Below, one piece after another: positions 1 through 27,590 of a stretch of DNA of 27,590 nt (within the stretch, counting starts at the first letter, position 1; the number at the start of each line of letters is the position of its first letter). Under the pieces are notes generated by a model. It saw only the letters and a list, made by a program, of their open reading frames with translations, made no database searches and was not told the DNA's origin. The stretch covers positions 1 through 27,590 of IMG/VR virus record IMGVR_UViG_2551306525_000002, one strand, 5' to 3'. Source of the DNA: a virus. Its lineage: Duplodnaviria > Heunggongvirae > Uroviricota > Caudoviricetes. Both the position numbers and the translations under genes were made by a program.

Positions 1-1542
1 AGTAAACATGCCATTCGTGATGTGCGTGCACGCCGCCAGGCAAATCTGGAATTTCTTAAATCGTGTGACCTCGAAAACAGGGAAACCGGCGAGCGCATCG
101 ACCTTATCAGTAAGGTGATGGGCAGTATTTCTAATCCTGAAATTCGCCGGATGGAGCTGATGAACACCATCGCCGGTATTGAGCGTTACGCCGCCGCAGA
201 GGGTGATGTGGGGATGTTTATCACTCTGACCGCGCCGTCAAAGTATCACCCGACACGTCAGGTCGGAAAAGGCGAAAGTAAAACCGTTCAGCTAAATCAC
301 GGCTGGAATGATGAGGCATTTAATCCAAAGGATGCGCAGCGTTATCTCTGCCGCATCTGGAGCCTGATGCGCACGGCATTCAAGGATAATGATTTACAGG
401 TCTACGGTTTGCGAGTCGTCGAGCCACACCACGACGGAACGCCGCACTGGCATATGATGCTTTTTTGTCATCCACGCCAGCGTAACCAGATTATCGAAAT
501 CATGCGTCGCTATGCGCTCAAAGAGGATGGTGACGAAAGAGGAGCCGCGCGAAACCGTTTTCAGGCAAAACACCTTAACCGGGGCGGTGCTGCGGGATAT
601 ATCGCGAAATACATCTCAAAAAACATCGATGGCTATGCACTGGATGGTCAGCTCGATAACGATACCGGCAGGCCGCTGAAAGACACTGCCGCGGCTGTTA
701 CCGCATGGGCGTCAACGTGGCGCATTCCGCAATTTAAAACGGTTGGCCTGCCGACAATGGGGGCTTACCGTGAACTACGCAAATTGCCTCGCGGCGTCAG
801 CATTGCTGATGAGTTTGACGAACGCGTCGAGGCTGCACGCGCTGCCGCAGACAGTGGTGATTTTGCGTTGTATATCAGCGCGCAGGGTGGGGCAAATGTT
901 CCGCGCGATTGTCAGACTGTCAGGGTTGCCCGTAGTCCGTCGGATGAAGTTAACGAGTACGAGGAAGAAGTCGAGAGAGTGGTCGGCATTTACGCGCCGC
1001 ATCTCGGCGCGCGTCATATTCATATCACCAGAACGACGGACTGGCGCATTGTTCCGAAAGTGCCGGTCGTTGAGCCTTTGACTTTAAAAAGCGGCATCGC
1101 CGCGCCTCGGAGTCCTGTCAATAACTGTGGGTTACCGGCCAACGGAAGCGACACGGATATGACGCCCACACCGTCTGAGCAAGCCGCAGCGGTGATAAAT
1201 CTCATTGATGCTGGGGTGATCGACTGGAATGACCCGGACGCCGTGAAGGTGCTCAGGGGCGCGCTAAAAGCAGGGGCTAAACCTCAAAACAGGCAACAAA
1301 GAAACCGATCACCGTTGAAGCCGGATGAATTAGCACCTTCAGCGCGACTGACTAAATCGCAGCGTGACCAGATATCACGCATCCGGTTTGACCTAGCACA
1401 ACACGGTATCACGCCGGAGCGGTGGGAACTGGATGTACTGGCGCGGGGCGCAACGGTGACATATGGCGAGAAAAAATTCAGTTATGCGGTCGCTGATGAG
1501 TGGCCGGGATATTCCAATGTTTCAATAATGGAGATTGATTGA
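1..1542 (+). CDS. A: Replication initiation endonuclease gpA (rolling-circle initiator), C-terminal ~507 codons; 5' end is outside the window
   Basis: Reading frame is open from position 1. Contains an HUH-type motif (PHWHMMLF) and the tyrosine-rich motif GYIAKYISKN typical of rolling-circle initiators. Sits immediately before the cargo locus and cos, as gene A does in P2. Confidence 0.85.
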   Translation, partial: SKHAIRDVRARRQANLEFLKSCDLENRETGERIDLISKVMGSISNPEIRRMELMNTIAGIERYAAAEGDVGMFITLTAPSKYHPTRQVGKGESKTVQLNHGWNDEAFNPKDAQRYLCRIWSLMRTAFKDNDLQVYGLRVVEPHHDGTPHWHMMLFCHPRQRNQIIEIMRRYALKEDGDERGAARNRFQAKHLNRGGAAGYIAKYISKNIDGYALDGQLDNDTGRPLKDTAAAVTAWASTWRIPQFKTVGLPTMGAYRELRKLPRGVSIADEFDERVEAARAAADSGDFALYISAQGGANVPRDCQTVRVARSPSDEVNEYEEEVERVVGIYAPHLGARHIHITRTTDWRIVPKVPVVEPLTLKSGIAAPRSPVNNCGLPANGSDTDMTPTPSEQAAAVINLIDAGVIDWNDPDAVKVLRGALKAGAKPQNRQQRNRSPLKPDELAPSARLTKSQRDQISRIRFDLAQHGITPERWELDVLARGATVTYGEKKFSYAVADEWPGYSNVSIMEID

Positions 1543-1848
1543 ATGACCATGTACACCGAAGAAATAAAACAAGTTATTAAAGATAGCGAAGGCATTACCA
1601 CGGCGCGTGACTTGCTATCTGATGTTATGCCGACTGCGGCATCTCGATTTTATCGTCTTTCTACCGCGCTAGAAAAGCTGCGTCAGGAGGTGCGGGAACA
1701 CTTCCCGGAAGCTAAGTATTACACGGTGGGTGGCGATGGCTTCGCGTTGGTTCTGGGGGATACGCATAGCGGAAGAAATTCATCAGCAAATCATGAGTTA
1801 GCGGCGCTCATTTCAGACAAGTTACACGTTGAAGGTGGAGACTGGTAA
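1543..1848 (+). CDS. Hypothetical 101-aa protein, translationally coupled to gene A
   Basis: ATG directly follows the gene A stop (TGAATG at 1540-1545). Backbone-like GC content. Occupies the small-ORF position after A in P2-like phages. No family recognised. Confidence 0.55.
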   Translation: MTMYTEEIKQVIKDSEGITTARDLLSDVMPTAASRFYRLSTALEKLRQEVREHFPEAKYYTVGGDGFALVLGDTHSGRNSSANHELAALISDKLHVEGGDW

Positions 1849-2085
1849 ATGCACAGACTACACCGTGAAATTCCGCAGCATAAGAACAACAGCATAAAAC
1901 TGATGGGTATTGTGCATCGACTGCAACAAATAATGGTCAATGAGAATCTGACACCCGCCGAACTGGTCGGGTGTGCTGAAATCGTCAGGGATAATTACGG
2001 GCGGCTGCATGATATAAGCAATCAGAAAGTTGAGGCCTTCACACCGGCGAGAGGTCCGATAATACTGCCGCCACGTCGACCATAG
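1849..2085 (+). CDS. Hypothetical 78-aa protein
   Basis: ATG at 1849 directly follows the TAA stop of the previous ORF (TAAATG). No family recognised. Confidence 0.45.
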   Translation: MHRLHREIPQHKNNSIKLMGIVHRLQQIMVNENLTPAELVGCAEIVRDNYGRLHDISNQKVEAFTPARGPIILPPRRP

Positions 2086-2238
2086 GAAACGCCGCCGGTG
2101 CTGAAACTTGCTTTCAGTGCTGGCGGGGTTGAACAACTCGCCCAGCGAGGCGTTAGCTATGGTTGAAGTTACGATCCTAATACTTTAAGCCAAGATTTTT
2201 GTAATTACATTAGTATTGGCATTTAGGTATTACATTGT

Positions 2239-3861
2239 CTATTTTCTCCTGAAGTTTAATAGCTTTATTATTAACCAAACCAAAACCATGGATGTGGCAA
2301 AGTAAATTGCATCTTCATAGCTTTTGAGTCCAGATTTCTTAATTAAAAGTGACAGGTTTAGTGTTTCAAATAATGGCTTTACTAAAATTGGGGATAATGA
2401 TGTCGATGCAATTAAACCAAAGGCCATTGTTATCTTCTTATTACTTTTGTCATTTAAGTCGGCATCAATTAATTTTAGCACTTGGATTCTTGACTTTATC
2501 AATTCAATGACGCTTTGACGAGCCCTTTTTATATCGATTGAATTTAATGTATTAAATGTGAAGTCTTGTATCTCTCCATACTTCCTTGAGAAAATCCTAA
2601 GCCACTCTTCAAATAAAAGGATGTCTTCTTGTATTTTGGCAAGGCCAAGATGGCTTTTTTCATTTCCAATTTTTTCTATTGTTGAATCATATGAAAAGGA
2701 AATGAAATCTCTAAGATCACTCTTAACCTGATTGTCCCACATCAGATTTTCTTCTGTATATGTCCCGGTAAAAAATTCTTTTTTAACTTTACATGTAAGT
2801 ATAGTCAGTGCTAAAGACTGTTCAGAAAAAAAATTGAAATCATCAAAGGCACGATGATCAATGATTTTCTTGGTGTGCTTTATGTTTGTTAATAGGTGAT
2901 TTTTGCCCAGCAATGAATAAACTAACGACTTATTACTCTGAAAATTGTCAGTGGCATTGTTTTTTTGATTATCGTGCTCGAAGATATAGACGCTTGGCTT
3001 ACCTTGCCAGAAGTTATAAAACTCAGAAAGATTTCTGCCTAAAAGATAATCTTTAATTGTTCTTTTTTTTGTTTTGTCAAATATTATAGCAATCACATAT
3101 CTGGCGATGTCACTTAAATTATGCTGAATTTGCATTAAATTTGTGTAATCAATATATCTACCTGTAACCTTAAATTCACCAACCTCTAGATCTTCAGAGT
3201 TGTCGTTCAATAGTTTTAAACTCTTTTTAATACTACACTTCGCTATCAGTCTACTAAGTAGTGGCATTCCTGAATAGTCTAGCAGTAACGAACTCTTGGC
3301 GAACTCTATGCTGGTAGTAATCGAACTGTTTAGTTTTAAAGGTAGGTTTAAAATGTTTTTTATGAAATCATTCAAATCAACATTGCGTTCCTCAGTGTCA
3401 ACAAAGGTAACATGTGCTATCCCATTTTTATAGAGACGAATAATTGGATGAATAAAAAATTCCACATCGTTATTTTTTACTAGGATTGGCTTTTGACAAC
3501 ATATTATGTTTTCGTAATAATTATTACCTGATGTGTGAAAAAGCTTTCTTTCAGAGAGTCTAATGTTTATACACTGGGAAAAAGCCGTAGCAGTTAGGGC
3601 GCAAACACCTGACGCATGAATCTTATCACCGCCCTCAACAGTAACAGCATTTTCGTTGTTTTCATATCTCATGCTTATTTTTGTTGAGGATGGTGTGTTT
3701 TTTGATAAATATTTGAATGTGTTGTGTGGCGTTAGTATTGCAAGAAACAACCCTGTATTTATCAAGTCTGAACTAAATTTCTCGGCATCTTGATATTCTG
3801 GCGATTGTGTTGTGTATGTATGCCAAATTACGCCTCTTTGAATTTGCATATCACTACCCAT
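2239..3861 (-). CDS. AT-rich cargo protein of unknown function (540 aa), hydrophobic C-terminus; candidate phage-exclusion/defence gene at the tin/old locus
   Basis: Long uninterrupted ORF in a region visibly much more AT-rich than flanking phage genes. Lies between gene A and cos, where P2 carries tin and old, on the same leftward strand as those genes. No Walker A motif, so not an Old-type ATPase. Two hydrophobic segments near the C-terminus (AFGLIASTSLSPILV, ATSMVLVWLIIKLL). True start may be M1 (3861) or M5 (3849). Confidence 0.75.
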   Translation of the reverse strand: MGSDMQIQRGVIWHTYTTQSPEYQDAEKFSSDLINTGLFLAILTPHNTFKYLSKNTPSSTKISMRYENNENAVTVEGGDKIHASGVCALTATAFSQCINIRLSERKLFHTSGNNYYENIICCQKPILVKNNDVEFFIHPIIRLYKNGIAHVTFVDTEERNVDLNDFIKNILNLPLKLNSSITTSIEFAKSSLLLDYSGMPLLSRLIAKCSIKKSLKLLNDNSEDLEVGEFKVTGRYIDYTNLMQIQHNLSDIARYVIAIIFDKTKKRTIKDYLLGRNLSEFYNFWQGKPSVYIFEHDNQKNNATDNFQSNKSLVYSLLGKNHLLTNIKHTKKIIDHRAFDDFNFFSEQSLALTILTCKVKKEFFTGTYTEENLMWDNQVKSDLRDFISFSYDSTIEKIGNEKSHLGLAKIQEDILLFEEWLRIFSRKYGEIQDFTFNTLNSIDIKRARQSVIELIKSRIQVLKLIDADLNDKSNKKITMAFGLIASTSLSPILVKPLFETLNLSLLIKKSGLKSYEDAIYFATSMVLVWLIIKLLNFRRK

Positions 3862-4234
3862 TGTTATGATTAAGTAATTTTCCTAGTAATGGGCGCGATA
3901 GTAACATTAGATAGAGTGAAAGTGAAAGCCTCCCAAAGTGCCATCAGCCGCCAAACTACAGGCTGTTGATGTGGATATCGTGAGATGTTACATATGACGC
4001 TGACAATCCCTGATTAACACCGAGATTTAGTAACTTGGTCAATGCCATGGTAATGACTTCAAATATCCTGTTGTTAACAGCGCTGATTATTAAGCTGCTA
4101 TCCAGTATTATTGGTGCAATGCGCATCTCTTAACCAAAATAAAACCAACACAAACCAATAATTTGAGTCAGAGTTATCGTTATTTAACCATGAATGCATA
4201 AGGTGCATGGTTTTGCATGAGTCAGCCTTGCACG

Positions 4235-4256
4235 CTCTGGCCGTGAGCGGCCAGAG
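4235..4256. other. GC-rich perfect hairpin (9-bp stem CTCTGGCCG / CGGCCAGAG, 4-nt loop) in the cos-proximal region
   Basis: Perfect inverted repeat read directly from the sequence. No T-run on either side, so not a typical terminator. Possibly part of the terminase recognition region. Confidence 0.4.
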
Positions 4257-4314
4257 CTGGCGCGGATCCAAAATGGTCACGCAACTGCATTAAACCCGAC
4301 CTATAAAGCGGGCA

Positions 4315-4333
4315 GGCGAGGCGGGGAAAGCAC
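4315..4333. other. cos: cos site core: 19-nt sequence GGCGAGGCGGGGAAAGCAC matching the P2 cohesive end
   Basis: Exact 19-mer as I recall the P2 cohesive end, located just downstream of portal gene Q as in P2. Confidence 0.6.
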
Positions 4334-4475
4334 TGCGCGCTGGCGGTGGTGCTGATTTTATTTTTTCAGCGTCTCAGCGCGTCGTGACGGCGTTTGGATT
4401 GTGCGCCGGGGCGTTGGTGTGTCTGCGGGGTGTTTTGTGCGGTGGTGAGCGTGTGAGGGCGTGATGACGGGGTGT

Positions 4476-4497
4476 AAAAAAGCCGCCCGCAGGCGGC
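4476..4497 (-). terminator. Rho-independent terminator for the leftward P-Q operon
   Basis: On the minus strand: GCCGCC-TGCG-GGCGGC hairpin followed immediately by TTTTTT, starting 6 nt after the Q stop codon. Confidence 0.7.
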
Positions 4498-4502
4498 GAT
4501 GT

Positions 4503-5537
4503 TCAGCCGTTGTCGGTGTCCAGTGAGTAGTTTTTAAAGCGGATGACCTCCTGACCGAGCCAGCCGTTTATCTCGCGGATCCTGTCCTGTAACGGGATAA
4601 GCTCATTGCGGACAAAGACCTTTGCCACTTTCTCAATATCACCCAGCGACCCGACGTTCTCCGGCTTGCCGCCCATCAACTGAAAAGGGATGCGGTGCGC
4701 GTCCAGCAGGTCTGCGGCGCTGGCTTTTTTGATATTAAAAAAATCGTCCTTCGTTGCCACTTCACTGAGCGGGATAATTTTAATGCCGTCGGCTTTCCCT
4801 TGCGGGGCATAGAGAAACAGATTTTTAAAGTTGTTGCGGCCTTTCGACTTCACCATGTTTTCGCGGAGCATTTCGATATCGTTGCGATCCTGCACGGCAT
4901 CAGTGACGTACATGATGTATCCGGCATGTGCGCCGTTTTCGTAATACTTGCGGCGGAACAGCGTGGCCGACTCATTCAGCCAGGCAGAGTTAAGGGCGCT
5001 GAGATATTCCGGCAGGCCGTACAGCTCCTGATTAATATCCGGCTCCAGCAGGTGAAACACGGAGCCGGGCGCGAAGGCTGTCGGCTCGTTGAAGGACGGC
5101 ACCCACCAGTAAACATCCTCTTCCACGCCACGGCGGGTATATTTTGCCGGTGAGGTTTCCAGTCTGATGACCTTACCGGTGGTGCTGTAACGCTTTTCCA
5201 GAAACGCATTACCGAACACCAGAAAATCCAGCACAAAACGGCTGAAATCCTGCTGGGAAAGCCACGGGTGCGGGATAAACGTTGAAGCCAGAATATTACG
5301 TTTGACGTAAATCGGTGAGCTGTGATGCACGGCAGCACGCAGGCTTTTTGCCAGACCGGTAAAGCTGACCGGCGGCTCATACCATCTGCCGTTACTGATG
5401 CACTCGACGTAATCCAGAATGTCACGGCGGTCGAGTACCGGCACCGGTTCGCCAAAGGTGAATGCCTCCATTTTCGGGGCGCTGGCGGTCATTTTTTTTG
5501 CCGCAGGTTGCAGTGTTTTCCCATTTTTCTTGCTCAT
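4503..5537 (-). CDS. Q: Portal protein gpQ (344 aa)
   Basis: Length identical to P2 gpQ and sequence recognised as P2-type portal. Start ATG overlaps the P stop (ATGA). Confidence 0.9.
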   Translation of the reverse strand: MSKKNGKTLQPAAKKMTASAPKMEAFTFGEPVPVLDRRDILDYVECISNGRWYEPPVSFTGLAKSLRAAVHHSSPIYVKRNILASTFIPHPWLSQQDFSRFVLDFLVFGNAFLEKRYSTTGKVIRLETSPAKYTRRGVEEDVYWWVPSFNEPTAFAPGSVFHLLEPDINQELYGLPEYLSALNSAWLNESATLFRRKYYENGAHAGYIMYVTDAVQDRNDIEMLRENMVKSKGRNNFKNLFLYAPQGKADGIKIIPLSEVATKDDFFNIKKASAADLLDAHRIPFQLMGGKPENVGSLGDIEKVAKVFVRNELIPLQDRIREINGWLGQEVIRFKNYSLDTDNG

Positions 5538-7309
5538 CAGTAAAACTCCAGAATGGTGGATGTCAGCGGGGTGCTGATACCGGCGGTGAGTGGCTCATTT
5601 AACAGGGCGTGCATGGTCGCCCAGGCGAGGTCGGCGTGGCTGGCTTCCTCGCTGCGGCTGGCCTCATAGGTGGCGCTGCGTCCGCTGCTGGTCATGGTCT
5701 TGCGGATAGCCATAAACGAGCTGGTGATGTCGGTGGCGCTGACGTCATATTCCAGACAGCCACGGCGAATAACGTCTTTTGCCTTGAGCACCATTGCGGT
5801 TTTCATTTCCGGCGTGTAGCGGATATCGCGCGCGGCGGGATAGAACGAGCGCACGAGCTGGAACACGCCGACACCGAGGCCGGTGGCATCAATACCGATG
5901 TATTCGACGTTGTATTTTTCGGTGAGTTTGCGGATGGATTCCGCCTGAGTGGCAAAGTCCATGCCTTTCCACTGGTGACGCTCAAGTATTCTGAATTTGC
6001 CACCGGCCACCACCGGCGGTGCCAGCACCACGCATCCGGCGCTGTCGCCACGGTGTGACGGGTCGTAACCAATCCATACCGGGCGGGAGCCGAACGGATT
6101 GGCGGCAAACGGCGCATAGTCTTCCCATTCTTCCAGCGTGTCGACCATGCAGCGTTGCAGCTCCTCAAACGGGAACACCGACGCCTTGTCGTCAACAAAT
6201 TCACACATGAACAGGTTTTTAAAATCGTCGGCGCTGTTTTCGCGTTTGAGCTGCTCAATGTCGAACAGCGTGCAGCCGCCTTTCAGGGCGTCCTCAATGG
6301 TGACAATCTGCCGCCACTGGCCGTCCGCACAGAGAAGACCTCCGGCAAGGGCGTTATGACTGACGTCGATTTCCACGCGTTCGGCGGCGCTGGCGCGTCC
6401 CCGGTTAAACAGTTCACCCGACCAGAACGGGTAGGCGTCGTGCGCCAGCGTGGACGGGGTGGAGAAATAGGTCGAGCGCAGGTGGCTCTGTGAGGCCATA
6501 CCTGATGCCACCTTACGCAGTACCTGAAAATTCGGGATCCAGAAAATCTCGTCGACGTACAGGTCGCCGTTATGGCTCTGCGCGGTGTTGGAGTTGGTGC
6601 CGAGAAAAATCAGTTTTGCGCCGTTATTGCCCAGGACAATCGGGTCACCGGTCAGGTCAACGTCAACCAGACGGGCAAAGGCGATGATGTATTCGCGGAA
6701 CACATACGCCTGCGTTTTACTGGCCGACAGAAAAATCTGGTTATGGCCGGTTTTCAGGGCGCGCAGCAGCGCCTCGCGGGAAAAATAAAACGTTGCGCCA
6801 ATCTGGCGGGATTTCAGGATATCGCGGATGCGGTGCTCAAGCCCGGCGCGATACCAGTGCAACTGATATTCGAAAGACTGCTCAAAGAAAATCTGCTCCA
6901 GCTTTTCGATGGCCTCGTCACTGAAAAAATTCTTTTTCGGTTTGCGCCGCCCGCCTTTGTTGCGGTTAGCGACGTTCGGATTAAGGTCTGCCTCGTTGCC
7001 GGTCTGGCTGTAGCGGTTTACCCGTGCCAGTCGTTCAATCTGGCGTCCGAGCAGGTCAATTTCCTTGAAGTCACCGCCGGTTTTCTGCGGTTTGATGATG
7101 AGCTGGGTCAGCCGCGCTTCCAGGCTCATTTCGACACGGCTGATGGGGGCAACACTGTCCCAGCCGTCGCGCTGTTTCCAGCTCTGCACCGTCGGGCGTT
7201 TCATCTGCAACATGGCGGCAATCTGCGGCACGGAAAACCCCTGCCAGTACAGCAGCGCCGCCTGACGACGCGGGTCGTGTAAAAGAGTGGTGTCTGTGGT
7301 GATGGTCAT
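5537..7309 (-). CDS. P: Terminase large (ATPase) subunit gpP (590 aa)
   Basis: ORF track gives 600 aa from an upstream start; the ATG at 7309 (MTITTDTTLL...) with a GAGGT Shine-Dalgarno 5 nt upstream gives the P2 length of 590 aa. Divergent from O as in P2. Confidence 0.88.
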   Translation of the reverse strand: MTITTDTTLLHDPRRQAALLYWQGFSVPQIAAMLQMKRPTVQSWKQRDGWDSVAPISRVEMSLEARLTQLIIKPQKTGGDFKEIDLLGRQIERLARVNRYSQTGNEADLNPNVANRNKGGRRKPKKNFFSDEAIEKLEQIFFEQSFEYQLHWYRAGLEHRIRDILKSRQIGATFYFSREALLRALKTGHNQIFLSASKTQAYVFREYIIAFARLVDVDLTGDPIVLGNNGAKLIFLGTNSNTAQSHNGDLYVDEIFWIPNFQVLRKVASGMASQSHLRSTYFSTPSTLAHDAYPFWSGELFNRGRASAAERVEIDVSHNALAGGLLCADGQWRQIVTIEDALKGGCTLFDIEQLKRENSADDFKNLFMCEFVDDKASVFPFEELQRCMVDTLEEWEDYAPFAANPFGSRPVWIGYDPSHRGDSAGCVVLAPPVVAGGKFRILERHQWKGMDFATQAESIRKLTEKYNVEYIGIDATGLGVGVFQLVRSFYPAARDIRYTPEMKTAMVLKAKDVIRRGCLEYDVSATDITSSFMAIRKTMTSSGRSATYEASRSEEASHADLAWATMHALLNEPLTAGISTPLTSTILEFY

Positions 7310-7482
7310 GAATACCTCGCCGTGATGAATACACGGCAAGGCTACTGAGTCGCGCCCCGCGATTCGCTAAGGTGCTGTTGTGTCAGTGATAAGCCATCCG
7401 GGACTGATGGCGGAGGATGCGCATCGTCGGGAAACTGATGCCGACATGTGACTCCTCTAATCACTATTCAGGACTCCTGACA
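7310..7482. promoter_or_regulatory. Divergent P / O intergenic region, expected to hold the Ogr-dependent late promoters for the P-Q and O-N-M-L operons
   Basis: Position only, from the known P2 late-promoter arrangement. I could not find a clean TGT-N12-ACA element by eye. Confidence 0.4.
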
Positions 7483-8337
7483 ATGGCAAAAAAAGTCTCA
7501 AAATTCTTTCGTATCGGCGTTGAGGGTGACACCTGTGACGGGCGTGTCATCAGTGCGCAGGATATTCAGGAAATGGCTGAAACCTTTGACCCGCGAGTCT
7601 ATGGTTGCCGCATTAACCTGGAACATCTGCGCGGCATCCTGCCTGACGGTATTTTTAAGCGTTATGGCGATGTGGCCGAACTGAAGGCCGAAAAGATTGA
7701 CGATGATTCGGCGCTGAAAGGCAAATGGGCGCTGTTTGCGAAAATCACCCCGACCGATGACCTTATCGCGATGAACAAGGCCGCGCAGAAGGTCTATACC
7801 TCAATGGAAATTCAGCCGAACTTTGCCAATACCGGCAAATGTTATCTGGTAGGTCTGGCCGTCACCGATGACCCGTCAAGCCTCGGCACGGAATACCTGG
7901 AATTCTGCCGCACGGCAAAATACAACCCTCTGAACCGCTTCAAATTAAGCCCTGAAAACCTGATTTCAGTGGCAACGCCTGTTGAGCTGGAATTTGAAGA
8001 CCTGCCTGAAACCGTGTTCACCGCCCTGACCGAAAAGGTGAAGTCCATTTTTGGCCGCAAACAGGCCAGCGATGATGCCCGTCTGAATGACGTGCATGAA
8101 GCGGTGACCGCTGTTGCTGAACATGTGCAGGAAAAACTGAGCGCCACTGAGCAGCGCCTCGCTGAGATGGAAACCGCCTTTTCCGCACTTAAGCAGGAGG
8201 TGACTGACAGGGCGGATGAAACCAGCCAGGCATTCACCCGCCTGAAAAACAGCCTCGACCACACCGAAAGTCTGACCCAGCAGCGCCGCAGCAAGGCCAC
8301 CGGCGGTGGCGGTGACGCCCTGATGACGAACTGCTGA
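7483..8337 (+). CDS. O: Capsid scaffolding protein gpO (284 aa)
   Basis: ATG at 7483 (MAKKVSKFFRIG...) gives the P2 gpO length of 284 aa; the upstream extension from 7417 in the ORF track is rejected. Confidence 0.88.
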   Translation: MAKKVSKFFRIGVEGDTCDGRVISAQDIQEMAETFDPRVYGCRINLEHLRGILPDGIFKRYGDVAELKAEKIDDDSALKGKWALFAKITPTDDLIAMNKAAQKVYTSMEIQPNFANTGKCYLVGLAVTDDPSSLGTEYLEFCRTAKYNPLNRFKLSPENLISVATPVELEFEDLPETVFTALTEKVKSIFGRKQASDDARLNDVHEAVTAVAEHVQEKLSATEQRLAEMETAFSALKQEVTDRADETSQAFTRLKNSLDHTESLTQQRRSKATGGGGDALMTNC

Positions 8338-8395
8338 CCGGCGTCAGTCAGTCCGGGAAAACCTTCACGATTAACCCTTAATTTCAGGAAAAACT

Positions 8396-9469
8396 ATGCG
8401 CCAGGAAACCCGCTTTAAATTTAATGCCTACCTGTCCCGTGTTGCCGAACTGAACGGCATCGACGCCGGTGATGTGTCGAAAAAATTCACCGTTGAACCG
8501 TCGGTCACCCAGACCCTGATGAACACCATGCAGGAGTCCTCTGATTTTCTGACCCGCATCAACATTGTGCCGGTCAGCGAAATGAAAGGGGAAAAAATTG
8601 GTATTGGTGTCACCGGCTCCATCGCCAGCACCACCGACACCGCCGGTGGCACCGAGCGTCAGCCGAAGGACTTCTCGAAGCTGGCGTCAAACAAGTACGA
8701 ATGCGACCAGATTAACTTCGATTTTTATATCCGCTACAAAACGCTTGACCTGTGGGCGCGTTATCAGGATTTCCAGCTTCGTATCCGTAACGCCATTATC
8801 AAACGCCAGTCCCTTGATTTCATCATGGCCGGTTTTAACGGTGTGAAGCGTGCCGAAACCTCTGACCGCAACAGTAATCCGATGTTGCAGGATGTGGCGG
8901 TCGGCTGGCTGCAGAAATACCGCAATGAAGCCCCGGCGCGCGTGATGAGCAAGGTCACTGACGAGGAAGGGCGCACCACCTCTGAGGTCATCCGCGTGGG
9001 CAAGGGCGGTGATTATGCCAGCCTCGATGCACTGGTAATGGATGCGACCAACAACCTGATTGAGCCGTGGTATCAGGAAGACCCTGACCTTGTGGTGATT
9101 GTGGGACGTCAGCTACTGGCGGACAAGTATTTTCCCATCGTCAACAAGGAGCAGGACAACAGCGAAATGCTGGCCGCTGACGTCATCATCAGCCAGAAAC
9201 GCATCGGCAACCTGCCAGCGGTACGCGTCCCGTACTTCCCGGCGGATGCGATGCTCATCACGAAGCTGGAAAACCTGTCCATCTACTACATGGATGACAG
9301 CCATCGCCGCGTGATTGAGGAAAACCCGAAACTCGACCGCGTGGAGAACTACGAGTCAATGAACATTGATTACGTGGTGGAGGACTACGCCGCCGGTTGT
9401 CTGGTGGAAAAAATTAAGGTCGGTGATTTCTCCACACCGGCTAAGGCGACCGCAGAGCCGGGAGCGTAA
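8396..9469 (+). CDS. N: Major capsid protein gpN (357 aa)
   Basis: Length identical to P2 gpN; position after O. Confidence 0.9.
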   Translation: MRQETRFKFNAYLSRVAELNGIDAGDVSKKFTVEPSVTQTLMNTMQESSDFLTRINIVPVSEMKGEKIGIGVTGSIASTTDTAGGTERQPKDFSKLASNKYECDQINFDFYIRYKTLDLWARYQDFQLRIRNAIIKRQSLDFIMAGFNGVKRAETSDRNSNPMLQDVAVGWLQKYRNEAPARVMSKVTDEEGRTTSEVIRVGKGGDYASLDALVMDATNNLIEPWYQEDPDLVVIVGRQLLADKYFPIVNKEQDNSEMLAADVIISQKRIGNLPAVRVPYFPADAMLITKLENLSIYYMDDSHRRVIEENPKLDRVENYESMNIDYVVEDYAAGCLVEKIKVGDFSTPAKATAEPGA

Positions 9470-9472
9470 CCG

Positions 9473-10216
9473 ATGACGAGTCCCGCACAGCGCCACATGA
9501 TGCGGGTCTCGGCAGCGATAACCGCGCAGCGGGACGCCGCCCCGCTGCGACATGCAACTGTCTATGAGCAGATGCTGGTTAAGCTGGCCGCAGACCAGCG
9601 CACACTGAAAGCGATTTATTCAAAAGAGCTGAAGGCCGCAAAAAAACGCGAACTGCTGCCGTTCTGGTTGCCGTGGGTGAACGGCGTGCTGGAGCAGGGC
9701 AAAGGTGCACAGGATGACATTCTGATGACGGTCATGCTGTGGCGTCTGGATACCGGCGATATTGCCGGTGCGCTGGAGATTGCCCGTTATGCCCTGAAGT
9801 ACGGTCTGACCATGCCGGGTAAACACCGCCGTACCCCGCCGTACATGTTCACCGAGGAGGTGGCGCTTGCGGCCATGCGCGCTCACGCTGCCGGTGAGTC
9901 TGTGGATACCCGCCTGCTGACGGACACCCTTGAACTGACCGCCACGGCTGACATGCCTGATGAAGTGCGCGCAAAGCTGCACAAAATCACCGGTCTGTTT
10001 CTGCGTGACACCGGTGATGCCGCCGGTGCGCTGGCGCACCTGCAACGTGCGACACAGCTCGACTGTCAGGCAGGCGTCAAAAAAGAGATTGAACGACTGG
10101 AGCGGGAGCTGAAACCGAAGCCGGAGCCGCAGCCCAAAGCGGCCACCCGCGCCCCGCGTAAGACACGGAGCGTGACACCGGCAAAACGTGGACGCCCGAA
10201 AAAGAAAGCCAGTTAA
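9473..10216 (+). CDS. M: Terminase small (endonuclease) subunit gpM (247 aa)
   Basis: Length identical to P2 gpM; basic proline/lysine-rich C-terminal tail; follows N by 3 nt. Confidence 0.88.
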   Translation: MTSPAQRHMMRVSAAITAQRDAAPLRHATVYEQMLVKLAADQRTLKAIYSKELKAAKKRELLPFWLPWVNGVLEQGKGAQDDILMTVMLWRLDTGDIAGALEIARYALKYGLTMPGKHRRTPPYMFTEEVALAAMRAHAAGESVDTRLLTDTLELTATADMPDEVRAKLHKITGLFLRDTGDAAGALAHLQRATQLDCQAGVKKEIERLERELKPKPEPQPKAATRAPRKTRSVTPAKRGRPKKKAS

Positions 10217-10315
10217 CAACCGAATGCGCCCCGCGCCAGGGCGGCACGCCAGTCAGTGAGGGTGAATCACCTGACACTGCACCGGCGTCCACCGCCCGAC
10301 TTTTCAGAGGTAGTC

Positions 10316-10825
10316 ATGATGACGCTGATTATTCCGCGAAAGGAGGCTCCTGTATCCGGTGAGGGTACGGTGGTCATCCCGCAACCGGCAGGCGACGAGC
10401 CGGTGATTAAAAACACGTTCTTTTTTCCCGATATCGACCCGAAGCGCGTCCGGGAACGTATGCGCCTTGAGCAGACCGTCGCCCCCGCCCGTCTGCGTGA
10501 GGCCATCAAGTCAGGCATGGCGGAGACGAATGCGGAGCTGTACGAGTACCGCGAACAGAAAATTGCCGCCGGTTTTACGCGTCTGGCGGACGTCCCGGCG
10601 GACGACATCGACGGTGAAAGCATCAAAGTTTTTTACTACGAGCGCGCCGTGTGTGCGATGGCGACCGCGTCACTTTATGAACGTTATCGCGGTGTGGATG
10701 CCAGTGCGAAAGGCGACAAGAAGGCTGACAGCATTGACAGCACCATTGATGAACTGTGGCGGGATATGCGCTGGGCGGTGGCGCGTATCCAGGACAAGCC
10801 GCGCTGCATCGTGAGTCAAATCTGA
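10316..10825 (+). CDS. L: Head completion protein gpL (169 aa)
   Basis: ATG at 10316 (MMTLIIPRKEAP...) preceded by AGAGG gives the P2 gpL length of 169 aa; the longer ORF from 10256 is rejected. Confidence 0.88.
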   Translation: MMTLIIPRKEAPVSGEGTVVIPQPAGDEPVIKNTFFFPDIDPKRVRERMRLEQTVAPARLREAIKSGMAETNAELYEYREQKIAAGFTRLADVPADDIDGESIKVFYYERAVCAMATASLYERYRGVDASAKGDKKADSIDSTIDELWRDMRWAVARIQDKPRCIVSQI

Positions 10826-11028
10826 TGAAGACCTTTGCGCTACAGGGCGACACGCTCGACGCCATTTGTGTCCGGTATTACGGGCGCACTGAGGGCGTGG
10901 TTGAGACCGTGCTCGCCGCAAATCCGGGACTGGCTGAACTGGGTGCGGTGCTGCCGCACGGCACCGCCGTCGAACTGCCCGATGTTCAGACCGCGCCCGT
11001 GGCTGAAACTGTCAATCTGTGGGAGTAA
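10825..11028 (+). CDS. X: Tail protein gpX (67 aa)
   Basis: ATG overlaps the L stop (TGATG at 10823-10827). 67 aa (MKTFALQGDTLDAICVRYYG...) as in P2 gpX. Confidence 0.85.
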   Translation: MKTFALQGDTLDAICVRYYGRTEGVVETVLAANPGLAELGAVLPHGTAVELPDVQTAPVAETVNLWE

Positions 11029-11031
11029 CGC

Positions 11032-11313
11032 ATGACAGCAGAAGAAAAAAGCGTCCTGTCGCTTTTCATGATTGGGGTGCTGATTGTTGTAGGCAAAGTG
11101 CTTGCCGGTGGTGAACCCATCACCCCGCGTCTGTTTATCGGGCGCATGTTGCTCGGTGGTTTTGTCTCGATGGTTGCCGGTGTTGTTCTGGTGCAGTTTC
11201 CTGACCTGTCACTGCCTGCGGTGTGCGGCATCGGCTCCATGCTGGGTATCGCCGGTTATCAGGTGATTGAGATTGCCATTCAGCGCCGTTTTAAGGGCAG
11301 GGGGAAACCGTAA
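11032..11313 (+). CDS. Y: Holin gpY (93 aa)
   Basis: 93 aa with hydrophobic transmembrane segments and a charged C-terminus; first gene of the lysis cassette as in P2. Confidence 0.88.
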   Translation: MTAEEKSVLSLFMIGVLIVVGKVLAGGEPITPRLFIGRMLLGGFVSMVAGVVLVQFPDLSLPAVCGIGSMLGIAGYQVIEIAIQRRFKGRGKP

Positions 11314-11810
11314 TGCCGGTAATTAACACGCATCAGAATATCGCGGCCTTTCTCGACATGCTGGCAGTGTCCGAAGGGACGGCGAATCATCCGCTGACGA
11401 AAAACCGGGGCTATGACGTGATAGTCACCGGACTGGACGGGAAGCCGGAAATTTTCACCGACTACAGTGACCACCCGTTCGCGCATGGCCGACCGGCGAA
11501 GGTGTTTAACCGTCGCGGTGAAAAATCAACGGCCTCCGGTCGCTATCAGCAGCTTTACCTGTTCTGGCCGCATTACCGCAAACAGCTTGCCCTGGCGGAT
11601 TTCAGTCCGTTGTCACAGGACAGACTCGCCATTCAGTTGATCCGCGAACGCGGTGCACTGGATGACATCCGGGCGGGACGCATTGAGCGCGCCATTTCAC
11701 GCTGTCGCAATATCTGGGCGTCCCTGCCGGGTGCCGGTTACGGTCAGCGTGAGCATTCACTGGAAAAACTGGTCACCGTCTGGCGTACCGCCGGCGGCGT
11801 ACCGGCTTAA
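11313..11810 (+). CDS. K: Endolysin gpK (165 aa, lysozyme-like)
   Basis: Start overlaps the Y stop (TAATG). Length identical to P2 gpK; position after the holin. Confidence 0.88.
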   Translation: MPVINTHQNIAAFLDMLAVSEGTANHPLTKNRGYDVIVTGLDGKPEIFTDYSDHPFAHGRPAKVFNRRGEKSTASGRYQQLYLFWPHYRKQLALADFSPLSQDRLAIQLIRERGALDDIRAGRIERAISRCRNIWASLPGAGYGQREHSLEKLVTVWRTAGGVPA

Positions 11811-11824
11811 ACGGAGTAAACACC

Positions 11825-12250
11825 ATGAAGAAATTATCCCTTTCACTGATGCTGAACGTGTCGCTGGCGCTGATGCTGGCACTGTCCCTGATTTACCCGC
11901 AGAGCGTGGCCGTCAGTTTTGTCGCCGCCTGGGCGATTCTGGTGACGGTTATCTGTGTGGTTGCCGGTGGTGTCGGCGTGTATGCCACTGAGTATGTGCT
12001 GGAACGCTACGGGCGGGAGCTGCCGCCGGAATCGCTGGCCGTGAAGATTGTCACGGCGCTGTTTTTGCAGCCGGTGCCGTGGCGCAGGCGGTCAGTGGCT
12101 CTGGTAGTGATGGTGGCGACGTTTATCTCGCTGGTCGCTGCCGGGTGGATTTTTACTGCGCTGATTTATCTTGTGGCGTCGCTGTTTTTCCGGCTGATAC
12201 GTACGGCCTGCCGTCAGCGTTTTGAGGGGCGGGAACCATGTCAAAGCTGA
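11825..12250 (+). CDS. lysA: Lysis accessory membrane protein LysA (141 aa)
   Basis: 141 aa, multiple hydrophobic helices, position after K as in P2. Confidence 0.82.
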   Translation: MKKLSLSLMLNVSLALMLALSLIYPQSVAVSFVAAWAILVTVICVVAGGVGVYATEYVLERYGRELPPESLAVKIVTALFLQPVPWRRRSVALVVMVATFISLVAAGWIFTALIYLVASLFFRLIRTACRQRFEGREPCQS

Positions 12251-12663
12251 TGACTGTGCTGGTTGTGTTGTTATCACTGGCGGTGGCCGGTCTGTTTCTG
12301 GTGAAACATAAAAATGCCAGCCTGCGCGCCTCGCTGGACAGGGCGAACAACGTCGCCAGTGAACAGCAGACGACCATCACCATGCTGAAAAATCAGCTTC
12401 ATGTTGCGCTCACCAGGGCAGACAAAAACGAGCTGGCGCAGGTGGCTCTGCGTCAGGAACTGGAGAACGCCGCGAAGCGTGAAGCACAGCGCGAGAAAAC
12501 CATCACGAGATTACTCAATGAAAACGAAGATTTTCGCCGCTGGTACGGCGCTGACCTGCCTGATGTTGTGCGCCGGTTGCACCAGCGTCCGGCCTGCACC
12601 GACGCCAGTGATTGTCGCCAACGCCTGCCCGAAAGTGAGCCTTTGCCCGATGCCGGGCAGTGA
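12238..12663 (+). CDS. lysB: LysB, Rz-like inner-membrane spanin component (141 aa)
   Basis: 141 aa, N-terminal transmembrane segment then a coiled-coil-like charged region; overlaps the end of lysA. Confidence 0.82.
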   Translation: MSKLMTVLVVLLSLAVAGLFLVKHKNASLRASLDRANNVASEQQTTITMLKNQLHVALTRADKNELAQVALRQELENAAKREAQREKTITRLLNENEDFRRWYGADLPDVVRRLHQRPACTDASDCRQRLPESEPLPDAGQ

Positions 12664-12808
12664 CCCGCAGACGAACGGCGATTTAAGTGCTGATATCCGG
12701 CAGCTTGAGAACGCGCTGGCACGCTGTGCCAGCCAGGTAAAAATGATTAAACACTGTCAGGACGAAAACGATGCTCAAACCCGACAGCCTGCGCAGGGCG
12801 CTGACTGA
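12518..12808 (+). CDS. lysC: LysC, Rz1-like outer-membrane lipoprotein spanin (96 aa), starting inside lysB in another frame
   Basis: ATG at 12518 opens MKTKIFAAGTALTCLMLCAGC, a signal peptide with a lipobox (LCAGC), followed by a proline-rich segment. 96 aa matches P2 LysC. Confidence 0.75.
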   Translation: MKTKIFAAGTALTCLMLCAGCTSVRPAPTPVIVANACPKVSLCPMPGSDPQTNGDLSADIRQLENALARCASQVKMIKHCQDENDAQTRQPAQGAD

Positions 12809-13238
12809 CGCCGTCACGGTGCTGAAAACCAGTCCCGAGATGCTGCGGATATTCGTGGATAACGGGAGTATTGCCTCCACACTGGCGACGTCTATGTCAT
12901 TCGAAAAGCGTTACACGCTCAATGTGATTGTGACCGACTTTACCGGTGATTTTGACCTGCTCATTGTGCCGGTGCTGGCGTGGCTGCGGGAAAATCAGCC
13001 CGACATCATGACCACCGACGAAGGCCAGAAAAAGGGCTTCACGTTTTATGCAGACATCAACAATGACAGCAGCTTTGATATCAGCATCAGCCTGATGCTG
13101 ACCGAGCGCACGCTGGTCAGTGAGGTGGACGGCGCGCTGCATGTGAAGAATATCCCGGAACCTCCGCCGCCGGAGCCGGTCACCCGCCCGGTGGAGCTTT
13201 ATATCAATGGCGAACTGGTGAGCAAGTGGGATGAATGA
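12771..13238 (+). CDS. R: Tail completion protein gpR (155 aa)
   Basis: Length identical to P2 gpR; position after the lysis cassette. Confidence 0.87.
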   Translation: MLKPDSLRRALTDAVTVLKTSPEMLRIFVDNGSIASTLATSMSFEKRYTLNVIVTDFTGDFDLLIVPVLAWLRENQPDIMTTDEGQKKGFTFYADINNDSSFDISISLMLTERTLVSEVDGALHVKNIPEPPPPEPVTRPVELYINGELVSKWDE

Positions 13239-13683
13239 GTTTAAGCGTTTTGAAGACCGGCTGACCGGACTGATTGAATCGCTGTCACCGTCAGGGCGTC
13301 GGCGACTGAGCGCCGAACTGGCGAAACGTCTGCGGCAGAGTCAGCAGCGTCGGGTGATGGCTCAGAAAGCCCCGGACGGCACACCCTACGCGCCACGCCA
13401 GCAGCAGAGCGCCAGAAAAAAGACCGGTCGCGTTAAGCGAAAAATGTTTGCGAAACTTATCACCAGTCGTTTTTTGCATATCCGCGCCAGCCCGGAACAG
13501 GCATCAATGGAGTTTTACGGCGGGAAGTCACCGAAAATCGCCAGTGTGCATCAGTTCGGTCTGTCGGAAGAAACCCGGAAAGACGGTAAGAAAATTGATT
13601 ATCCGGCGCGTCCTCTGCTCGGCTTTACCGGTGAGGATGTGCAGATGATTGAAGAGATTATCCTCGCTCACCTCGACCGTTAG
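13231..13683 (+). CDS. S: Tail completion protein gpS (150 aa)
   Basis: Length identical to P2 gpS; overlaps the end of R. Confidence 0.87.
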   Translation: MNEFKRFEDRLTGLIESLSPSGRRRLSAELAKRLRQSQQRRVMAQKAPDGTPYAPRQQQSARKKTGRVKRKMFAKLITSRFLHIRASPEQASMEFYGGKSPKIASVHQFGLSEETRKDGKKIDYPARPLLGFTGEDVQMIEEIILAHLDR

Positions 13684-13749
13684 TTGTGCCATTCCCGACA
13701 CCTCATCGTCACATTGCCGCCGGTATGACCCGGCGGCATCCTTCCCGTT

Positions 13750-14385
13750 ATGAACACTCTCGCAAATATTCAGGAACTCGCGCGCGCACTGCGCAACATG
13801 ATCCGCACCGGCCTTGTCGTCGAAACCGACCTTAACGCCGGTCGCTGCCGTGTGCAGACCGGCGGCATGTGCACCGACTGGCTTCAGTGGCTGACCCATC
13901 GCGCCGGTCGTTCGCGCACATGGTGGGCACCTTCCGTGGGGGAACAGGTGCTGATTCTGGCCGTGGGCGGTGAACTCGACACGGCGTTCGTTCTGCCGGG
14001 GATTTATTCCGGTGATAACCCTCCGCCGTCTGCGTCGGCAGATGCCATGCATATCCGTTTCCCTGACGGGGCGGTGATTGAGTATGAACCCGAAACCAGT
14101 GCACTCACGGTAAGCGGAATTAAAACGGCCAGCGTGACGGCTTCAGATTCTGTTACTGCCACGGTGCCGGTGGTCATGGTGAAAGCATCAACCCGCGTCA
14201 CCCTGGACACACCGGAGGTGGTCTGCACTAACAAGCTGATTACCGGCACGCTGGAAGTGCAGAAGGGCGGGACGATGCGCGGCAACATTGAACATACCGG
14301 CGGTGAACTCTCATCAAACGGTAAGGTACTGCATACCCATAAACACCCCGGCGACAGCGGCGGCACAACCGGGAGTCCTTTATGA
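13750..14385 (+). CDS. V: Baseplate spike protein gpV (211 aa)
   Basis: Length identical to P2 gpV; first gene of the V-W-J-I-H-G block. Confidence 0.88.
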   Translation: MNTLANIQELARALRNMIRTGLVVETDLNAGRCRVQTGGMCTDWLQWLTHRAGRSRTWWAPSVGEQVLILAVGGELDTAFVLPGIYSGDNPPPSASADAMHIRFPDGAVIEYEPETSALTVSGIKTASVTASDSVTATVPVVMVKASTRVTLDTPEVVCTNKLITGTLEVQKGGTMRGNIEHTGGELSSNGKVLHTHKHPGDSGGTTGSPL

Positions 14386-14729
14386 CAGCGCGTTATCTCG
14401 GAATGAATCGCAGTGATGGCCTGACTGTCACTGACCTTGAGCATATCAGCCAGAGTATCGGCGATATCCTGCGCACGCCGGTCGGCTCACGGGTGATGCG
14501 TCGTGATTACGGCTCGTTGCTGGCGTCAATGATTGACCAGCCGCAGACCCCGGCGCTTGAGTTGCAGATTAAGGTCGCCTGTTACATGGCGGTGCTGAAA
14601 TGGGAACCCCGCGTCACCCTGTCATCCGTCACCACTGAGCGCAGTTTTGACGGGCGAATGACGGTCACGTTAACCGGCCAGCACAACGACACCGGCCAGC
14701 CACTTTCGTTAACCATCCCTGTGAGTTGA
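14382..14729 (+). CDS. W: Baseplate wedge protein gpW (115 aa)
   Basis: Length identical to P2 gpW; start overlaps the V stop (ATGA). Confidence 0.88.
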   Translation: MTARYLGMNRSDGLTVTDLEHISQSIGDILRTPVGSRVMRRDYGSLLASMIDQPQTPALELQIKVACYMAVLKWEPRVTLSSVTTERSFDGRMTVTLTGQHNDTGQPLSLTIPVS

Positions 14730-14733
14730 AACC

Positions 14734-15641
14734 ATGCCGATTATCGACCTGAACCAGCTACCCGCACCGGATGTGGTCGAGGAGCTGGACTTTGAAACCA
14801 TTCTTGCCGAACGCAAGGCGACACTGATTTCCCTTTACCCGGAAGACCAGCAGGAGGCGGTCGCCCGTACCCTGACGCTGGAATCCGAACCTCTCGTCAA
14901 ACTGCTGGAGGAAAATGCTTATCGTGAGCTTATCTGGCGTCAGCGTGTGAATGAGGCCGCACGGGCGGTGATGCTGGCCTGTGCTGCCGGTAATGACCTT
15001 GATGTGATTGGTGCCAATTACAACACCACGCGCCTGATATCACCCCGGCAGATGATTCGACCATCCCGCCGACACCGGCAGTGATGGAATCTGACACGGA
15101 TTATCGTCTGCGTATTCAGCAGGCGTTTGAAGGTTTAAGCGTCGCCGGGTCGGTGGGGGCCTATCAGTATCATGGTCGCAGTGCCGACGGGCGTGTCGCG
15201 GATATTTCTGTAACCAGTCCGTCTCCGGCCTGCGTCACCATCTCTGTGCTGTCACGTGAAAATAACGGTGTGGCATCCGAAGACCTGCTGGCCGTGGTGC
15301 GTAACGCCCTTAATGGCGAGGACGTCAGGCCGGTGGCCGACCGCGTGACCGTGCAGTCTGCCGACATCGTTGAATACCAGATAAACGCCACGCTGTATCT
15401 TTACCCTGGTCCCGAAAGCGAACCCATTCGCGCTGCCGCCGTGAAAAAACTGGAAGCGTATATCACGGCACAGCACCGGCTGGGGCGCGACATCCGTCTG
15501 TCTGCCATTTATGCCGCTTTGCATGTGGAAGGCGTGCAGCGTGTCGAACTGGCTGCACCGCTGGCCGACATCGTGCTCAACAATACGCAGGCGTCTTTCT
15601 GTACCGAATACAGCGTCGTGACCGGAGGCTCGGATGAGTGA
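14734..15641 (+). pseudogene. J: Baseplate protein gpJ, interrupted by a 1-bp deletion frameshift near 15037-15038 (ORFs of 116 and 186 aa that together give the 302-aa gpJ)
   Basis: The first ORF ends TRLISPRQMIRPSRRHRQ* in frame 1. Frame 0 is open through the same bases and reads ...ITPADDSTIPPTPAVMESDTDYR, continuous with the second ORF. 116 + 186 = 302 aa, the P2 gpJ length. Confidence 0.8.
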
Positions 15642-16258
15642 TTCGCGACTGCTGCCGACCGGCTCATCACCGCTTGAAGTCGCCGCCGCAAAAGCCTGTG
15701 CGGAAATTGAAAAAACGCCGGTCAGTATTCGTGAGCTGTGGAACCCGGACACCTGCCCGGCAAATCTGCTGCCGTGGCTGGCGTGGTTGGCGGGACGTCG
15801 GCCGGTGGCCGACCGCGTGACCGTGCAGTCTGCCGCCATCGTTGAATACCAGATAAACGCCACGCTTTACCTTTACCCTGGTCCCGAAAGCGAACCCATC
15901 CGCGCTGCCGCTGTGAAAAAGCTGGAAGCGTATATCACGGCACAGCACCGGCTGGGGCGCGACATCCGTCTGTCTGCCATTTATGCCGCTTTGCATGTGG
16001 AAGGCGTGCAGCGTGTCGAACTGGCTGCACCACTGGCTGACATCGTGCTCAACAGTACGCAGGCGTCTTTCTGTACCGAATACCGCGTCGTGACCGGAGG
16101 CTCGGATGAGTGATTCGCGCCTGCTGCCGACCGGCTCATCACCGCTTGAAGTTGCCGCCGCAAAAGCCTGTGCGGAAATTGAAAAAACGCCGGTCAGGAT
16201 TCGTGAGCTGTGGAACCCGGACACCTGCCCGGCAAATCTGCTGCCGTGGCTGGCGTGG
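15321..16258 (+). repeat. Tandem direct duplication, two copies of ~472 bp at ~97% identity, spanning the 3' part of J and the 5' part of I
   Basis: Copy 1 ~15321-15786, copy 2 ~15794-16258, constant offset 472 bp, with about a dozen substitutions between copies. The junction at ~15781-15800 falls at short TGGCG microhomology and carries small indels. Confidence 0.85.
15634..16113 (+). CDS. Chimeric ORF (159 aa) created by the duplication: first ~51 residues of gpI fused to the C-terminal ~108 residues of gpJ
   Basis: N-terminus MSDSRLLPTGSSPLEVAAAKACAEIEKTPV...LPWLAW matches the I start at 16106; the remainder, PVADRVTVQSAAIVEYQ...VVTGGSDE, matches the gpJ C-terminus. Expression unknown. 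Confidence 0.5.
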   Translation: MSDSRLLPTGSSPLEVAAAKACAEIEKTPVSIRELWNPDTCPANLLPWLAWLAGRRPVADRVTVQSAAIVEYQINATLYLYPGPESEPIRAAAVKKLEAYITAQHRLGRDIRLSAIYAALHVEGVQRVELAAPLADIVLNSTQASFCTEYRVVTGGSDE

Positions 16259-16636
16259 GCGTTTTCGGTCGACAGGTGGGATGAAAAGTGGCCGGAAGCG
16301 ACAAAACGCGCCGTTATCCGCGATGCCTATTTCATCCACTGTCATAAAGGCACTATCGGCGCAATCCGGCGTGTGGTGGAGCCGCTCGGCTATCTCATCA
16401 ACGTGACGGAGTGGTGGGAAAACAGTGACCCGCCCGGCACCTTCCGCCTTGATATTGGTGTACTGGAAAGCGGTATCACAGAGGCAATGTATCAGGAAAT
16501 GGAACGGCTGATTGCTGATGCCAAACCTGCAAGCCGTCACCTTATTGGTCTGAACATTACCCGGGACATTCCCGGCTACCTGTTCGCCGGTGGTGTGGCT
16601 TATGACGGCGATGTAATTACGGTTTACCCCGGATAA
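16106..16636 (+). CDS. I: Baseplate protein gpI (176 aa)
   Basis: Length identical to P2 gpI; start overlaps the upstream stop as at the first J/I junction. Confidence 0.87.
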   Translation: MSDSRLLPTGSSPLEVAAAKACAEIEKTPVRIRELWNPDTCPANLLPWLAWAFSVDRWDEKWPEATKRAVIRDAYFIHCHKGTIGAIRRVVEPLGYLINVTEWWENSDPPGTFRLDIGVLESGITEAMYQEMERLIADAKPASRHLIGLNITRDIPGYLFAGGVAYDGDVITVYPG

Positions 16637-16646
16637 GTGAGGAATA

Positions 16647-18869
16647 ATGAGCACAAAATTCAGAACCGTTATCACCACTGCTGGTGCAGCAAAGCTGGCA
16701 GCGGCAACCGCGCCGGGAGGGCGGAAGGTCAACATTACCACGATGGCCGTCGGGGATGGCGGTGGTAAATTGCCTGTCCCGGATGCCGGACAGACCGGGC
16801 TTATCCACGAAGTCTGGCGACATGCGCTGAACAAAATCAGCCAGGACAAACGAAACAGTAATTATATTATCGCAGAGCTGGTTATTCCGCCGGAGGTGGG
16901 CGGTTTCTGGATGCGTGAGCTTGGCCTGTACGATGATGCTGGAACGTTAATTGCCGTGGCGAACATGGCTGAAAGTTATAAGCCAGCTCTTGCCGAAGGC
17001 TCAGGGCGTTCGCAGACCTGCCGCATGGTCATCATCGTCAGCAGTGTGGCCTCAGTGGCGCTGACCATTGACACCACAACGGTGATGGCAACGCAGGATT
17101 ACGTTGATGACAAAATTGCAGAACATGAACAGTCACGACGTCACCCGGACGCCTCGCTGACCGCCAAAGGTTTTACTCAGTTAAGCAGTGCGACCAACAG
17201 CACGTCTGAAACACTCGCCGCAACACCAAAAGCGGTAAAAGCAGCATATGACCTTGCTAACGGGAAATACACTGCACAGGACGCCACCACAGCGCGAAAA
17301 GGCCTTGTCCAGCTCAGTAGTGCCACCAACAGCACGTCTGAAACGCTCGCCGCAACACCAAAAGCGGTAAAAGCAGCATATGACCTTGCTAACGGGAAAT
17401 ACACTGCACAGGACGCCACCACCGCGCGAAAAGGCCTTGTCCAGCTCAGTAGCGCCACCAACAGCGATTCTGAAACGCTTGCGGCAACGCCAAAGGCGGT
17501 TAAGACAGCGTATGACCTTGCTAACGGGAAATACACTGCACAGGATGCCACCACAGCGCGAAAAGGTCTTGTCCAGCTCAGTAGCGCCACCAACAGTGAT
17601 TCTGAAACGCTGGCTGCAACACCAAAAGCGGTGAAGTCTGCCTATGACAATGCTGAAAAACGTCTTCAGAAAGATCAGAACGGTGCGGATATTCCTGATA
17701 AAGGACGTTTCCTGAGTAACATTAATGTTTACAGCAAAGGTGAAGTGGATAAGAAAAAGGGAATGCGAAAGTATTCGTTTGCAGCCCCTGCAAATGTCGT
17801 TGCCGGGAAGTGGTATCCCGTTATCTTTCGCCGTGCTGCCAGCCTTTCAGGAGAAATGGCATCCCGCGTCGTTATTTCAACTGGTTGTTATAACGGCGAT
17901 TATGTAATGAATAACTGCGAGTTTAATGGCATGGTTATGCCCGGAGGCTGGACCGATCGTGGTTCATATGCGGCAGGTTATTTCTGGACGTATCAGACTA
18001 ATGAGCGTTCAATCCATTCCATTGTTACAAGCCTGAAAGATGATGATGTATGTAGTGTTTTTTATGTTGAAGCCAGAGCTTTCCCAGTACAAATTCTTGC
18101 AGAGGAAGGGCTAACGGTTATTGTTCCGACAGAGGATTATGTCGTCGGTCAGACGACATATAAGTGGGGGGCAACTAATCCCGCTACAGAAAGCACGAAC
18201 GTACAGGCTATTCTGGATTTTAAAAATGGACGTGGTTATTACTGTTCACATCCATTTATTTCCAGCCTTTCAGGAAATGCTGCAACAGCCTCAAAACTCG
18301 AAACACCGAGGAAAATAGCAGGTGTTGCCTTTGATGGTTCTGGAGATATTACCCTTAATGCCAGAAATGTCGGTGCATTTGCACTTCGGCAGACAGGTAA
18401 TACGGTTAATGGTGATACAGCCGTTGGATGGAATTGGGACAGTGGCGCATACAACGCTCTGATTGGGGGAGCATCTGCATTAATTCTTCACTTTAATATA
18501 AATGCTGGTAGCTGCCCGGCTGTACAGTTTCGTGTGAATTATAAAAATGGCGGTATATCTTACAGGTCAGCCCGTGATGGTTATGGTTTTGAATCTGGCT
18601 GGTCTGATTTCTATACCACAACACGAAAACCATCAGCGGGAGATGTTGGTGCATACACCAAAGCTGAATCAGATTCTCGCTATGTCCGGGATATTCGCCT
18701 GGGCACTCGTGTTGTTCAGACTATGCAGAAAGGGGTTATGTATGAGAAAGCAGGGCACGTAATTACAGGGCTTGGTATTGTCGGTGAAGTCGATGGTGAT
18801 GACCCCGCAGTATTCAGACCGATACAAAAATACATCAATGGCACATGGTATAACGTCGCACAGGTGTAA
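16647..18869 (+). CDS. H: Tail fibre protein gpH (740 aa) with internal tandem fibre repeats and a divergent C-terminal receptor-binding region
   Basis: N-terminus MSTKFRTVITTAGAAKLAAA... is P2 gpH-like. Longer than P2 gpH (669 aa as I recall) because of the repeat array. The C-terminal third has lower GC than the N-terminal part. Confidence 0.87.
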   Translation: MSTKFRTVITTAGAAKLAAATAPGGRKVNITTMAVGDGGGKLPVPDAGQTGLIHEVWRHALNKISQDKRNSNYIIAELVIPPEVGGFWMRELGLYDDAGTLIAVANMAESYKPALAEGSGRSQTCRMVIIVSSVASVALTIDTTTVMATQDYVDDKIAEHEQSRRHPDASLTAKGFTQLSSATNSTSETLAATPKAVKAAYDLANGKYTAQDATTARKGLVQLSSATNSTSETLAATPKAVKAAYDLANGKYTAQDATTARKGLVQLSSATNSDSETLAATPKAVKTAYDLANGKYTAQDATTARKGLVQLSSATNSDSETLAATPKAVKSAYDNAEKRLQKDQNGADIPDKGRFLSNINVYSKGEVDKKKGMRKYSFAAPANVVAGKWYPVIFRRAASLSGEMASRVVISTGCYNGDYVMNNCEFNGMVMPGGWTDRGSYAAGYFWTYQTNERSIHSIVTSLKDDDVCSVFYVEARAFPVQILAEEGLTVIVPTEDYVVGQTTYKWGATNPATESTNVQAILDFKNGRGYYCSHPFISSLSGNAATASKLETPRKIAGVAFDGSGDITLNARNVGAFALRQTGNTVNGDTAVGWNWDSGAYNALIGGASALILHFNINAGSCPAVQFRVNYKNGGISYRSARDGYGFESGWSDFYTTTRKPSAGDVGAYTKAESDSRYVRDIRLGTRVVQTMQKGVMYEKAGHVITGLGIVGEVDGDDPAVFRPIQKYINGTWYNVAQV
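17181..17648 (+). repeat. 3.5 tandem copies of a 132-bp (44-codon) unit inside H, encoding LSSATNSTSETLAATPKAVKAAYDLANGKYTAQDATTARKGLVQ
   Basis: Units start at 17181, 17313, 17445 and 17577 (the last partial), near-identical at nucleotide level. Corresponds to the short repeat common in phage tail fibres. Confidence 0.88.
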
Positions 18870-18872
18870 TTT

Positions 18873-19400
18873 ATGCAGCATTTAAAAAATATTACTGCGG
18901 GTAATCCAAAAACTGTTGCTCAATATCAACTGACAAAAAATTTTGATGTTATCTGGTTATGGTCCGAAGACGGAAAAAACTGGTATGAGGAAGTAAGTAA
19001 TTTTCAGGAAGACACGATAAAGATTGTTTACGACGAGAATAATATAATTGTCGGCATCACCAGAGATGCTTCAACGCTTAACCCTGAAGGTTTTAGCGTT
19101 GTCGAGGTTCCTGATATTACCGCCAACCGACGTGCTGATGACTCAGGTAAATGGATGTTTAAGGATGGTGCCGTGATTAAGCGGATTTATACGGCAGACG
19201 AACAGCAACAACAGACAGAATCACAAAAGGCCGCGTTACTTTCCGAAGCGGAAAGCGTTATTCAGCCACTGGAGCGCGCTGTCAGGCTGAACATGGCAAC
19301 AGATGAGGAGCATAGCCGACTGGAAGCATGGGAACGCTACAGTGTTCTGGTCAGCCGTGTGGATCCTGCAAATCCCGAATGGCCGAAAATGCCACAATAA
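18873..19400 (+). CDS. G: Tail fibre assembly chaperone gpG (175 aa)
   Basis: Length identical to P2 gpG; immediately follows H. Confidence 0.87.
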
Positions 19401-19461
19401 GTTGTATGAGCTCTGGTGTGAGCTTACATATCTATGGCACAGAGTAAAGCCTGATCTGACA

Positions 19462-19485
19462 GTCCGCTCTGTGCCAAGAGCGGAC
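19462..19485. repeat. Palindromic boundary motif, copy 1: GTCCGCTC-(8 nt)-GAGCGGAC
   Basis: Perfect 8-bp inverted repeat about 60 bp after the G stop; 20 of 24 positions match the copy at 21608-21631. Confidence 0.6.
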
Positions 19486-19756
19486 CTTAGGCTTCAGTAA
19501 TTTGGTTAGCACAACCCCTTTGATAAACATACAGCTACAGTATTGCTTTTATAAGGAGCGTAGTTTCAATAGGACACCCCAAACGTTAGTCGGGAAAAGC
19601 CGACTGAAAAAAACTTGTGTGGACAAGTAGTGTCCATTTAATGCCATTTTTAGATTAAAATGTGCCATTTTGAGGGTATTCTTAAACGTGCATAACGTTC
19701 TGATTTATCATACACAGAGCCTTATCATTTGAAACCATTCCGATGTACATCAAACA

Positions 19757-21292
19757 ATGATTACAAGAGAAATTATGACACCGCCAACCAAAATTGATAC
19801 ATCAAGTCTACTTACCATATTGGGCGTTATTGCTGCTGTATGGGCCCTTATTACGCCAAACGCTCGACTACGTTTAAGGTTCTGCCTAGCGTGGTGGGAT
19901 TGGGTAATTGTTGGGTTTGCATTCTTACTAAGCAATTATTTGGTGTTTGCACCGGCTTTAAAATCACTAGACTTATATTTTAGCTTTGGCCCCTGGAAAT
20001 GGGGATTAGATAGTTCAAGTGCCGTATACCTGATATCACTCGCAGTTGCTATTTACATTTTATTTCGCTTAAAAAACCCTAAACTCTCAATTGGAAGAAC
20101 AGGGATATTTCTAGAGTTAGTGGAAAATTTGCACCTTACTAAACGATACGACGATCTGGCACAATTGTTGGCACCTCAACTAGAAAAATTAATATCAATA
20201 ATTGATAGACCTGTGAAGAATCGACTTTGTGATAAGATAGCTAACAATCTCCGCATCTCTAATCGCGAGACAGCTGCTGAACATGCACATGAAGCATTGT
20301 TAAATATTGTCTCATCACCTGAACTTACCAATCACTTTGCACTTGCGCACCCATCCCTCTGCCTTGAGTTAATCAAGATCGAGCCAATAGTTCGTTCTGA
20401 CTTTACTTCTAATTTTATCAGTGCATTACTTGGTTCACCTAACAGTCGTCTATATGTTGAGCTTAAAAATAATCTTAACGTTAGTCGAGGACATCGTTTA
20501 TTGATTCCAAAAAACAACCGTATATTACATTTTTTCTTTTCCAATGCTAAGTTTGCAGCTGATTTAGCAATATACCGTGATATCGGTGACTATCTCTACT
20601 GGAGGTTAGATGAAGATGAAAAAATTATTGCTGCACTTAATAAGTCTTTAGGTTCCTATTACGATGCTTCAAAATATAAATGTCCTATTTACTCAGGTGT
20701 CACGCTGTTTGAAATTATGGTTCATGAAGGTATTCACCAGGGTCTTCAGGATCATTTATGGTTGCATTACTATTCATATTTCGCAAGGAAAATTATAAAG
20801 AATATGAATAGGCAATCAGATGAATATAGTGGTGAATGGGAAACACCTTTTCACTTCCTTCTCTGTCATTTATTTAGCGTCGCTACAGATTGGGCAGAAC
20901 AATGCGAATGGATAGATGAAAAGGAGATTCCTCAAGAAAATAAAGAAATAGATAATTTCGATCTTCATTATATTTCAAAAGAGGCTACCAAATTACTTGG
21001 TGCTATGCTGCAGTTGGTTATGCCTAATAAAAAACTCACCTTGAAATCTAGAAAGCATATTCTTGATATAGTTGTATCTTGTTATATTAGGTTGAAAAGG
21101 AATAAAAAATTAAAAGACGTCGCTGACTCATTATTAATTTTCACCACTAGAGGCGAAGGTAATTCAGCACCGCCGCATTATCGTAGAGAACTTCTAGAAA
21201 TATTCAATACCCTTGATGATTATCGATTAAGAACTGATGCCCCGGAATTCCGAGCAGCTATAGAGTCTGCTATTCAAGCAAGGCCGAATTAG
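19757..21292 (+). CDS. AT-rich cargo protein of unknown function (511 aa) with three predicted N-terminal transmembrane helices and a large soluble C-terminal domain; candidate defence/exclusion gene at the Z/fun locus
   Basis: Long ORF in a strongly AT-rich island between G and FI. Hydrophobic segments LLTILGVIAAVWALI, WWDWVIVGFAFLLSNYLVFAP and AVYLISLAVAIYILF. Start may be M7 (19775, purine-rich AAGAGAAA just upstream) rather than 19757. No family recognised. Confidence 0.75.
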   Translation: MITREIMTPPTKIDTSSLLTILGVIAAVWALITPNARLRLRFCLAWWDWVIVGFAFLLSNYLVFAPALKSLDLYFSFGPWKWGLDSSSAVYLISLAVAIYILFRLKNPKLSIGRTGIFLELVENLHLTKRYDDLAQLLAPQLEKLISIIDRPVKNRLCDKIANNLRISNRETAAEHAHEALLNIVSSPELTNHFALAHPSLCLELIKIEPIVRSDFTSNFISALLGSPNSRLYVELKNNLNVSRGHRLLIPKNNRILHFFFSNAKFAADLAIYRDIGDYLYWRLDEDEKIIAALNKSLGSYYDASKYKCPIYSGVTLFEIMVHEGIHQGLQDHLWLHYYSYFARKIIKNMNRQSDEYSGEWETPFHFLLCHLFSVATDWAEQCEWIDEKEIPQENKEIDNFDLHYISKEATKLLGAMLQLVMPNKKLTLKSRKHILDIVVSCYIRLKRNKKLKDVADSLLIFTTRGEGNSAPPHYRRELLEIFNTLDDYRLRTDAPEFRAAIESAIQARPN

Positions 21293-21299
21293 GTAAATC

Positions 21300-21322
21300 A
21301 ACCACCTGCATAGCGGGTGGTT
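21300..21322 (+). terminator. Weak putative terminator hairpin after the 511-aa gene (AACCACC-(9 nt)-GGTGGTT followed by a short T stretch)
   Basis: 7-bp perfect stem starting 8 nt after the stop codon; only 3 T residues follow. Confidence 0.35.
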
Positions 21323-21565
21323 TAGACATAGACCTCTAAGTATGCCTGAAAGCAGAGGTACCTCTAAGTTTCGATGTCTAGGTGTTGATCGGCTGTAATC
21401 TGGTAACCAGGTCAAGCTTAAAATTTTCTCAACATAAACAAGTAGTATTTCAAATATTGAACCATACTGACTCCCCCACTTTTTATAAGATTATGGAAAT
21501 TTTTTGTACCAGTAAGTTCGAAAATTAGTGTTGTTCTCATCAGTCGTTATGAAAAATTTTGAACT

Positions 21566-21587
21566 TCCGCTCCTCGCTCACAGCGGA
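21566..21587. repeat. Palindromic boundary motif, copy 2: TCCGCT-(10 nt)-AGCGGA
   Basis: Inverted repeat related to copies at 19462, 21608 and 22628 (CTCGCTCACAGCGGAC here versus CTCGCTCAAAGCAGAC at 22636). Confidence 0.55.
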
Positions 21588-21607
21588 CCCTCAACTCAGC
21601 CAGCAAT

Positions 21608-21631
21608 GTCCGCTGCTTGCCAGGAGCGGAC
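21608..21631. repeat. Palindromic boundary motif, copy 3: GTCCGCT-(10 nt)-AGCGGAC
   Basis: 20 of 24 positions identical to copy 1; lies between the convergent 511-aa and 250-aa cargo genes. Confidence 0.6.
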
Positions 21632-21667
21632 GTAGTTTAATCTCTACTATGTTAATAAGTAATGATA

Positions 21668-22420
21668 TTAAATAAACTCATCATTAAGAAAGCCTGTTGA
21701 TAAAAAGTTCTGAATGTGAAGATAAAAAGAATAACGTGTATCTTCATTTTTTTTCTTCGATGTGTTGAGTTCCGGCTTGAGATTGTAAATAAGATGAGAC
21801 TCTATAAAGTCAAGTAATTCTATAGCTAATGATGTCGGACTAATCCAATCCAGTGAAATATAGTCTTTTCCATCATAAAACCATGGGGTGGCTCTATATA
21901 TCCTCTTTTTCATATTATTATATTTGGGATCTAGCAACTTTAAGGCAGCCGAGTGACCGCCAATAAACCTTTTGGAGTTAACGGTTTTTCCGACATAAAC
22001 AATGTGTTCATTGGTATCATCCATATCAGAGCATGATATTAAATAGATTGGTAATGAGGGTTTGGGAGGAATGCCGATTTTTTTTTCGATTATCACCCTC
22101 TCCTTTTCATGAATAAAAATGGGAAGCTTTCCATTAAATTCACTCTTCACATTCCCCAAGAATGAATCTGTATTTTTCCTAGCTTCATGCAGTCCGACCC
22201 AGTTAAGACTATTGACCTGATGGAGAGGACAGCATTCCTGTATTGATAACCAAGCCTCCCAATCACTTGATGGATTATCACTACAGTTTTGGCCCGAAAA
22301 TCTGTGTGAAAGGAATTTTCTCCCCTCGAACCAGGCTTGCAACGGAATATATATGTCTGAAGTGTTCTGCTCGACTTCAATTAATGGACTGTTAGTATCC
22401 AAATTTATGCCTCCTTTCAT
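21668..22420 (-). CDS. AT-rich cargo protein (250 aa) with a C-terminal GIY-YIG-like nuclease signature; candidate exclusion/defence nuclease at the Z/fun position
   Basis: Minus-strand ORF just upstream of FI, where P2 carries Z/fun in the same orientation. Residues ~124-213 read PIY-(13 aa)-HIVYVGKTVNSKRFIGGH...AIELLDFIESHLIYN, resembling the GIY / YVGK / R / H / E / N pattern of GIY-YIG nucleases (compare the I-TevI and UvrC N-terminal motifs as I recall them). The N-terminal ~110 aa are unassigned. Confidence 0.7.
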   Translation of the reverse strand: MKGGINLDTNSPLIEVEQNTSDIYIPLQAWFEGRKFLSHRFSGQNCSDNPSSDWEAWLSIQECCPLHQVNSLNWVGLHEARKNTDSFLGNVKSEFNGKLPIFIHEKERVIIEKKIGIPPKPSLPIYLISCSDMDDTNEHIVYVGKTVNSKRFIGGHSAALKLLDPKYNNMKKRIYRATPWFYDGKDYISLDWISPTSLAIELLDFIESHLIYNLKPELNTSKKKNEDTRYSFYLHIQNFLSTGFLNDEFI

Positions 22421-22627
22421 TAAGTATTTGCATAAAAATATCTAAAAATAAGAAATTCTTTAATTAAGATTATAAGTTAAATATAAGTACCAATGAAGCT
22501 TTGAATGATTTCGCATCAATAAATTAATTCTAACACAATACCATATAATAACGAAAAATGTCACTACTTGGTCGTTGAGGATATGACATTGCAATTAAAG
22601 AGAAAACCTTAACACACTATCTATAAC

Positions 22628-22651
22628 GTCCGTTTCTCGCTCAAAGCAGAC
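22628..22651. repeat. Degenerate copy 4 of the boundary motif (GTCCGTTTCTCGCTCAAAGCAGAC); hairpin no longer perfect
   Basis: 19 of 24 positions identical to copy 2 when aligned; located in the upstream region of the 250-aa minus-strand gene. Confidence 0.45.
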
Positions 22652-22719
22652 TGTCAGATTTGATAGCATTTGGGCTATGTAAATTGTCAGGCGGAAAATG
22701 AGTGAGTACAAATCAGGAC

Positions 22720-22750
22720 AGGCGGGCGAATTGTCCGCCTTTTCTTTATC
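22720..22750 (+). terminator. Putative plus-strand intrinsic terminator about 95 bp upstream of FI
   Basis: 8-bp stem (AGGCGGGC / GTCCGCCT, one G-U pair), 5-nt loop, followed by TTTCTTTATC. Confidence 0.4.
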
Positions 22751-22844
22751 TGTTGTTTCATCCCCTGACCAGCCAGGACAAATAGCATCTCATGCCCTGC
22801 ACAACTGAAAATACCACTCACCCATTAACCACGGAGTTAAACGG

Positions 22845-24035
22845 ATGAGTGACTATCATCACGGCGTGCAGGTGCTGGAGATTAACGAGGGCACCCGCGT
22901 CATTTCCACCGTATCCACGGCCATTGTCGGCATGGTCTGCACGGCCAGCGATGCGGATGCGGAAATCTTCCCCCTCAATAAACCGGTGCTGATTACCAAT
23001 GTGCAGAGCGCAATTGCAAAGGCCGGTAAAAAAGGCACGCTGGCGGCATCGTTGCAGGCCATCGCCGACCAGTCAAAACCGGTCACCGTTGTCGTGCGTG
23101 TGGAAGACGGCACCGGCGAAGACGAAGAAACGAAACTCGCGCAGACTGTTTCCAATATCATCGGAACCACCGACGAAAACGGTCAGTACACCGGACTGAA
23201 AGCCCTGCTGGCGGCGGAGTCGGTAACCGGTGTTAAACCGCGTATTCTCGGTGTGCCGGGGCTGGATACCAAAGAGGTGGCTGTTGCACTGGCATCCGTC
23301 TGTCAGAAGCTGCGCGCTTTCGGATATATCAGCGCATGGGGCTGTAAGACCATTTCCGAGGTGAAAGCCTACCGCCAGAATTTCAGCCAGCGTGAGCTGA
23401 TGGTCATCTGGCCGGATTTCCTCGCATGGGATACGGTCACCAGTACCACTGCCACCGCGTATGCCACCGCCCGTGCGCTGGGTCTGCGCGCTAAAATCGA
23501 CCAGGAGCAGGGCTGGCATAAAACGCTGTCCAACGTCGGGGTGAACGGTGTTACCGGCATCAGCGCCTCTGTATTCTGGGATTTGCAGGAGTCCGGCACC
23601 GATGCTGACCTGCTTAACGAGTCAGGCGTCACTACGCTGATTCGCCGCGACGGTTTCCGCTTCTGGGGTAACCGTACCTGCTCTGATGACCCGCTGTTTC
23701 TCTTTGAAAACTACACACGCACCGCGCAGGTGCTGGCCGACACGATGGCTGAGGCGCACATGTGGGCGGTGGACAAGCCCATCACCGCAACGCTGATTCG
23801 CGACATCGTTGACGGCATCAATGCCAAATTCCGTGAGCTGAAAACAAACGGCTATATCGTGGATGGCTCATGCTGGTTCAGCGAAGAATCCAACGATGCG
23901 GAAACCCTCAAGGCCGGAAAACTGTATATCGACTACGACTATACCCCGGTGCCTCCTCTTGAAAACCTGACCCTGCGCCAGCGTATTACCGATAAATACC
24001 TGGCGAATCTGGTCACCTCGGTTAACAGCAATTAA
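22845..24035 (+). CDS. FI: Tail sheath protein gpFI (396 aa)
   Basis: Length identical to P2 gpFI; sequence recognised as a contractile-tail sheath protein. Confidence 0.9.
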   Translation: MSDYHHGVQVLEINEGTRVISTVSTAIVGMVCTASDADAEIFPLNKPVLITNVQSAIAKAGKKGTLAASLQAIADQSKPVTVVVRVEDGTGEDEETKLAQTVSNIIGTTDENGQYTGLKALLAAESVTGVKPRILGVPGLDTKEVAVALASVCQKLRAFGYISAWGCKTISEVKAYRQNFSQRELMVIWPDFLAWDTVTSTTATAYATARALGLRAKIDQEQGWHKTLSNVGVNGVTGISASVFWDLQESGTDADLLNESGVTTLIRRDGFRFWGNRTCSDDPLFLFENYTRTAQVLADTMAEAHMWAVDKPITATLIRDIVDGINAKFRELKTNGYIVDGSCWFSEESNDAETLKAGKLYIDYDYTPVPPLENLTLRQRITDKYLANLVTSVNSN

Positions 24036-24047
24036 GGAGCCTGACCG

Positions 24048-24566
24048 ATGGCAATGCCGCGCAAACTCAAGTTAATGAACGTCTTTCTGAACGGCTACAG
24101 CTATCAGGGCGTTGCAAAGTCCGTCACGCTACCAAAACTGACCCGTAAACTCGAAAACTATCGCGGTGCGGGGATGAACGGCAGCGCACCGGTAGACCTC
24201 GGCCTTGATGACGATGCGCTGTCAATGGAGTGGTCGCTCGGTGGCTTCCCGGATTCGGTTATCTGGGAGCTTTACGCCGCAACCGGTGTGGATGCCGTAC
24301 CGATTCGTTTTGCTGGCTCTTACCAGCGCGACGATACCGGCGAAACGGTGGCCGTCGAGGTGGTCATGCGTGGACGTCAGAAAGAAATCGACACCGGCGA
24401 GGGGAAACAGGGAGAAGACACTGAGTCGAAAATCTCCGTGGTCTGCACCTATTTCCGGCTGACGATGGACGGTAAGGAGCTGGTCGAAATCGACACCATT
24501 AACATGATTGAGAAGGTGAACGGCGTCGACCGGCTGGAGCAACACCGCCGAAATATCGGCCTGTGA
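24048..24566 (+). CDS. FII: Tail tube protein gpFII (172 aa)
   Basis: Length identical to P2 gpFII; follows FI. Confidence 0.9.
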   Translation: MAMPRKLKLMNVFLNGYSYQGVAKSVTLPKLTRKLENYRGAGMNGSAPVDLGLDDDALSMEWSLGGFPDSVIWELYAATGVDAVPIRFAGSYQRDDTGETVAVEVVMRGRQKEIDTGEGKQGEDTESKISVVCTYFRLTMDGKELVEIDTINMIEKVNGVDRLEQHRRNIGL

Positions 24567-24622
24567 TTTTCATCCGGTCAGCCAGGCTGACCGGTTAACC
24601 CTGATTCAGAAGTGAGAAAACC

Positions 24623-24898
24623 ATGAACAAAGAAAATGTCATTACCCTGGACAATCCGGTCAAACGTGGTGAGCAGGTTATCGAACAGGTCACGCTGATG
24701 AAACCTAACGCCGGGACGCTGCGCGGTGTCAGTCTGGCTGCGGTCGCAAACTCCGAAGTCGATGCACTGATTAAAGTGCTGCCGCGCATGACGGCACCGA
24801 TGCTGACCGAGCAGGAAGTCGCCGCGCTGGAACTGCCTGACCTTGTGGCGCTGGCCGGTAAGGTGGTCGGTTTTTTGTCGCCGAACTCGGTGCAGTGA
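24623..24898 (+). CDS. E: Tail assembly chaperone gpE (91 aa)
   Basis: Length identical to P2 gpE; sits before the tape measure gene and contains the slippery site near its 3' end. Confidence 0.87.
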   Translation: MNKENVITLDNPVKRGEQVIEQVTLMKPNAGTLRGVSLAAVANSEVDALIKVLPRMTAPMLTEQEVAALELPDLVALAGKVVGFLSPNSVQ

Positions 24899-25050
24899 CG
24901 TTCCCGAAAAATCTGTCGGTCGATGACCTGATGGCGGATGTGGCAGTGATATTTCACTGGCCGCCATCAGAACTGTATCCCATGAGCCTGACCGAACTCA
25001 TCACATGGCGCGAAAAGGCGCTCCGGCGAAGCGGAAACACGAATGAGTAA
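24623..25050 (+). CDS. E+E': gpE+E' (142 aa), made by a programmed -1 ribosomal frameshift at 24871-24877
   Basis: After slipping on TTTTTTG, the -1 frame reads FFVAELGAVTFPKNLSVDDLMADVAVIFHWPPSELYPMSLTELITWREKALRRSGNTNE and stops at TAA 25048-25050. 84 + 58 = 142 aa, the P2 E+E' length. Confidence 0.78.
24871..24877 (+). promoter_or_regulatory. Slippery heptamer T TTT TTG for the E/E' -1 frameshift
   Basis: TTTTTTG lies 7 codons before the E stop; the -1 frame stays open for 58 codons. Confidence 0.75.
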
Positions 25051-27490
25051 CAATGTAAAATTACAGGTATTGCTCAGGGCTGTTGACCAGGCATCCCGCC
25101 CGTTTAAATCCATCCGCACAGCGAGTAAGTCGCTGTCGGGGGATATCCGGGAAACACAAAAATCACTGCGCGAGCTGAACGGTCACGCATCCCGTATTGA
25201 GGGATTCCGCAAGACCAGTGCACAGCTCGCCGTGACTGGTCATGCACTTGAAAAGGCACGGCAGGAGGCCGAAGCCCTTGCCACACAGTTTAAAAACACC
25301 GAACGTCCGACCCGTGCTCAGGCGAAAGTCCTGGAATCCGCAAAGCGTGCGGCGGAGGACTTACAGGCGAAATATAACCGCCTGACAGATTCCGTTAAAC
25401 GCCAGCAGCGGGAACTGGCCGCTGTGGGAATTAATACCCGCAATCTTGCACATGATGAGCAGGGACTGAAAAATCGTATCAGTGAAACCACCGCACAGCT
25501 TAACCGACAGCGTGACGCGCTGGCGTGTGTCAGTGCACAACAGGCAAAACTTAACGCAGTAAAACAGCGTTATCAGGCCGGAAAGGAGCTGGCCGGAAAT
25601 ATGGCCTCAGTGGGCGCTGCCGGTGTGGGGATTGCTGCTGCGGGAACGATGGCCGGAGTTAAGCTGCTGATGCCCGGTTATGAGTTTGCGCAGAAAAACT
25701 CAGAATTGCAGGCCGTGCTCGGCGTGGCAAAAGACTCCGCCGAAATGGCCGCACTCCGCAAGCAGGCGCGCCAGCTCGGTGACAATACTGCCGCCTCGGC
25801 GGATGATGCTGCCGGTGCGCAGATTATCATTGCGAAAGCCGGTGGGGATGTTGATGCCATTCAGGCAGCAACGCCGGTCACGCTGAATATGGCACTGGCG
25901 AACCGCCGCACGATGGAAGAAAACGCCGCCCTGCTGATGGGGATGAAATCCGCCTTTCAGCTTTCAAACGATAAGGTCGCTCATATCGGGGATGTTCTCT
26001 CCATGACGATGAACAAAACCGCCGCCGATTTTGACGGCATGAGCGATGCGCTGACCTATGCCGCACCTGTGGCAAAAAATGCCGGTGTCAGCATTGAAGA
26101 AACCGCCGCAATGGTCGGGGCGCTGCATGATGCAAAAATCACAGGCTCAATGGCGGGGACGGGAAGCCGTGCCGTGTTAAGCCGCCTGCAGGCACCGACG
26201 GGAAAAGCATGGGATGCACTCAAAGAGCTTGGAGTGAAAACCTCAGACAGCAAGGGAAACACCCGGCCAATATTTACCATTCTGAAAGAAATGCAGGCCA
26301 GTTTTGAGAAAAACCGGCTCGGTACTGCCCAGCAGGCTGAATACATGAAAACCATTTTCGGGGAGGAGGCCAGCTCATCCGCCGCTGTGCTGATGACTGC
26401 CGCCTCAACCGGAAAGCTGGACAAACTGACCGCTGCGTTTAAAGCCTCAGACGGGAAGACCGCAGAGCTGGTAAATATCATGCAGGACAATCTCGGCGGT
26501 GACTTTAAGGAGTTTCAGTCCGCTTATGAGGCGGTGGGGACTGACCTGTTTGACCAGCAGGAAGGCGCACTGCGTAAGCTCACGCAGACGGCCACAATGT
26601 ATGTGTTAAAACTCGACGGCTGGATCCAGAAAAACAAATCACTGGCGTCAACCATCGGCATTATTGCCGGTGGTGCACTGGCGCTGACTGGCATCATTGG
26701 TGCCATTGGCCTCGTAGCCTGGCCGGTTATCACCGGCATCAATGCTATTATCGCGGCAGCAGGCGCAATGGGGGCAATCTTCACGACGGTTGGCAGTGCT
26801 GTTATGACGGCCATCGGGGCGATTAGCTGGCCGGTTGTGGCCGTGGTGGCCGCCATTGTCGCCGGGGCGTTGCTTATCCGTAAATACTGGGAGCCTGTCA
26901 GCGCATTCTTCGGCGGTGTGGTTGAAGGGCTGAAAGCGGCATTTGCGCCGGTGGGGGAACTGTTCACGCCACTTAAACCGGTGTTTGACTGGCTGGGCGA
27001 AAAGTTACAGGCCGCGTGGCAGTGGTTTAAAAACCTGATTGCCCCGGTTAAAGCCACCCAGGACACCCTGAACCGTTGCCGTGACACGGGCGTCATGTTC
27101 GGGCAGGCACTGGCTGACGTGCTGATGCTGCCGCTTAATGCGTTCAACAAACTGCGCAGTGGTATTGACTGGGTACTGGAAAAACTCGGTGTTATCAACA
27201 AAGAGTCAGACACACTTGACCAGACCGCCGCAAGGACTCATGCCGCCACGTATGGCACCGGTGGTTATATTCCGGCGACCAGCTCTTATGCAGGCTATCA
27301 GGCTTATCAGCCGGTTACGGCACCGGCTGGCCGCTCTTATGTGGACCAGAGTAAAAACGAATATCACATCAGTCTGACGGGCGGTACTGCGCCGGGGACT
27401 CAGCTCGACCGCCAGTTACAGGATGCGCTCGAAAAATACGAGCGGGATAAACGTGCGCGCGCCCGTGCCAGCATGATGCATGACGGTTAA
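25043..27490 (+). CDS. T: Tail tape measure protein gpT (815 aa)
   Basis: Length identical to P2 gpT; coiled-coil-rich N-terminus and glycine/alanine-rich hydrophobic middle region typical of tape measure proteins. Confidence 0.9.
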   Translation: MSNNVKLQVLLRAVDQASRPFKSIRTASKSLSGDIRETQKSLRELNGHASRIEGFRKTSAQLAVTGHALEKARQEAEALATQFKNTERPTRAQAKVLESAKRAAEDLQAKYNRLTDSVKRQQRELAAVGINTRNLAHDEQGLKNRISETTAQLNRQRDALACVSAQQAKLNAVKQRYQAGKELAGNMASVGAAGVGIAAAGTMAGVKLLMPGYEFAQKNSELQAVLGVAKDSAEMAALRKQARQLGDNTAASADDAAGAQIIIAKAGGDVDAIQAATPVTLNMALANRRTMEENAALLMGMKSAFQLSNDKVAHIGDVLSMTMNKTAADFDGMSDALTYAAPVAKNAGVSIEETAAMVGALHDAKITGSMAGTGSRAVLSRLQAPTGKAWDALKELGVKTSDSKGNTRPIFTILKEMQASFEKNRLGTAQQAEYMKTIFGEEASSSAAVLMTAASTGKLDKLTAAFKASDGKTAELVNIMQDNLGGDFKEFQSAYEAVGTDLFDQQEGALRKLTQTATMYVLKLDGWIQKNKSLASTIGIIAGGALALTGIIGAIGLVAWPVITGINAIIAAAGAMGAIFTTVGSAVMTAIGAISWPVVAVVAAIVAGALLIRKYWEPVSAFFGGVVEGLKAAFAPVGELFTPLKPVFDWLGEKLQAAWQWFKNLIAPVKATQDTLNRCRDTGVMFGQALADVLMLPLNAFNKLRSGIDWVLEKLGVINKESDTLDQTAARTHAATYGTGGYIPATSSYAGYQAYQPVTAPAGRSYVDQSKNEYHISLTGGTAPGTQLDRQLQDALEKYERDKRARARASMMHDG

Positions 27491-27504
27491 GGAGGTGACG
27501 AAAA

Positions 27505-27590
27505 ATGATGCTCGCGTTAGGTATGTTTGTTTTTATGCGCCAGACGCTGCCACACCAGACCATGCAGCGCGAATCAGATTATCGCTGGCC
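27505..27590 (+). CDS. U: Tail protein gpU, N-terminal 28 codons only; continues beyond the window
   Basis: AGGAGG Shine-Dalgarno at 27489-27494, ATG at 27505, translation MMLALGMFVFMRQTLPHQTMQRESDYRW as I recall for P2 gpU. Confidence 0.75.
   Translation, partial: MMLALGMFVFMRQTLPHQTMQRESDYRW

Follow-up and report, generated by a model that had tools for sequence, protein, structure and literature searches.

What does the AT-rich gene between gene A and the cos site of a P2-like prophage encode, and is it a defence gene? We addressed this question in a window of 27,590 nucleotides, the whole stretch of viral DNA that was analysed. The order in the window is gene A (ending at 1542), the cargo gene (2239-3849), cos (4315-4333) and the Q portal gene (4503-5537), with two small ORFs at 1543-2085 between the end of A and the cargo gene. 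The cos at 4315-4333 is the P2-type 19-mer GGCGAGGCGGGGAAAGCAC. This gene order agrees with the view of an earlier note on this DNA that the cargo sits at the A-Q/cos hotspot of a P2-like prophage, the site of tin and old in P2. Validated defence systems have come from this hotspot (PMC9122126; PMC13586616), which also holds non-defence cargo such as partition systems and cytolethal distending toxin (PMC9122126). Our best explanation, which we hold to be about evenly poised between right and wrong, is that the gene is horizontally acquired single-gene hotspot cargo encoding a stand-alone anti-phage protein of an uncharacterised family, serving inter-phage competition.

The minus-strand ORF at 2239..3861 in the list of ORFs with translations was confirmed at 540 aa. 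In 19 of 23 aligned family members the start falls at the site of its Met5, and for the near-identical E. coli 1217KP prophage the RefSeq annotation is 536 aa long; the coding sequence is therefore likely to be 2239..3849 on the minus strand (stop codon counted in). The true start is thus most likely at 3849, giving a 536-aa protein, an assignment drawn from the ORF list, the family alignment, RefSeq and PHROG 24946. The ATG at 3861 is an alternative upstream start that leads to the 540-aa form. As claimed earlier in favour of horizontal acquisition, the gene is compositionally foreign, with a GC content of 0.33 (GC3 0.32) against ~0.54 in the flanking genes (A, 0.54; Q, 0.53); the P gene has 0.58 and the whole window 0.515. 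A foreign GC content was found in other hosts too (0.39 vs 0.64 in Pseudomonas; 0.32 vs 0.60 in Aeromonas).

The foreign segment runs from ~2159 to ~4195, and both 2087-2158 and the DNA from 4178-4196 onward match P2/186-like phages. At the left junction (2087..2158, plus strand), the end of the core replication-side segment, phage 186 and further 186/P2-like phages share ~71 conserved nt with the window. The right junction (4196..4502, plus strand) is the conserved P2-type cos region, 77-88% identical to P2-like phages, and contains cos at 4315-4333 and a terminator after Q at 4482-4497. The cassette-specific 3' flank (2159..2238, minus strand) bears an AT-rich palindrome at 2189-2220, downstream of the stop codon, which is possibly a weak terminator. 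On the other side of the gene, sequence comparison and a promoter scan characterised a cassette-specific AT-rich upstream region (3850..4195, minus strand), whose ~60 nt adjoining the start codon are kept in the Enterobacter orthologue. The scan found no convincing sigma-70 promoter on the minus strand upstream of the cargo gene, and no Rfam family was found in 1900-4600. A non-conserved 56-aa ORF (3956-4126) lies within the upstream region; the 56-aa and 60-aa ORFs at 3956-4280 had neither family matches nor a counterpart upstream of the homologues checked. The 13-nt tandem repeat GTGAAAGTGAAAG, placed earlier at ~3915-3927, exists one base away from there, at 3916..3928 on the plus strand. 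Nothing points to a function for it: the repeat occurs once in the window and is not conserved in the upstream region of the 68%-identical Enterobacter orthologue.

To describe occupancy of the hotspot, we compared 24 loci with close homologues (36-100% identity), one of them a 53-residue fragment at a contig end. Q and gpA flank the homologue in 20 of the 23 whole-gene loci, in one conserved orientation; the remaining three have Q only (two loci) or gpA only (one locus). The cos site is present in all 23 but one, the locus without Q, and in a Pantoea lineage the gene lies on the opposite side of cos. Among 5,426 complete E. coli genomes, the window allele was found in one and a second allele in 12. 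Occupancy was therefore variable across P2-like prophages, with either allele in 13 of 5,426 genomes and on backbones whose gpA proteins are only 36-100% identical, which bears out the idea of a variable cassette between conserved A and Q; the gene is not common to all P2-like phages. Judged from gene order, the cargo is a single-gene arrangement. No conserved partner ORF was found upstream of the gene among the homologues checked, and in the Enterobacter orthologue zero ORFs separate the gene from gpA.

Single-gene carriage bears on one selfish reading of the locus, in which the protein, as a toxin, addiction module or anti-defence factor, would help to maintain the prophage stably or to counter the host's immunity. 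Hotspot cargo could be of this kind, as membrane-active proteins are often toxic and P2-like phages occasionally carry anti-defence genes (PMC13586616). However, anti-defence genes are rare, occurring in only 28 of 1,511 P2 elements (PMC13586616). The lack of a conserved adjoining partner (antitoxin) gene speaks against this reading, as do homologues in chromosomal islands outside prophages. Known anti-defence proteins are, in addition, mostly small and soluble. We regard a selfish role as very unlikely.

Consistent with the earlier failure to assign the protein, it matched nothing in the profile libraries used (PADLOC 2023, Pfam 2025 and NCBIfam 2026), all three being empty at E <= 10. None of the 5,027 PADLOC-DB v2.0.0 models matched the window protein or 78 relatives. 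Pfam and PADLOC searches with 79 family members gave scattered, chance-level matches only (PADLOC singles at E >= 0.006), and Pfam returned nothing for 10 members of greater length or divergence, one of them a 743-aa form extended at the N-terminus. When the 536-aa protein was compared by tblastn with 50,697 phage records, a set that includes Peduovirus P2, no match was obtained at E <= 1e-3. PDB sequence-profile searches with two alignments gave no significant match. With the whole chain as query, a PDB structure search gave no close match to the model and Foldseek against BFVD no match at E <= 1e-3; since these queries were whole multi-domain chains, a known sensor or enzyme fold in one lobe could be missed. 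By profile, the protein belongs with PHROG 24946 (function unknown; E = 0, 1138 bits), its residues 1-540 aligning with all 540 positions of the profile. The family comprises at least 228 clusters at 50% identity, and its range includes Pseudomonas, Aeromonas and a Candidatus Goldiibacteriota MAG; annotations of its members are all 'hypothetical', and none is tied to defence by experiment or annotation. A second, word-indexed homologue search with a deep alignment returned close relatives only, and no locus emerged from two scans across species-representative genomes. Two short members (266-340 aa class) were considered as signs of an independent C-terminal module; they proved to be an IS-truncated gene and a split gene, and that idea was abandoned.

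The word 'unrecognised', applied to the gene earlier, holds insofar as no known family matches it; it does not hold for the literature, where a 50%-identical allele already stands in the catalogue of Rousset et al. 2022. This raises the question of whether the family is already a validated defence system, named outside the three profile libraries. New E. coli prophage systems appeared in large numbers between 2023 and 2026, and such a finding would be a naming matter, compatible with our best explanation. We nevertheless consider it rather improbable. The accession, the PHROG id and peptide fragments had no match in a main-text literature search, the DefensePredictor and Vassallo 2022 supplements gave nothing, and no family member was named in any source searched. 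The Rousset allele, system #84, appears in the catalogue table only and is absent from the tested systems (PMC9122126).

The AlphaFold model of the cargo protein (pLDDT 93.5, pTM 0.88) and family conservation suggest a cytoplasmic portion joined to a membrane anchor. Residues 1-362 (2764..3849, minus strand) form a predicted cytoplasmic alpha/beta region, delimited by the model and by conservation over 79 sequences, in which no signal peptide is predicted. In the model it consists of three lobes (~1-105, 110-216 and 219-360), among which hhalign found no internal duplication. Of the polar residues that are invariant across the family, most lie in the third lobe (W281, P285, Q295, R333 and D337 over the 79 sequences). 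A long-helix stalk, assigned from the model and conservation, follows at residues 363-471 (2437..2763, minus strand). It carries conserved Q374, E378 and Y382 at four-residue spacing, the window protein having Asp at E378 and Phe at Y382, and a conserved G425-E426 turn; its last helix (438-484) is continuous with the first membrane segment in the model. No nuclease, ATPase or HEPN motif was found in the protein.

The two C-terminal hydrophobic stretches that had been read earlier as a membrane anchor are likewise predicted here, from hydrophobicity and conservation. The first helix, residues 472-494 (476-498 in 540-aa numbering; 2368..2436, minus strand), bears the family motif L-T-x-x-F-G-x-x-A...P (F477, G478, P492) and is the top-conserved segment of the protein. 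The second, residues 510-535 (514-539 in 540-aa numbering; 2245..2322, minus strand), is followed by the basic tail RRK. In the family as a whole, the tail carries on average 2.3 K+R and 0.24 D+E, and the loop between the helices has a net acidic character, so that an N-in/C-in hairpin would fit the positive-inside rule. This topology is uncertain, because the first hydrophobic segment, which has a proline in it, is short and because Phobius gives one TM helix only for the sister allele WP_001165947 (Rousset et al., PMC9122126).

The neighbourhoods of distant homologues also bear on function. One homologue lies directly downstream of full-length Dsr1 (PADLOC E = 0), and another within a type I R-M operon, with GmrSD_N/HEPN genes on one side and hsdR on the other. 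A further homologue is flanked by a PDC-S31 gene and by SRA-HNH, GmrSD-like and GajB-like genes; another adjoins an Mrr-like type IV enzyme and a PIN toxin-antitoxin pair, and one distant homologue is at a prophage edge. Outside Enterobacterales, recognised defence genes are at most two genes away in 4 of 8 contexts, as a raw tally. The other four comprise two in mobile elements and two with neither kind of neighbour, one in Aeromonas beside parC/parE and one at an ABC-transporter locus. The presence of defence genes beside several distant homologues lends the anti-phage inference some strength.

These contexts also help to weigh two further readings. In the first, superinfection exclusion, an inner-membrane protein would keep out the DNA of incoming phages, or stop their early steps, while sparing the host, as classical prophage functions of the Sie/Sim/Cor type do. 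The predicted membrane anchor and carriage by a prophage in an exclusion-gene locus agree with it, and P2's own accessory genes do exclude other phages (PMC9122126). By contrast, distant homologues are found in chromosomal defence islands and an R-M operon, not prophages, so a general immune gene fits better than a phage-specific entry block. Moreover, ~470 of the 536 residues would form a large conserved cytoplasmic assembly, unlike known exclusion proteins, which are small membrane proteins. Exclusion is unlikely. In the second reading, the gene has no part in defence: it would encode a gated channel for ions or solutes, or some other membrane factor acting in fitness or lysogenic conversion, and the lysogen would benefit for reasons other than phages. 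We think this reading improbable as well.

Returning to an anti-phage protein as the preferred reading, we infer a division into sensor and effector, oligomerisation and membrane disruption, with abortive infection probably being the mode of action, to judge from the locus, the architecture and the neighbours of distant homologues. An infection cue would be sensed by the ~470-residue cytoplasmic portion, made up of the three alpha/beta lobes and the long helical stalk. The signal might pass from the conserved third lobe through the stalk and the G-E turn to the C-terminal two-helix membrane hairpin. The hairpin, probably oligomerised, would then perturb or open the inner membrane, and this disruption could halt phage development, as in abortive infection. 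A more ambitious proposal, which we advance tentatively and with some doubt, makes the protein the founding member of a new, broad immune family of single polypeptides. In such a family a three-lobed sensor would gate a membrane hairpin in the manner of a CorA-style pore, although non-homologous to it, membrane potential would collapse on a phage cue, and the genes would spread via P2-like prophages, other mobile elements and the chromosomal defence islands of several phyla.

The A-Q hotspot is a proven source of immune systems, and much of what it carries has yet to be named. The window gene represents a family of at least 228 clusters that Pfam, NCBIfam and PADLOC miss and that has a confident model without a close PDB match, and its product is a good candidate for a new defence protein. 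If the family defends against phages, defence catalogues would gain a new single-gene system, some of the 'dark' cargo of phage hotspots and defence islands would be accounted for, and there would be a compact one-polypeptide model of a cytoplasmic sensor coupled to a membrane effector. If it does not, it would stand as a useful counter-example wherever function is deduced from hotspot position alone.

Among systems already described, system #84 in Table S5B of Rousset et al. 2022 is an unnamed single protein of the P2 hotspot (WP_001165947) with 43 occurrences in 18,150 loci (PMC9122126). It resembles the window gene in locus, single-gene arrangement and length, with 50% identity over the full length; both proteins are without a Pfam domain and have a predicted C-terminal TM segment. 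The window allele is divergent from it and rarer (1 vs 12 of 5,426 complete genomes). P2 old and tin are likewise variable accessory cargo next to cos; they differ from the window gene in having no sequence similarity to it, and the window protein has a membrane anchor. The empty tblastn search showed no similarity to P2 Tin or another sequenced-phage protein at E <= 1e-3. As the earlier note stated, there is no Walker A, both [AG]x4GK[ST] and looser GxxGK patterns being absent from the protein, which is therefore not an OLD-type ATPase-TOPRIM nuclease. No C-terminal TOPRIM was matched by Pfam at E <= 10, and the C-terminus consists of the helical stalk and the hydrophobic helices.

CorA-type membrane effectors are linked to type III CRISPR systems, and we considered whether the window protein belongs to CorA/Mrs2/ZntB. 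Membership was rejected: the G-M-N (or G-x-N) signature expected where the first TM helix ends is absent (no G[MVI]N in the protein), and the family has F-G-x-x-A...P there. Pfam CorA was not found in the 79 members at E <= 0.1, and when the family profile was aligned with E. coli CorA, hhalign gave a probability of 0.55%. The cytoplasmic part of the window protein is also far larger, with three lobes over ~360 residues, and the likeness is one of layout, not membership. The TM effectors of CBASS, retron and TIR systems are examples of membrane-acting abortive infection (cited in PMC9122126). Although no sequence or fold relationship to any membrane-acting Abi protein was detected, the window protein shares with these a hydrophobic C-terminal module on a non-enzymatic cytoplasmic part, and its family shares their carriage by prophages or defence islands. 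No signalling enzyme accompanies the gene, so the cargo protein would have to do its own sensing.

The AT-rich cargo gene that the earlier note had placed on the minus strand between gene A and cos is present in the ORF list of the window (2239..3861, minus strand, 540 aa). Because 19 of 23 aligned family members start at the fifth residue of this ORF, and because the RefSeq annotation of a 99.9% identical prophage in E. coli 1217KP gives a cargo protein of 536 aa, we took the coding sequence as 2239..3849 and number residues accordingly unless stated otherwise. Its composition is sharply more AT-rich than that of its flanks, as had been claimed. GC is 0.33 (GC3 0.32), compared with 0.54 in the replication-side gene A, 0.53 in the portal gene Q, 0.58 in the terminase gene P and 0.515 over the entire window. 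Gene A ends at 1542 and is followed by two small ORFs (1543-2085), the cargo gene, cos and Q (4503-5537). The cos, a 19-mer of P2 type (GGCGAGGCGGGGAAAGCAC), was read from the sequence at 4315-4333. The two small ORFs, 1543-1848 (101 aa) and 1849-2085 (78 aa), have a near-core GC of 0.47-0.50 and match PHROGs 27273 and 11386, both of unknown function. They are missing from an Enterobacter prophage with an orthologous cargo gene and are therefore not partners of it.

The limits of the foreign segment were located by comparison with related phages. At the left edge, phage 186 and many phages and prophages of the P2/186 type share 91-96% identity with 2087-2158 and give no further match to the right of 2158 at megablast level. 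At the right edge, similarity to P2-like phages restarts at 4178-4196 and continues via cos into Q. The foreign segment thus spans about 2159-4195, roughly 2 kb, and holds one gene with about 345 nt upstream and about 80 nt downstream. ORFs of 56 and 60 aa in the upstream region have no family matches and no counterpart upstream of the homologues checked, and a scan of the cargo locus found no Rfam family. The direct repeat that had been pointed out upstream of the gene, GTGAAAGTGAAAG, does exist, at 3916-3928, as a single occurrence in the window; it is not kept upstream of a 68%-identical Enterobacter orthologue, and from the sequence we see no reason to assign it a function. An 18-nt direct repeat, TTAACCAAACCAAAACCA, occurs at 2271-2288 and 4130-4147 (copies 89% identical, 1,859 nt apart). 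Most of the gene falls between the copies, the first of which is within the coding sequence for the final hydrophobic helix and the second ahead of the gene, close to where the cassette ends on the right; they may reflect chance in AT-rich sequence or be a relic of the recombination event by which the cassette was inserted.

Close homologues were collected at 24 loci from an annotated E. coli genome, public assemblies, a plasmid record and IMG/VR; one is a 53-residue fragment at a contig end, leaving 23 with a whole gene. The gene lies between Q and gpA in 20/23, always co-directional with Q, and beside Q alone in two and gpA alone in one. A cos was found in 22 of the 23, the exception being the locus without Q, and in most it falls between Q and the cargo gene. 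In the window and most other compared loci the gene sits between cos and gene A, whereas in a Pantoea lineage of 186-like prophages (L010 6001-8054, L036 861-2900 and L037 7001-9054) it sits between Q and cos; one cargo family therefore occupies either side of the cohesive end. As the gpA proteins of carrier prophages are merely 36-100% identical to that of the window, the gene moves between P2-type and 186-type backbones. It is also rare. The window allele occurs in 1 and a second, 50% identical allele in 12 of 5,426 complete E. coli genomes, in agreement with the proposed variable cassette between A and Q, and tblastn against 50,697 sequenced phage records found no homologue. AT-richness is retained in every high-GC host (gene versus flank GC, 0.39 and 0.64 in Pseudomonas, 0.32 and 0.60 in Aeromonas, 0.35 and 0.55-0.58 in Serratia). 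One locus, L023 (NZ_CP134387.1), is an 88-kb record typed as an E. coli plasmid; it carries a P2-like element with integrase and cox, gpA, the second cargo allele, portal, terminase and capsid genes, and a holin at the edge of the viewed stretch. A nearly identical cargo gene is also present on that strain's chromosome (NZ_CP134384.1).

The window contains a second island of AT-rich cargo at 19500-22800 (GC 0.33-0.39, against 0.54-0.58 in its flanks). It is placed after the tail-fibre genes, which extend to 19400, and before the sheath gene (22845-24035), at the P2 Z/fun position. Its ORFs, 19757..21292 on the plus strand (511 aa) and 21668..22420 on the minus strand (250 aa), have no Pfam or PADLOC match; their counterparts are PHROGs 13820 and 16890, neither with a known function. 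They may be another uncharacterised defence candidate within the same prophage.

With the cut-off relaxed to E <= 10, Pfam, NCBIfam and PADLOC still give no match for the cargo protein, which matches PHROG 24946 (function unknown) over its full length. A word-indexed search returned 24 homologue clusters, all annotated "hypothetical" and restricted to Enterobacterales (Escherichia, Enterobacter, Lelliottia, Klebsiella, Cronobacter, Serratia and Pantoea). An exhaustive HMM search extended this to 228 representatives of 50%-identity clusters at E <= 1e-3 (140 at E <= 1e-10), mostly of 510-570 aa and aligned end to end. Named members, from Pseudomonas knackmussii, P. kurunegalensis, P. hunanensis, Aeromonas veronii, A. 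jandaei and a Candidatus Goldiibacteriota MAG, are likewise "hypothetical" in every case. Seventy-nine aligned members gave no convincing match to Pfam or PADLOC, and sequence-profile searches of the PDB gave none. The family is unnamed and broad.

A confident AlphaFold2 model built from the 79-sequence alignment (mean pLDDT 93.5, pTM 0.88) predicts three alpha/beta lobes (about residues 1-105, 110-216 and 219-360), with no internal duplication detectable among them, and a stalk of long helices (366-396, 400-421 and 425-435). A 47-residue helix (438-484) then runs on into the first hydrophobic segment and is joined by a short loop to a final hydrophobic helix (509-535) with a basic tail. The two C-terminal hydrophobic stretches had been noted before, and lie at 476-498 and 514-539 in 540-aa numbering. 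Near-invariant positions (P135, G143, W281, P285, Q295, R333, D337, L348, G425, E426, F477, G478 and P492) cluster in lobe 3, the stalk turn and the first hydrophobic helix, the most conserved segment of the protein. Since the tail is basic (family mean 2.3 K+R versus 0.24 D+E), the loop between the helices slightly acidic across the family and an N-terminal signal peptide absent, an N-in/C-in hairpin would fit. For the sister allele, WP_001165947, Phobius gives just one TM helix (Rousset et al. 2022; PMC9122126). Pattern searches upheld the claim that the window protein lacks a Walker A motif, and the other simple catalytic patterns tried were also absent. Foldseek of the model against BFVD gave nothing at E <= 1e-3, and a whole-chain search of the PDB gave no close structural match. 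Likeness to CorA is confined to layout; membership was rejected, as the GMN motif and any Pfam CorA match are absent and hhalign against E. coli CorA gave a probability of 0.55%.

Several distant homologues have defence genes as neighbours. On a Pseudomonas-type contig (L014) the homologue directly follows a 1,270-aa protein matching PADLOC Dsr1 end to end (E = 0). In Candidatus Goldiibacteriota it lies within a type I R-M operon, in the order hsdM, DUF6119, hsdS, GmrSD_N, HEPN_RiboL-PSP, homologue, hsdR. A 743-aa member separates a PDC-S31/DUF2971 gene from a group of SRA-HNH, GmrSD-like (HEC-06/Orf5) and GajB-like genes, and the P. knackmussii homologue lies next to genes for an Mrr-like type IV enzyme and a PIN/FitA pair. 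Another member is at a prophage edge, and one, IS-truncated, is among integrases. Two contexts, in Aeromonas (beside parC/parE) and at an ABC-transporter locus, have no defence or mobile-element neighbours. As a set of single cases, these contexts suggest an association with defence genes. Upstream of the Dsr1 gene, L014 1-5006, a metagenome contig, holds four co-directional genes (465+, 565, 668 and 151 aa) without precomputed Pfam match, the latter three also without PADLOC match; they may form another system of unknown kind in the same island. In Aeromonas veronii (L016), the source record calls no genes across the 3 kb directly upstream of the homologue (5995-9001), a stretch that contains ORFs of 420 and 353 aa.

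We lean somewhat towards defence of some kind, counting in the rival that the product is an exclusion protein. The fuller proposal, a single-gene protein of anti-phage or inter-phage competition with a sensor, stalk and hairpin that acts by membrane perturbation, is the reading with the best support and appears to us evenly poised between right and wrong. Less likely rivals are a non-defence membrane or channel cargo, a toxin or anti-defence role, and a family that has already been validated under another name. In this scheme, a large cytoplasmic assembly of the protein would sense a trigger, the helical stalk would couple it to the hairpin effector, and the latter, probably once oligomerised, would most likely perturb the membrane, an abortive infection.

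Compared with known systems, the A-Q region adjoining cos is a published P2 defence hotspot (PMC9122126; PMC13586616). The gene had been called unrecognised, which holds for Pfam, NCBIfam and PADLOC and not for its sister, since WP_001165947, the second E. coli allele, is catalogued as system #84 (Rousset et al. 2022, Table S5A/B; PMC9122126), entered as one protein lacking any Pfam domain, with "1 TM" and 43 occurrences. The sequence of WP_001165947 is absent from the table of tested systems in that study (PMC9122126). We found no mention of its accession or the PHROG id in the other literature searched and no trace in the supplements of DefensePredictor and Vassallo et al. 2022. The description given in the earlier note is borne out; with a well-known locus and idea and a catalogued sister allele, the surprise is limited. 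The family, whose surroundings are rich in defence genes in unrelated bacteria, is a solid candidate for a new kind of defence protein and would be cheap to test.

Follow-up and report, generated by a model that had tools for sequence, protein, structure and literature searches.

The tail genes of the window (the whole stretch of DNA that was analysed, 27,590 nt) follow the order V-W-J-I and then H-G and encode the corresponding proteins of bacteriophage P2 (Peduovirus), with J-I DNA 97.2% identical to that of P2 itself. The assignment to a P2-like J-I module rests on Pfam (Baseplate_J followed by Tail_P2_I), on the gene order V-W-J-I-H-G and on DNA identities of 97–98%. J-I was present in 1,530 of 5,426 complete E. 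coli genomes, with 97–98% DNA identity, and the same level was found for P2, Wphi and P2_AC1. From position 3750 to 24385 the window is 100% identical to HE964769.1 (GCA_000308975.2), the record of the avian pathogenic E. coli strain IMT2125. Unlike P2 and all relatives examined, which have one J of 302 aa and one I of 176 aa, the IMT2125 record alone has an extra 472 bp and a missing T in this region. The features are compiled in Table 1.

Table 1. Features of the J-I region and of the two arms of the window (positions in the window)
Feature	Position	Strand	Description and basis
Left arm, lineage A	1-15787	+	gpA 3' part, cargo genes, Q, P, O, N, M, L, X, lysis genes, R, S, V, W, J, first 154 nt of I; lineage A documented for 3750-15787
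Patch of six B-type alleles inside the A arm	13191-13311	+	G, C, C, G, C, C, the alleles of L010, L013 and L014
J 5' ORF (116 aa)	14734-15084	+	out of frame past the missing T; ORF list
1-nt deletion frameshifting J (TT to T)	15038-15039	+	ATTATC to ATATC, compared with every relative examined
J 3' ORF (186 aa)	15081-15641	+	Baseplate_J; ORF list, Pfam
Repeat copy 1, A-type	15314-15786	+	J nt 582-909 and I nt 1-153
Chimeric I'-'J ORF (159 aa)	15634-16113	+	I residues 1-51, linker LAGRR, C-terminal ~100 aa of J
Junction	15787-15788	+	A-specific T (I nt 154) abuts lineage B J nt 582
Right arm, lineage B	15788-27590	+	'J, I, H, G, cargo genes, FI, FII, E, T, first 86 nt of U
Repeat copy 2, B-type	15788-16258	+	J nt 582-909 and I nt 1-153; two 1-nt A deletions, after 15792 and 15799
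Intact I (176 aa), B-type, followed by H	16106-16636	+	0 substitutions compared with L024 and L042; Pfam

The extra DNA is accounted for by a direct repeat of the 3' part of J and the 5' part of I. Tandem Repeats Finder reported an array at 15314–16258 with a period of 472, 2.0 copies and 96% matches; a repeat search of the window aligned 15328–15627 with 15800–16099 at 97% identity, in agreement with the pairwise alignment, and BLAST of copy 1 against copy 2 returned 473 columns with 13 mismatches and two one-nucleotide gaps (96.8% identity). The repeat is far above chance expectation. The first-pass annotation, made from the sequence alone, had described a tandem repeat of ~472 bp and ~97% identity across J/I, and had read the region as a frameshifted J, a 159-aa I'-'J chimera and an intact I; both descriptions are confirmed by these searches, by the ORF list and by Pfam, which finds in the 159-aa ORF Tail_P2_I positions 1–45 together with Baseplate_J positions 189–254 (the last 66). 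In both repeat copies the J stop overlaps the I start (ATGAGTGA). The two single-nucleotide deletions at the beginning of copy 2 bring the I' frame into the J frame; an in-frame fusion of this kind has odds of roughly 1 in 3 by accident.

The junction itself could be placed to the nucleotide. BLAST segments of the left-arm relatives stop at 15787 and those of the right-arm relatives start at 15788. With A for the lineage of the left arm and B for that of the right arm, I reads ...GGCTGGCGTGG/TCATTTT in lineage A and ...GGCTGGCGTGG/GCGTTTT in lineage B, the slash marking the end of the shared stretch, and the window reads ...GGCTGGCGTGG T/TGGCG-GGACGTC-GGCCGG, the slash here marking the junction. 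The T at 15787 is the first base at which A/B identity drops, from ~97% to ~82%. When 15787/15788 was compared with the A and B sequences, no microhomology was found and no bases are shared across the join. The junction at a TGGCG microhomology proposed earlier therefore has to be given up, as the left arm ends with T 15787 and the right arm starts at 15788 with J nt 582. The small indels mentioned in the same place do exist, and they can be specified as two single-A deletions, after 15792 and after 15799.

The change at the junction extends far beyond the repeat. Contigs of four other assemblies (L019–L022) match the window at 99.84–99.96% identity as far as 15787, where the match ends; compared with L019 and L020, the span 3750–15787 is 99.94% identical (6 mismatches, 1 gap). 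The A arm reaches only ~97.2–97.9% identity with lineage-B loci, and its best match in 5,426 complete E. coli genomes is at 97.8%, with no close relative there. The B arm shows 0 substitutions and three one-nucleotide gaps over 11.8 kb in comparison with the B contig of a sister strain, and 99.9% identity with CP025856. Counted against B-type loci that share the window's H protein, mismatches amount to 12–18 per 500 nt left of the junction and to 0–2 per 500 nt over ~6.7 kb right of it. The A-type alleles of J include C at 15293 and A at 15364, and the 3' part of the A-type I reads TCATTTTCGGTTGACCGC... Six sites at 13191–13311 are the only substitutions of the A arm (12 kb) relative to the A contigs of sister strains; all six carry B-type alleles, and over 13265–13424 the window and the sister B contig L042 do not differ.

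Within the repeat the same partition holds. Copy 1 has 0 mismatches to lineage A (0 in the final 745 nt of the A arm compared with L019), the two single-nucleotide deletions are the only differences between copy 2 and the sister B sequence, and the copies differ from each other at 13 sites, every one of which already distinguishes lineage A from lineage B. Because each copy matches its own lineage without mismatches, the 3% divergence between them is the pre-existing A/B difference, and no divergence has therefore followed the join. Two head-to-tail copies of one segment are present; copy 1 and the left flank are of lineage A, copy 2 and the right flank of lineage B, so that the copies and their flanks do not derive from one parental locus. 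The view that the divergence speaks against a recent simple duplication was correct, each copy being identical to a different P2-like lineage. As a side observation, an A/B SNP lies 21 nt before the start of the B arm and another 20 nt before the end of the window; an origin of these spacings in a k=21 graph was considered, and they are taken as coincidence.

Both lineages can be followed into other strains, where they occupy different places. In four draft relatives, lineage A is a deletion remnant of the structure Q...V-W-J-I' (about 430 nt)::'T-U-D-ogr, in which the stretch from H to most of T is missing, and it adjoins fieF-pfkA where the contig reaches host DNA (L019, L021). Lineage B is a full-length prophage adjoining pflB, in which a gene of 261 aa lies between S and V. 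In GCA_014714715.1 and GCA_024769075.1 A and B each lie on separate contigs, and in the former A (J-I'::'T-U-D-ogr) is found beside fieF-pfkA and B beside pflB. The sequences joined in IMT2125 are hence separate, normal loci in near-identical strains. IMT2125 differs from GCA_014714715.1 by 0 substitutions in the 11.8-kb B arm and in 8.9 kb of host flank, and on these sequence comparisons the two are near-clonal. From the gene order of the flanks and from the K-12 map, A and B would be in the same orientation at loci ~3 Mb apart. A comparison with the J-I junctions of related prophages, already advised by the first-pass annotation, gave the following result: J-I is single-copy in every A- or B-type relative examined (~20), J has 302 aa in all of them, and every B-type relative examined has a 176-aa I directly downstream of J.

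The frameshift in J deserves separate consideration. The T at 15038 is kept in L019–L022, the four lineage-A relatives that cover the position, and in all B-type loci, and the submitters' own J protein, CCJ43433.1, is an intact 302-aa A-type sequence. Judged from these sequences, the missing T is probably a base-calling dropout of the same kind as the B-arm deletions, rather than a mutation. The suggestion of a decaying or rearranged tail module thus finds no support as biology, the J frameshift being in all probability a single-base dropout that is absent from L019–L022.

The junction and its products were also sought outside the relatives. In the top-ranked J-I matches 1,432 bp were spanned in two pieces, as is expected of a single copy of the repeated segment, and a 121-nt query across the junction never gave a one-piece match in the 5,426 complete E. 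coli genomes. The junction was not found in the phage collection, and the exact junction was found neither in species-representative genomes nor in IMG/VR viral contigs; a relaxed, gapped junction pattern matched only seven unrelated high-GC genomes, by chance. On the protein side, neither the exact 159-aa chimera nor the frameshifted J 5' product was on record in an exact protein look-up, and none of the 120 protein matches listed was an I'-to-'J chimera. The few proteins combining Tail_P2_I with Baseplate_J_C were inspected as candidates for further chimeras, and all of them turned out to be J_C-to-I read-throughs in the natural gene order.

The state of the source record is of importance in this context. 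The IMT2125 genome is a non-closed assembly of 4,754,148 bp in 15 contigs with 32 gaps and only 8 rRNA genes (PMC4313913). In HE964769.1, runs of 100 Ns flank the window, on the left of position 1 in gene A (gpA) and on the right of 27590 in U. With a 100-N run at each end, the window is exactly one contig of the draft assembly, and from the N gaps in gpA and U it follows that the assembler had already broken twice inside this P2-like prophage; the source is unfinished, and its breaks lie in the same repeat element as the junction. A long A/B-identical stretch that would account for the contig end in U was not found, the differences there being scattered at ~3%. The record has no N run at 15787/15788, and the other joins in the region carry 100 Ns; the join must therefore have been made by something other than simple scaffolding. 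Separate intact B-type J proteins and A-type U or D proteins are apparently absent from the IMT2125 assembly; taken alone, the assembly therefore does not establish that the strain has the two prophages. A search with the I'::'T fusion protein of the sister strain did not return the exact protein among its matches, and the cluster of this protein falls on one contig only (IMT2125 is annotated differently).

The strongest point in favor of an artificial join comes from the errors next to it. The B arm has two single-nucleotide deletions, at nt 6 and nt 13–14 from its start, and then a single poly-T length difference in 11.8 kb. A contig that starts right after an N gap (L026 12649), compared with three sister assemblies, shows single-nucleotide deletions at nt 13 and nt 20 and then 8.9 kb free of differences. 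The whole clonal comparison of ~32.8 kb yielded six indels, each of them a deletion in IMT2125, and four lie no more than 21 nt from one or other of the two starts; substitutions were confined to the patch at 13191–13311. As the B-arm deletions match the pattern of a true contig start, position 15788 looks like a contig start as well, and the error pattern of a contig end is found at the join. The double deletion was seen at only one of the four N-flanked contig ends examined, both ends at the gpA gap and the right end of the window being clean.

Taken together, the tandem repeat is best explained as an assembly artefact in the unfinished IMT2125 pseudomolecule, to which we assign a probability of roughly 80%. 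As in its near-clonal relatives, two P2-like prophages of ~97% identity are probably present in IMT2125, and two copies this similar would cause an assembler to break within the prophage. Prophage A would be the deletion remnant beside fieF-pfkA, and prophage B the full-length element between pflA and pflB. The A-derived piece would end at I nt 154, exactly where the A/B similarity stops, which is a typical place for a contig break at a repeat boundary, and the B-derived piece would begin at J nt 582, such that the two ends overlap by 473 bp on the common map. With 13 differing sites in this overlap, the pieces would have been left unmerged and joined end to end without an N spacer, and an end-to-end join would produce both the apparent J3'-I5' duplication and the chimeric I'-'J ORF. 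On this view, two single bases close to the start of the B piece would have been lost through base-calling dropouts, not through mutation. Presumably a software or finishing step was the cause of the join. The position of the breakpoint agrees with such an origin, lying at a repeat boundary (A/B identity falling from ~97% to ~82%) with ends that overlap by 473 bp.

Artefacts of this type have a precedent. False segmental and tandem duplications arising from unmerged diverged alleles were reportedly described for heterozygous genomes by Kelley and Salzberg in Genome Biology in 2010. The IMT2125 repeat resembles them in that ~97% identical sequences of one map position are placed one after the other, that the copies differ only at sites which distinguish the sources and the flanks switch source at the join, and that true gaps, too, arose in the repeat region where the site is found. 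It differs from them in that the "alleles" are two prophages at different loci of a haploid genome, not haplotypes, and in that there is no N spacer. The first-pass annotation had left the choice between recombination and an assembly collapse of two alleles; an assembly origin is the better supported, and on that reading the alleles were placed end to end, not collapsed. Some observations sit less comfortably with an artefact: the left arm is almost purely A-type, with no mixture of A and B as in a consensus, the fusion ORF keeps the frame, and a real exchange between A and B could be the source of the B-type patch at 13191–13311.

On the other hand, it can be argued, as an unlikely alternative, that the hybrid is real and arose in IMT2125 by out-of-register recombination, either between two resident P2-like prophages or between a prophage and a relative that infected the strain. 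Illegitimate end-joining or template switching would have led from I nt 154 of A to J nt 582 of B, with error-prone synthesis leaving the two single-nucleotide deletions, and the outcome would be a prophage longer by 472 bp in which J is broken, I is intact and an in-frame I'-'J fusion retains the overlap of its stop with the I start. In its favor, the sequence runs through the junction uninterrupted by Ns; sister strains harbor both of the lineages from which the arms derive; the assembly shows one left arm and one right arm only; the 121-nt B-type patch in the A arm would fit gene conversion between A and B; and I' and J come into one frame through the two deletions. The same deletions, however, match the contig-start error pattern of the IMT2125 assembly. 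Between distant loci in the same orientation, as A and B appear to be, a reciprocal exchange would delete essential DNA and be lethal. The remaining route would be the exchange of at least 12 kb, and probably more, between the pfkA remnant and the pflB prophage by conversion or a break-induced event, with the right end resolved by non-homologous joining, so that the tandem repeat would have been born diverged. This requires a conversion of at least 12 kb (3750–15787) to end in a non-homologous join that is only 472 bp out of register; homologous repair would not yield such an offset join, and microhomology is absent at it. Mosaic P2-like prophages likewise change their closest relative abruptly along the genome, but homologous mosaics do so in register and without duplication; the join in IMT2125 is offset by 472 bp with no homology, and is not an in-register crossover inside shared homology. 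Furthermore, IMT2125 has 0 substitutions compared with a sister strain that lacks the rearrangement, and the junction occurs in no other collection searched.

Far less probable still is a heterogeneous source, in which an aberrant A/B recombinant, present in a subpopulation of the sequenced culture or in a phage genome that had excised or was replicating, was captured by the assembler. Such a source would reconcile the continuous contig with sister strains that lack the junction, but it needs the same unlikely out-of-register join, and prophage A, as a deletion remnant, is unlikely to replicate as a phage. An ordinary duplication of J3'-I5' in place within one prophage, with copies that later diverged to ~97%, would explain two adjacent copies with a period of 472, but it can be given practically no weight, since all 13 differences pre-exist between A and B with each copy matching its own lineage without mismatches, the flanking arms also switch lineage at the junction, and a divergence of 3% is impossible where the right arm has 0 substitutions compared with the sister strain; the A/B origin of the divergence between the copies refutes an old duplication in place.

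What the public IMT2125 record shows between pflA and pflB as one P2-like prophage is probably a hybrid of two different prophages that exists in silico only. If so, the left arm would belong to the remnant that sister strains have at pfkA, the record would lack the genuine left arm of the pflB prophage, and it would contain a spurious 472-bp repeat along with a spurious J frameshift. Prophage typing, pseudogene counts and recombination analyses that make use of the IMT2125 record would be misled.

Full-length J is required for the P2 baseplate. Should the junction nevertheless be real, J would be split: the frameshifted reading ends with the TGA at 15082–15084, which overlaps an in-frame GTG/ATG at 15081–15087, and a restart is conceivable. 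The I'-'J ORF would start at the normal start of I, overlapping the J stop, and would end at the J stop that overlaps the true I start, such that translational coupling into I would be kept. As the baseplate needs full-length J, a prophage of this kind would, by analogy with P2, probably be defective. The biological weight of the finding is small, for even a real junction would be a singular rearrangement, limited to the defective prophage of a single strain.

In the record of E. coli IMT2125, gpA has 513 instead of 763 amino acids, U is cut to 28 aa and D is absent, and each of these apparent losses coincides with a 100-N gap just outside the window; compared with relatives, the sequence missing at the two gaps amounts to about 1.26 and 0.97 kb, respectively. 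Prophage decay was rejected as their cause; the truncation of gpA, the truncation of U and the absence of D are assembly gaps.

The A-type arm carries, at the R/S boundary, a 121-nt patch (13191-13311) with six B-type alleles in surroundings that are otherwise A-type. Contigs of sister assemblies break at the same patch, the B-type contig L042 beginning at the equivalent of window position 13265 and the A-type contig L021 stopping at 13312. The patch arose by gene conversion between prophages A and B or else by path-switching of the assembler.

A search with the I'::'T fusion protein of the sister strains returned many proteins from E. coli and Salmonella (P0002-P0070), in which the last ≈ 216 residues of the tape-measure protein T are fused behind unrelated P2 proteins, namely capsid, gpL, sheath, holin, gpO, Cox, tail assembly chaperone and I. 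These proteins suggest the 3' part of T as a recurrent end point of deletion remnants of P2-like prophages; contig ends or annotation may instead account for some of the fusions.

Within the tail-fibre gene H lies an in-frame tandem repeat of a 132-bp (44-aa) unit, present in about 3-4 copies of 85-93% identity. H encodes 740 aa in the window versus 696 aa in near-clonal relatives, a difference of exactly one unit; the copy number of the repeat thus varies.

Features within the window and in related sequences
Feature	Sequence	Positions	Strand	Context
100-N gap	L026 (IMT2125)	12549-12648		just outside window
100-N gap	L030 (IMT2125)	13862-13961		just outside window
Tail-fibre gene H	window	16647-18869		tandem repeat at 17166-17650
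I'::'T fusion	L019 (A-type contig)	11886-12968
261-aa gene, uncharacterised	L042; L008/L009	491-1276; 6706-7491	-	between S and V, lineage-B relatives
Cargo gene, 511 aa	window	19757-21292	+	between G and FI
Cargo gene, 250 aa	window	21668-22420	-	between G and FI
Cargo gene, 540 aa	window	2239-3861	-	between A and Q
Cargo gene, 101 aa	window	1543-1848	+	between A and Q

Lineage-B relatives hold the 261-aa gene on the opposite strand in the S-V interval and the A-type arm of the window lacks it, which gives these P2-like prophages a third variable spot. The other two, the variable insertion spots of P2, are both occupied by cargo genes in the window, none of the four matching an entry in Pfam or PADLOC. 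Other P2-like relatives bear different cargo at the same spots, comprising a trypsin-like protease, an AAA_15/21 ATPase and a retron Ec48-type pair, and the cargo in the window may consist of accessory or defence genes not yet characterised.

Follow-up and report, generated by a model that had tools for sequence, protein, structure and literature searches.

The interval between genes G and FI of the P2-like phage locus analysed here, a stretch of 27,590 nt referred to below as the window, carries short hairpin repeats reminiscent of REP and BIME elements (stem GTCCGCT/AGCGGAC, loop types L and R), and on balance we think it probable that these repeats are recombination joints of gene cassettes. 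The motifs stand at all cassette boundaries and homology breakpoints fall inside them; one and the same cassette turns up in different elements and array positions, and one precise cassette-sized insertion or deletion lies between identical L copies. Under this explanation each cargo cassette would be bracketed by L on one side and R on the other, abutting cassettes would share a fixed R-18/19 nt-L doublet, and recombination between two joints could exchange, insert or remove an entire cassette with the flanking essential late genes left untouched. Such whole-cassette changes would be possible because the same 24-nt sequence or 66-nt doublet is found at every joint.

Two palindrome types in the G-FI interval

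The pattern GTCCGCT-N10-AGCGGAC describes four copies in the window, at 19462-19485, 21565-21588, 21608-21631 and 22628-22651, which confirms the positions reported in a first-pass annotation of this DNA, with the second copy better delimited as the full 24-mer 21565-21588. A search with the shorter core TCCGCT-N10-AGCGGA returned three exact matches (19463-19484, 21566-21587 and 21609-21630), all within 2.2 kb, where approximately 0.002 are expected in 27.6 kb as calculated from the 12 fixed bases, together with a two-mismatch copy at 22629-22650. When up to two mismatches were allowed there were six matches in the window versus 1.3 in shuffled sequences; the remaining two, at 25391 and 26519, are intragenic and look like chance occurrences, and the motif is absent from the other variable locus of the window (1-4500). 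The four copies fall into two types according to their loops, L (TGTGCCA; copies 1 and 3) and R (TCGCTCA; copies 2 and 4), giving the order L-cargo-R-19 nt-L-cargo-R, a two-type arrangement that the annotation had missed. Its placement of the copies at the boundaries of G, a 511-aa gene, a 250-aa gene and FI is correct.

The left backbone flank is gene G (18873-19400, plus strand), a tail-fibre assembly gene (Pfam Caudo_TAP, E = 2e-35) with 91-97% identity to G of P2, Wphi and others. A 61-nt left arm (19401-19461, plus strand) starts just after the G stop codon, is conserved in approximately 40 distinct P2-like sequences, and holds GGCACAGAG (19436-19444), which is complementary to CTCTGTGCC within L1. 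The L-type palindrome L1 (GTCCGCTCTGTGCCAAGAGCGGAC, 19462-19485) is the putative left joint of cassette 1 (19486-21564, plus strand, 37% GC), which comprises the 511-aa open reading frame (ORF; 19757-21292, plus strand) with its own flanking non-coding DNA and ends at its putative right joint, the R-type palindrome R1 (TTCCGCTCCTCGCTCACAGCGGAC, 21565-21588). A 19-nt junction spacer (CCTCAACTCAGCCAGCAAT, 21589-21607) leads from R1 to the L-type palindrome L2 (GTCCGCTGCTTGCCAGGAGCGGAC, 21608-21631), the putative left joint of cassette 2 (21632-22627, minus strand, 34% GC), in which the 250-aa ORF occupies 21668-22420 on the minus strand. R2 (GTCCGTTTCTCGCTCAAAGCAGAC, 22628-22651), a degenerate R-type palindrome, would be the right joint of the island and is followed by a conserved 66-nt right arm (22652-22717, plus strand). 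This arm may contain a decayed L copy at 22672-22696, but the similarity is not significant (147 of 2000 shuffles match). The segment 22718-22844 (plus strand) holds a backbone terminator (22720-22740 and a T-run) and the region upstream of FI (22845-24035, plus strand), the tail sheath gene that forms the right backbone flank and matches Pfam Phage_sheath_1 and related families. Neither cargo ORF had a match in Pfam, PADLOC or NCBIfam, and no recombinase ORF was found between G and FI in the window.

Cassette boundaries in other phages, islands and prophages

The window locus is the Z/fun hotspot of P2, an instance of variable AT-rich cargo between G and FI, with Caudo_TAP and Phage_sheath flanks at 93-95% DNA identity to P2, Wphi and others. 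This locus is one anti-phage hotspot of P2-like phages (Rousset et al. 2022, PMC9122126; iLund4u preprint 10.1101/2024.10.15.618418); neither source mentions palindromes or repeats at hotspot borders, and the mechanism behind the high gene exchange rate at P2-like hotspots was described as open (Rousset et al. 2022, PMC9122126). The first-pass annotation had suggested that cargo was inserted or exchanged at the motifs, and the alignment of G-FI intervals that it proposed bears this out. Cargo differs among otherwise similar phages, with 33 distinct cargo sets in the 49 occupied intervals of other P2-like phages that were sampled (IMG/VR loci, partly redundant; motifs detected by regular expressions) and five empty sites. 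Every one of the 49 occupied intervals carried L, and 47 carried R. Aligned with over 50 further P2-like G-FI intervals, the window loses homology at 19473-19490, within L1 or at its end, and regains it at 22616-22637, at R2 or within it. In alignments of both L and R the outer half and loop are constant and the inner half changes with the cargo; the loop and 3' half of R2 are conserved in 47/49 occupied intervals. This coincidence of breakpoints is alone no proof that the palindrome promotes recombination, because any model puts breakpoints at the end of conserved sequence.

At the five empty sites both the arms and the motif are missing, and in these phages the equivalent of 22718-22844 lies directly 3' of the G stop codon; the P2 annotation has the pF activator site and a transcription start at the place that corresponds to this segment. 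Multi-cassette intervals showed the same R-18 nt-L junction between cassettes, with 42-43 nt from R start to L start at every internal junction seen and a spacer consensus of about CTTyArCTCAGyyAs.... The same cargo is found next to highly divergent G alleles (identity to the window G of 76% versus 96%), so crossovers between G and cargo are frequent.

Cassette 1 was found in 81 E. coli genomes at 99% identity, six of which carry both cassettes as in the window, while cassette 2 was found in only six E. coli genomes and always in the window's arrangement. The sampled copies of cassette 1 alone lie in non-P2 chromosomal islands and are again bracketed by L and R. Exchange, for which the annotation had given recombination between related prophages as an example, thus reaches beyond such prophages. 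The interior of cassette 1 differs between window and islands at 10-14 of 2079 positions, and differences are concentrated outside it, in the outer palindrome halves; homology in the islands ends at window positions 21578-21601, and at R1 the cross-context homology breaks in the loop or 3' half. Another cassette, encoding a 366-aa protein and a small recombinase, is first in the array of CFT073 and second in that of strain AVS0970, and comparison of the two revealed a precise insertion or deletion of 4811 nt with identical L copies at its ends. E. coli arrays hold cassettes with long non-coding flanks in either orientation, sometimes as multi-gene operons. The joint sequence, as the 24 nt or the 66-nt doublet, also occurs in CP4-type chromosomal islands and in a Rac-like prophage hotspot, and Rac-like prophages, among others, have a homologue of the left arm before L. 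Since the cargo of the Rac-like hotspot is flanked by L...L, not L...R, the cassette architecture is not uniform, which counts against the joint explanation.

Distribution of the repeat and its resemblance to known systems

An L-type site was found in 1918 of 5426 E. coli genomes (35% of complete genomes), at 1-5 places each, and R-L doublets in 869, at 1-3 places each. All E. coli copies with examined context lie in variable regions of mobile elements; in this species the motif is low-copy and accessory, not REP-like. The annotation had considered that the motif might be a generic host repeat scattered genome-wide, and this is not the case in E. coli, although in other bacteria the motif does form a REP-like multi-copy family. 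In Erwiniaceae and soil Alphaproteobacteria this palindrome forms clusters of many intergenic copies, with as many as 17 within 8 kb of a Hyphomicrobiales genome and with ordered alphaproteobacterial triplets (loops GGGTCA, ACCCCC and GTGCCA) at a 45-46 nt period. The stem sequence is exactly conserved in Enterobacterales, Alphaproteobacteria, Nitrosomonadaceae and Acidobacteriota, and more than 120 stretches match the exact 24-nt pattern where fewer than one is expected by chance. Our literature search found no description of this widespread hairpin repeat family. The study of the Z/fun locus by Nilsson et al. 2004 may, going by its title, already cover flanking repeats and a link to island DNA, and may anticipate part of the present finding.

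Several known systems share features with these repeats. The REP/BIME/REPIN elements of Enterobacteria and Pseudomonas, which are mobilised by RAYTs, are likewise 20-40-nt imperfect palindromes of discrete subtypes, extragenic, multi-copy in some genomes, and clustered in fixed order with fixed-length linkers. REPs are also known rearrangement hotspots. The sequence of the E. coli REP is unrelated, however: its 5' GT(A/G)G is absent here, where copies start (A)GTCCGCT. REPs have many extragenic chromosomal copies and are usually species-specific, whereas the present motif has 1-5 copies in 35% of E. coli genomes, is multi-copy only in other taxa, and has a stem conserved across phyla. REPIN repeats flank a cognate RAYT (a Y1 HUH transposase); none was found among 46 hairpin-flanked ORFs of non-enteric genomes. 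Integron attC sites likewise separate the cassettes of an array by an imperfect palindrome of approximately 66 nt that forms one long hairpin with internal loops, the same cassette can likewise occupy different positions or elements, and a precise insertion or deletion leaves one site copy. In integrons, however, intI and attI adjoin the array, and neither does here; the RYYYAAC/GTTRRRY core of attC is absent from the junction sequences; attC sites conserve structure over sequence, the reverse of what is seen here; and the long flanks, free orientation and occasional multi-gene operons of the present cassettes set them apart.

The pdif modules of Acinetobacter plasmids, bounded by XerC/D sites, are likewise discrete modules with short dyad-symmetric borders found on many replicons, but the dif 11-6-11 consensus is not resembled (judged by eye), and the present junctions hold two palindromes, not one shared site. 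IS200/IS605 elements and the non-autonomous PATEs derived from them are likewise bounded by two similar subterminal hairpins and make no target duplication, and the fixed distance between abutting ends here could reflect fixed cleavage offsets of that kind; in the loci examined no Y1 transposase was found and no conserved tetranucleotide target is evident, and cargo here reaches 5.7 kb. The boundary (linker) sequences of lambdoid phages are likewise short conserved module borders that enable homologous reshuffling, but here one specific palindrome is common to unrelated elements and phyla.

Candidate functions of the hairpins

How the joints would work can be approached through the conservation of the stem. 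No covariation was detected: compensatory changes are absent, paired cells make up the same percentage as in shuffled controls, and each stem half is conserved independently. We infer that joining proceeds by ordinary short-homology recombination or template switching at palindromes, not through a dedicated enzyme, and that any RNA-level effects of the hairpins would be secondary. A length of 24 bp is at the lower limit for RecA-dependent exchange, which counts against the joint explanation. So does a stem that is kept across phyla yet shows no covariation, since this points to a protein partner with sequence specificity, which simple homologous recombination would not need. The hairpins could be sites of dedicated cassette mobilisation, at which a sequence-specific protein excises or inserts cassettes, perhaps via a circle with one R-spacer-L doublet; candidates are an HUH/Y1 transposase (RAYT or IS200/IS605 type) that works on single-stranded hairpins and an integron-like tyrosine recombinase. 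We regard this as unlikely. Protein recognition is what independently kept stem halves would suggest, and the identity of the stem from Enterobacterales to Acidobacteriota, the discrete loop types in fixed order and spacing (R-L 42 nt in enterics, 45-46 nt in Alphaproteobacteria) and the precise L-bounded insertion or deletion fit the same idea. Possible enzymes are at hand in a 200-aa tyrosine recombinase of FimB/FimE size, which is encoded repeatedly within E. coli arrays and also in one P2 hotspot, and in YagK/YfjJ proteins with a Rep-like G2P domain, whose genes in some islands lie approximately 270 nt away from the first L. Yet no transposase was found near the copies, and none of the recombinases occupies a constant position next to copies or arrays; the small tyrosine recombinase sits inside cassettes with varying neighbours and is missing from most arrays, that of the window included; no Y1 transposase was found among the 46 hairpin-flanked non-enteric ORFs; the junctions lack the integron core consensus and the REP-type GTAG; and L resembles the P2 ori nick site in short words only. 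The fuller proposal that the GTCCGCT hairpin is the recognition site of an HUH/RAYT-like protein or a small tyrosine recombinase, in an integron-like exchange system where a conserved hairpin replaces attC, is one that we put forward as speculative and rather doubtful.

The first-pass annotation had also offered terminators or insulators as an alternative, and this found no support: none of the four copies is followed by a T-run, and a terminator scan calls only the backbone terminator and a minus-strand terminator-like site (21316-21302) that adjoins the 3' end of the 511-aa ORF, outside all four copies; the annotated V-operon terminator of P2 is likewise elsewhere, away from the motif position. 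It is improbable more generally that the hairpins serve first of all in RNA or transcription, as insulators, 3'-end stabilisers or factor-dependent terminators that insulate the expression of each cassette as classical REPs do, with breakpoints coinciding as a by-product of their being the sole conserved sequence around variable cargo. L1 does lie 62 nt past G, within the late V-operon 3' untranslated region, and its perfect 9-bp stem folds with flanks at -24.7 kcal/mol (z = -4.3). R1 and L2 (stems of 6 and 7 bp) pair into one 67-nt hairpin between the convergent cargo genes that is very stable on both strands (-38 kcal/mol on the plus and -45 on the minus strand, z about -6). Copies in other genomes are intergenic, with convergent neighbours somewhat commoner than divergent ones (18 versus 8), and classical REPs, which stabilise upstream mRNA, provide a precedent. 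In addition to the missing T-runs and terminator calls, the conserved backbone terminator kept downstream, the lack of covariation preserving the stems and the position of some copies in divergent promoter regions (for example at 2229-2291 of locus L164) speak against such a role, which would not need identical sequence in unrelated cassettes. R2 and most terminal R copies have a C-A mismatch and fold poorly, R2 no better than shuffles (z = -0.5), and Rfam gave no match at gathering score in the window and none at E <= 1 in eight repeat-rich loci. That the motifs are functionless relics of one ancestral insertion, palindromic by chance and persisting only through their position between exchanged modules, is very improbable. 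The arms and terminal motifs form a block that P2-like phages have either in full or not at all, and R2 has decayed, but complete, well-conserved copies stand at internal junctions of unrelated cassettes and also in unrelated mobile elements and phyla, and the motifs are islands of 64-67% GC within cargo of 34-37% GC.

P2-like prophages are a major reservoir of anti-phage defence genes, and a palindrome at cassette edges that is common to islands and another prophage family gives a testable handle on gene exchange at their hotspots. In the search for new defence genes, cargo cassettes can be delimited in practice by scanning for L...R pairs. If a dedicated enzyme does act on the hairpins, promoter-bearing cassettes would be moved among phages, islands and chromosomes across Proteobacteria, with P2 Z/fun as one docking site. 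Mobile-element hotspots of E. coli are now linked to a widespread hairpin repeat family.

Palindromes in the G-FI interval of the window

The first-pass annotation had described four related palindromes at the boundaries between G, the 511-aa gene, the 250-aa gene and FI, and a pattern search bore this out. Exact TCCGCT-N10-AGCGGA, of which arithmetic predicts ~0.002 matches per window, occurs three times in the 27.6-kb window (19463-84, 21566-87 and 21609-30), and a fourth copy with two mismatches lies at 22629-50. A repeat search placed all four in families with lengths of 24-32 nt, and their loops divide them into two classes, termed L and R, which gives a layout with alternating L and R around each cargo. 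Between the genes that flank the variable locus, G (18873-19400, Caudo_TAP) and FI (22845-24035, sheath), the order is G, left arm (19401-19461), L1, cargo 1, R1, 19 nt, L2, cargo 2, R2, right arm (22652-22717), terminator and FI. L1 (19462-85, loop ..TGTGCCA..) forms a perfect 9-bp stem, R1 (21565-88, loop ..TCGCTCA..) and L2 (21608-31, loop ..TGTGCCA..) form stems of 6-7 bp, and R2 (22628-51, loop ..TCGCTCA..) is decayed and folds no better than shuffled sequences. Together, R1 and L2 can fold as one long hairpin of 67 nt, with an energy of -38 kcal/mol for the + strand and -45 kcal/mol for the - strand (z ~-6), and the GC content of the hairpins is 64-67%, versus 34-37% in the surrounding cargo.

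The left arm contains GGCACAGAG at 19436-19444, the reverse complement of CTCTGTGCC in L1 (19467-19475). Judged from its sequence, this segment looks like a partial inverted copy of L, and the complementarity would make possible an alternative pairing that excludes the L1 hairpin; other prophage groups have the same feature in their homologous arms. Three further candidate relatives were rejected: a decayed L copy in the right arm (22672-22696) was not significant, with 147 of 2000 shuffles scoring equally well; a decayed R copy in the left arm matched, by eye, at 6 of 24 positions at the expected spacing, which is chance level; and the P2 gpA nick site GCGCCTCGG/AGTCCTGTCAA has only AGTCC and short words in common with L, again attributable to chance. 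The hairpin was also absent from the window's other P2 variable locus (1-4500) in a pattern search allowing up to two mismatches, which suggests that the joints, as we call L or R palindromes at cassette edges, are specific to the G-FI locus. This second region corresponds to the old/tin position, adjoins the portal gene and contains ORFs of 506 aa (22-1542, + strand) and 540 aa (2239-3861, - strand). A separate 10-bp hairpin, AACCACCTGCATAGCGGGTGGTT, at 21300-21322 (-15.6 kcal/mol, z = -4.3) lies 8 nt past the end of the 511-aa ORF. It lacks a T-run on the + strand and may be a 3' end signal of that cargo gene, distinct from the joints.

Variation of the G-FI locus among P2-like phages

The G-FI interval of the window is one example of the P2 Z/fun locus, a known hotspot. 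We retrieved 80 IMG/VR loci with the window's FI protein and added the reference phages P2, Wphi and 12474II; motifs were detected by regular expressions with mismatch limits and, as the IMG/VR loci are partly redundant, distinct cargo sets were counted. G lay upstream of FI in 59 sequences, comprising 55 IMG/VR loci, the three reference phages and the window. Five loci were empty sites with a G-FI interval of 128-132 nt, in which the stop codon of G runs straight into the terminator ACAGGCGGGC..GCCCGCCTTTTCTTT and the FI upstream region comes next; none of the five has the arms or the motif, and their homology to the window restarts at 22718. The occupied intervals (n=49) carry 33 distinct cargo sets, and every one of them has an L-type site 50-62 nt past the G stop codon, with an R-type site ~190 nt upstream of FI in 47. 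Homology to the window stops at 19473-19490 and restarts at 22616-22637, positions inside, or at the margin of, L1 and R2, in line with the proposal that cargo was inserted or exchanged at these sequences.

Alignment of the left side of these intervals revealed that the 61-nt left arm, the 5' half of L and its loop are invariant, and that the 3' half of L and everything further in differ by cargo; R and the 66-nt right arm display the mirror-image pattern. Internal R-spacer-L junctions are found in multi-cassette intervals (the window and the compared loci L008, L017, L054, L059/L064 and L071), where L always starts 42-43 nt after the start of R, with related spacers in between. One cargo was linked to G alleles 76% and 96% identical to that of the window, and this association of the same cargo with divergent G alleles shows that crossover is frequent in the stretch of ~100 nt that separates the variable part of G from the cargo. 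In the P2 record, no feature is annotated at L or R, and the V-operon terminator is annotated elsewhere. The comparison of L1 with R2 and their flanks, 78% complementary over 36 nt, had suggested terminal inverted repeats and an invertible cassette; this reading was dropped because no cargo was common in inverted orientation among the 49 intervals and because the loop types form an ordered direct series in other taxa.

Palindromes in islands, other prophages and other taxa

Cassette 1 (19486-21564), which carries the 511-aa ORF, was matched in 81 complete E. coli genomes. Six of these have both cassettes as in the window, and cassette 2 (21632-22627), with the 250-aa ORF, was found only in six genomes, all arranged as in the window, and in no other context. 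The remaining cassette 1 matches end at window positions 21578, 21589 or 21601, in or just past R1. Four sampled loci with cassette 1 only were chromosomal islands, not P2 prophages, and contained YagK/YfjJ (Gp2-like), GTPase-family and dynamin-family genes together with insertion sequences; the 511-aa gene is widespread among E. coli islands, beside YagK/YfjJ genes. In the islands, cassette 1 has an L-type site on one side, with an R-type site on the other wherever its right end is preserved. Its interior differs from that of the window at 10-14 of 2079 positions, and the differences within the palindromes are concentrated in their outer halves, which places the crossovers inside the palindromes. 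Cassettes bounded by L and R were also present in islands of CFT073, an O157:H7 strain and two more strains, with cargo that includes a reverse transcriptase, a TonB-receptor/ABC-transporter operon, dynamin-like proteins and a DHFR-family protein. A cassette encoding a 366-aa protein and a 200-aa tyrosine recombinase occupies position 1 of the CFT073 array and position 2 of that in AVS0970, and a precise insertion or deletion of 4811 nt, bounded by identical L copies, accounts for the difference between the two arrays.

The 200-aa tyrosine recombinase recurs within hairpin-bounded E. coli island arrays and one P2 G-FI hotspot (loci L088:4342-4944 in CFT073, L090:8614-9216, L091:3490-4092, L053 at ~5686-6252, L208, L216, L279 and L304). 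It consists of the catalytic domain alone (Pfam Phage_integrase), is approximately the size of FimB/FimE, has neighbours that vary between arrays, and could be cargo, a local invertase or an enzyme acting on the joints. Copies of IS30/IS66 lie at or beside hairpins in island arrays (L087:5927-7085 and L084:248-2842), with the IS30 of L087 occupying the expected R-site region of cassette 1, and the hairpins may be preferred IS insertion targets. E. coli K-12 CP4-57 contained no clear array in the yfjJ-yfjP stretch that holds abpAB and rnlAB; the sole candidate in CP4-57, GGCCGTTCTGTGCCAAAAGCGGAA, is L-like and inverted and lies between yfjW and ypjI on the minus strand (L092:22412-22435).

An exact L-pattern scan of IMG/VR, the counts of which are lower bounds, identified at least 117 new loci. 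Among the matches listed, 35 were at the P2 position (50-80 nt after G), 7 were P2-like with L elsewhere, 3 had the small recombinase gene and no P2 marker, and 72 were without any marker. The biggest group in the 75 non-P2 loci listed was a Rac-like/lambdoid prophage (37 loci) encoding a CI-like repressor, YdaT and DUF977, in which a stop codon is followed by a homologous arm and L, and then by variable cargo. In one example, L230:9170-12941 (IMG/VR contig 648276652_000020), a BCCT transporter and DUF2254 lie between two L copies 3673 nt apart.

Whether the motif is a generic host repeat received a different answer in E. coli than in other taxa. An L-type query matched 1918 of 5426 complete E. 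coli genomes at 1-5 places each (median 1), and the R-spacer-L doublet 869 genomes at 1-3 places, with all sampled matches intergenic; every context examined was a variable region of a mobile element, and the E. coli motif is not a generic host repeat. The exact 24-nt L pattern, for which the chance expectation is <1 in 596 Gb, was also found in a one-genome-per-species collection, where counts are again lower bounds and the taxa listed are a sample: Serratia, Pantoea, Erwinia, Mixta, Klebsiella, Citrobacter and Enterobacter among enteric bacteria, and many Xanthobacteraceae, other Hyphomicrobiales, Nitrosomonadaceae, Acidobacteriota and others elsewhere. In alphaproteobacteria, hairpins with one stem form ordered direct clusters (loops GGGTCA, then ACCCCC, then GTGCCA; 45-46-nt period) of up to 17 copies per 8 kb and create pseudo-ORFs, for example MSALPPKADI...VRFVPKADI. 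These multi-copy clusters place the motif in a REP/BIME-like family. The alphaproteobacterial triplets (L100, L145, L152, L155 and others) have a conserved TGCAGTGCA in their spacers, and the searchable literature yielded no name for this repeat. Erwinia and Enterobacter have R-spacer-L doublets between ordinary chromosomal genes, including those for ArsR, AraC + LysE, a phytase-like protein, LysR, TauE, an aldo-keto reductase and an MFS transporter. In [Erwinia] mediterraneensis (L164:548-5911), four hairpin sites, three of them complete doublets and one a lone R-type copy, lie ~1.7-1.8 kb apart and divide small modules (ArsR/ACT, AraC + LysE, phytase-like, LysR); the arrangement resembles a cassette array on the chromosome, outside any phage context.

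Proposed recombination joints and alternative explanations

Both halves of the stem are conserved without covariation. The only frequently variable pair, 4-21 (CG 201, TG 40, CA 39, TA 8), fits independence, and the proportion of paired cells in the P2-locus sets resembled that of shuffled controls (L, 86.8 vs 86.8%; R, 77.7 vs 78.6%). Most terminal R copies have a C-A mismatch, a terminator scan found no T-run after any of the four copies in the window, and no Rfam family was matched in the window or the repeat-rich loci. Taken together, these results argue against a role dependent only on RNA or DNA pairing; we regard a primary role of the hairpins at the transcript level as improbable, and the earlier alternative that they act as terminators or insulators is not supported; the palindromes are not intrinsic terminators. 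Sequence-specific recognition would fit the pattern of stem conservation, and so would conservation that results from repeated rounds of recombination.

We favour, with a modest degree of confidence, the explanation that the palindromes are recombination joints. As the sole homology between otherwise unrelated contexts, the shared palindromes would permit crossover inside them by short-homology recombination or template switching at hairpins, and such crossovers would swap, add or remove whole cassettes without disrupting G, the terminator or the FI promoter region. Motifs lie at all boundaries and breakpoints fall inside them, the same cassette is found in different elements and array positions, and there is one precise L-bounded insertion or deletion; the breakpoints meet the end of conserved sequence under any model. 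The enzyme and the role of hairpin extrusion are components of the joint model that we infer. Conservation of the palindrome sequence across phyla, the ordered hairpin clusters and the small recombinase recurring in arrays would also suit a dedicated cassette system driven by an HUH or tyrosine recombinase, which we nevertheless consider rather unlikely, no linked enzyme having been found near the hairpins. That the palindromes are functionless relics appears very improbable.

As proposed recombination joints, the palindromes resemble REP/BIME in being recombination hotspots and integron arrays in layout, but fail defining features of both. They differ from REP/BIME in lacking GTAG and in their low copy number in E. 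coli, and no RAYT or Y1 transposase was found near palindrome copies, among 46 hairpin-flanked ORFs. They differ from integrons in having no intI/attI and no attC core, and in that sequence rather than structure is conserved.

Going by its title, Nilsson et al. 2004 may already have proposed site-specific insertion at this locus and a link to pathogenic enterobacteria. The motif strings and the encoded peptide strings occur in no paper of the searchable literature, and repeats at the hotspot are not mentioned by Rousset 2022 (PMC9122126), the iLund4u preprint (10.1101/2024.10.15.618418) or Hochhauser 2023. Provided that they are absent from Nilsson et al. 2004, the family of palindromes, the part that it plays in further mobile elements and its distribution across phyla would be new. 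The 511-aa (+ strand) and 250-aa (- strand) cargo proteins of the window had no match in Pfam, PADLOC or NCBIfam, and the former has a hydrophobic N-terminus; given the locus, both may be products of uncharacterised defence genes.

Follow-up and report, generated by a model that had tools for sequence, protein, structure and literature searches.

A palindrome-bounded cassette in the Z/fun locus of a P2-like prophage carries an orphan membrane protein that is a candidate single-gene anti-phage factor

The fun locus is reported to be a second defence hotspot of P2, with three validated systems (PMC9519451; PMC13586616). A gene without an assigned role in such a hotspot is expected to act in defence, and cargo unrelated to defence, e.g., partition systems and toxins, is found there as well (PMC9122126). 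How hotspot cargo is exchanged between elements that themselves lack a mobilisation function for it has been presented as an open question (PMC13586616). The gene described here, gene 1, resembles the known P2 Z/fun cargo, i.e., Fun(Z) and the systems of Vassallo et al. 2022, in its site between G and FI, in its AT-rich foreign DNA, in the L/R inverted-repeat boundaries and in being a single lysogen-expressed gene for a protein of about 500 aa. It differs from fun(Z) in its opposite orientation, and its protein differs from the Z/fun-locus systems of that study in having no match among the PADLOC models. PADLOC 2.0 probably covers PD-T4, PD-T7 and PD-lambda from Vassallo et al. 2022. PADLOC gave no match either to the 'HAD-hydrolase + TM protein' system of Rousset, which comes from the P4 hotspot and requires its hydrolase partner, or to other Rst, PD-T or PDC systems. 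With hhalign, the probability of a concealed relationship to Fun(Z) of P2 or to ORF1 of P2-EC30 was 0.2%, and this possibility was rejected.

Lit, the cell-death peptidase of the e14 prophage (Peptidase_U49) and a membrane-associated HExxH exclusion protease, is likewise a prophage-borne, membrane-associated single-gene product, and the E. coli subfamily of the gene 1 protein resembles it locally in an HExxH(x4-5)H motif. The gene 1 protein differs from Lit in its larger size and its helical-repeat-like domain. Single-protein or membrane-helix-bearing effectors of abortive infection and defence, e.g., RexB and the membrane effectors of PMC9122126, have in common with it N-terminal membrane helices, which are the only plausible effector moiety of the gene 1 protein, and a location in mobile elements or defence islands. 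However, most of these effectors are of small size or act with a partner that senses or generates a signal, whereas the gene 1 protein has no conserved partner and joins its membrane helices to a large cytoplasmic domain in one chain.

The window, i.e., the whole stretch of 27,590 nucleotides that was analysed, includes an island at approximately 19500-22800 with a GC content of 0.34-0.39 against 0.55-0.60 in the flanks, which are 88-93% identical to P2-like phages. The island lies between G (18873-19400, tail-fibre assembly; Caudo_TAP, E=2e-35) and FI (22845-24035; Phage_sheath_1, E=1e-33). These data bore out the Z/fun position and the AT-richness noted in a sequence-only reading, and they support a foreign origin of this DNA in the P2-like prophage. 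The cargo of the G-FI interval differs among P2, Wphi, 12474III, R18C, P2-EC30 and P2-EC53, and gene 1 is missing from P2 and from most P2-like phages, so that it is not a conserved part of the P2 tail operon. In the annotation of P2, the pF activator binding site and the transcription start of the F operon are situated immediately upstream of FI. The features of the island are collected in Table 1.

Table 1. Coordinates of the features of the island and of the gene 1 protein (positions in the window; residues numbered from M7)
Feature	Position	Strand	Remarks
Left (L-type) boundary palindrome, cassette 1	19454..19489	.	core GTCCGCTCTGTGCCAAGAGCGGAC at 19462-19485
Non-coding leader, probable promoter region, moves with cassette 1	19490..19774	+	in non-P2 loci, conserved at 99% along with the cassette
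Cargo gene 1, orphan membrane protein, PHROG 13820	19775..21292	+	505 aa; 511-aa ORF from 19757
N-terminal membrane domain (predicted): TM1 aa 10-26, TM2 aa 39-62, TM3 aa 80-98	19802..20068	+	hydropathy; AlphaFold helices
Predicted cytoplasmic all-alpha, helical-repeat-like domain, aa 99-505	20069..21289	+	
Most conserved block 1: S224-x2-Y227-x-E229-x3-N233 ... N248	20444..20518	+	E229 invariant, 126/126
Conserved block 2: F312-x2-M315 ... H327-x-W329-L330-x-Y332 ... E354	20708..20836	+	contains the subfamily-only HEGIH (H317-H321)
Right (R-type) boundary palindrome, cassette 1	21563..21588	.	TTCCGCTCCTCGCTCACAGCGGAC
L-type palindrome, opens cassette 2	21608..21633	.	GTCCGCTGCTTGCCAGGAGCGGAC
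Cargo gene 2, 250 aa, PHROG 16890, separate cassette	21668..22420	-	sub-threshold GIY-YIG similarity
R-type palindrome, island end	22624..22659	.	inverted repeat of 19454-19489, 78% complementary
Terminator-like hairpin ahead of the pF promoter and FI, P2 backbone	22720..22740	+	

Palindromic sites of the GTCCGCT-N10-AGCGGAC type were found at four positions (19462-19485, 21565-21588, 21608-21631 and 22628-22651), with seven observed strand-matches against 0.01 expected by chance. The palindromes that had earlier been noticed to bracket gene 1 are therefore present, and they are more extensive than claimed. The four sites divide the island into two cassettes, one with gene 1 and the other with a separate gene of 250 aa (gene 2), and the single cassette of the earlier reading had to be given up because gene 2 has its own palindrome pair. 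An L-type site is located about 60 bp past G also in P2, P2-EC30, P2-EC53, 12474III and R18C despite their different cargo, and the entries AJ512676 and AJ512682 carry it under the label 'left inverted repeat'. The R-type site of the island end has a counterpart of the same type in Wphi. Altogether, L/R sites were found in six other P2-like Z regions, and the present island has an internal R.L pair in addition.

Islands of non-P2 type contain the 2.1-kb unit of cassette 1 with 99% identity, and the breakpoints lie at the palindromes. Homology of the cassette to other genomes begins at 19455-19471; it stops at 21578-21593 with NDM6, Pectobacterium and locus L048, and the homology with Leclercia, covering both cassettes, stops at 22646. 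Every homology breakpoint in the NDM6, Leclercia, Pectobacterium and IMG/VR loci coincides with a palindrome, and the idea of a mobile cassette, originally suggested by the palindromes, now has strong support. Transfer between elements would take place via recombination at the flanking L/R palindromes. The exact palindrome-to-palindrome exchange between P2 prophages and unrelated islands provides a concrete and testable handle on the cargo-swap question of PMC13586616.

The open reading frame listing of the window contains the 511-aa frame of gene 1 at 19757..21292 (+). Translation probably begins at M7 (19775, 505 aa), because the alignment with PHROG 13820 begins at residue 7, the RefSeq annotation has 505 aa, the N-termini of the homologs align to M7, and a purine-rich stretch upstream was found only at the M7 ATG. 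The dN/dS ratio against five homologs was 0.10-0.20, which indicates purifying selection and thus a functional gene.

Kyte-Doolittle analysis identified three hydrophobic segments, at residues ~16-34, ~42-66 and ~86-104 of the full open reading frame, and none downstream of the third one in the gene 1 protein. The AlphaFold model of the 505-aa protein was confident (pLDDT 84.5, pTM 0.78), and its helices 10-25, 40-57/64 and 80-100 (M7 numbering) match the hydrophobic segments; the two methods thus agree on the three N-terminal membrane helices and large soluble domain that had been read from the sequence. The net charges of the 126 family members (loop 1 +2.3, region after TM3 +3.5, N-terminus -0.3, loop 2 +0.5) follow the positive-inside rule with a predicted N-out/C-in topology, and because of these statistics the C-terminal domain of about 400 aa is placed in the cytoplasm. 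Hydropathy, the AlphaFold model and the positive-inside statistics all agree on this architecture, in which the TM1-TM2 loop with its RLRLR stretch is cytoplasmic, the TM2-TM3 loop is periplasmic, and a conserved Asp42 lies within TM2. All 63 aligned sequences of the close subfamily have D42. The sequence of the membrane domain is conserved throughout the family, suggesting that the domain is more than a passive anchor.

The gene 1 protein matched PHROG 13820 at full length (E=0, 1098.6 bits, residues 7-511 on profile positions 1-505 of 505); this PHROG has no annotated function, and the membership therefore gives the family a name and no explanation. Close homologs numbered 161, and the family as a whole comprises 835 clusters at 50% identity, nearly all members being full length with 500-600 aa. 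Sequence searches against Pfam, NCBIfam and PDB found nothing significant, and the BFVD structure search gave no match. These remote-homology and structure searches upheld the earlier view that the protein has no known domain, and they produced no match to a housekeeping or structural protein. The domain and fold searches revealed no effector or sensor domain of a known type. Structure comparison showed only a generic helical-repeat resemblance: identity to HEAT/ARM alpha-solenoids was 5-13% and the query-normalised TM-score at most 0.31 with a large rmsd, so that on the modelled structure the resemblance appears to be one of generic fold class and no evidence of homology. The HMMs of PADLOC 2.0 (PADLOC-DB 2.0) had no match to the protein at E<=1, and for 76 divergent relatives there was no matching model, the only hits being two stray ones at E~0.007-0.009. 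The protein is absent from the DefensePredictor supplementary tables that were searched, and its RefSeq accessions are not mentioned in the searchable literature. On these searches, the gene 1 family is a large, orphan and previously undescribed one.

Conservation in the soluble domain was concentrated in two blocks (Table 1). Across the 126 members, H327 was present in 123 and E354 in 116, and together with S224, Y227, E229, N233 and N248 these residues are predicted to form a conserved polar pocket. The earlier statement that the soluble domain has no recognisable motif held as regards known domains, but it overlooked a local HEGIH (HExxH), which is not family-wide.

The distribution of gene 1 is patchy, with 81 carriers among 5426 complete E. 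coli genomes, and the family extends over Gamma- and Betaproteobacteria, P2-like phages and Klebsiella phage-plasmids. In the ~110-kb phage-plasmids of Klebsiella three alleles were found, with about 75%, 72% and 51% identity. An E. coli allele of 93.7% identity is situated in a CP4-type island, with a restriction endonuclease gene about 1.6 kb off and a disrupted IS30 between the two. In P. aeruginosa, the flank MerR-ihfA-pheT-pheS-rplT, by which the cDHS1 defence hotspot is defined, is ~3 kb away from the homolog. The Xanthomonas homolog adjoins GajA (E=1e-176) and GajB (E=2e-266), i.e., Gabija, the Delftia homolog adjoins LmuB_C/MC3/CTD7 (Lamassu-type) and DUF3800 genes, and a Pseudomonas homolog adjoins a Ppl-like ATPase (E=1.5e-30). 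No recognisable defence neighbours were present among the genes scanned in the Cellvibrio, Burkholderia and Pandoraea contexts. As a plain tally, which carries no enrichment statistic, defence neighbours occur in roughly 4-5 of ~15 independent contexts. All-against-all clustering of the neighbours at 33 loci revealed no conserved partner gene; gene 1 is a stand-alone unit, with no neighbour family common to independent loci. DUF3800, considered as a partner, was linked to the family in one clade only.

The reading preferred here, to which a probability of about 0.5 is assigned, is that the gene 1 protein is a candidate single-gene factor of anti-phage (inter-element) conflict expressed from the lysogen. 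The hotspot location and the defence neighbours suggest, by guilt by association, that it may have a role in abortive infection or defence. It would be an inner-membrane protein and a stand-alone accessory cargo of the Z/fun defence hotspot. Its cytoplasmic helical domain would sense, via the polar pocket, a phage product or an infection cue at the inner membrane, and the membrane domain, with Asp42 of TM2 invariant in the close subfamily, would then perturb the membrane or block a membrane-dependent step, as a result of which the infection would be aborted or the incoming phage excluded. Both the division into sensor and effector and the outcome for the cell are putative assignments. Because the system would consist of a single gene without a recognisable effector domain, it could show how sensing in the cytoplasm is linked to the membrane in a hitherto unseen manner.

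The HEGIH motif prompted the idea of a Lit-like membrane-associated zinc metalloprotease, in which HEGIH(x5)H would cut a host or phage protein upon infection. HEGIHQGLQDH is indeed kept in the close subfamily (H317 in 60, E318 in 62, and H321 and H327 in all of the 63 sequences), and hhalign sets it against HEISHVVLQH of Lit. However, H-E-x-x-H occupies the aligned position in only 9 of the 126 divergent members, the hhalign probability against E. coli Lit was 0.16%, i.e., homology was not detectable, no peptidase family matched in Pfam, and no zincin fold, with an active-site helix against a beta-sheet, was seen in the structure comparison; the protease is effectively refuted at the family level and was left with next to no credence. 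Hardly more probable is a two-gene system in which the 505-aa protein would be the membrane sensor and the 250-aa product of gene 2 a GIY-YIG-like nuclease effector. Both genes are ~99% identical in P2-like prophages (six E. coli genomes; loci L045 and L046), they move together in the non-P2 Leclercia locus, and in one Enterobacter genome they are three locus tags apart. Nevertheless, a separate L/R palindrome pair flanks each of the genes, the two are convergent with a 375-bp gap, 75 of the 81 E. coli carriers of gene 1 have no gene 2, no such neighbour occurs at any of the distant homolog loci, and the GIY-YIG similarity (E=0.03 and 0.09) is under the Pfam cut-off. As an operon the pair was rejected, conserved co-occurrence and co-orientation being lacking.

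Superinfection exclusion, i.e., a block of DNA entry or of another membrane step at the inner membrane that does not kill the cell and is not triggered by a sensor, would be a form of defence other than abortive infection and would suit a membrane-anchored, prophage-borne protein with a conserved membrane domain, encoded by a single gene without an enzymatic domain. Exclusion genes of lysogenic conversion are classical P2 cargo, and Fun(Z) blocks T5 according to its annotation. Injection blockers known so far are usually small proteins, unlike the gene 1 protein, in which the biggest and best-conserved part is the 400-aa cytoplasmic domain with its invariant polar residues; also, members of the family often occur in defence islands of the chromosome at a distance from any prophage, and exclusion was judged improbable. 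A little more weight, although still well on the unlikely side, was given to a non-defence accessory gene (membrane stress, signalling, colonisation or element maintenance) hitch-hiking in variable regions. The protein has no homology to known defence proteins in PADLOC, non-defence cargo is found in hotspots as well (PMC9122126), some contexts have no defence neighbours, and the Pectobacterium copy is close to an Rhs toxin and an IS element in a generic variable region. Against this stand four independently defined defence contexts in Gamma- and Betaproteobacteria and the patchy, multi-allelic distribution typical of conflict genes.

Read jointly, the protein and its cassette might, as a tentative and rather unlikely proposition, represent a new class of single-polypeptide membrane-anchored immunity, in which an all-alpha cytoplasmic domain of a kind not seen before, with an invariant Glu/His/Ser/Asn pocket and a new sensing or catalytic activity, would be coupled directly to a three-helix membrane effector, together with integron-like L/R tandem cassettes that would shuttle such genes among phages of the P2 type, islands of the CP4 type and further elements. 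If the anti-phage role of gene 1 is validated, the family, with its 835 or more sequence clusters and at present no annotation in Pfam, in PADLOC or by structure, would gain a function and enter the defence-annotation tools.

Scans of the island for promoters and terminators showed no excess over the shuffled expectation, and the Rfam scan of the island for regulatory RNA gave no match. Sigma-70-like matches in the leader were weak, e.g., at 19729-19758. The leader, whose promoter role is putative, includes the direct repeats TGCCATTTTTAG and TGCCATTTTGAG at 19642-19653 and 19663-19674, with a spacing of 21 bp.

The 511-aa ORF of the sequence-only reading is present in the window, most likely with its true start at the second ATG (19775), which gives a protein of 505 aa. 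The PHROG 13820 profile matched the protein from residue 7 through the C-terminus (E=0), the N-termini of the homologs align with the Met at 19775, and identical copies are annotated as 505 aa in RefSeq. A purine-rich stretch lies upstream of this ATG and is absent before the first one (19757). Comparison with five homologs (72-95% amino-acid identity) gave dN/dS values of 0.10-0.20, and the gene is therefore considered functional. Its leader contains two direct repeats, TGCCATTTTTAG and TGCCATTTTGAG, spaced by 21 bp or two helical turns, which may form an operator or regulator-binding site. The surrounding island (about 19500-22800) has a GC content of 0.34-0.39 against 0.55-0.60 in the flanks and is bordered by G (tail-fibre assembly, Caudo_TAP) and FI (sheath). 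The flanking sequence shares 88-93% identity with P2, Wphi and further Peduovirus genomes, and all of this agrees with the proposed AT-rich Z/fun island.

Coordinates of the features in the window and, where named, in other loci carrying homologs
Feature	Position	Strand	Remark
505-aa gene (511-aa ORF)	19757..21292	+	cargo 1
250-aa gene (RefSeq 244 aa)	21668-22420	-	cargo 2; PHROG 16890; convergent with cargo 1
Leader repeat TGCCATTTTTAG	19642-19653
Leader repeat TGCCATTTTGAG	19663-19674
Palindromes, tandem array	19454-19489, 21563-21633, 22624-22659		L-cargo-R.L-cargo-R
Palindromes, locus L001	3008-3031, 5112-5135		same L- and R-type motif
Homology, E. coli NDM6	19455-21589
Homology, Pectobacterium	19471-21593
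Homology, IMG/VR locus L048	19470-21578
Homology, Leclercia	19459-22646		both cassettes; locus without P2 tail genes
DUF3800 gene, L005	9629-10966		convergent, 12-40 bp after homolog
DUF3800 gene, L022	9631-10911		as L005
DUF3800 gene, L033	9642-10781		as L005
Split gene, L043 (NCTC9022)	4326-5842		frameshift, 181 + 331 aa
Split gene, L021	2535-4069		frameshift, 181 + 331 aa
Replication gene A	22-1542
540-aa ORF	2239-3861	-	other AT-rich island, GC 0.32-0.39
Portal gene Q	4503-5537
Tail-fibre gene H	16647-18869		four tandem Phage_fiber_2 repeats at 17177-17634

The three N-terminal membrane helices were recovered both as hydrophobic peaks within the first ~105 residues, the only part with such peaks in the Kyte-Doolittle scan, and as helices 10-25, 40-57/64 and 80-100 of the AlphaFold model (residues counted from the Met at 19775). 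Over 126 family members, the net charge was -0.3 for the N-terminus, +2.3 for loop 1, +0.5 for loop 2 and +3.5 for the segment after TM3, and the positive-inside rule predicts an N-out/C-in topology, in which the large domain is cytoplasmic. Sequence conservation inside the membrane region (e.g. A21, the basic loop 1, Asp42 in TM2 and Y55) suggests that this region does more than anchor the protein.

The word-indexed search identified 161 homologs in Enterobacterales, Pseudomonas, Burkholderiales, Xanthomonas, Nitrosomonas and Thiobacillus, all labelled 'hypothetical' and none with a Pfam domain. The exhaustive profile search extended the family to 835 clusters at 50% identity (390 with E<=1e-30), nearly all of 500-600 aa and matching end to end. 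In line with the remark in the sequence-only reading that the soluble domain shows no recognised motif, no recognisable family was found: Pfam and PADLOC searches with the window protein and 76 divergent members gave no meaningful match, NCBIfam and PDB sequence-profile searches with the window protein were empty, and the sole family name is PHROG 13820, whose function is unannotated. The AlphaFold model, built from a 63-sequence alignment (pLDDT 84.5, pTM 0.78), is almost entirely helical. Foldseek gave a single PDB match at E<0.001 (TM-score 0.29) and the BFVD search none, and the modelled cytoplasmic domain is best described as alpha-solenoid-like, without a specific structural relative in these two databases. 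Residues conserved throughout the family, with their counts among the 126 members, were E229 (126), S224 (124), H327 (123), M315 (122), F312 (121), W373 (120), Y332 (119), W329 (117), E354 (116), N248 (108), Y227 (104) and N233 (103), a set that probably makes up a pocket for binding or catalysis.

Palindromes matching GTCCGCT-N10-AGCGGAC, slight variants included, were found at 19462, 21565, 21608 and 22628 (seven strand-matches, 0.01 expected). The left-boundary (L-type) palindromes have the loop ...TGCCA... and the right-boundary (R-type) ones ...CTCGCTCA..., and the outer pair forms an extended inverted repeat. Site types and positions thus give the island order L-cargo1-R.L-cargo2-R, an array resembling integrons in layout. 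The earlier claim that palindromes bracket the gene stood, with the amendment that the island holds two cassettes. An L-type site lies ~60 bp past G in P2, P2-EC30, P2-EC53, 12474III and R18C, each with different cargo, and Wphi has an R-type site at the closing end of the locus. The inverted repeats themselves are already known, being annotated as left and right in the P2-EC30 and P2-EC53 database records. The same palindromes bound identical cassettes in P2 prophages and CP4-type islands as well as in loci of Leclercia and Pectobacterium. Wherever homology to another genome breaks off, it does so at a palindrome, and the proposed mobile cassette is therefore well supported by the sequence comparisons.

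Among 5426 complete E. coli genomes, 81 carried the 505-aa gene, whose alleles fall into two groups (>=99% and ~94% identity); only six genomes had the whole two-cassette island in P2 context. All five further copies inspected were outside P2: four in integrative islands of CP4 type that carry inovirus-Gp2/YagK-type genes, one of these copies having a restriction endonuclease gene about 1.6 kb away, and the fifth, frameshifted, among unrelated genes in NCTC9022. The other split copy (L021) is on a contig of 6.5 kb that bears the label 'Bacillota bacterium MAG' and is probably mis-binned or a contaminant, since its sequence agrees to 99% with the E. coli cassette. Homologs were also encoded in 137 plasmid records, 115 of them from Klebsiella, for the most part non-mobilisable replicons of ~110 kb whose gene content is that of phage-plasmids. 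Compared with the window protein, the three alleles of the SSU5-like phage-plasmids of Klebsiella and E. coli (L014, L015, L017 and L018; plasmid matches H63-H75) had identities of about 75, 72 and 51%. In the loci inspected, the gene occupies one and the same stretch of backbone directly downstream of a small glutaredoxin gene, which suggests allele swapping at a phage-plasmid hotspot.

When the neighbouring genes of 33 loci were clustered, none proved to be a conserved partner; the 505-aa gene is a stand-alone unit. In P. aeruginosa (hundreds of contigs) the homolog lies ~3 kb from the MerR-ihfA-pheT-pheS-rplT flank, which defines the core defence hotspot cDHS1 (PMC10250203). The Xanthomonas hortorum homolog has GajA (E=1e-176), GajB (E=2e-266) and a gene of the DUF3800 type as its flanking genes, the Delftia homolog adjoins DUF3800 and a LmuB_C/MC3/CTD7 Lamassu-type cluster, Pseudomonas and Stutzerimonas homologs follow a Ppl-like ATPase, and in Duganella and Janthinobacterium an SNF2 helicase is the second gene upstream. 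Among the genes scanned in Cellvibrio, Burkholderia and Pandoraea nothing was recognisable. These repeatedly defence-related contexts amount to a suggestive association rather than a statistical enrichment. The DUF3800 gene next to the homolog in Delftia, Xanthomonas and Stutzerimonas diverges in step with it (80/80, 71/77 and 74/74% identity), weakly matches the PADLOC candidates PDC-M04A and PDC-S51, and might be either a partner specific to this clade or a cassette alongside.

From this context, the protein is best read as a single-gene factor in anti-phage defence or inter-element conflict. Judging from the architecture, the helical domain in the cytoplasm would act as the sensor of a phage product or of the infection state and the membrane domain would execute the response, leading to abortive infection through membrane perturbation or to exclusion at the membrane. 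The Z/fun locus was reported as a second P2 defence hotspot, with three validated systems (PMC9519451), and is noted again in PMC13586616, where six of eight randomly chosen unknown loci of the P4 hotspot were reported to be protective, which gives such cargo a high prior. A non-defence accessory role is unlikely, and pure superinfection exclusion is slightly less probable still. A two-gene system with the 250-aa neighbour is very improbable: cargo 2 accompanies cargo 1 in P2-like prophages and one non-P2 Leclercia locus, but each gene has its own L/R palindrome pair and the partner is missing in 75 of the 81 carriers. Cargo 2, with sub-threshold GIY-YIG similarity (Pfam E=0.03 and 0.09), may be an independent nuclease-type defence candidate.

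Lit of prophage e14 is a membrane-associated HExxH exclusion protease, and the close subfamily of the window protein carries a similar motif in FEIMVHEGIHQGLQDH (HExxH plus one further His); hhalign superposes the two motifs, at 0.16% probability. HExxH is kept in only 9 of the 126 members in the wide alignment, position H317 being mostly Ser, Thr or Leu and H321 being His in 55, and the model has no zincin fold. On these grounds a Lit-like protease was ruled out, with hardly any probability left to it.

The 505-aa protein is unrelated to Fun(Z), to the P2-EC30 cargo and to all PADLOC 2.0 contents, and is absent from the DefensePredictor supplements; its accessions are not mentioned in the searchable literature, though earlier validation may exist. 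As a kind, orphan cargo genes for membrane-anchored proteins in phage defence hotspots are well known, and an unknown defence-like gene at Z/fun would not surprise a specialist; the family is new to annotation. The gene is a solid validation candidate with a large uncharted family behind it.

The 540-aa ORF sits between genes A and Q, an interval that is the classical old/tin defence hotspot, and had no Pfam or PADLOC match, which makes it the second orphan among the hotspot cargo of this prophage. The Phage_fiber_2 repeats of gene H create long repetitive shadow ORFs on both strands. Both cassettes recur in locus L045, where the H/G pair is divergent (85 and 75% identity), and the tail-fibre module and the cargo therefore assort independently.

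Follow-up and report, generated by a model that had tools for sequence, protein, structure and literature searches.

A candidate single-gene GIY-YIG defence nuclease with an acidic N-terminal module, carried by a P2-like prophage at its Z/fun hotspot

Results

Two cargo genes in the Z/fun hotspot

The window, that is, the whole stretch of DNA analysed here (27,590 nucleotides), holds a P2-like prophage in which a cargo block of low GC content (positions 19501-22500, 0.34-0.39, against 0.54-0.62 in the flanks) lies between the tail-fibre-assembly gene G and the tail-sheath gene FI. Two convergent cargo genes occupy this interval, together with boundary sites of two types, a and b.

18873-19400, plus strand: tail-fibre-assembly gene G
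19453-19489, plus strand: boundary site of type a at the left edge of the hotspot, 56 nt past the stop codon of G; P2 homology ends at 19489
19757-21292, plus strand: independent cargo gene for a protein of 511 aa that has three hydrophobic segments in its N-terminal part and could be assigned to no family
21559-21593, minus strand: boundary site of type b, 3' of the 511-aa gene; the copies of this gene's module elsewhere in E. coli are homologous up to 21589
21606-21638, plus strand: palindromic site of type a on the 3' side of the GIY-YIG gene, GTCCGCT-N10-AGCGGAC; homology to the copy of this gene in a Proteus prophage starts at 21625
21668-22420, minus strand: GIY-YIG-type open reading frame (ORF) of 250 aa, read from the ATG at 22420 in the ORF list
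22621-22660, minus strand: degenerate site of type b at the right edge of the hotspot, between the region upstream of the GIY-YIG gene and the FI promoter; the similarity to P2 starts again at 22625, and that to Leclercia stops at 22643
22845-24035, plus strand: tail-sheath gene FI

Similarity to phage P2 is confined to the flanks of the block, and P2 itself carries fun(Z) on the minus strand of the G-FI interval; the original prediction, which had placed a minus-strand ORF of 250 aa in the position and orientation of Z/fun, is therefore borne out. With its low GC content, its variability and its place between G and FI in a P2-like backbone, this ORF is typical cargo of the Z/fun hotspot. Vassallo et al. 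[quoted passage not shown] An Rfam search of the hotspot returned nothing.

Inverted sites that resemble recombinase cores flank each cargo gene in the hotspot, and those at 21559-21593 and 21606-21638 form a back-to-back pair. Their hairpins were considered as REP/BIME repeats, an identity that we rejected given that they occur at only 1-3 places per genome. Plain rho-independent terminators were also rejected, because the sites lack a T-run, whereas their asymmetric spacer is conserved and their orientation follows consistent rules. A widespread tyrosine recombinase of 200 aa travels with arrays of such cassettes.

Start codon and expression signals

The translation start of the GIY-YIG gene is probably the TTG at 22402 and not the ATG at 22420. 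The TTG has a perfect Shine-Dalgarno sequence, AAAGGAGG, 7 nt upstream, and this start matches both the 244-aa RefSeq product and the N-termini of the homologues, while no Shine-Dalgarno sequence was found upstream of the ATG. RefSeq annotates this 735-nt version of the gene as a hypothetical protein. Residue numbers are counted here from the ATG and so lie 6 above those of the likely protein.

21668-22402, minus strand: probable real coding sequence, 244 aa, TTG start
22410-22417, minus strand: Shine-Dalgarno sequence, from reading of the sequence
22535-22564, minus strand: promoter-like GTGACA-18-TATTGT with an extended -10 TG, about 115 nt upstream of the GIY-YIG gene, from a consensus scan only

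The promoter candidate is a weak one, since promoter-like sites are rarer in the region than in shuffled sequence in the same scan.

A GIY-YIG core in the C-terminal half

The protein divides into two parts.

22064-22363, minus strand: family-specific acidic N-terminal module, residues 20-119, without a fold match
21764-22051, minus strand: GIY-YIG catalytic core, residues 124-219, with PIY126, VY142VG, R151, GGH156, K172, E207 and N219

An alignment of 34 homologues from Proteobacteria and Bacillales, with identities of 27-91%, shows P124, Y126, Y142, G144, R151, F152, G155, H156, K172, E207 and N219 to be invariant, which argues against a chance occurrence of the motif. Of the catalytic residues originally proposed, Y126, Y142, R151 and E207 hold throughout the alignment; E201, offered as an alternative to E207, is not a conserved Glu, and N213 is variable, the conserved Asn being N219. 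The GIY and YIG motifs lie on the first two strands of the predicted core, PIY126 on strand 125-131 and VY142VG on strand 139-145, with R151 9 residues past Y142, where the superfamily has a conserved Arg about 10 residues after this Tyr and a His or Lys close by. E207, in the role of the metal-binding Glu that the superfamily has in its second helix, falls in a predicted helix (196-214) and is followed by N219, an E-to-N spacing of 12. The tyrosines of the GIY and YIG motifs are usually about 10-11 residues apart; the spacing of 16 between Y126 and Y142 is due to a longer acidic hairpin loop.

The expected match to PF01541 did not reach significance in the window protein, which scored 14.9 bits against PF01541 and 13.1 bits against PF20815 (cut-offs 22.6 and 22.4; E-values 0.033 and 0.094), but 19 of the 34 homologues match PF01541 and 22 match PF20815, mostly below threshold and in the correct register. 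Two homologues, P0017 (23.3 bits) and P0060 (24.0 bits), exceed the PF20815 gathering score of 22.4, and two others, P0031 and P0059, cover positions 4-74 of the 78-position PF01541 profile. Ten distant core-only relatives, tried as a bridge to GIY-YIG, had no Pfam match. In an hhalign comparison of the family with residues 1-110 of E. coli UvrC, only the E...N helix was aligned, at a non-significant probability of 3.5%; in this non-significant register IES..LIY....PELN lies on UvrC LEH..IKL..PRYN, both with an E-to-N spacing of 12. No GIY-YIG chain was recovered by profile or single-sequence searches of the PDB, where the best match (E 0.14), to DUF1778/TacA in the N-terminal part, was taken as chance because no family member matches DUF1778 in Pfam. 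PADLOC 2.0.0 gave no model match at E up to 10, NCBIfam nothing relevant, and PHROGs only phrog_16890, of unknown function.

The predicted model contains the alpha/beta core of the GIY-YIG fold, a three-stranded sheet flanked by helices. UvrC and Eco29kI are among the best fold matches of the model and I-TevI is also among the matches, but a Foldseek search of the PDB gave none below E 0.1. Judged from sequence and model, the C-terminal half is most likely a GIY-YIG endonuclease domain with a full catalytic set, belonging to the compact type of EndoII, Eco29kI and UvrC, and the protein would be expected to cleave phosphodiesters with a divalent metal, as the superfamily does.

An acidic N-terminal module

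The N-terminal module is acidic throughout the family, with a net charge of -2 to -15 and a median pI of 4.7. The full-length model (pTM 0.84) has the look of one globule rather than of two tethered domains, and the strand 55-65 is present only in this model, being lost when the N-terminal part is modelled alone. A fold search with that partial model matched nothing. The suggestion that the N-terminal part could be a separate sensing domain finds no clear support in its acidity, the absent fold match and the lost strand; in the predicted model the N-terminal residues, about 120, appear to pack against the nuclease core. Judged only from its charge and the predicted model, the module may gate the nuclease. 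The core is kept and the N-terminal part changed in some relatives, for example P0177, P0215 and a 209-aa protein of a Klebsiella phage-plasmid.

Distribution and neighbourhoods

The exact 244-aa protein occurs on 213 contigs of E. coli and other Enterobacterales, always under the name hypothetical protein, and the gene is present in 6 of 5,426 complete E. coli genomes (0.1%). Among 1.84 billion proteins, the family comprises 248 representatives at 50% identity, nearly all of 225-260 aa, ranging from E. coli to Bacillales and carrying in databases only the names 'hypothetical protein' or, automatically, 'GIY-YIG nuclease family protein'. A tblastn search of 50,697 phage genomes found no homologue, and a literature search with the protein accessions and the family found no paper on it.

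Across 15 homologue loci, with 6 kb inspected on either side, there is no conserved neighbour, in agreement with the prediction of a stand-alone cargo gene in the hotspot. Known defence systems adjoin the homologues repeatedly, in four phyla. The Acinetobacter homologue is cargo of a Tn7-like element and adjoins Shedu or DUF3800, that of Halodesulfovibrio lies within an ICE next to Thoeris ThsA/ThsB, and that of Proteus sits in a lambdoid prophage beside SIR2 and a STAND NTPase. Nearby genes encode Mrr_cat and an integrase in Peribacillus, an OLD-family nuclease and DndB in Psychrobacillus, Gabija-like GajA/GajB in Virgibacillus, and an integrase, a PIN protein and a type I methylase with its S subunit in Microbulbifer. 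In Pseudomonas and a betaproteobacterium, the homologues lie amid housekeeping genes and adjoin a GNAT acetyltransferase.

Discussion

A defence role for the GIY-YIG gene

Our results suggest that the GIY-YIG gene represents a previously undescribed family within a type of defence that is already known, most likely directed against invading phages. The original prediction had called the protein a plausible exclusion factor, and the neighbourhoods of the homologues make defence the best reading. Its specific form, a single-gene anti-phage (or anti-invader) nuclease cassette gated by the N-terminal module, we hold to be somewhat favoured. It draws on the Z/fun location, the invariant catalytic set, the profile matches in homologues and the stand-alone nature of the module, together with the defence neighbourhoods, the patchy distribution, the precedents of single-gene GIY-YIG defence and the acidic N-terminal module. 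The prophage would carry the gene as a lysogenic-conversion cassette, and the C-terminal GIY-YIG domain would cut nucleic acid, most likely DNA. The acidic module, packed on the core, would most likely gate the nuclease, either by sparing host DNA until infection is signalled or by limiting the enzyme to a feature unique to phage DNA. Phage DNA is the presumed target and protection the expected phenotype; an obvious basic DNA-binding surface is absent from the protein, so that the substrate may also be RNA or something else.

Among the closest known systems is CMoRE / PD-T4-3 (PDB 9u75; Liu et al. 2026, PMC12923530), an anti-phage system that is likewise a single protein of about 250 aa, with a GIY-YIG domain, one accessory domain and no partner gene. 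The E. coli pangenome screen that yielded it drew attention to the fun hotspot as well. CMoRE is restrained by a negatively charged loop over the active site (PMC12923530), and a similar acidic restraint may operate in the window protein. The two have no detectable sequence similarity (no PADLOC match and no PDB sequence match), the folds of their accessory modules are unrelated, and the third Tyr of the CMoRE motif GIYxY is missing from the window protein, which reads PIY-LIS with L-I after Y126. Their domain order is also reversed: CMoRE has an N-terminal GIY-YIG domain and a C-terminal sensor, whereas here the core occupies residues 124-219 of 250. PD-λ-1 and Uzume are further single-gene defences for which a GIY-YIG-family domain has been reported (bioRxiv 10.1101/2024.10.26.620412), but neither was matched through its PADLOC model at E up to 10. 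By PADLOC models, the window protein belongs to none of CMoRE/PD-T4-3, PD-λ-1 and Uzume.

Phage T4 endonuclease II (EndoII, DenA; PDB 2wsh), an enzyme of 136 aa, breaks down host DNA that is unmodified. Compared with it, the window protein adds an N-terminal module of 120 residues and is carried by a prophage or island, and its family is absent from the sequenced phage genomes searched. R.Eco29kI and Cfr42I-type enzymes (PDB 3mx4) differ in that no member of the window family has an adjacent methyltransferase in the 15 loci, and there is no significant sequence match; the sole methylase near a homologue belongs to the type I M+S pair of Microbulbifer, at a distance of about 2.5 kb. P2 Fun(Z), annotated in its record as a lysogenic-conversion gene that blocks T5, shares the locus, the strand and the boundary sites (L029, 660-692 plus and 2760-2777 minus), but it is a protein of 528 aa unrelated in sequence to the window protein, and only the flanks align.

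Alternative readings

A special case of the defence reading replaces the gate by a reader: the protein would be a type IV, modification-dependent enzyme like CMoRE, whose N-terminal module reads a base modification of phage DNA (hmC, glucosyl-hmC or another hypermodification) before the GIY-YIG domain cuts. The gene is single, has no methyltransferase partner in the 15 loci and moves freely between phyla, which calls for a way of telling self from non-self that does not rely on the host. CMoRE, at 248 aa, is of similar size and cleaves 5hmC/5ghmC DNA, modification-dependent enzymes are modular with GIY-YIG among their usual nuclease domains (PMC12191111), and the relatives with a changed N-terminal part (P0177, P0215 and the Klebsiella protein) fit such modularity. 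However, strong acidity is uncommon in modules that read DNA, the matches of the full model included no SRA, YTH/EVE or winged-helix structure, and the globule-like model does not suggest two tethered domains. With the reversed domain order, the absent GIYxY motif and the lack of a PADLOC PD-T4-3 match added, a modification reader seems rather unlikely, if worth keeping in view.

The remaining alternatives take the gene out of single-gene defence. A role outside defence, as an orphan type II restriction enzyme, a toxin/addiction module or a structure-specific, UvrC/Slx1/YhbQ-like repair or recombination nuclease serving the mobile element, could be argued from Eco29kI and UvrC among the best fold matches, from the two homologues amid housekeeping genes and from the palindromes, similar to recombination sites, that adjoin the gene. 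It appears improbable, as patchiness ill suits a repair function and known defence systems adjoin the gene in four phyla; the orphan restriction enzyme was rejected for want of a conserved cognate methyltransferase nearby, and the toxin-antitoxin module for want of a conserved small antitoxin gene (15 loci). The GIY-YIG protein might also be the nuclease effector of a two-gene system, with the convergent 511-aa protein as its membrane sensor. The 511-aa gene adjoins the GIY-YIG gene in each of the 6 E. coli genomes that have the latter, the pair has moved jointly as a 3.19-kb block into a plasmid-like contig of Leclercia, and nucleases that sit in the membrane and cleave phage DNA as it enters are reportedly a known type of defence. 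But the 6 copies share an identity of at least 99.8%, pointing to a single acquisition, and the 511-aa gene stands without its neighbour in 75 of its 81 E. coli carriers (93-99.6% identity) and also occurs in other, non-P2 islands. Proteus, Serratia, Rouxiella and every distant taxon likewise have the GIY-YIG module by itself, and Klebsiella phage-plasmids have relatives of both genes that are not adjacent. Since each gene occurs alone and has its own pair of boundary sites, the two-gene system was rejected as quite improbable. Finally, a selfish homing-type endonuclease, the alternative named in the original prediction, would promote its own spread by cleaving target sites that lack the gene, for which the palindromic boundary sites might be candidates; in its favour, the fold matches include I-TevI, and the gene is a small mobile unit with palindromic flanking sites, found in several unrelated elements. 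I-TevI-type enzymes, however, have an N-terminal catalytic domain, C-terminal DNA-binding modules and a residence in phage genomes or introns beside a fixed target, none of which applies to the window family: its catalytic domain is C-terminal, no NUMOD, IENR1 or HTH module was detected, and no homologue occurs in the 50,697 phage genomes. The flanking genes differ at every locus, and the boundary sites are absent around homologues outside Enterobacterales and are not specific to this gene, as they also flank P2 fun(Z), the 511-aa gene and AraC/LysE. Homing is thus very improbable.

Implications

If the single-gene defence reading holds and the protein is protective, it would be a fourth, sequence-unrelated family among the single-gene GIY-YIG defence nucleases, with a reversed domain order and an acidic accessory module without a known fold. 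The N-terminal module would then be the point of interest, since it must encode a new way of discriminating phage from host or a new trigger. The compact size, about 230-250 aa, and the range from E. coli to Bacillales make the family easy to test, and it could serve as a tool if its activity depends on DNA modification or DNA structure. It is also a clean case of hotspot cargo left 'hypothetical' by Pfam thresholds, NCBIfam and PADLOC 2.0.0.

The boundary sites may point further, to how such genes move. We consider it possible, albeit tentatively, that the GIY-YIG gene belongs, as a single unit, to a system for cassette exchange made of a/b sites and a very widespread, catalytic-domain-only tyrosine recombinase of 200 aa. 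Every cargo gene of Z/fun and of several other enterobacterial islands and plasmids would be bounded by two different, inward-facing core sites, GTCCGCT-nTGTGCCAnn-AGCGGAC for type a and GTCCGCT-nTGAGCGAnn-AGCGGAC for type b. By recombining a with a and b with b, the enzyme would swap the cassettes in between, which would amount to recombinase-mediated cassette exchange as it occurs in nature. The flanking repeats were, reportedly, probably already noticed by Nilsson et al. 2004 (Mol Biol Evol 21:1); that work aside, a literature search turned up no account of the boundary elements or of a recombinase linked to them, and the a/b grammar and the recombinase link might be the new part. If true, cassette exchange would supply a missing mechanism for shuffling defence genes among phages, plasmids and islands. 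The link between the boundary sites and the recombinase, if it holds, would bear on a question left explicitly open by a 2026 survey of P2 and P4 hotspots (PMC13586616), namely the mechanism by which defence cassettes are swapped.

Prophage context and gene structure

From left to right, the window contains the end of a replication gene, a cargo gene of low GC content at old/tin, Q, P and late genes, and is most of a P2-like prophage. The ORF from which this work started is present in the sequence, within a 3-kb low-GC block (GC 0.34-0.39 vs 0.54-0.62 in the surroundings) that holds two convergent genes:

18873..19400, tail-fibre-assembly gene G, left neighbour of the block
19757..21292 (+), ORF of 511 aa (511-aa gene)
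21668..22420 (-), ORF of 250 aa (GIY-YIG gene)
22845..24035, tail-sheath gene FI, right neighbour of the block

When the block was compared with phage genomes by megablast, P2 and its relatives matched only in the two flanks, and in the P2 record fun(Z) fills the G-FI interval on the minus strand; the Z/fun position and orientation claimed for the ORF are therefore right. Enrichment of the fun locus in defence genes has been documented for P2-like phages (PMC9519451).

The strand and stop of the ORF stand as originally predicted, and its start probably has to be moved. No ribosome-binding site was found at ATG 22420; directly after this codon comes AAAGGAGG at 22410-22417, followed 7 nt further on by TTG 22402. 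A start at TTG 22402 gives the 244-aa protein of the RefSeq annotation, agrees with the N-termini of close homologues and is probably the true one. Residue numbers here follow the 250-aa version.

Two other features of the prophage were observed. A 540-aa ORF (2239-3861, -; GC 0.32-0.39) occupies the old/tin hotspot, which separates the replication gene from Q; it is another unannotated hotspot cargo gene, with 0 matches in Pfam and PADLOC. Baseplate gene J (14734-15641, +) is apparently split by a frameshift into a 116-aa ORF (14734..15084) and, in a different frame, one of 186 aa (15081..15641); the pieces span 908 nt, and the Baseplate_J match comes from the 186-aa piece only (profile positions 113-254). 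This may reflect a defective prophage or a sequencing error.

A predicted GIY-YIG domain

In databases the protein is named either 'hypothetical protein' or, automatically, 'GIY-YIG nuclease family protein', and nothing else. Searched singly, it matched GIY-YIG (PF01541, residues 125-161, E 0.033) and GIY_YIG_2 (PF20815, residues 186-228, E 0.094), both below the curated thresholds. PADLOC and NCBIfam gave no match, and PHROGs only an unannotated family. Foldseek of the predicted model against the PDB returned nothing significant, PDB sequence and profile searches had no GIY-YIG chain among their matches, and ten more distant relatives provided no Pfam bridge to GIY-YIG.

The family is more informative. 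An alignment of 34 of the 85 homologous clusters spans identities of 84-91% in Enterobacterales, about 50% in Pseudomonas, Acinetobacter, Betaproteobacteria and Halodesulfovibrio, and 27-34% in Bacillales. Invariant in all 34 are P124, Y126, Y142, G144, R151, F152, G155, H156, K172, E207 and N219, which gives the canonical GIY-YIG set (two tyrosines, Arg, His/Lys, Glu and Asn). Glu and Asn are 12 residues apart, the same distance as in UvrC, and hhalign placed the E...N helix in register with that of E. coli UvrC, in an alignment that by itself was not significant. Four of the catalytic positions first proposed (Y126, Y142, R151 and E207) are thus retained as predicted ones, and E201 and N213 are dropped, neither being conserved. 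PF20815 was matched by 22/34 members and PF01541 by 19/34, in each case in the correct register. The gathering score was passed by two members, and two covered a near-complete PF01541 profile. On the predicted structure and this family-level evidence, the GIY-YIG assignment is well supported.

An acidic, exchangeable N-terminal module

An exhaustive HMM search showed a small family, with 248 representatives among 1.84 billion proteins, mostly of 225-260 aa. The model leaves residues 1-19 disordered, and residues 20-119 are conserved through the whole family. The N-terminal module is acidic in every member (median pI 4.7, net charge as low as -15), which does not suggest a classical DNA reader; a module for regulation or protein contacts, packed against the nuclease, seems the closer description. 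Some distant relatives retain the nuclease core alone behind unrelated N-termini, among them a 209-aa protein of Klebsiella phage-plasmid OW966982.1 (locus L031, 5755-6384) and relatives, in which the GIY-YIG core is the sole shared part (42% identity to residues 124-250) and follows another, shorter N-terminus. The N-terminal part is thus the exchangeable element.

The gene of the 209-aa protein lies near RepFIB on phage-plasmids of ~110 kb and does not adjoin the 511-aa homologue of related phage-plasmids. Over residues ~50-120 (22061-22270, -) the family profile weakly matched the DUF1778/TacA antitoxin PDB 7zg5 (E 0.14), with a strand-helix-helix order that recalls ribbon-helix-helix; such a relation found no support in Pfam scans of family members.

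A stand-alone gene among defence genes

The surroundings of the homologues were as follows.

Genomic neighbourhoods of homologues
Acinetobacter: cargo of a Tn7-like transposon; adjoins Shedu or DUF3800
Halodesulfovibrio: on an ICE; adjoins Thoeris
Peribacillus: near Mrr and an integrase
Proteus: between tail genes and integrase; adjoins SIR2 and a STAND NTPase
Psychrobacillus: adjoins an OLD-family nuclease and DndB
Microbulbifer: adjoins an integrase, a PIN protein and a type I methylase with S subunit
Virgibacillus: adjoins a Gabija-like pair
Alkalihalophilus plasmid: beside a nuclease-related-domain (NERD-like) protein, an AAA ATPase and recombinases
Pseudomonas and a betaproteobacterium: apparently housekeeping surroundings; GNAT acetyltransferase adjoining

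In three loci (L004 8888-9217, L025 7812-8213 and L026 6282-6791; Pseudomonas, betaproteobacterium and Psychrobacillus), the homologue has a small gene for a GNAT acetyltransferase as its immediate neighbour. BLAST at 1e-5 did not link the three to one another, and the adjacency may be coincidence.

All-against-all comparison of ORFs within 6 kb on each side in 15 loci revealed no conserved neighbour, near-identical copies aside. Among 5,426 complete E. coli genomes the GIY-YIG gene occurs in 6, at an identity of at least 99.8% and each time with the 511-aa gene. The latter occurs in 81 E. coli genomes, 75 of which do not have the GIY-YIG gene, and also in other (non-P2) islands, and a Proteus lambdoid prophage carries the GIY-YIG module without it (83% nucleotide identity over 21625-22601). 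Since each is found alone, these are two independent modules, stacked here by chance.

The N-terminus of the 511-aa protein has three hydrophobic segments, and the protein also contains a large soluble part. It received no Pfam, NCBIfam or PADLOC assignment, and PHROGs matched it to phrog_13820, whose function is not annotated. Its gene forms a site-flanked cassette of its own and has relatives, 75% identical in nucleotides, on Klebsiella phage-plasmids. The uncharacterised protein is a second candidate for a role in defence.

Boundary sites and a candidate exchange enzyme

The palindrome GTCCGCT-N10-AGCGGAC has three exact copies in the window, against 0.02 expected, all three inside the hotspot. 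With a fourth, degenerate one, copies lie at every edge of a cargo module:

19453-19489 (+), exact palindrome
21559-21593 (-), exact palindrome
21606-21638 (+), exact palindrome
22621-22660 (-), degenerate copy (palindrome at 22628-22651)

Homology breaks on these sites. P2 homology stops at 19489 and restarts at 22625, a Leclercia plasmid-like contig has exactly 19459-22643 in common with the window, the Proteus copy 21625-22601, and the 511-aa module of other E. coli ends at 21589. In copies from IMG/VR the asymmetric spacer is conserved and falls into two classes: TGTGCCA (class a) and TGAGCGA (class b). A small-HMM scan gave 192 sites in 101 loci, forming 91 adjacent pairs. In this sample, which is biased because the loci were retrieved through the motif itself, 57/91 pairs show 'a facing b' across 0.5-5.7 kb, read as a cassette, and in 17/91 the sites stand back to back as b/a junctions, typically separated by 8-9 nt; 74/91 fit the pattern 'a -> cassette <- b', with 17/91 exceptions. 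The same layout occurs at P2 fun(Z) (L029, 660-692/2760-2777) and around the GIY-YIG homologues (50% identity) from Rouxiella and Serratia; further comparison loci with sites are L013, L019, L017, L001, L033 and L154-L160.

Inverted arms around an asymmetric spacer are the standard design of tyrosine-recombinase core sites, which is what the boundary sites, judged by sequence, look like. Two different sites flanking each cassette are the design used for recombinase-mediated cassette exchange. The sites were probably described in part by Nilsson et al. in 2004. The exchange mechanism is called unknown in a survey of P2 and P4 hotspots from 2026, whose text makes no mention of such elements (PMC13586616).

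Site-flanked arrays of Leclercia, E. coli C7, Nissle 1917 and others contain a tyrosine recombinase of 200 aa that has no domain other than the catalytic one:

L013, 9128-9736 (-)
L154, 5114-5716 (+)
L156, 2-592
L158, L159 and L160, 9001-9603

It is ~20% identical to FimB and weakly matches Xer and integron-integrase models. Copies on the Leclercia plasmid-like contig and on E. coli chromosomal islands, including that of Nissle 1917, are 90-97% identical. Of 5,426 E. coli genomes, 863 carry the gene and 869 the back-to-back site pair; close relatives form at least 7,988 clusters across Gammaproteobacteria. Half-sites, split within the spacer, lie on both flanks of the gene, whose product is a candidate cassette-exchange enzyme.

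Proposed function

A complete catalytic core in a mobile, patchy gene amid defence genes suggests a single-gene defence nuclease. This is the best-supported reading, which we hold with moderate confidence, and to that extent the exclusion role first proposed at the hotspot stands, on the homologue neighbourhoods, the defence-enriched locus and the complete predicted core. The other option raised originally, a homing-endonuclease-like selfish gene, is disfavoured, because a search of 50,697 sequenced phage genomes yielded no homologue and the domain order is reversed. These observations, with the lack of a conserved partner gene and the patchy distribution, likewise disfavour an orphan restriction enzyme, a toxin or a repair nuclease.

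A lone nuclease that crosses phyla without a methyltransferase would need a host-independent rule for self and non-self. The acidic N-terminal module might keep the nuclease closed until an infection cue comes; CMoRE/PD-T4-3, a known single-protein GIY-YIG anti-phage system, has a comparable acidic inhibitory loop, the removal of which makes the enzyme toxic (PMC12923530). By analogy with CMoRE and other type IV enzymes, which read modifications (PMC12923530, PMC12191111), the module could instead recognise a phage-specific DNA modification. We consider this version rather unlikely; the charge of the module and the one-globule model speak slightly for the acidic gate.

The nearest system by function would be CMoRE/PD-T4-3. 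However, the protein does not belong to that family: it has no match to its HMM, a reversed domain order, no GIYxY motif and an unrelated accessory module. PD-λ-1 and Uzume are other single-gene systems reported with GIY-YIG-like domains (bioRxiv 10.1101/2024.10.26.620412), and the protein matched neither in PADLOC. Both the family and its architectural variant are therefore new, within a kind of system already known; in the model, the compact enzymes EndoII and Eco29kI are structurally closest. A nuclease in the fun hotspot will not surprise a specialist, but an acidic module without a fold match and the total lack of annotation make this protein a worthwhile and easy experimental target.
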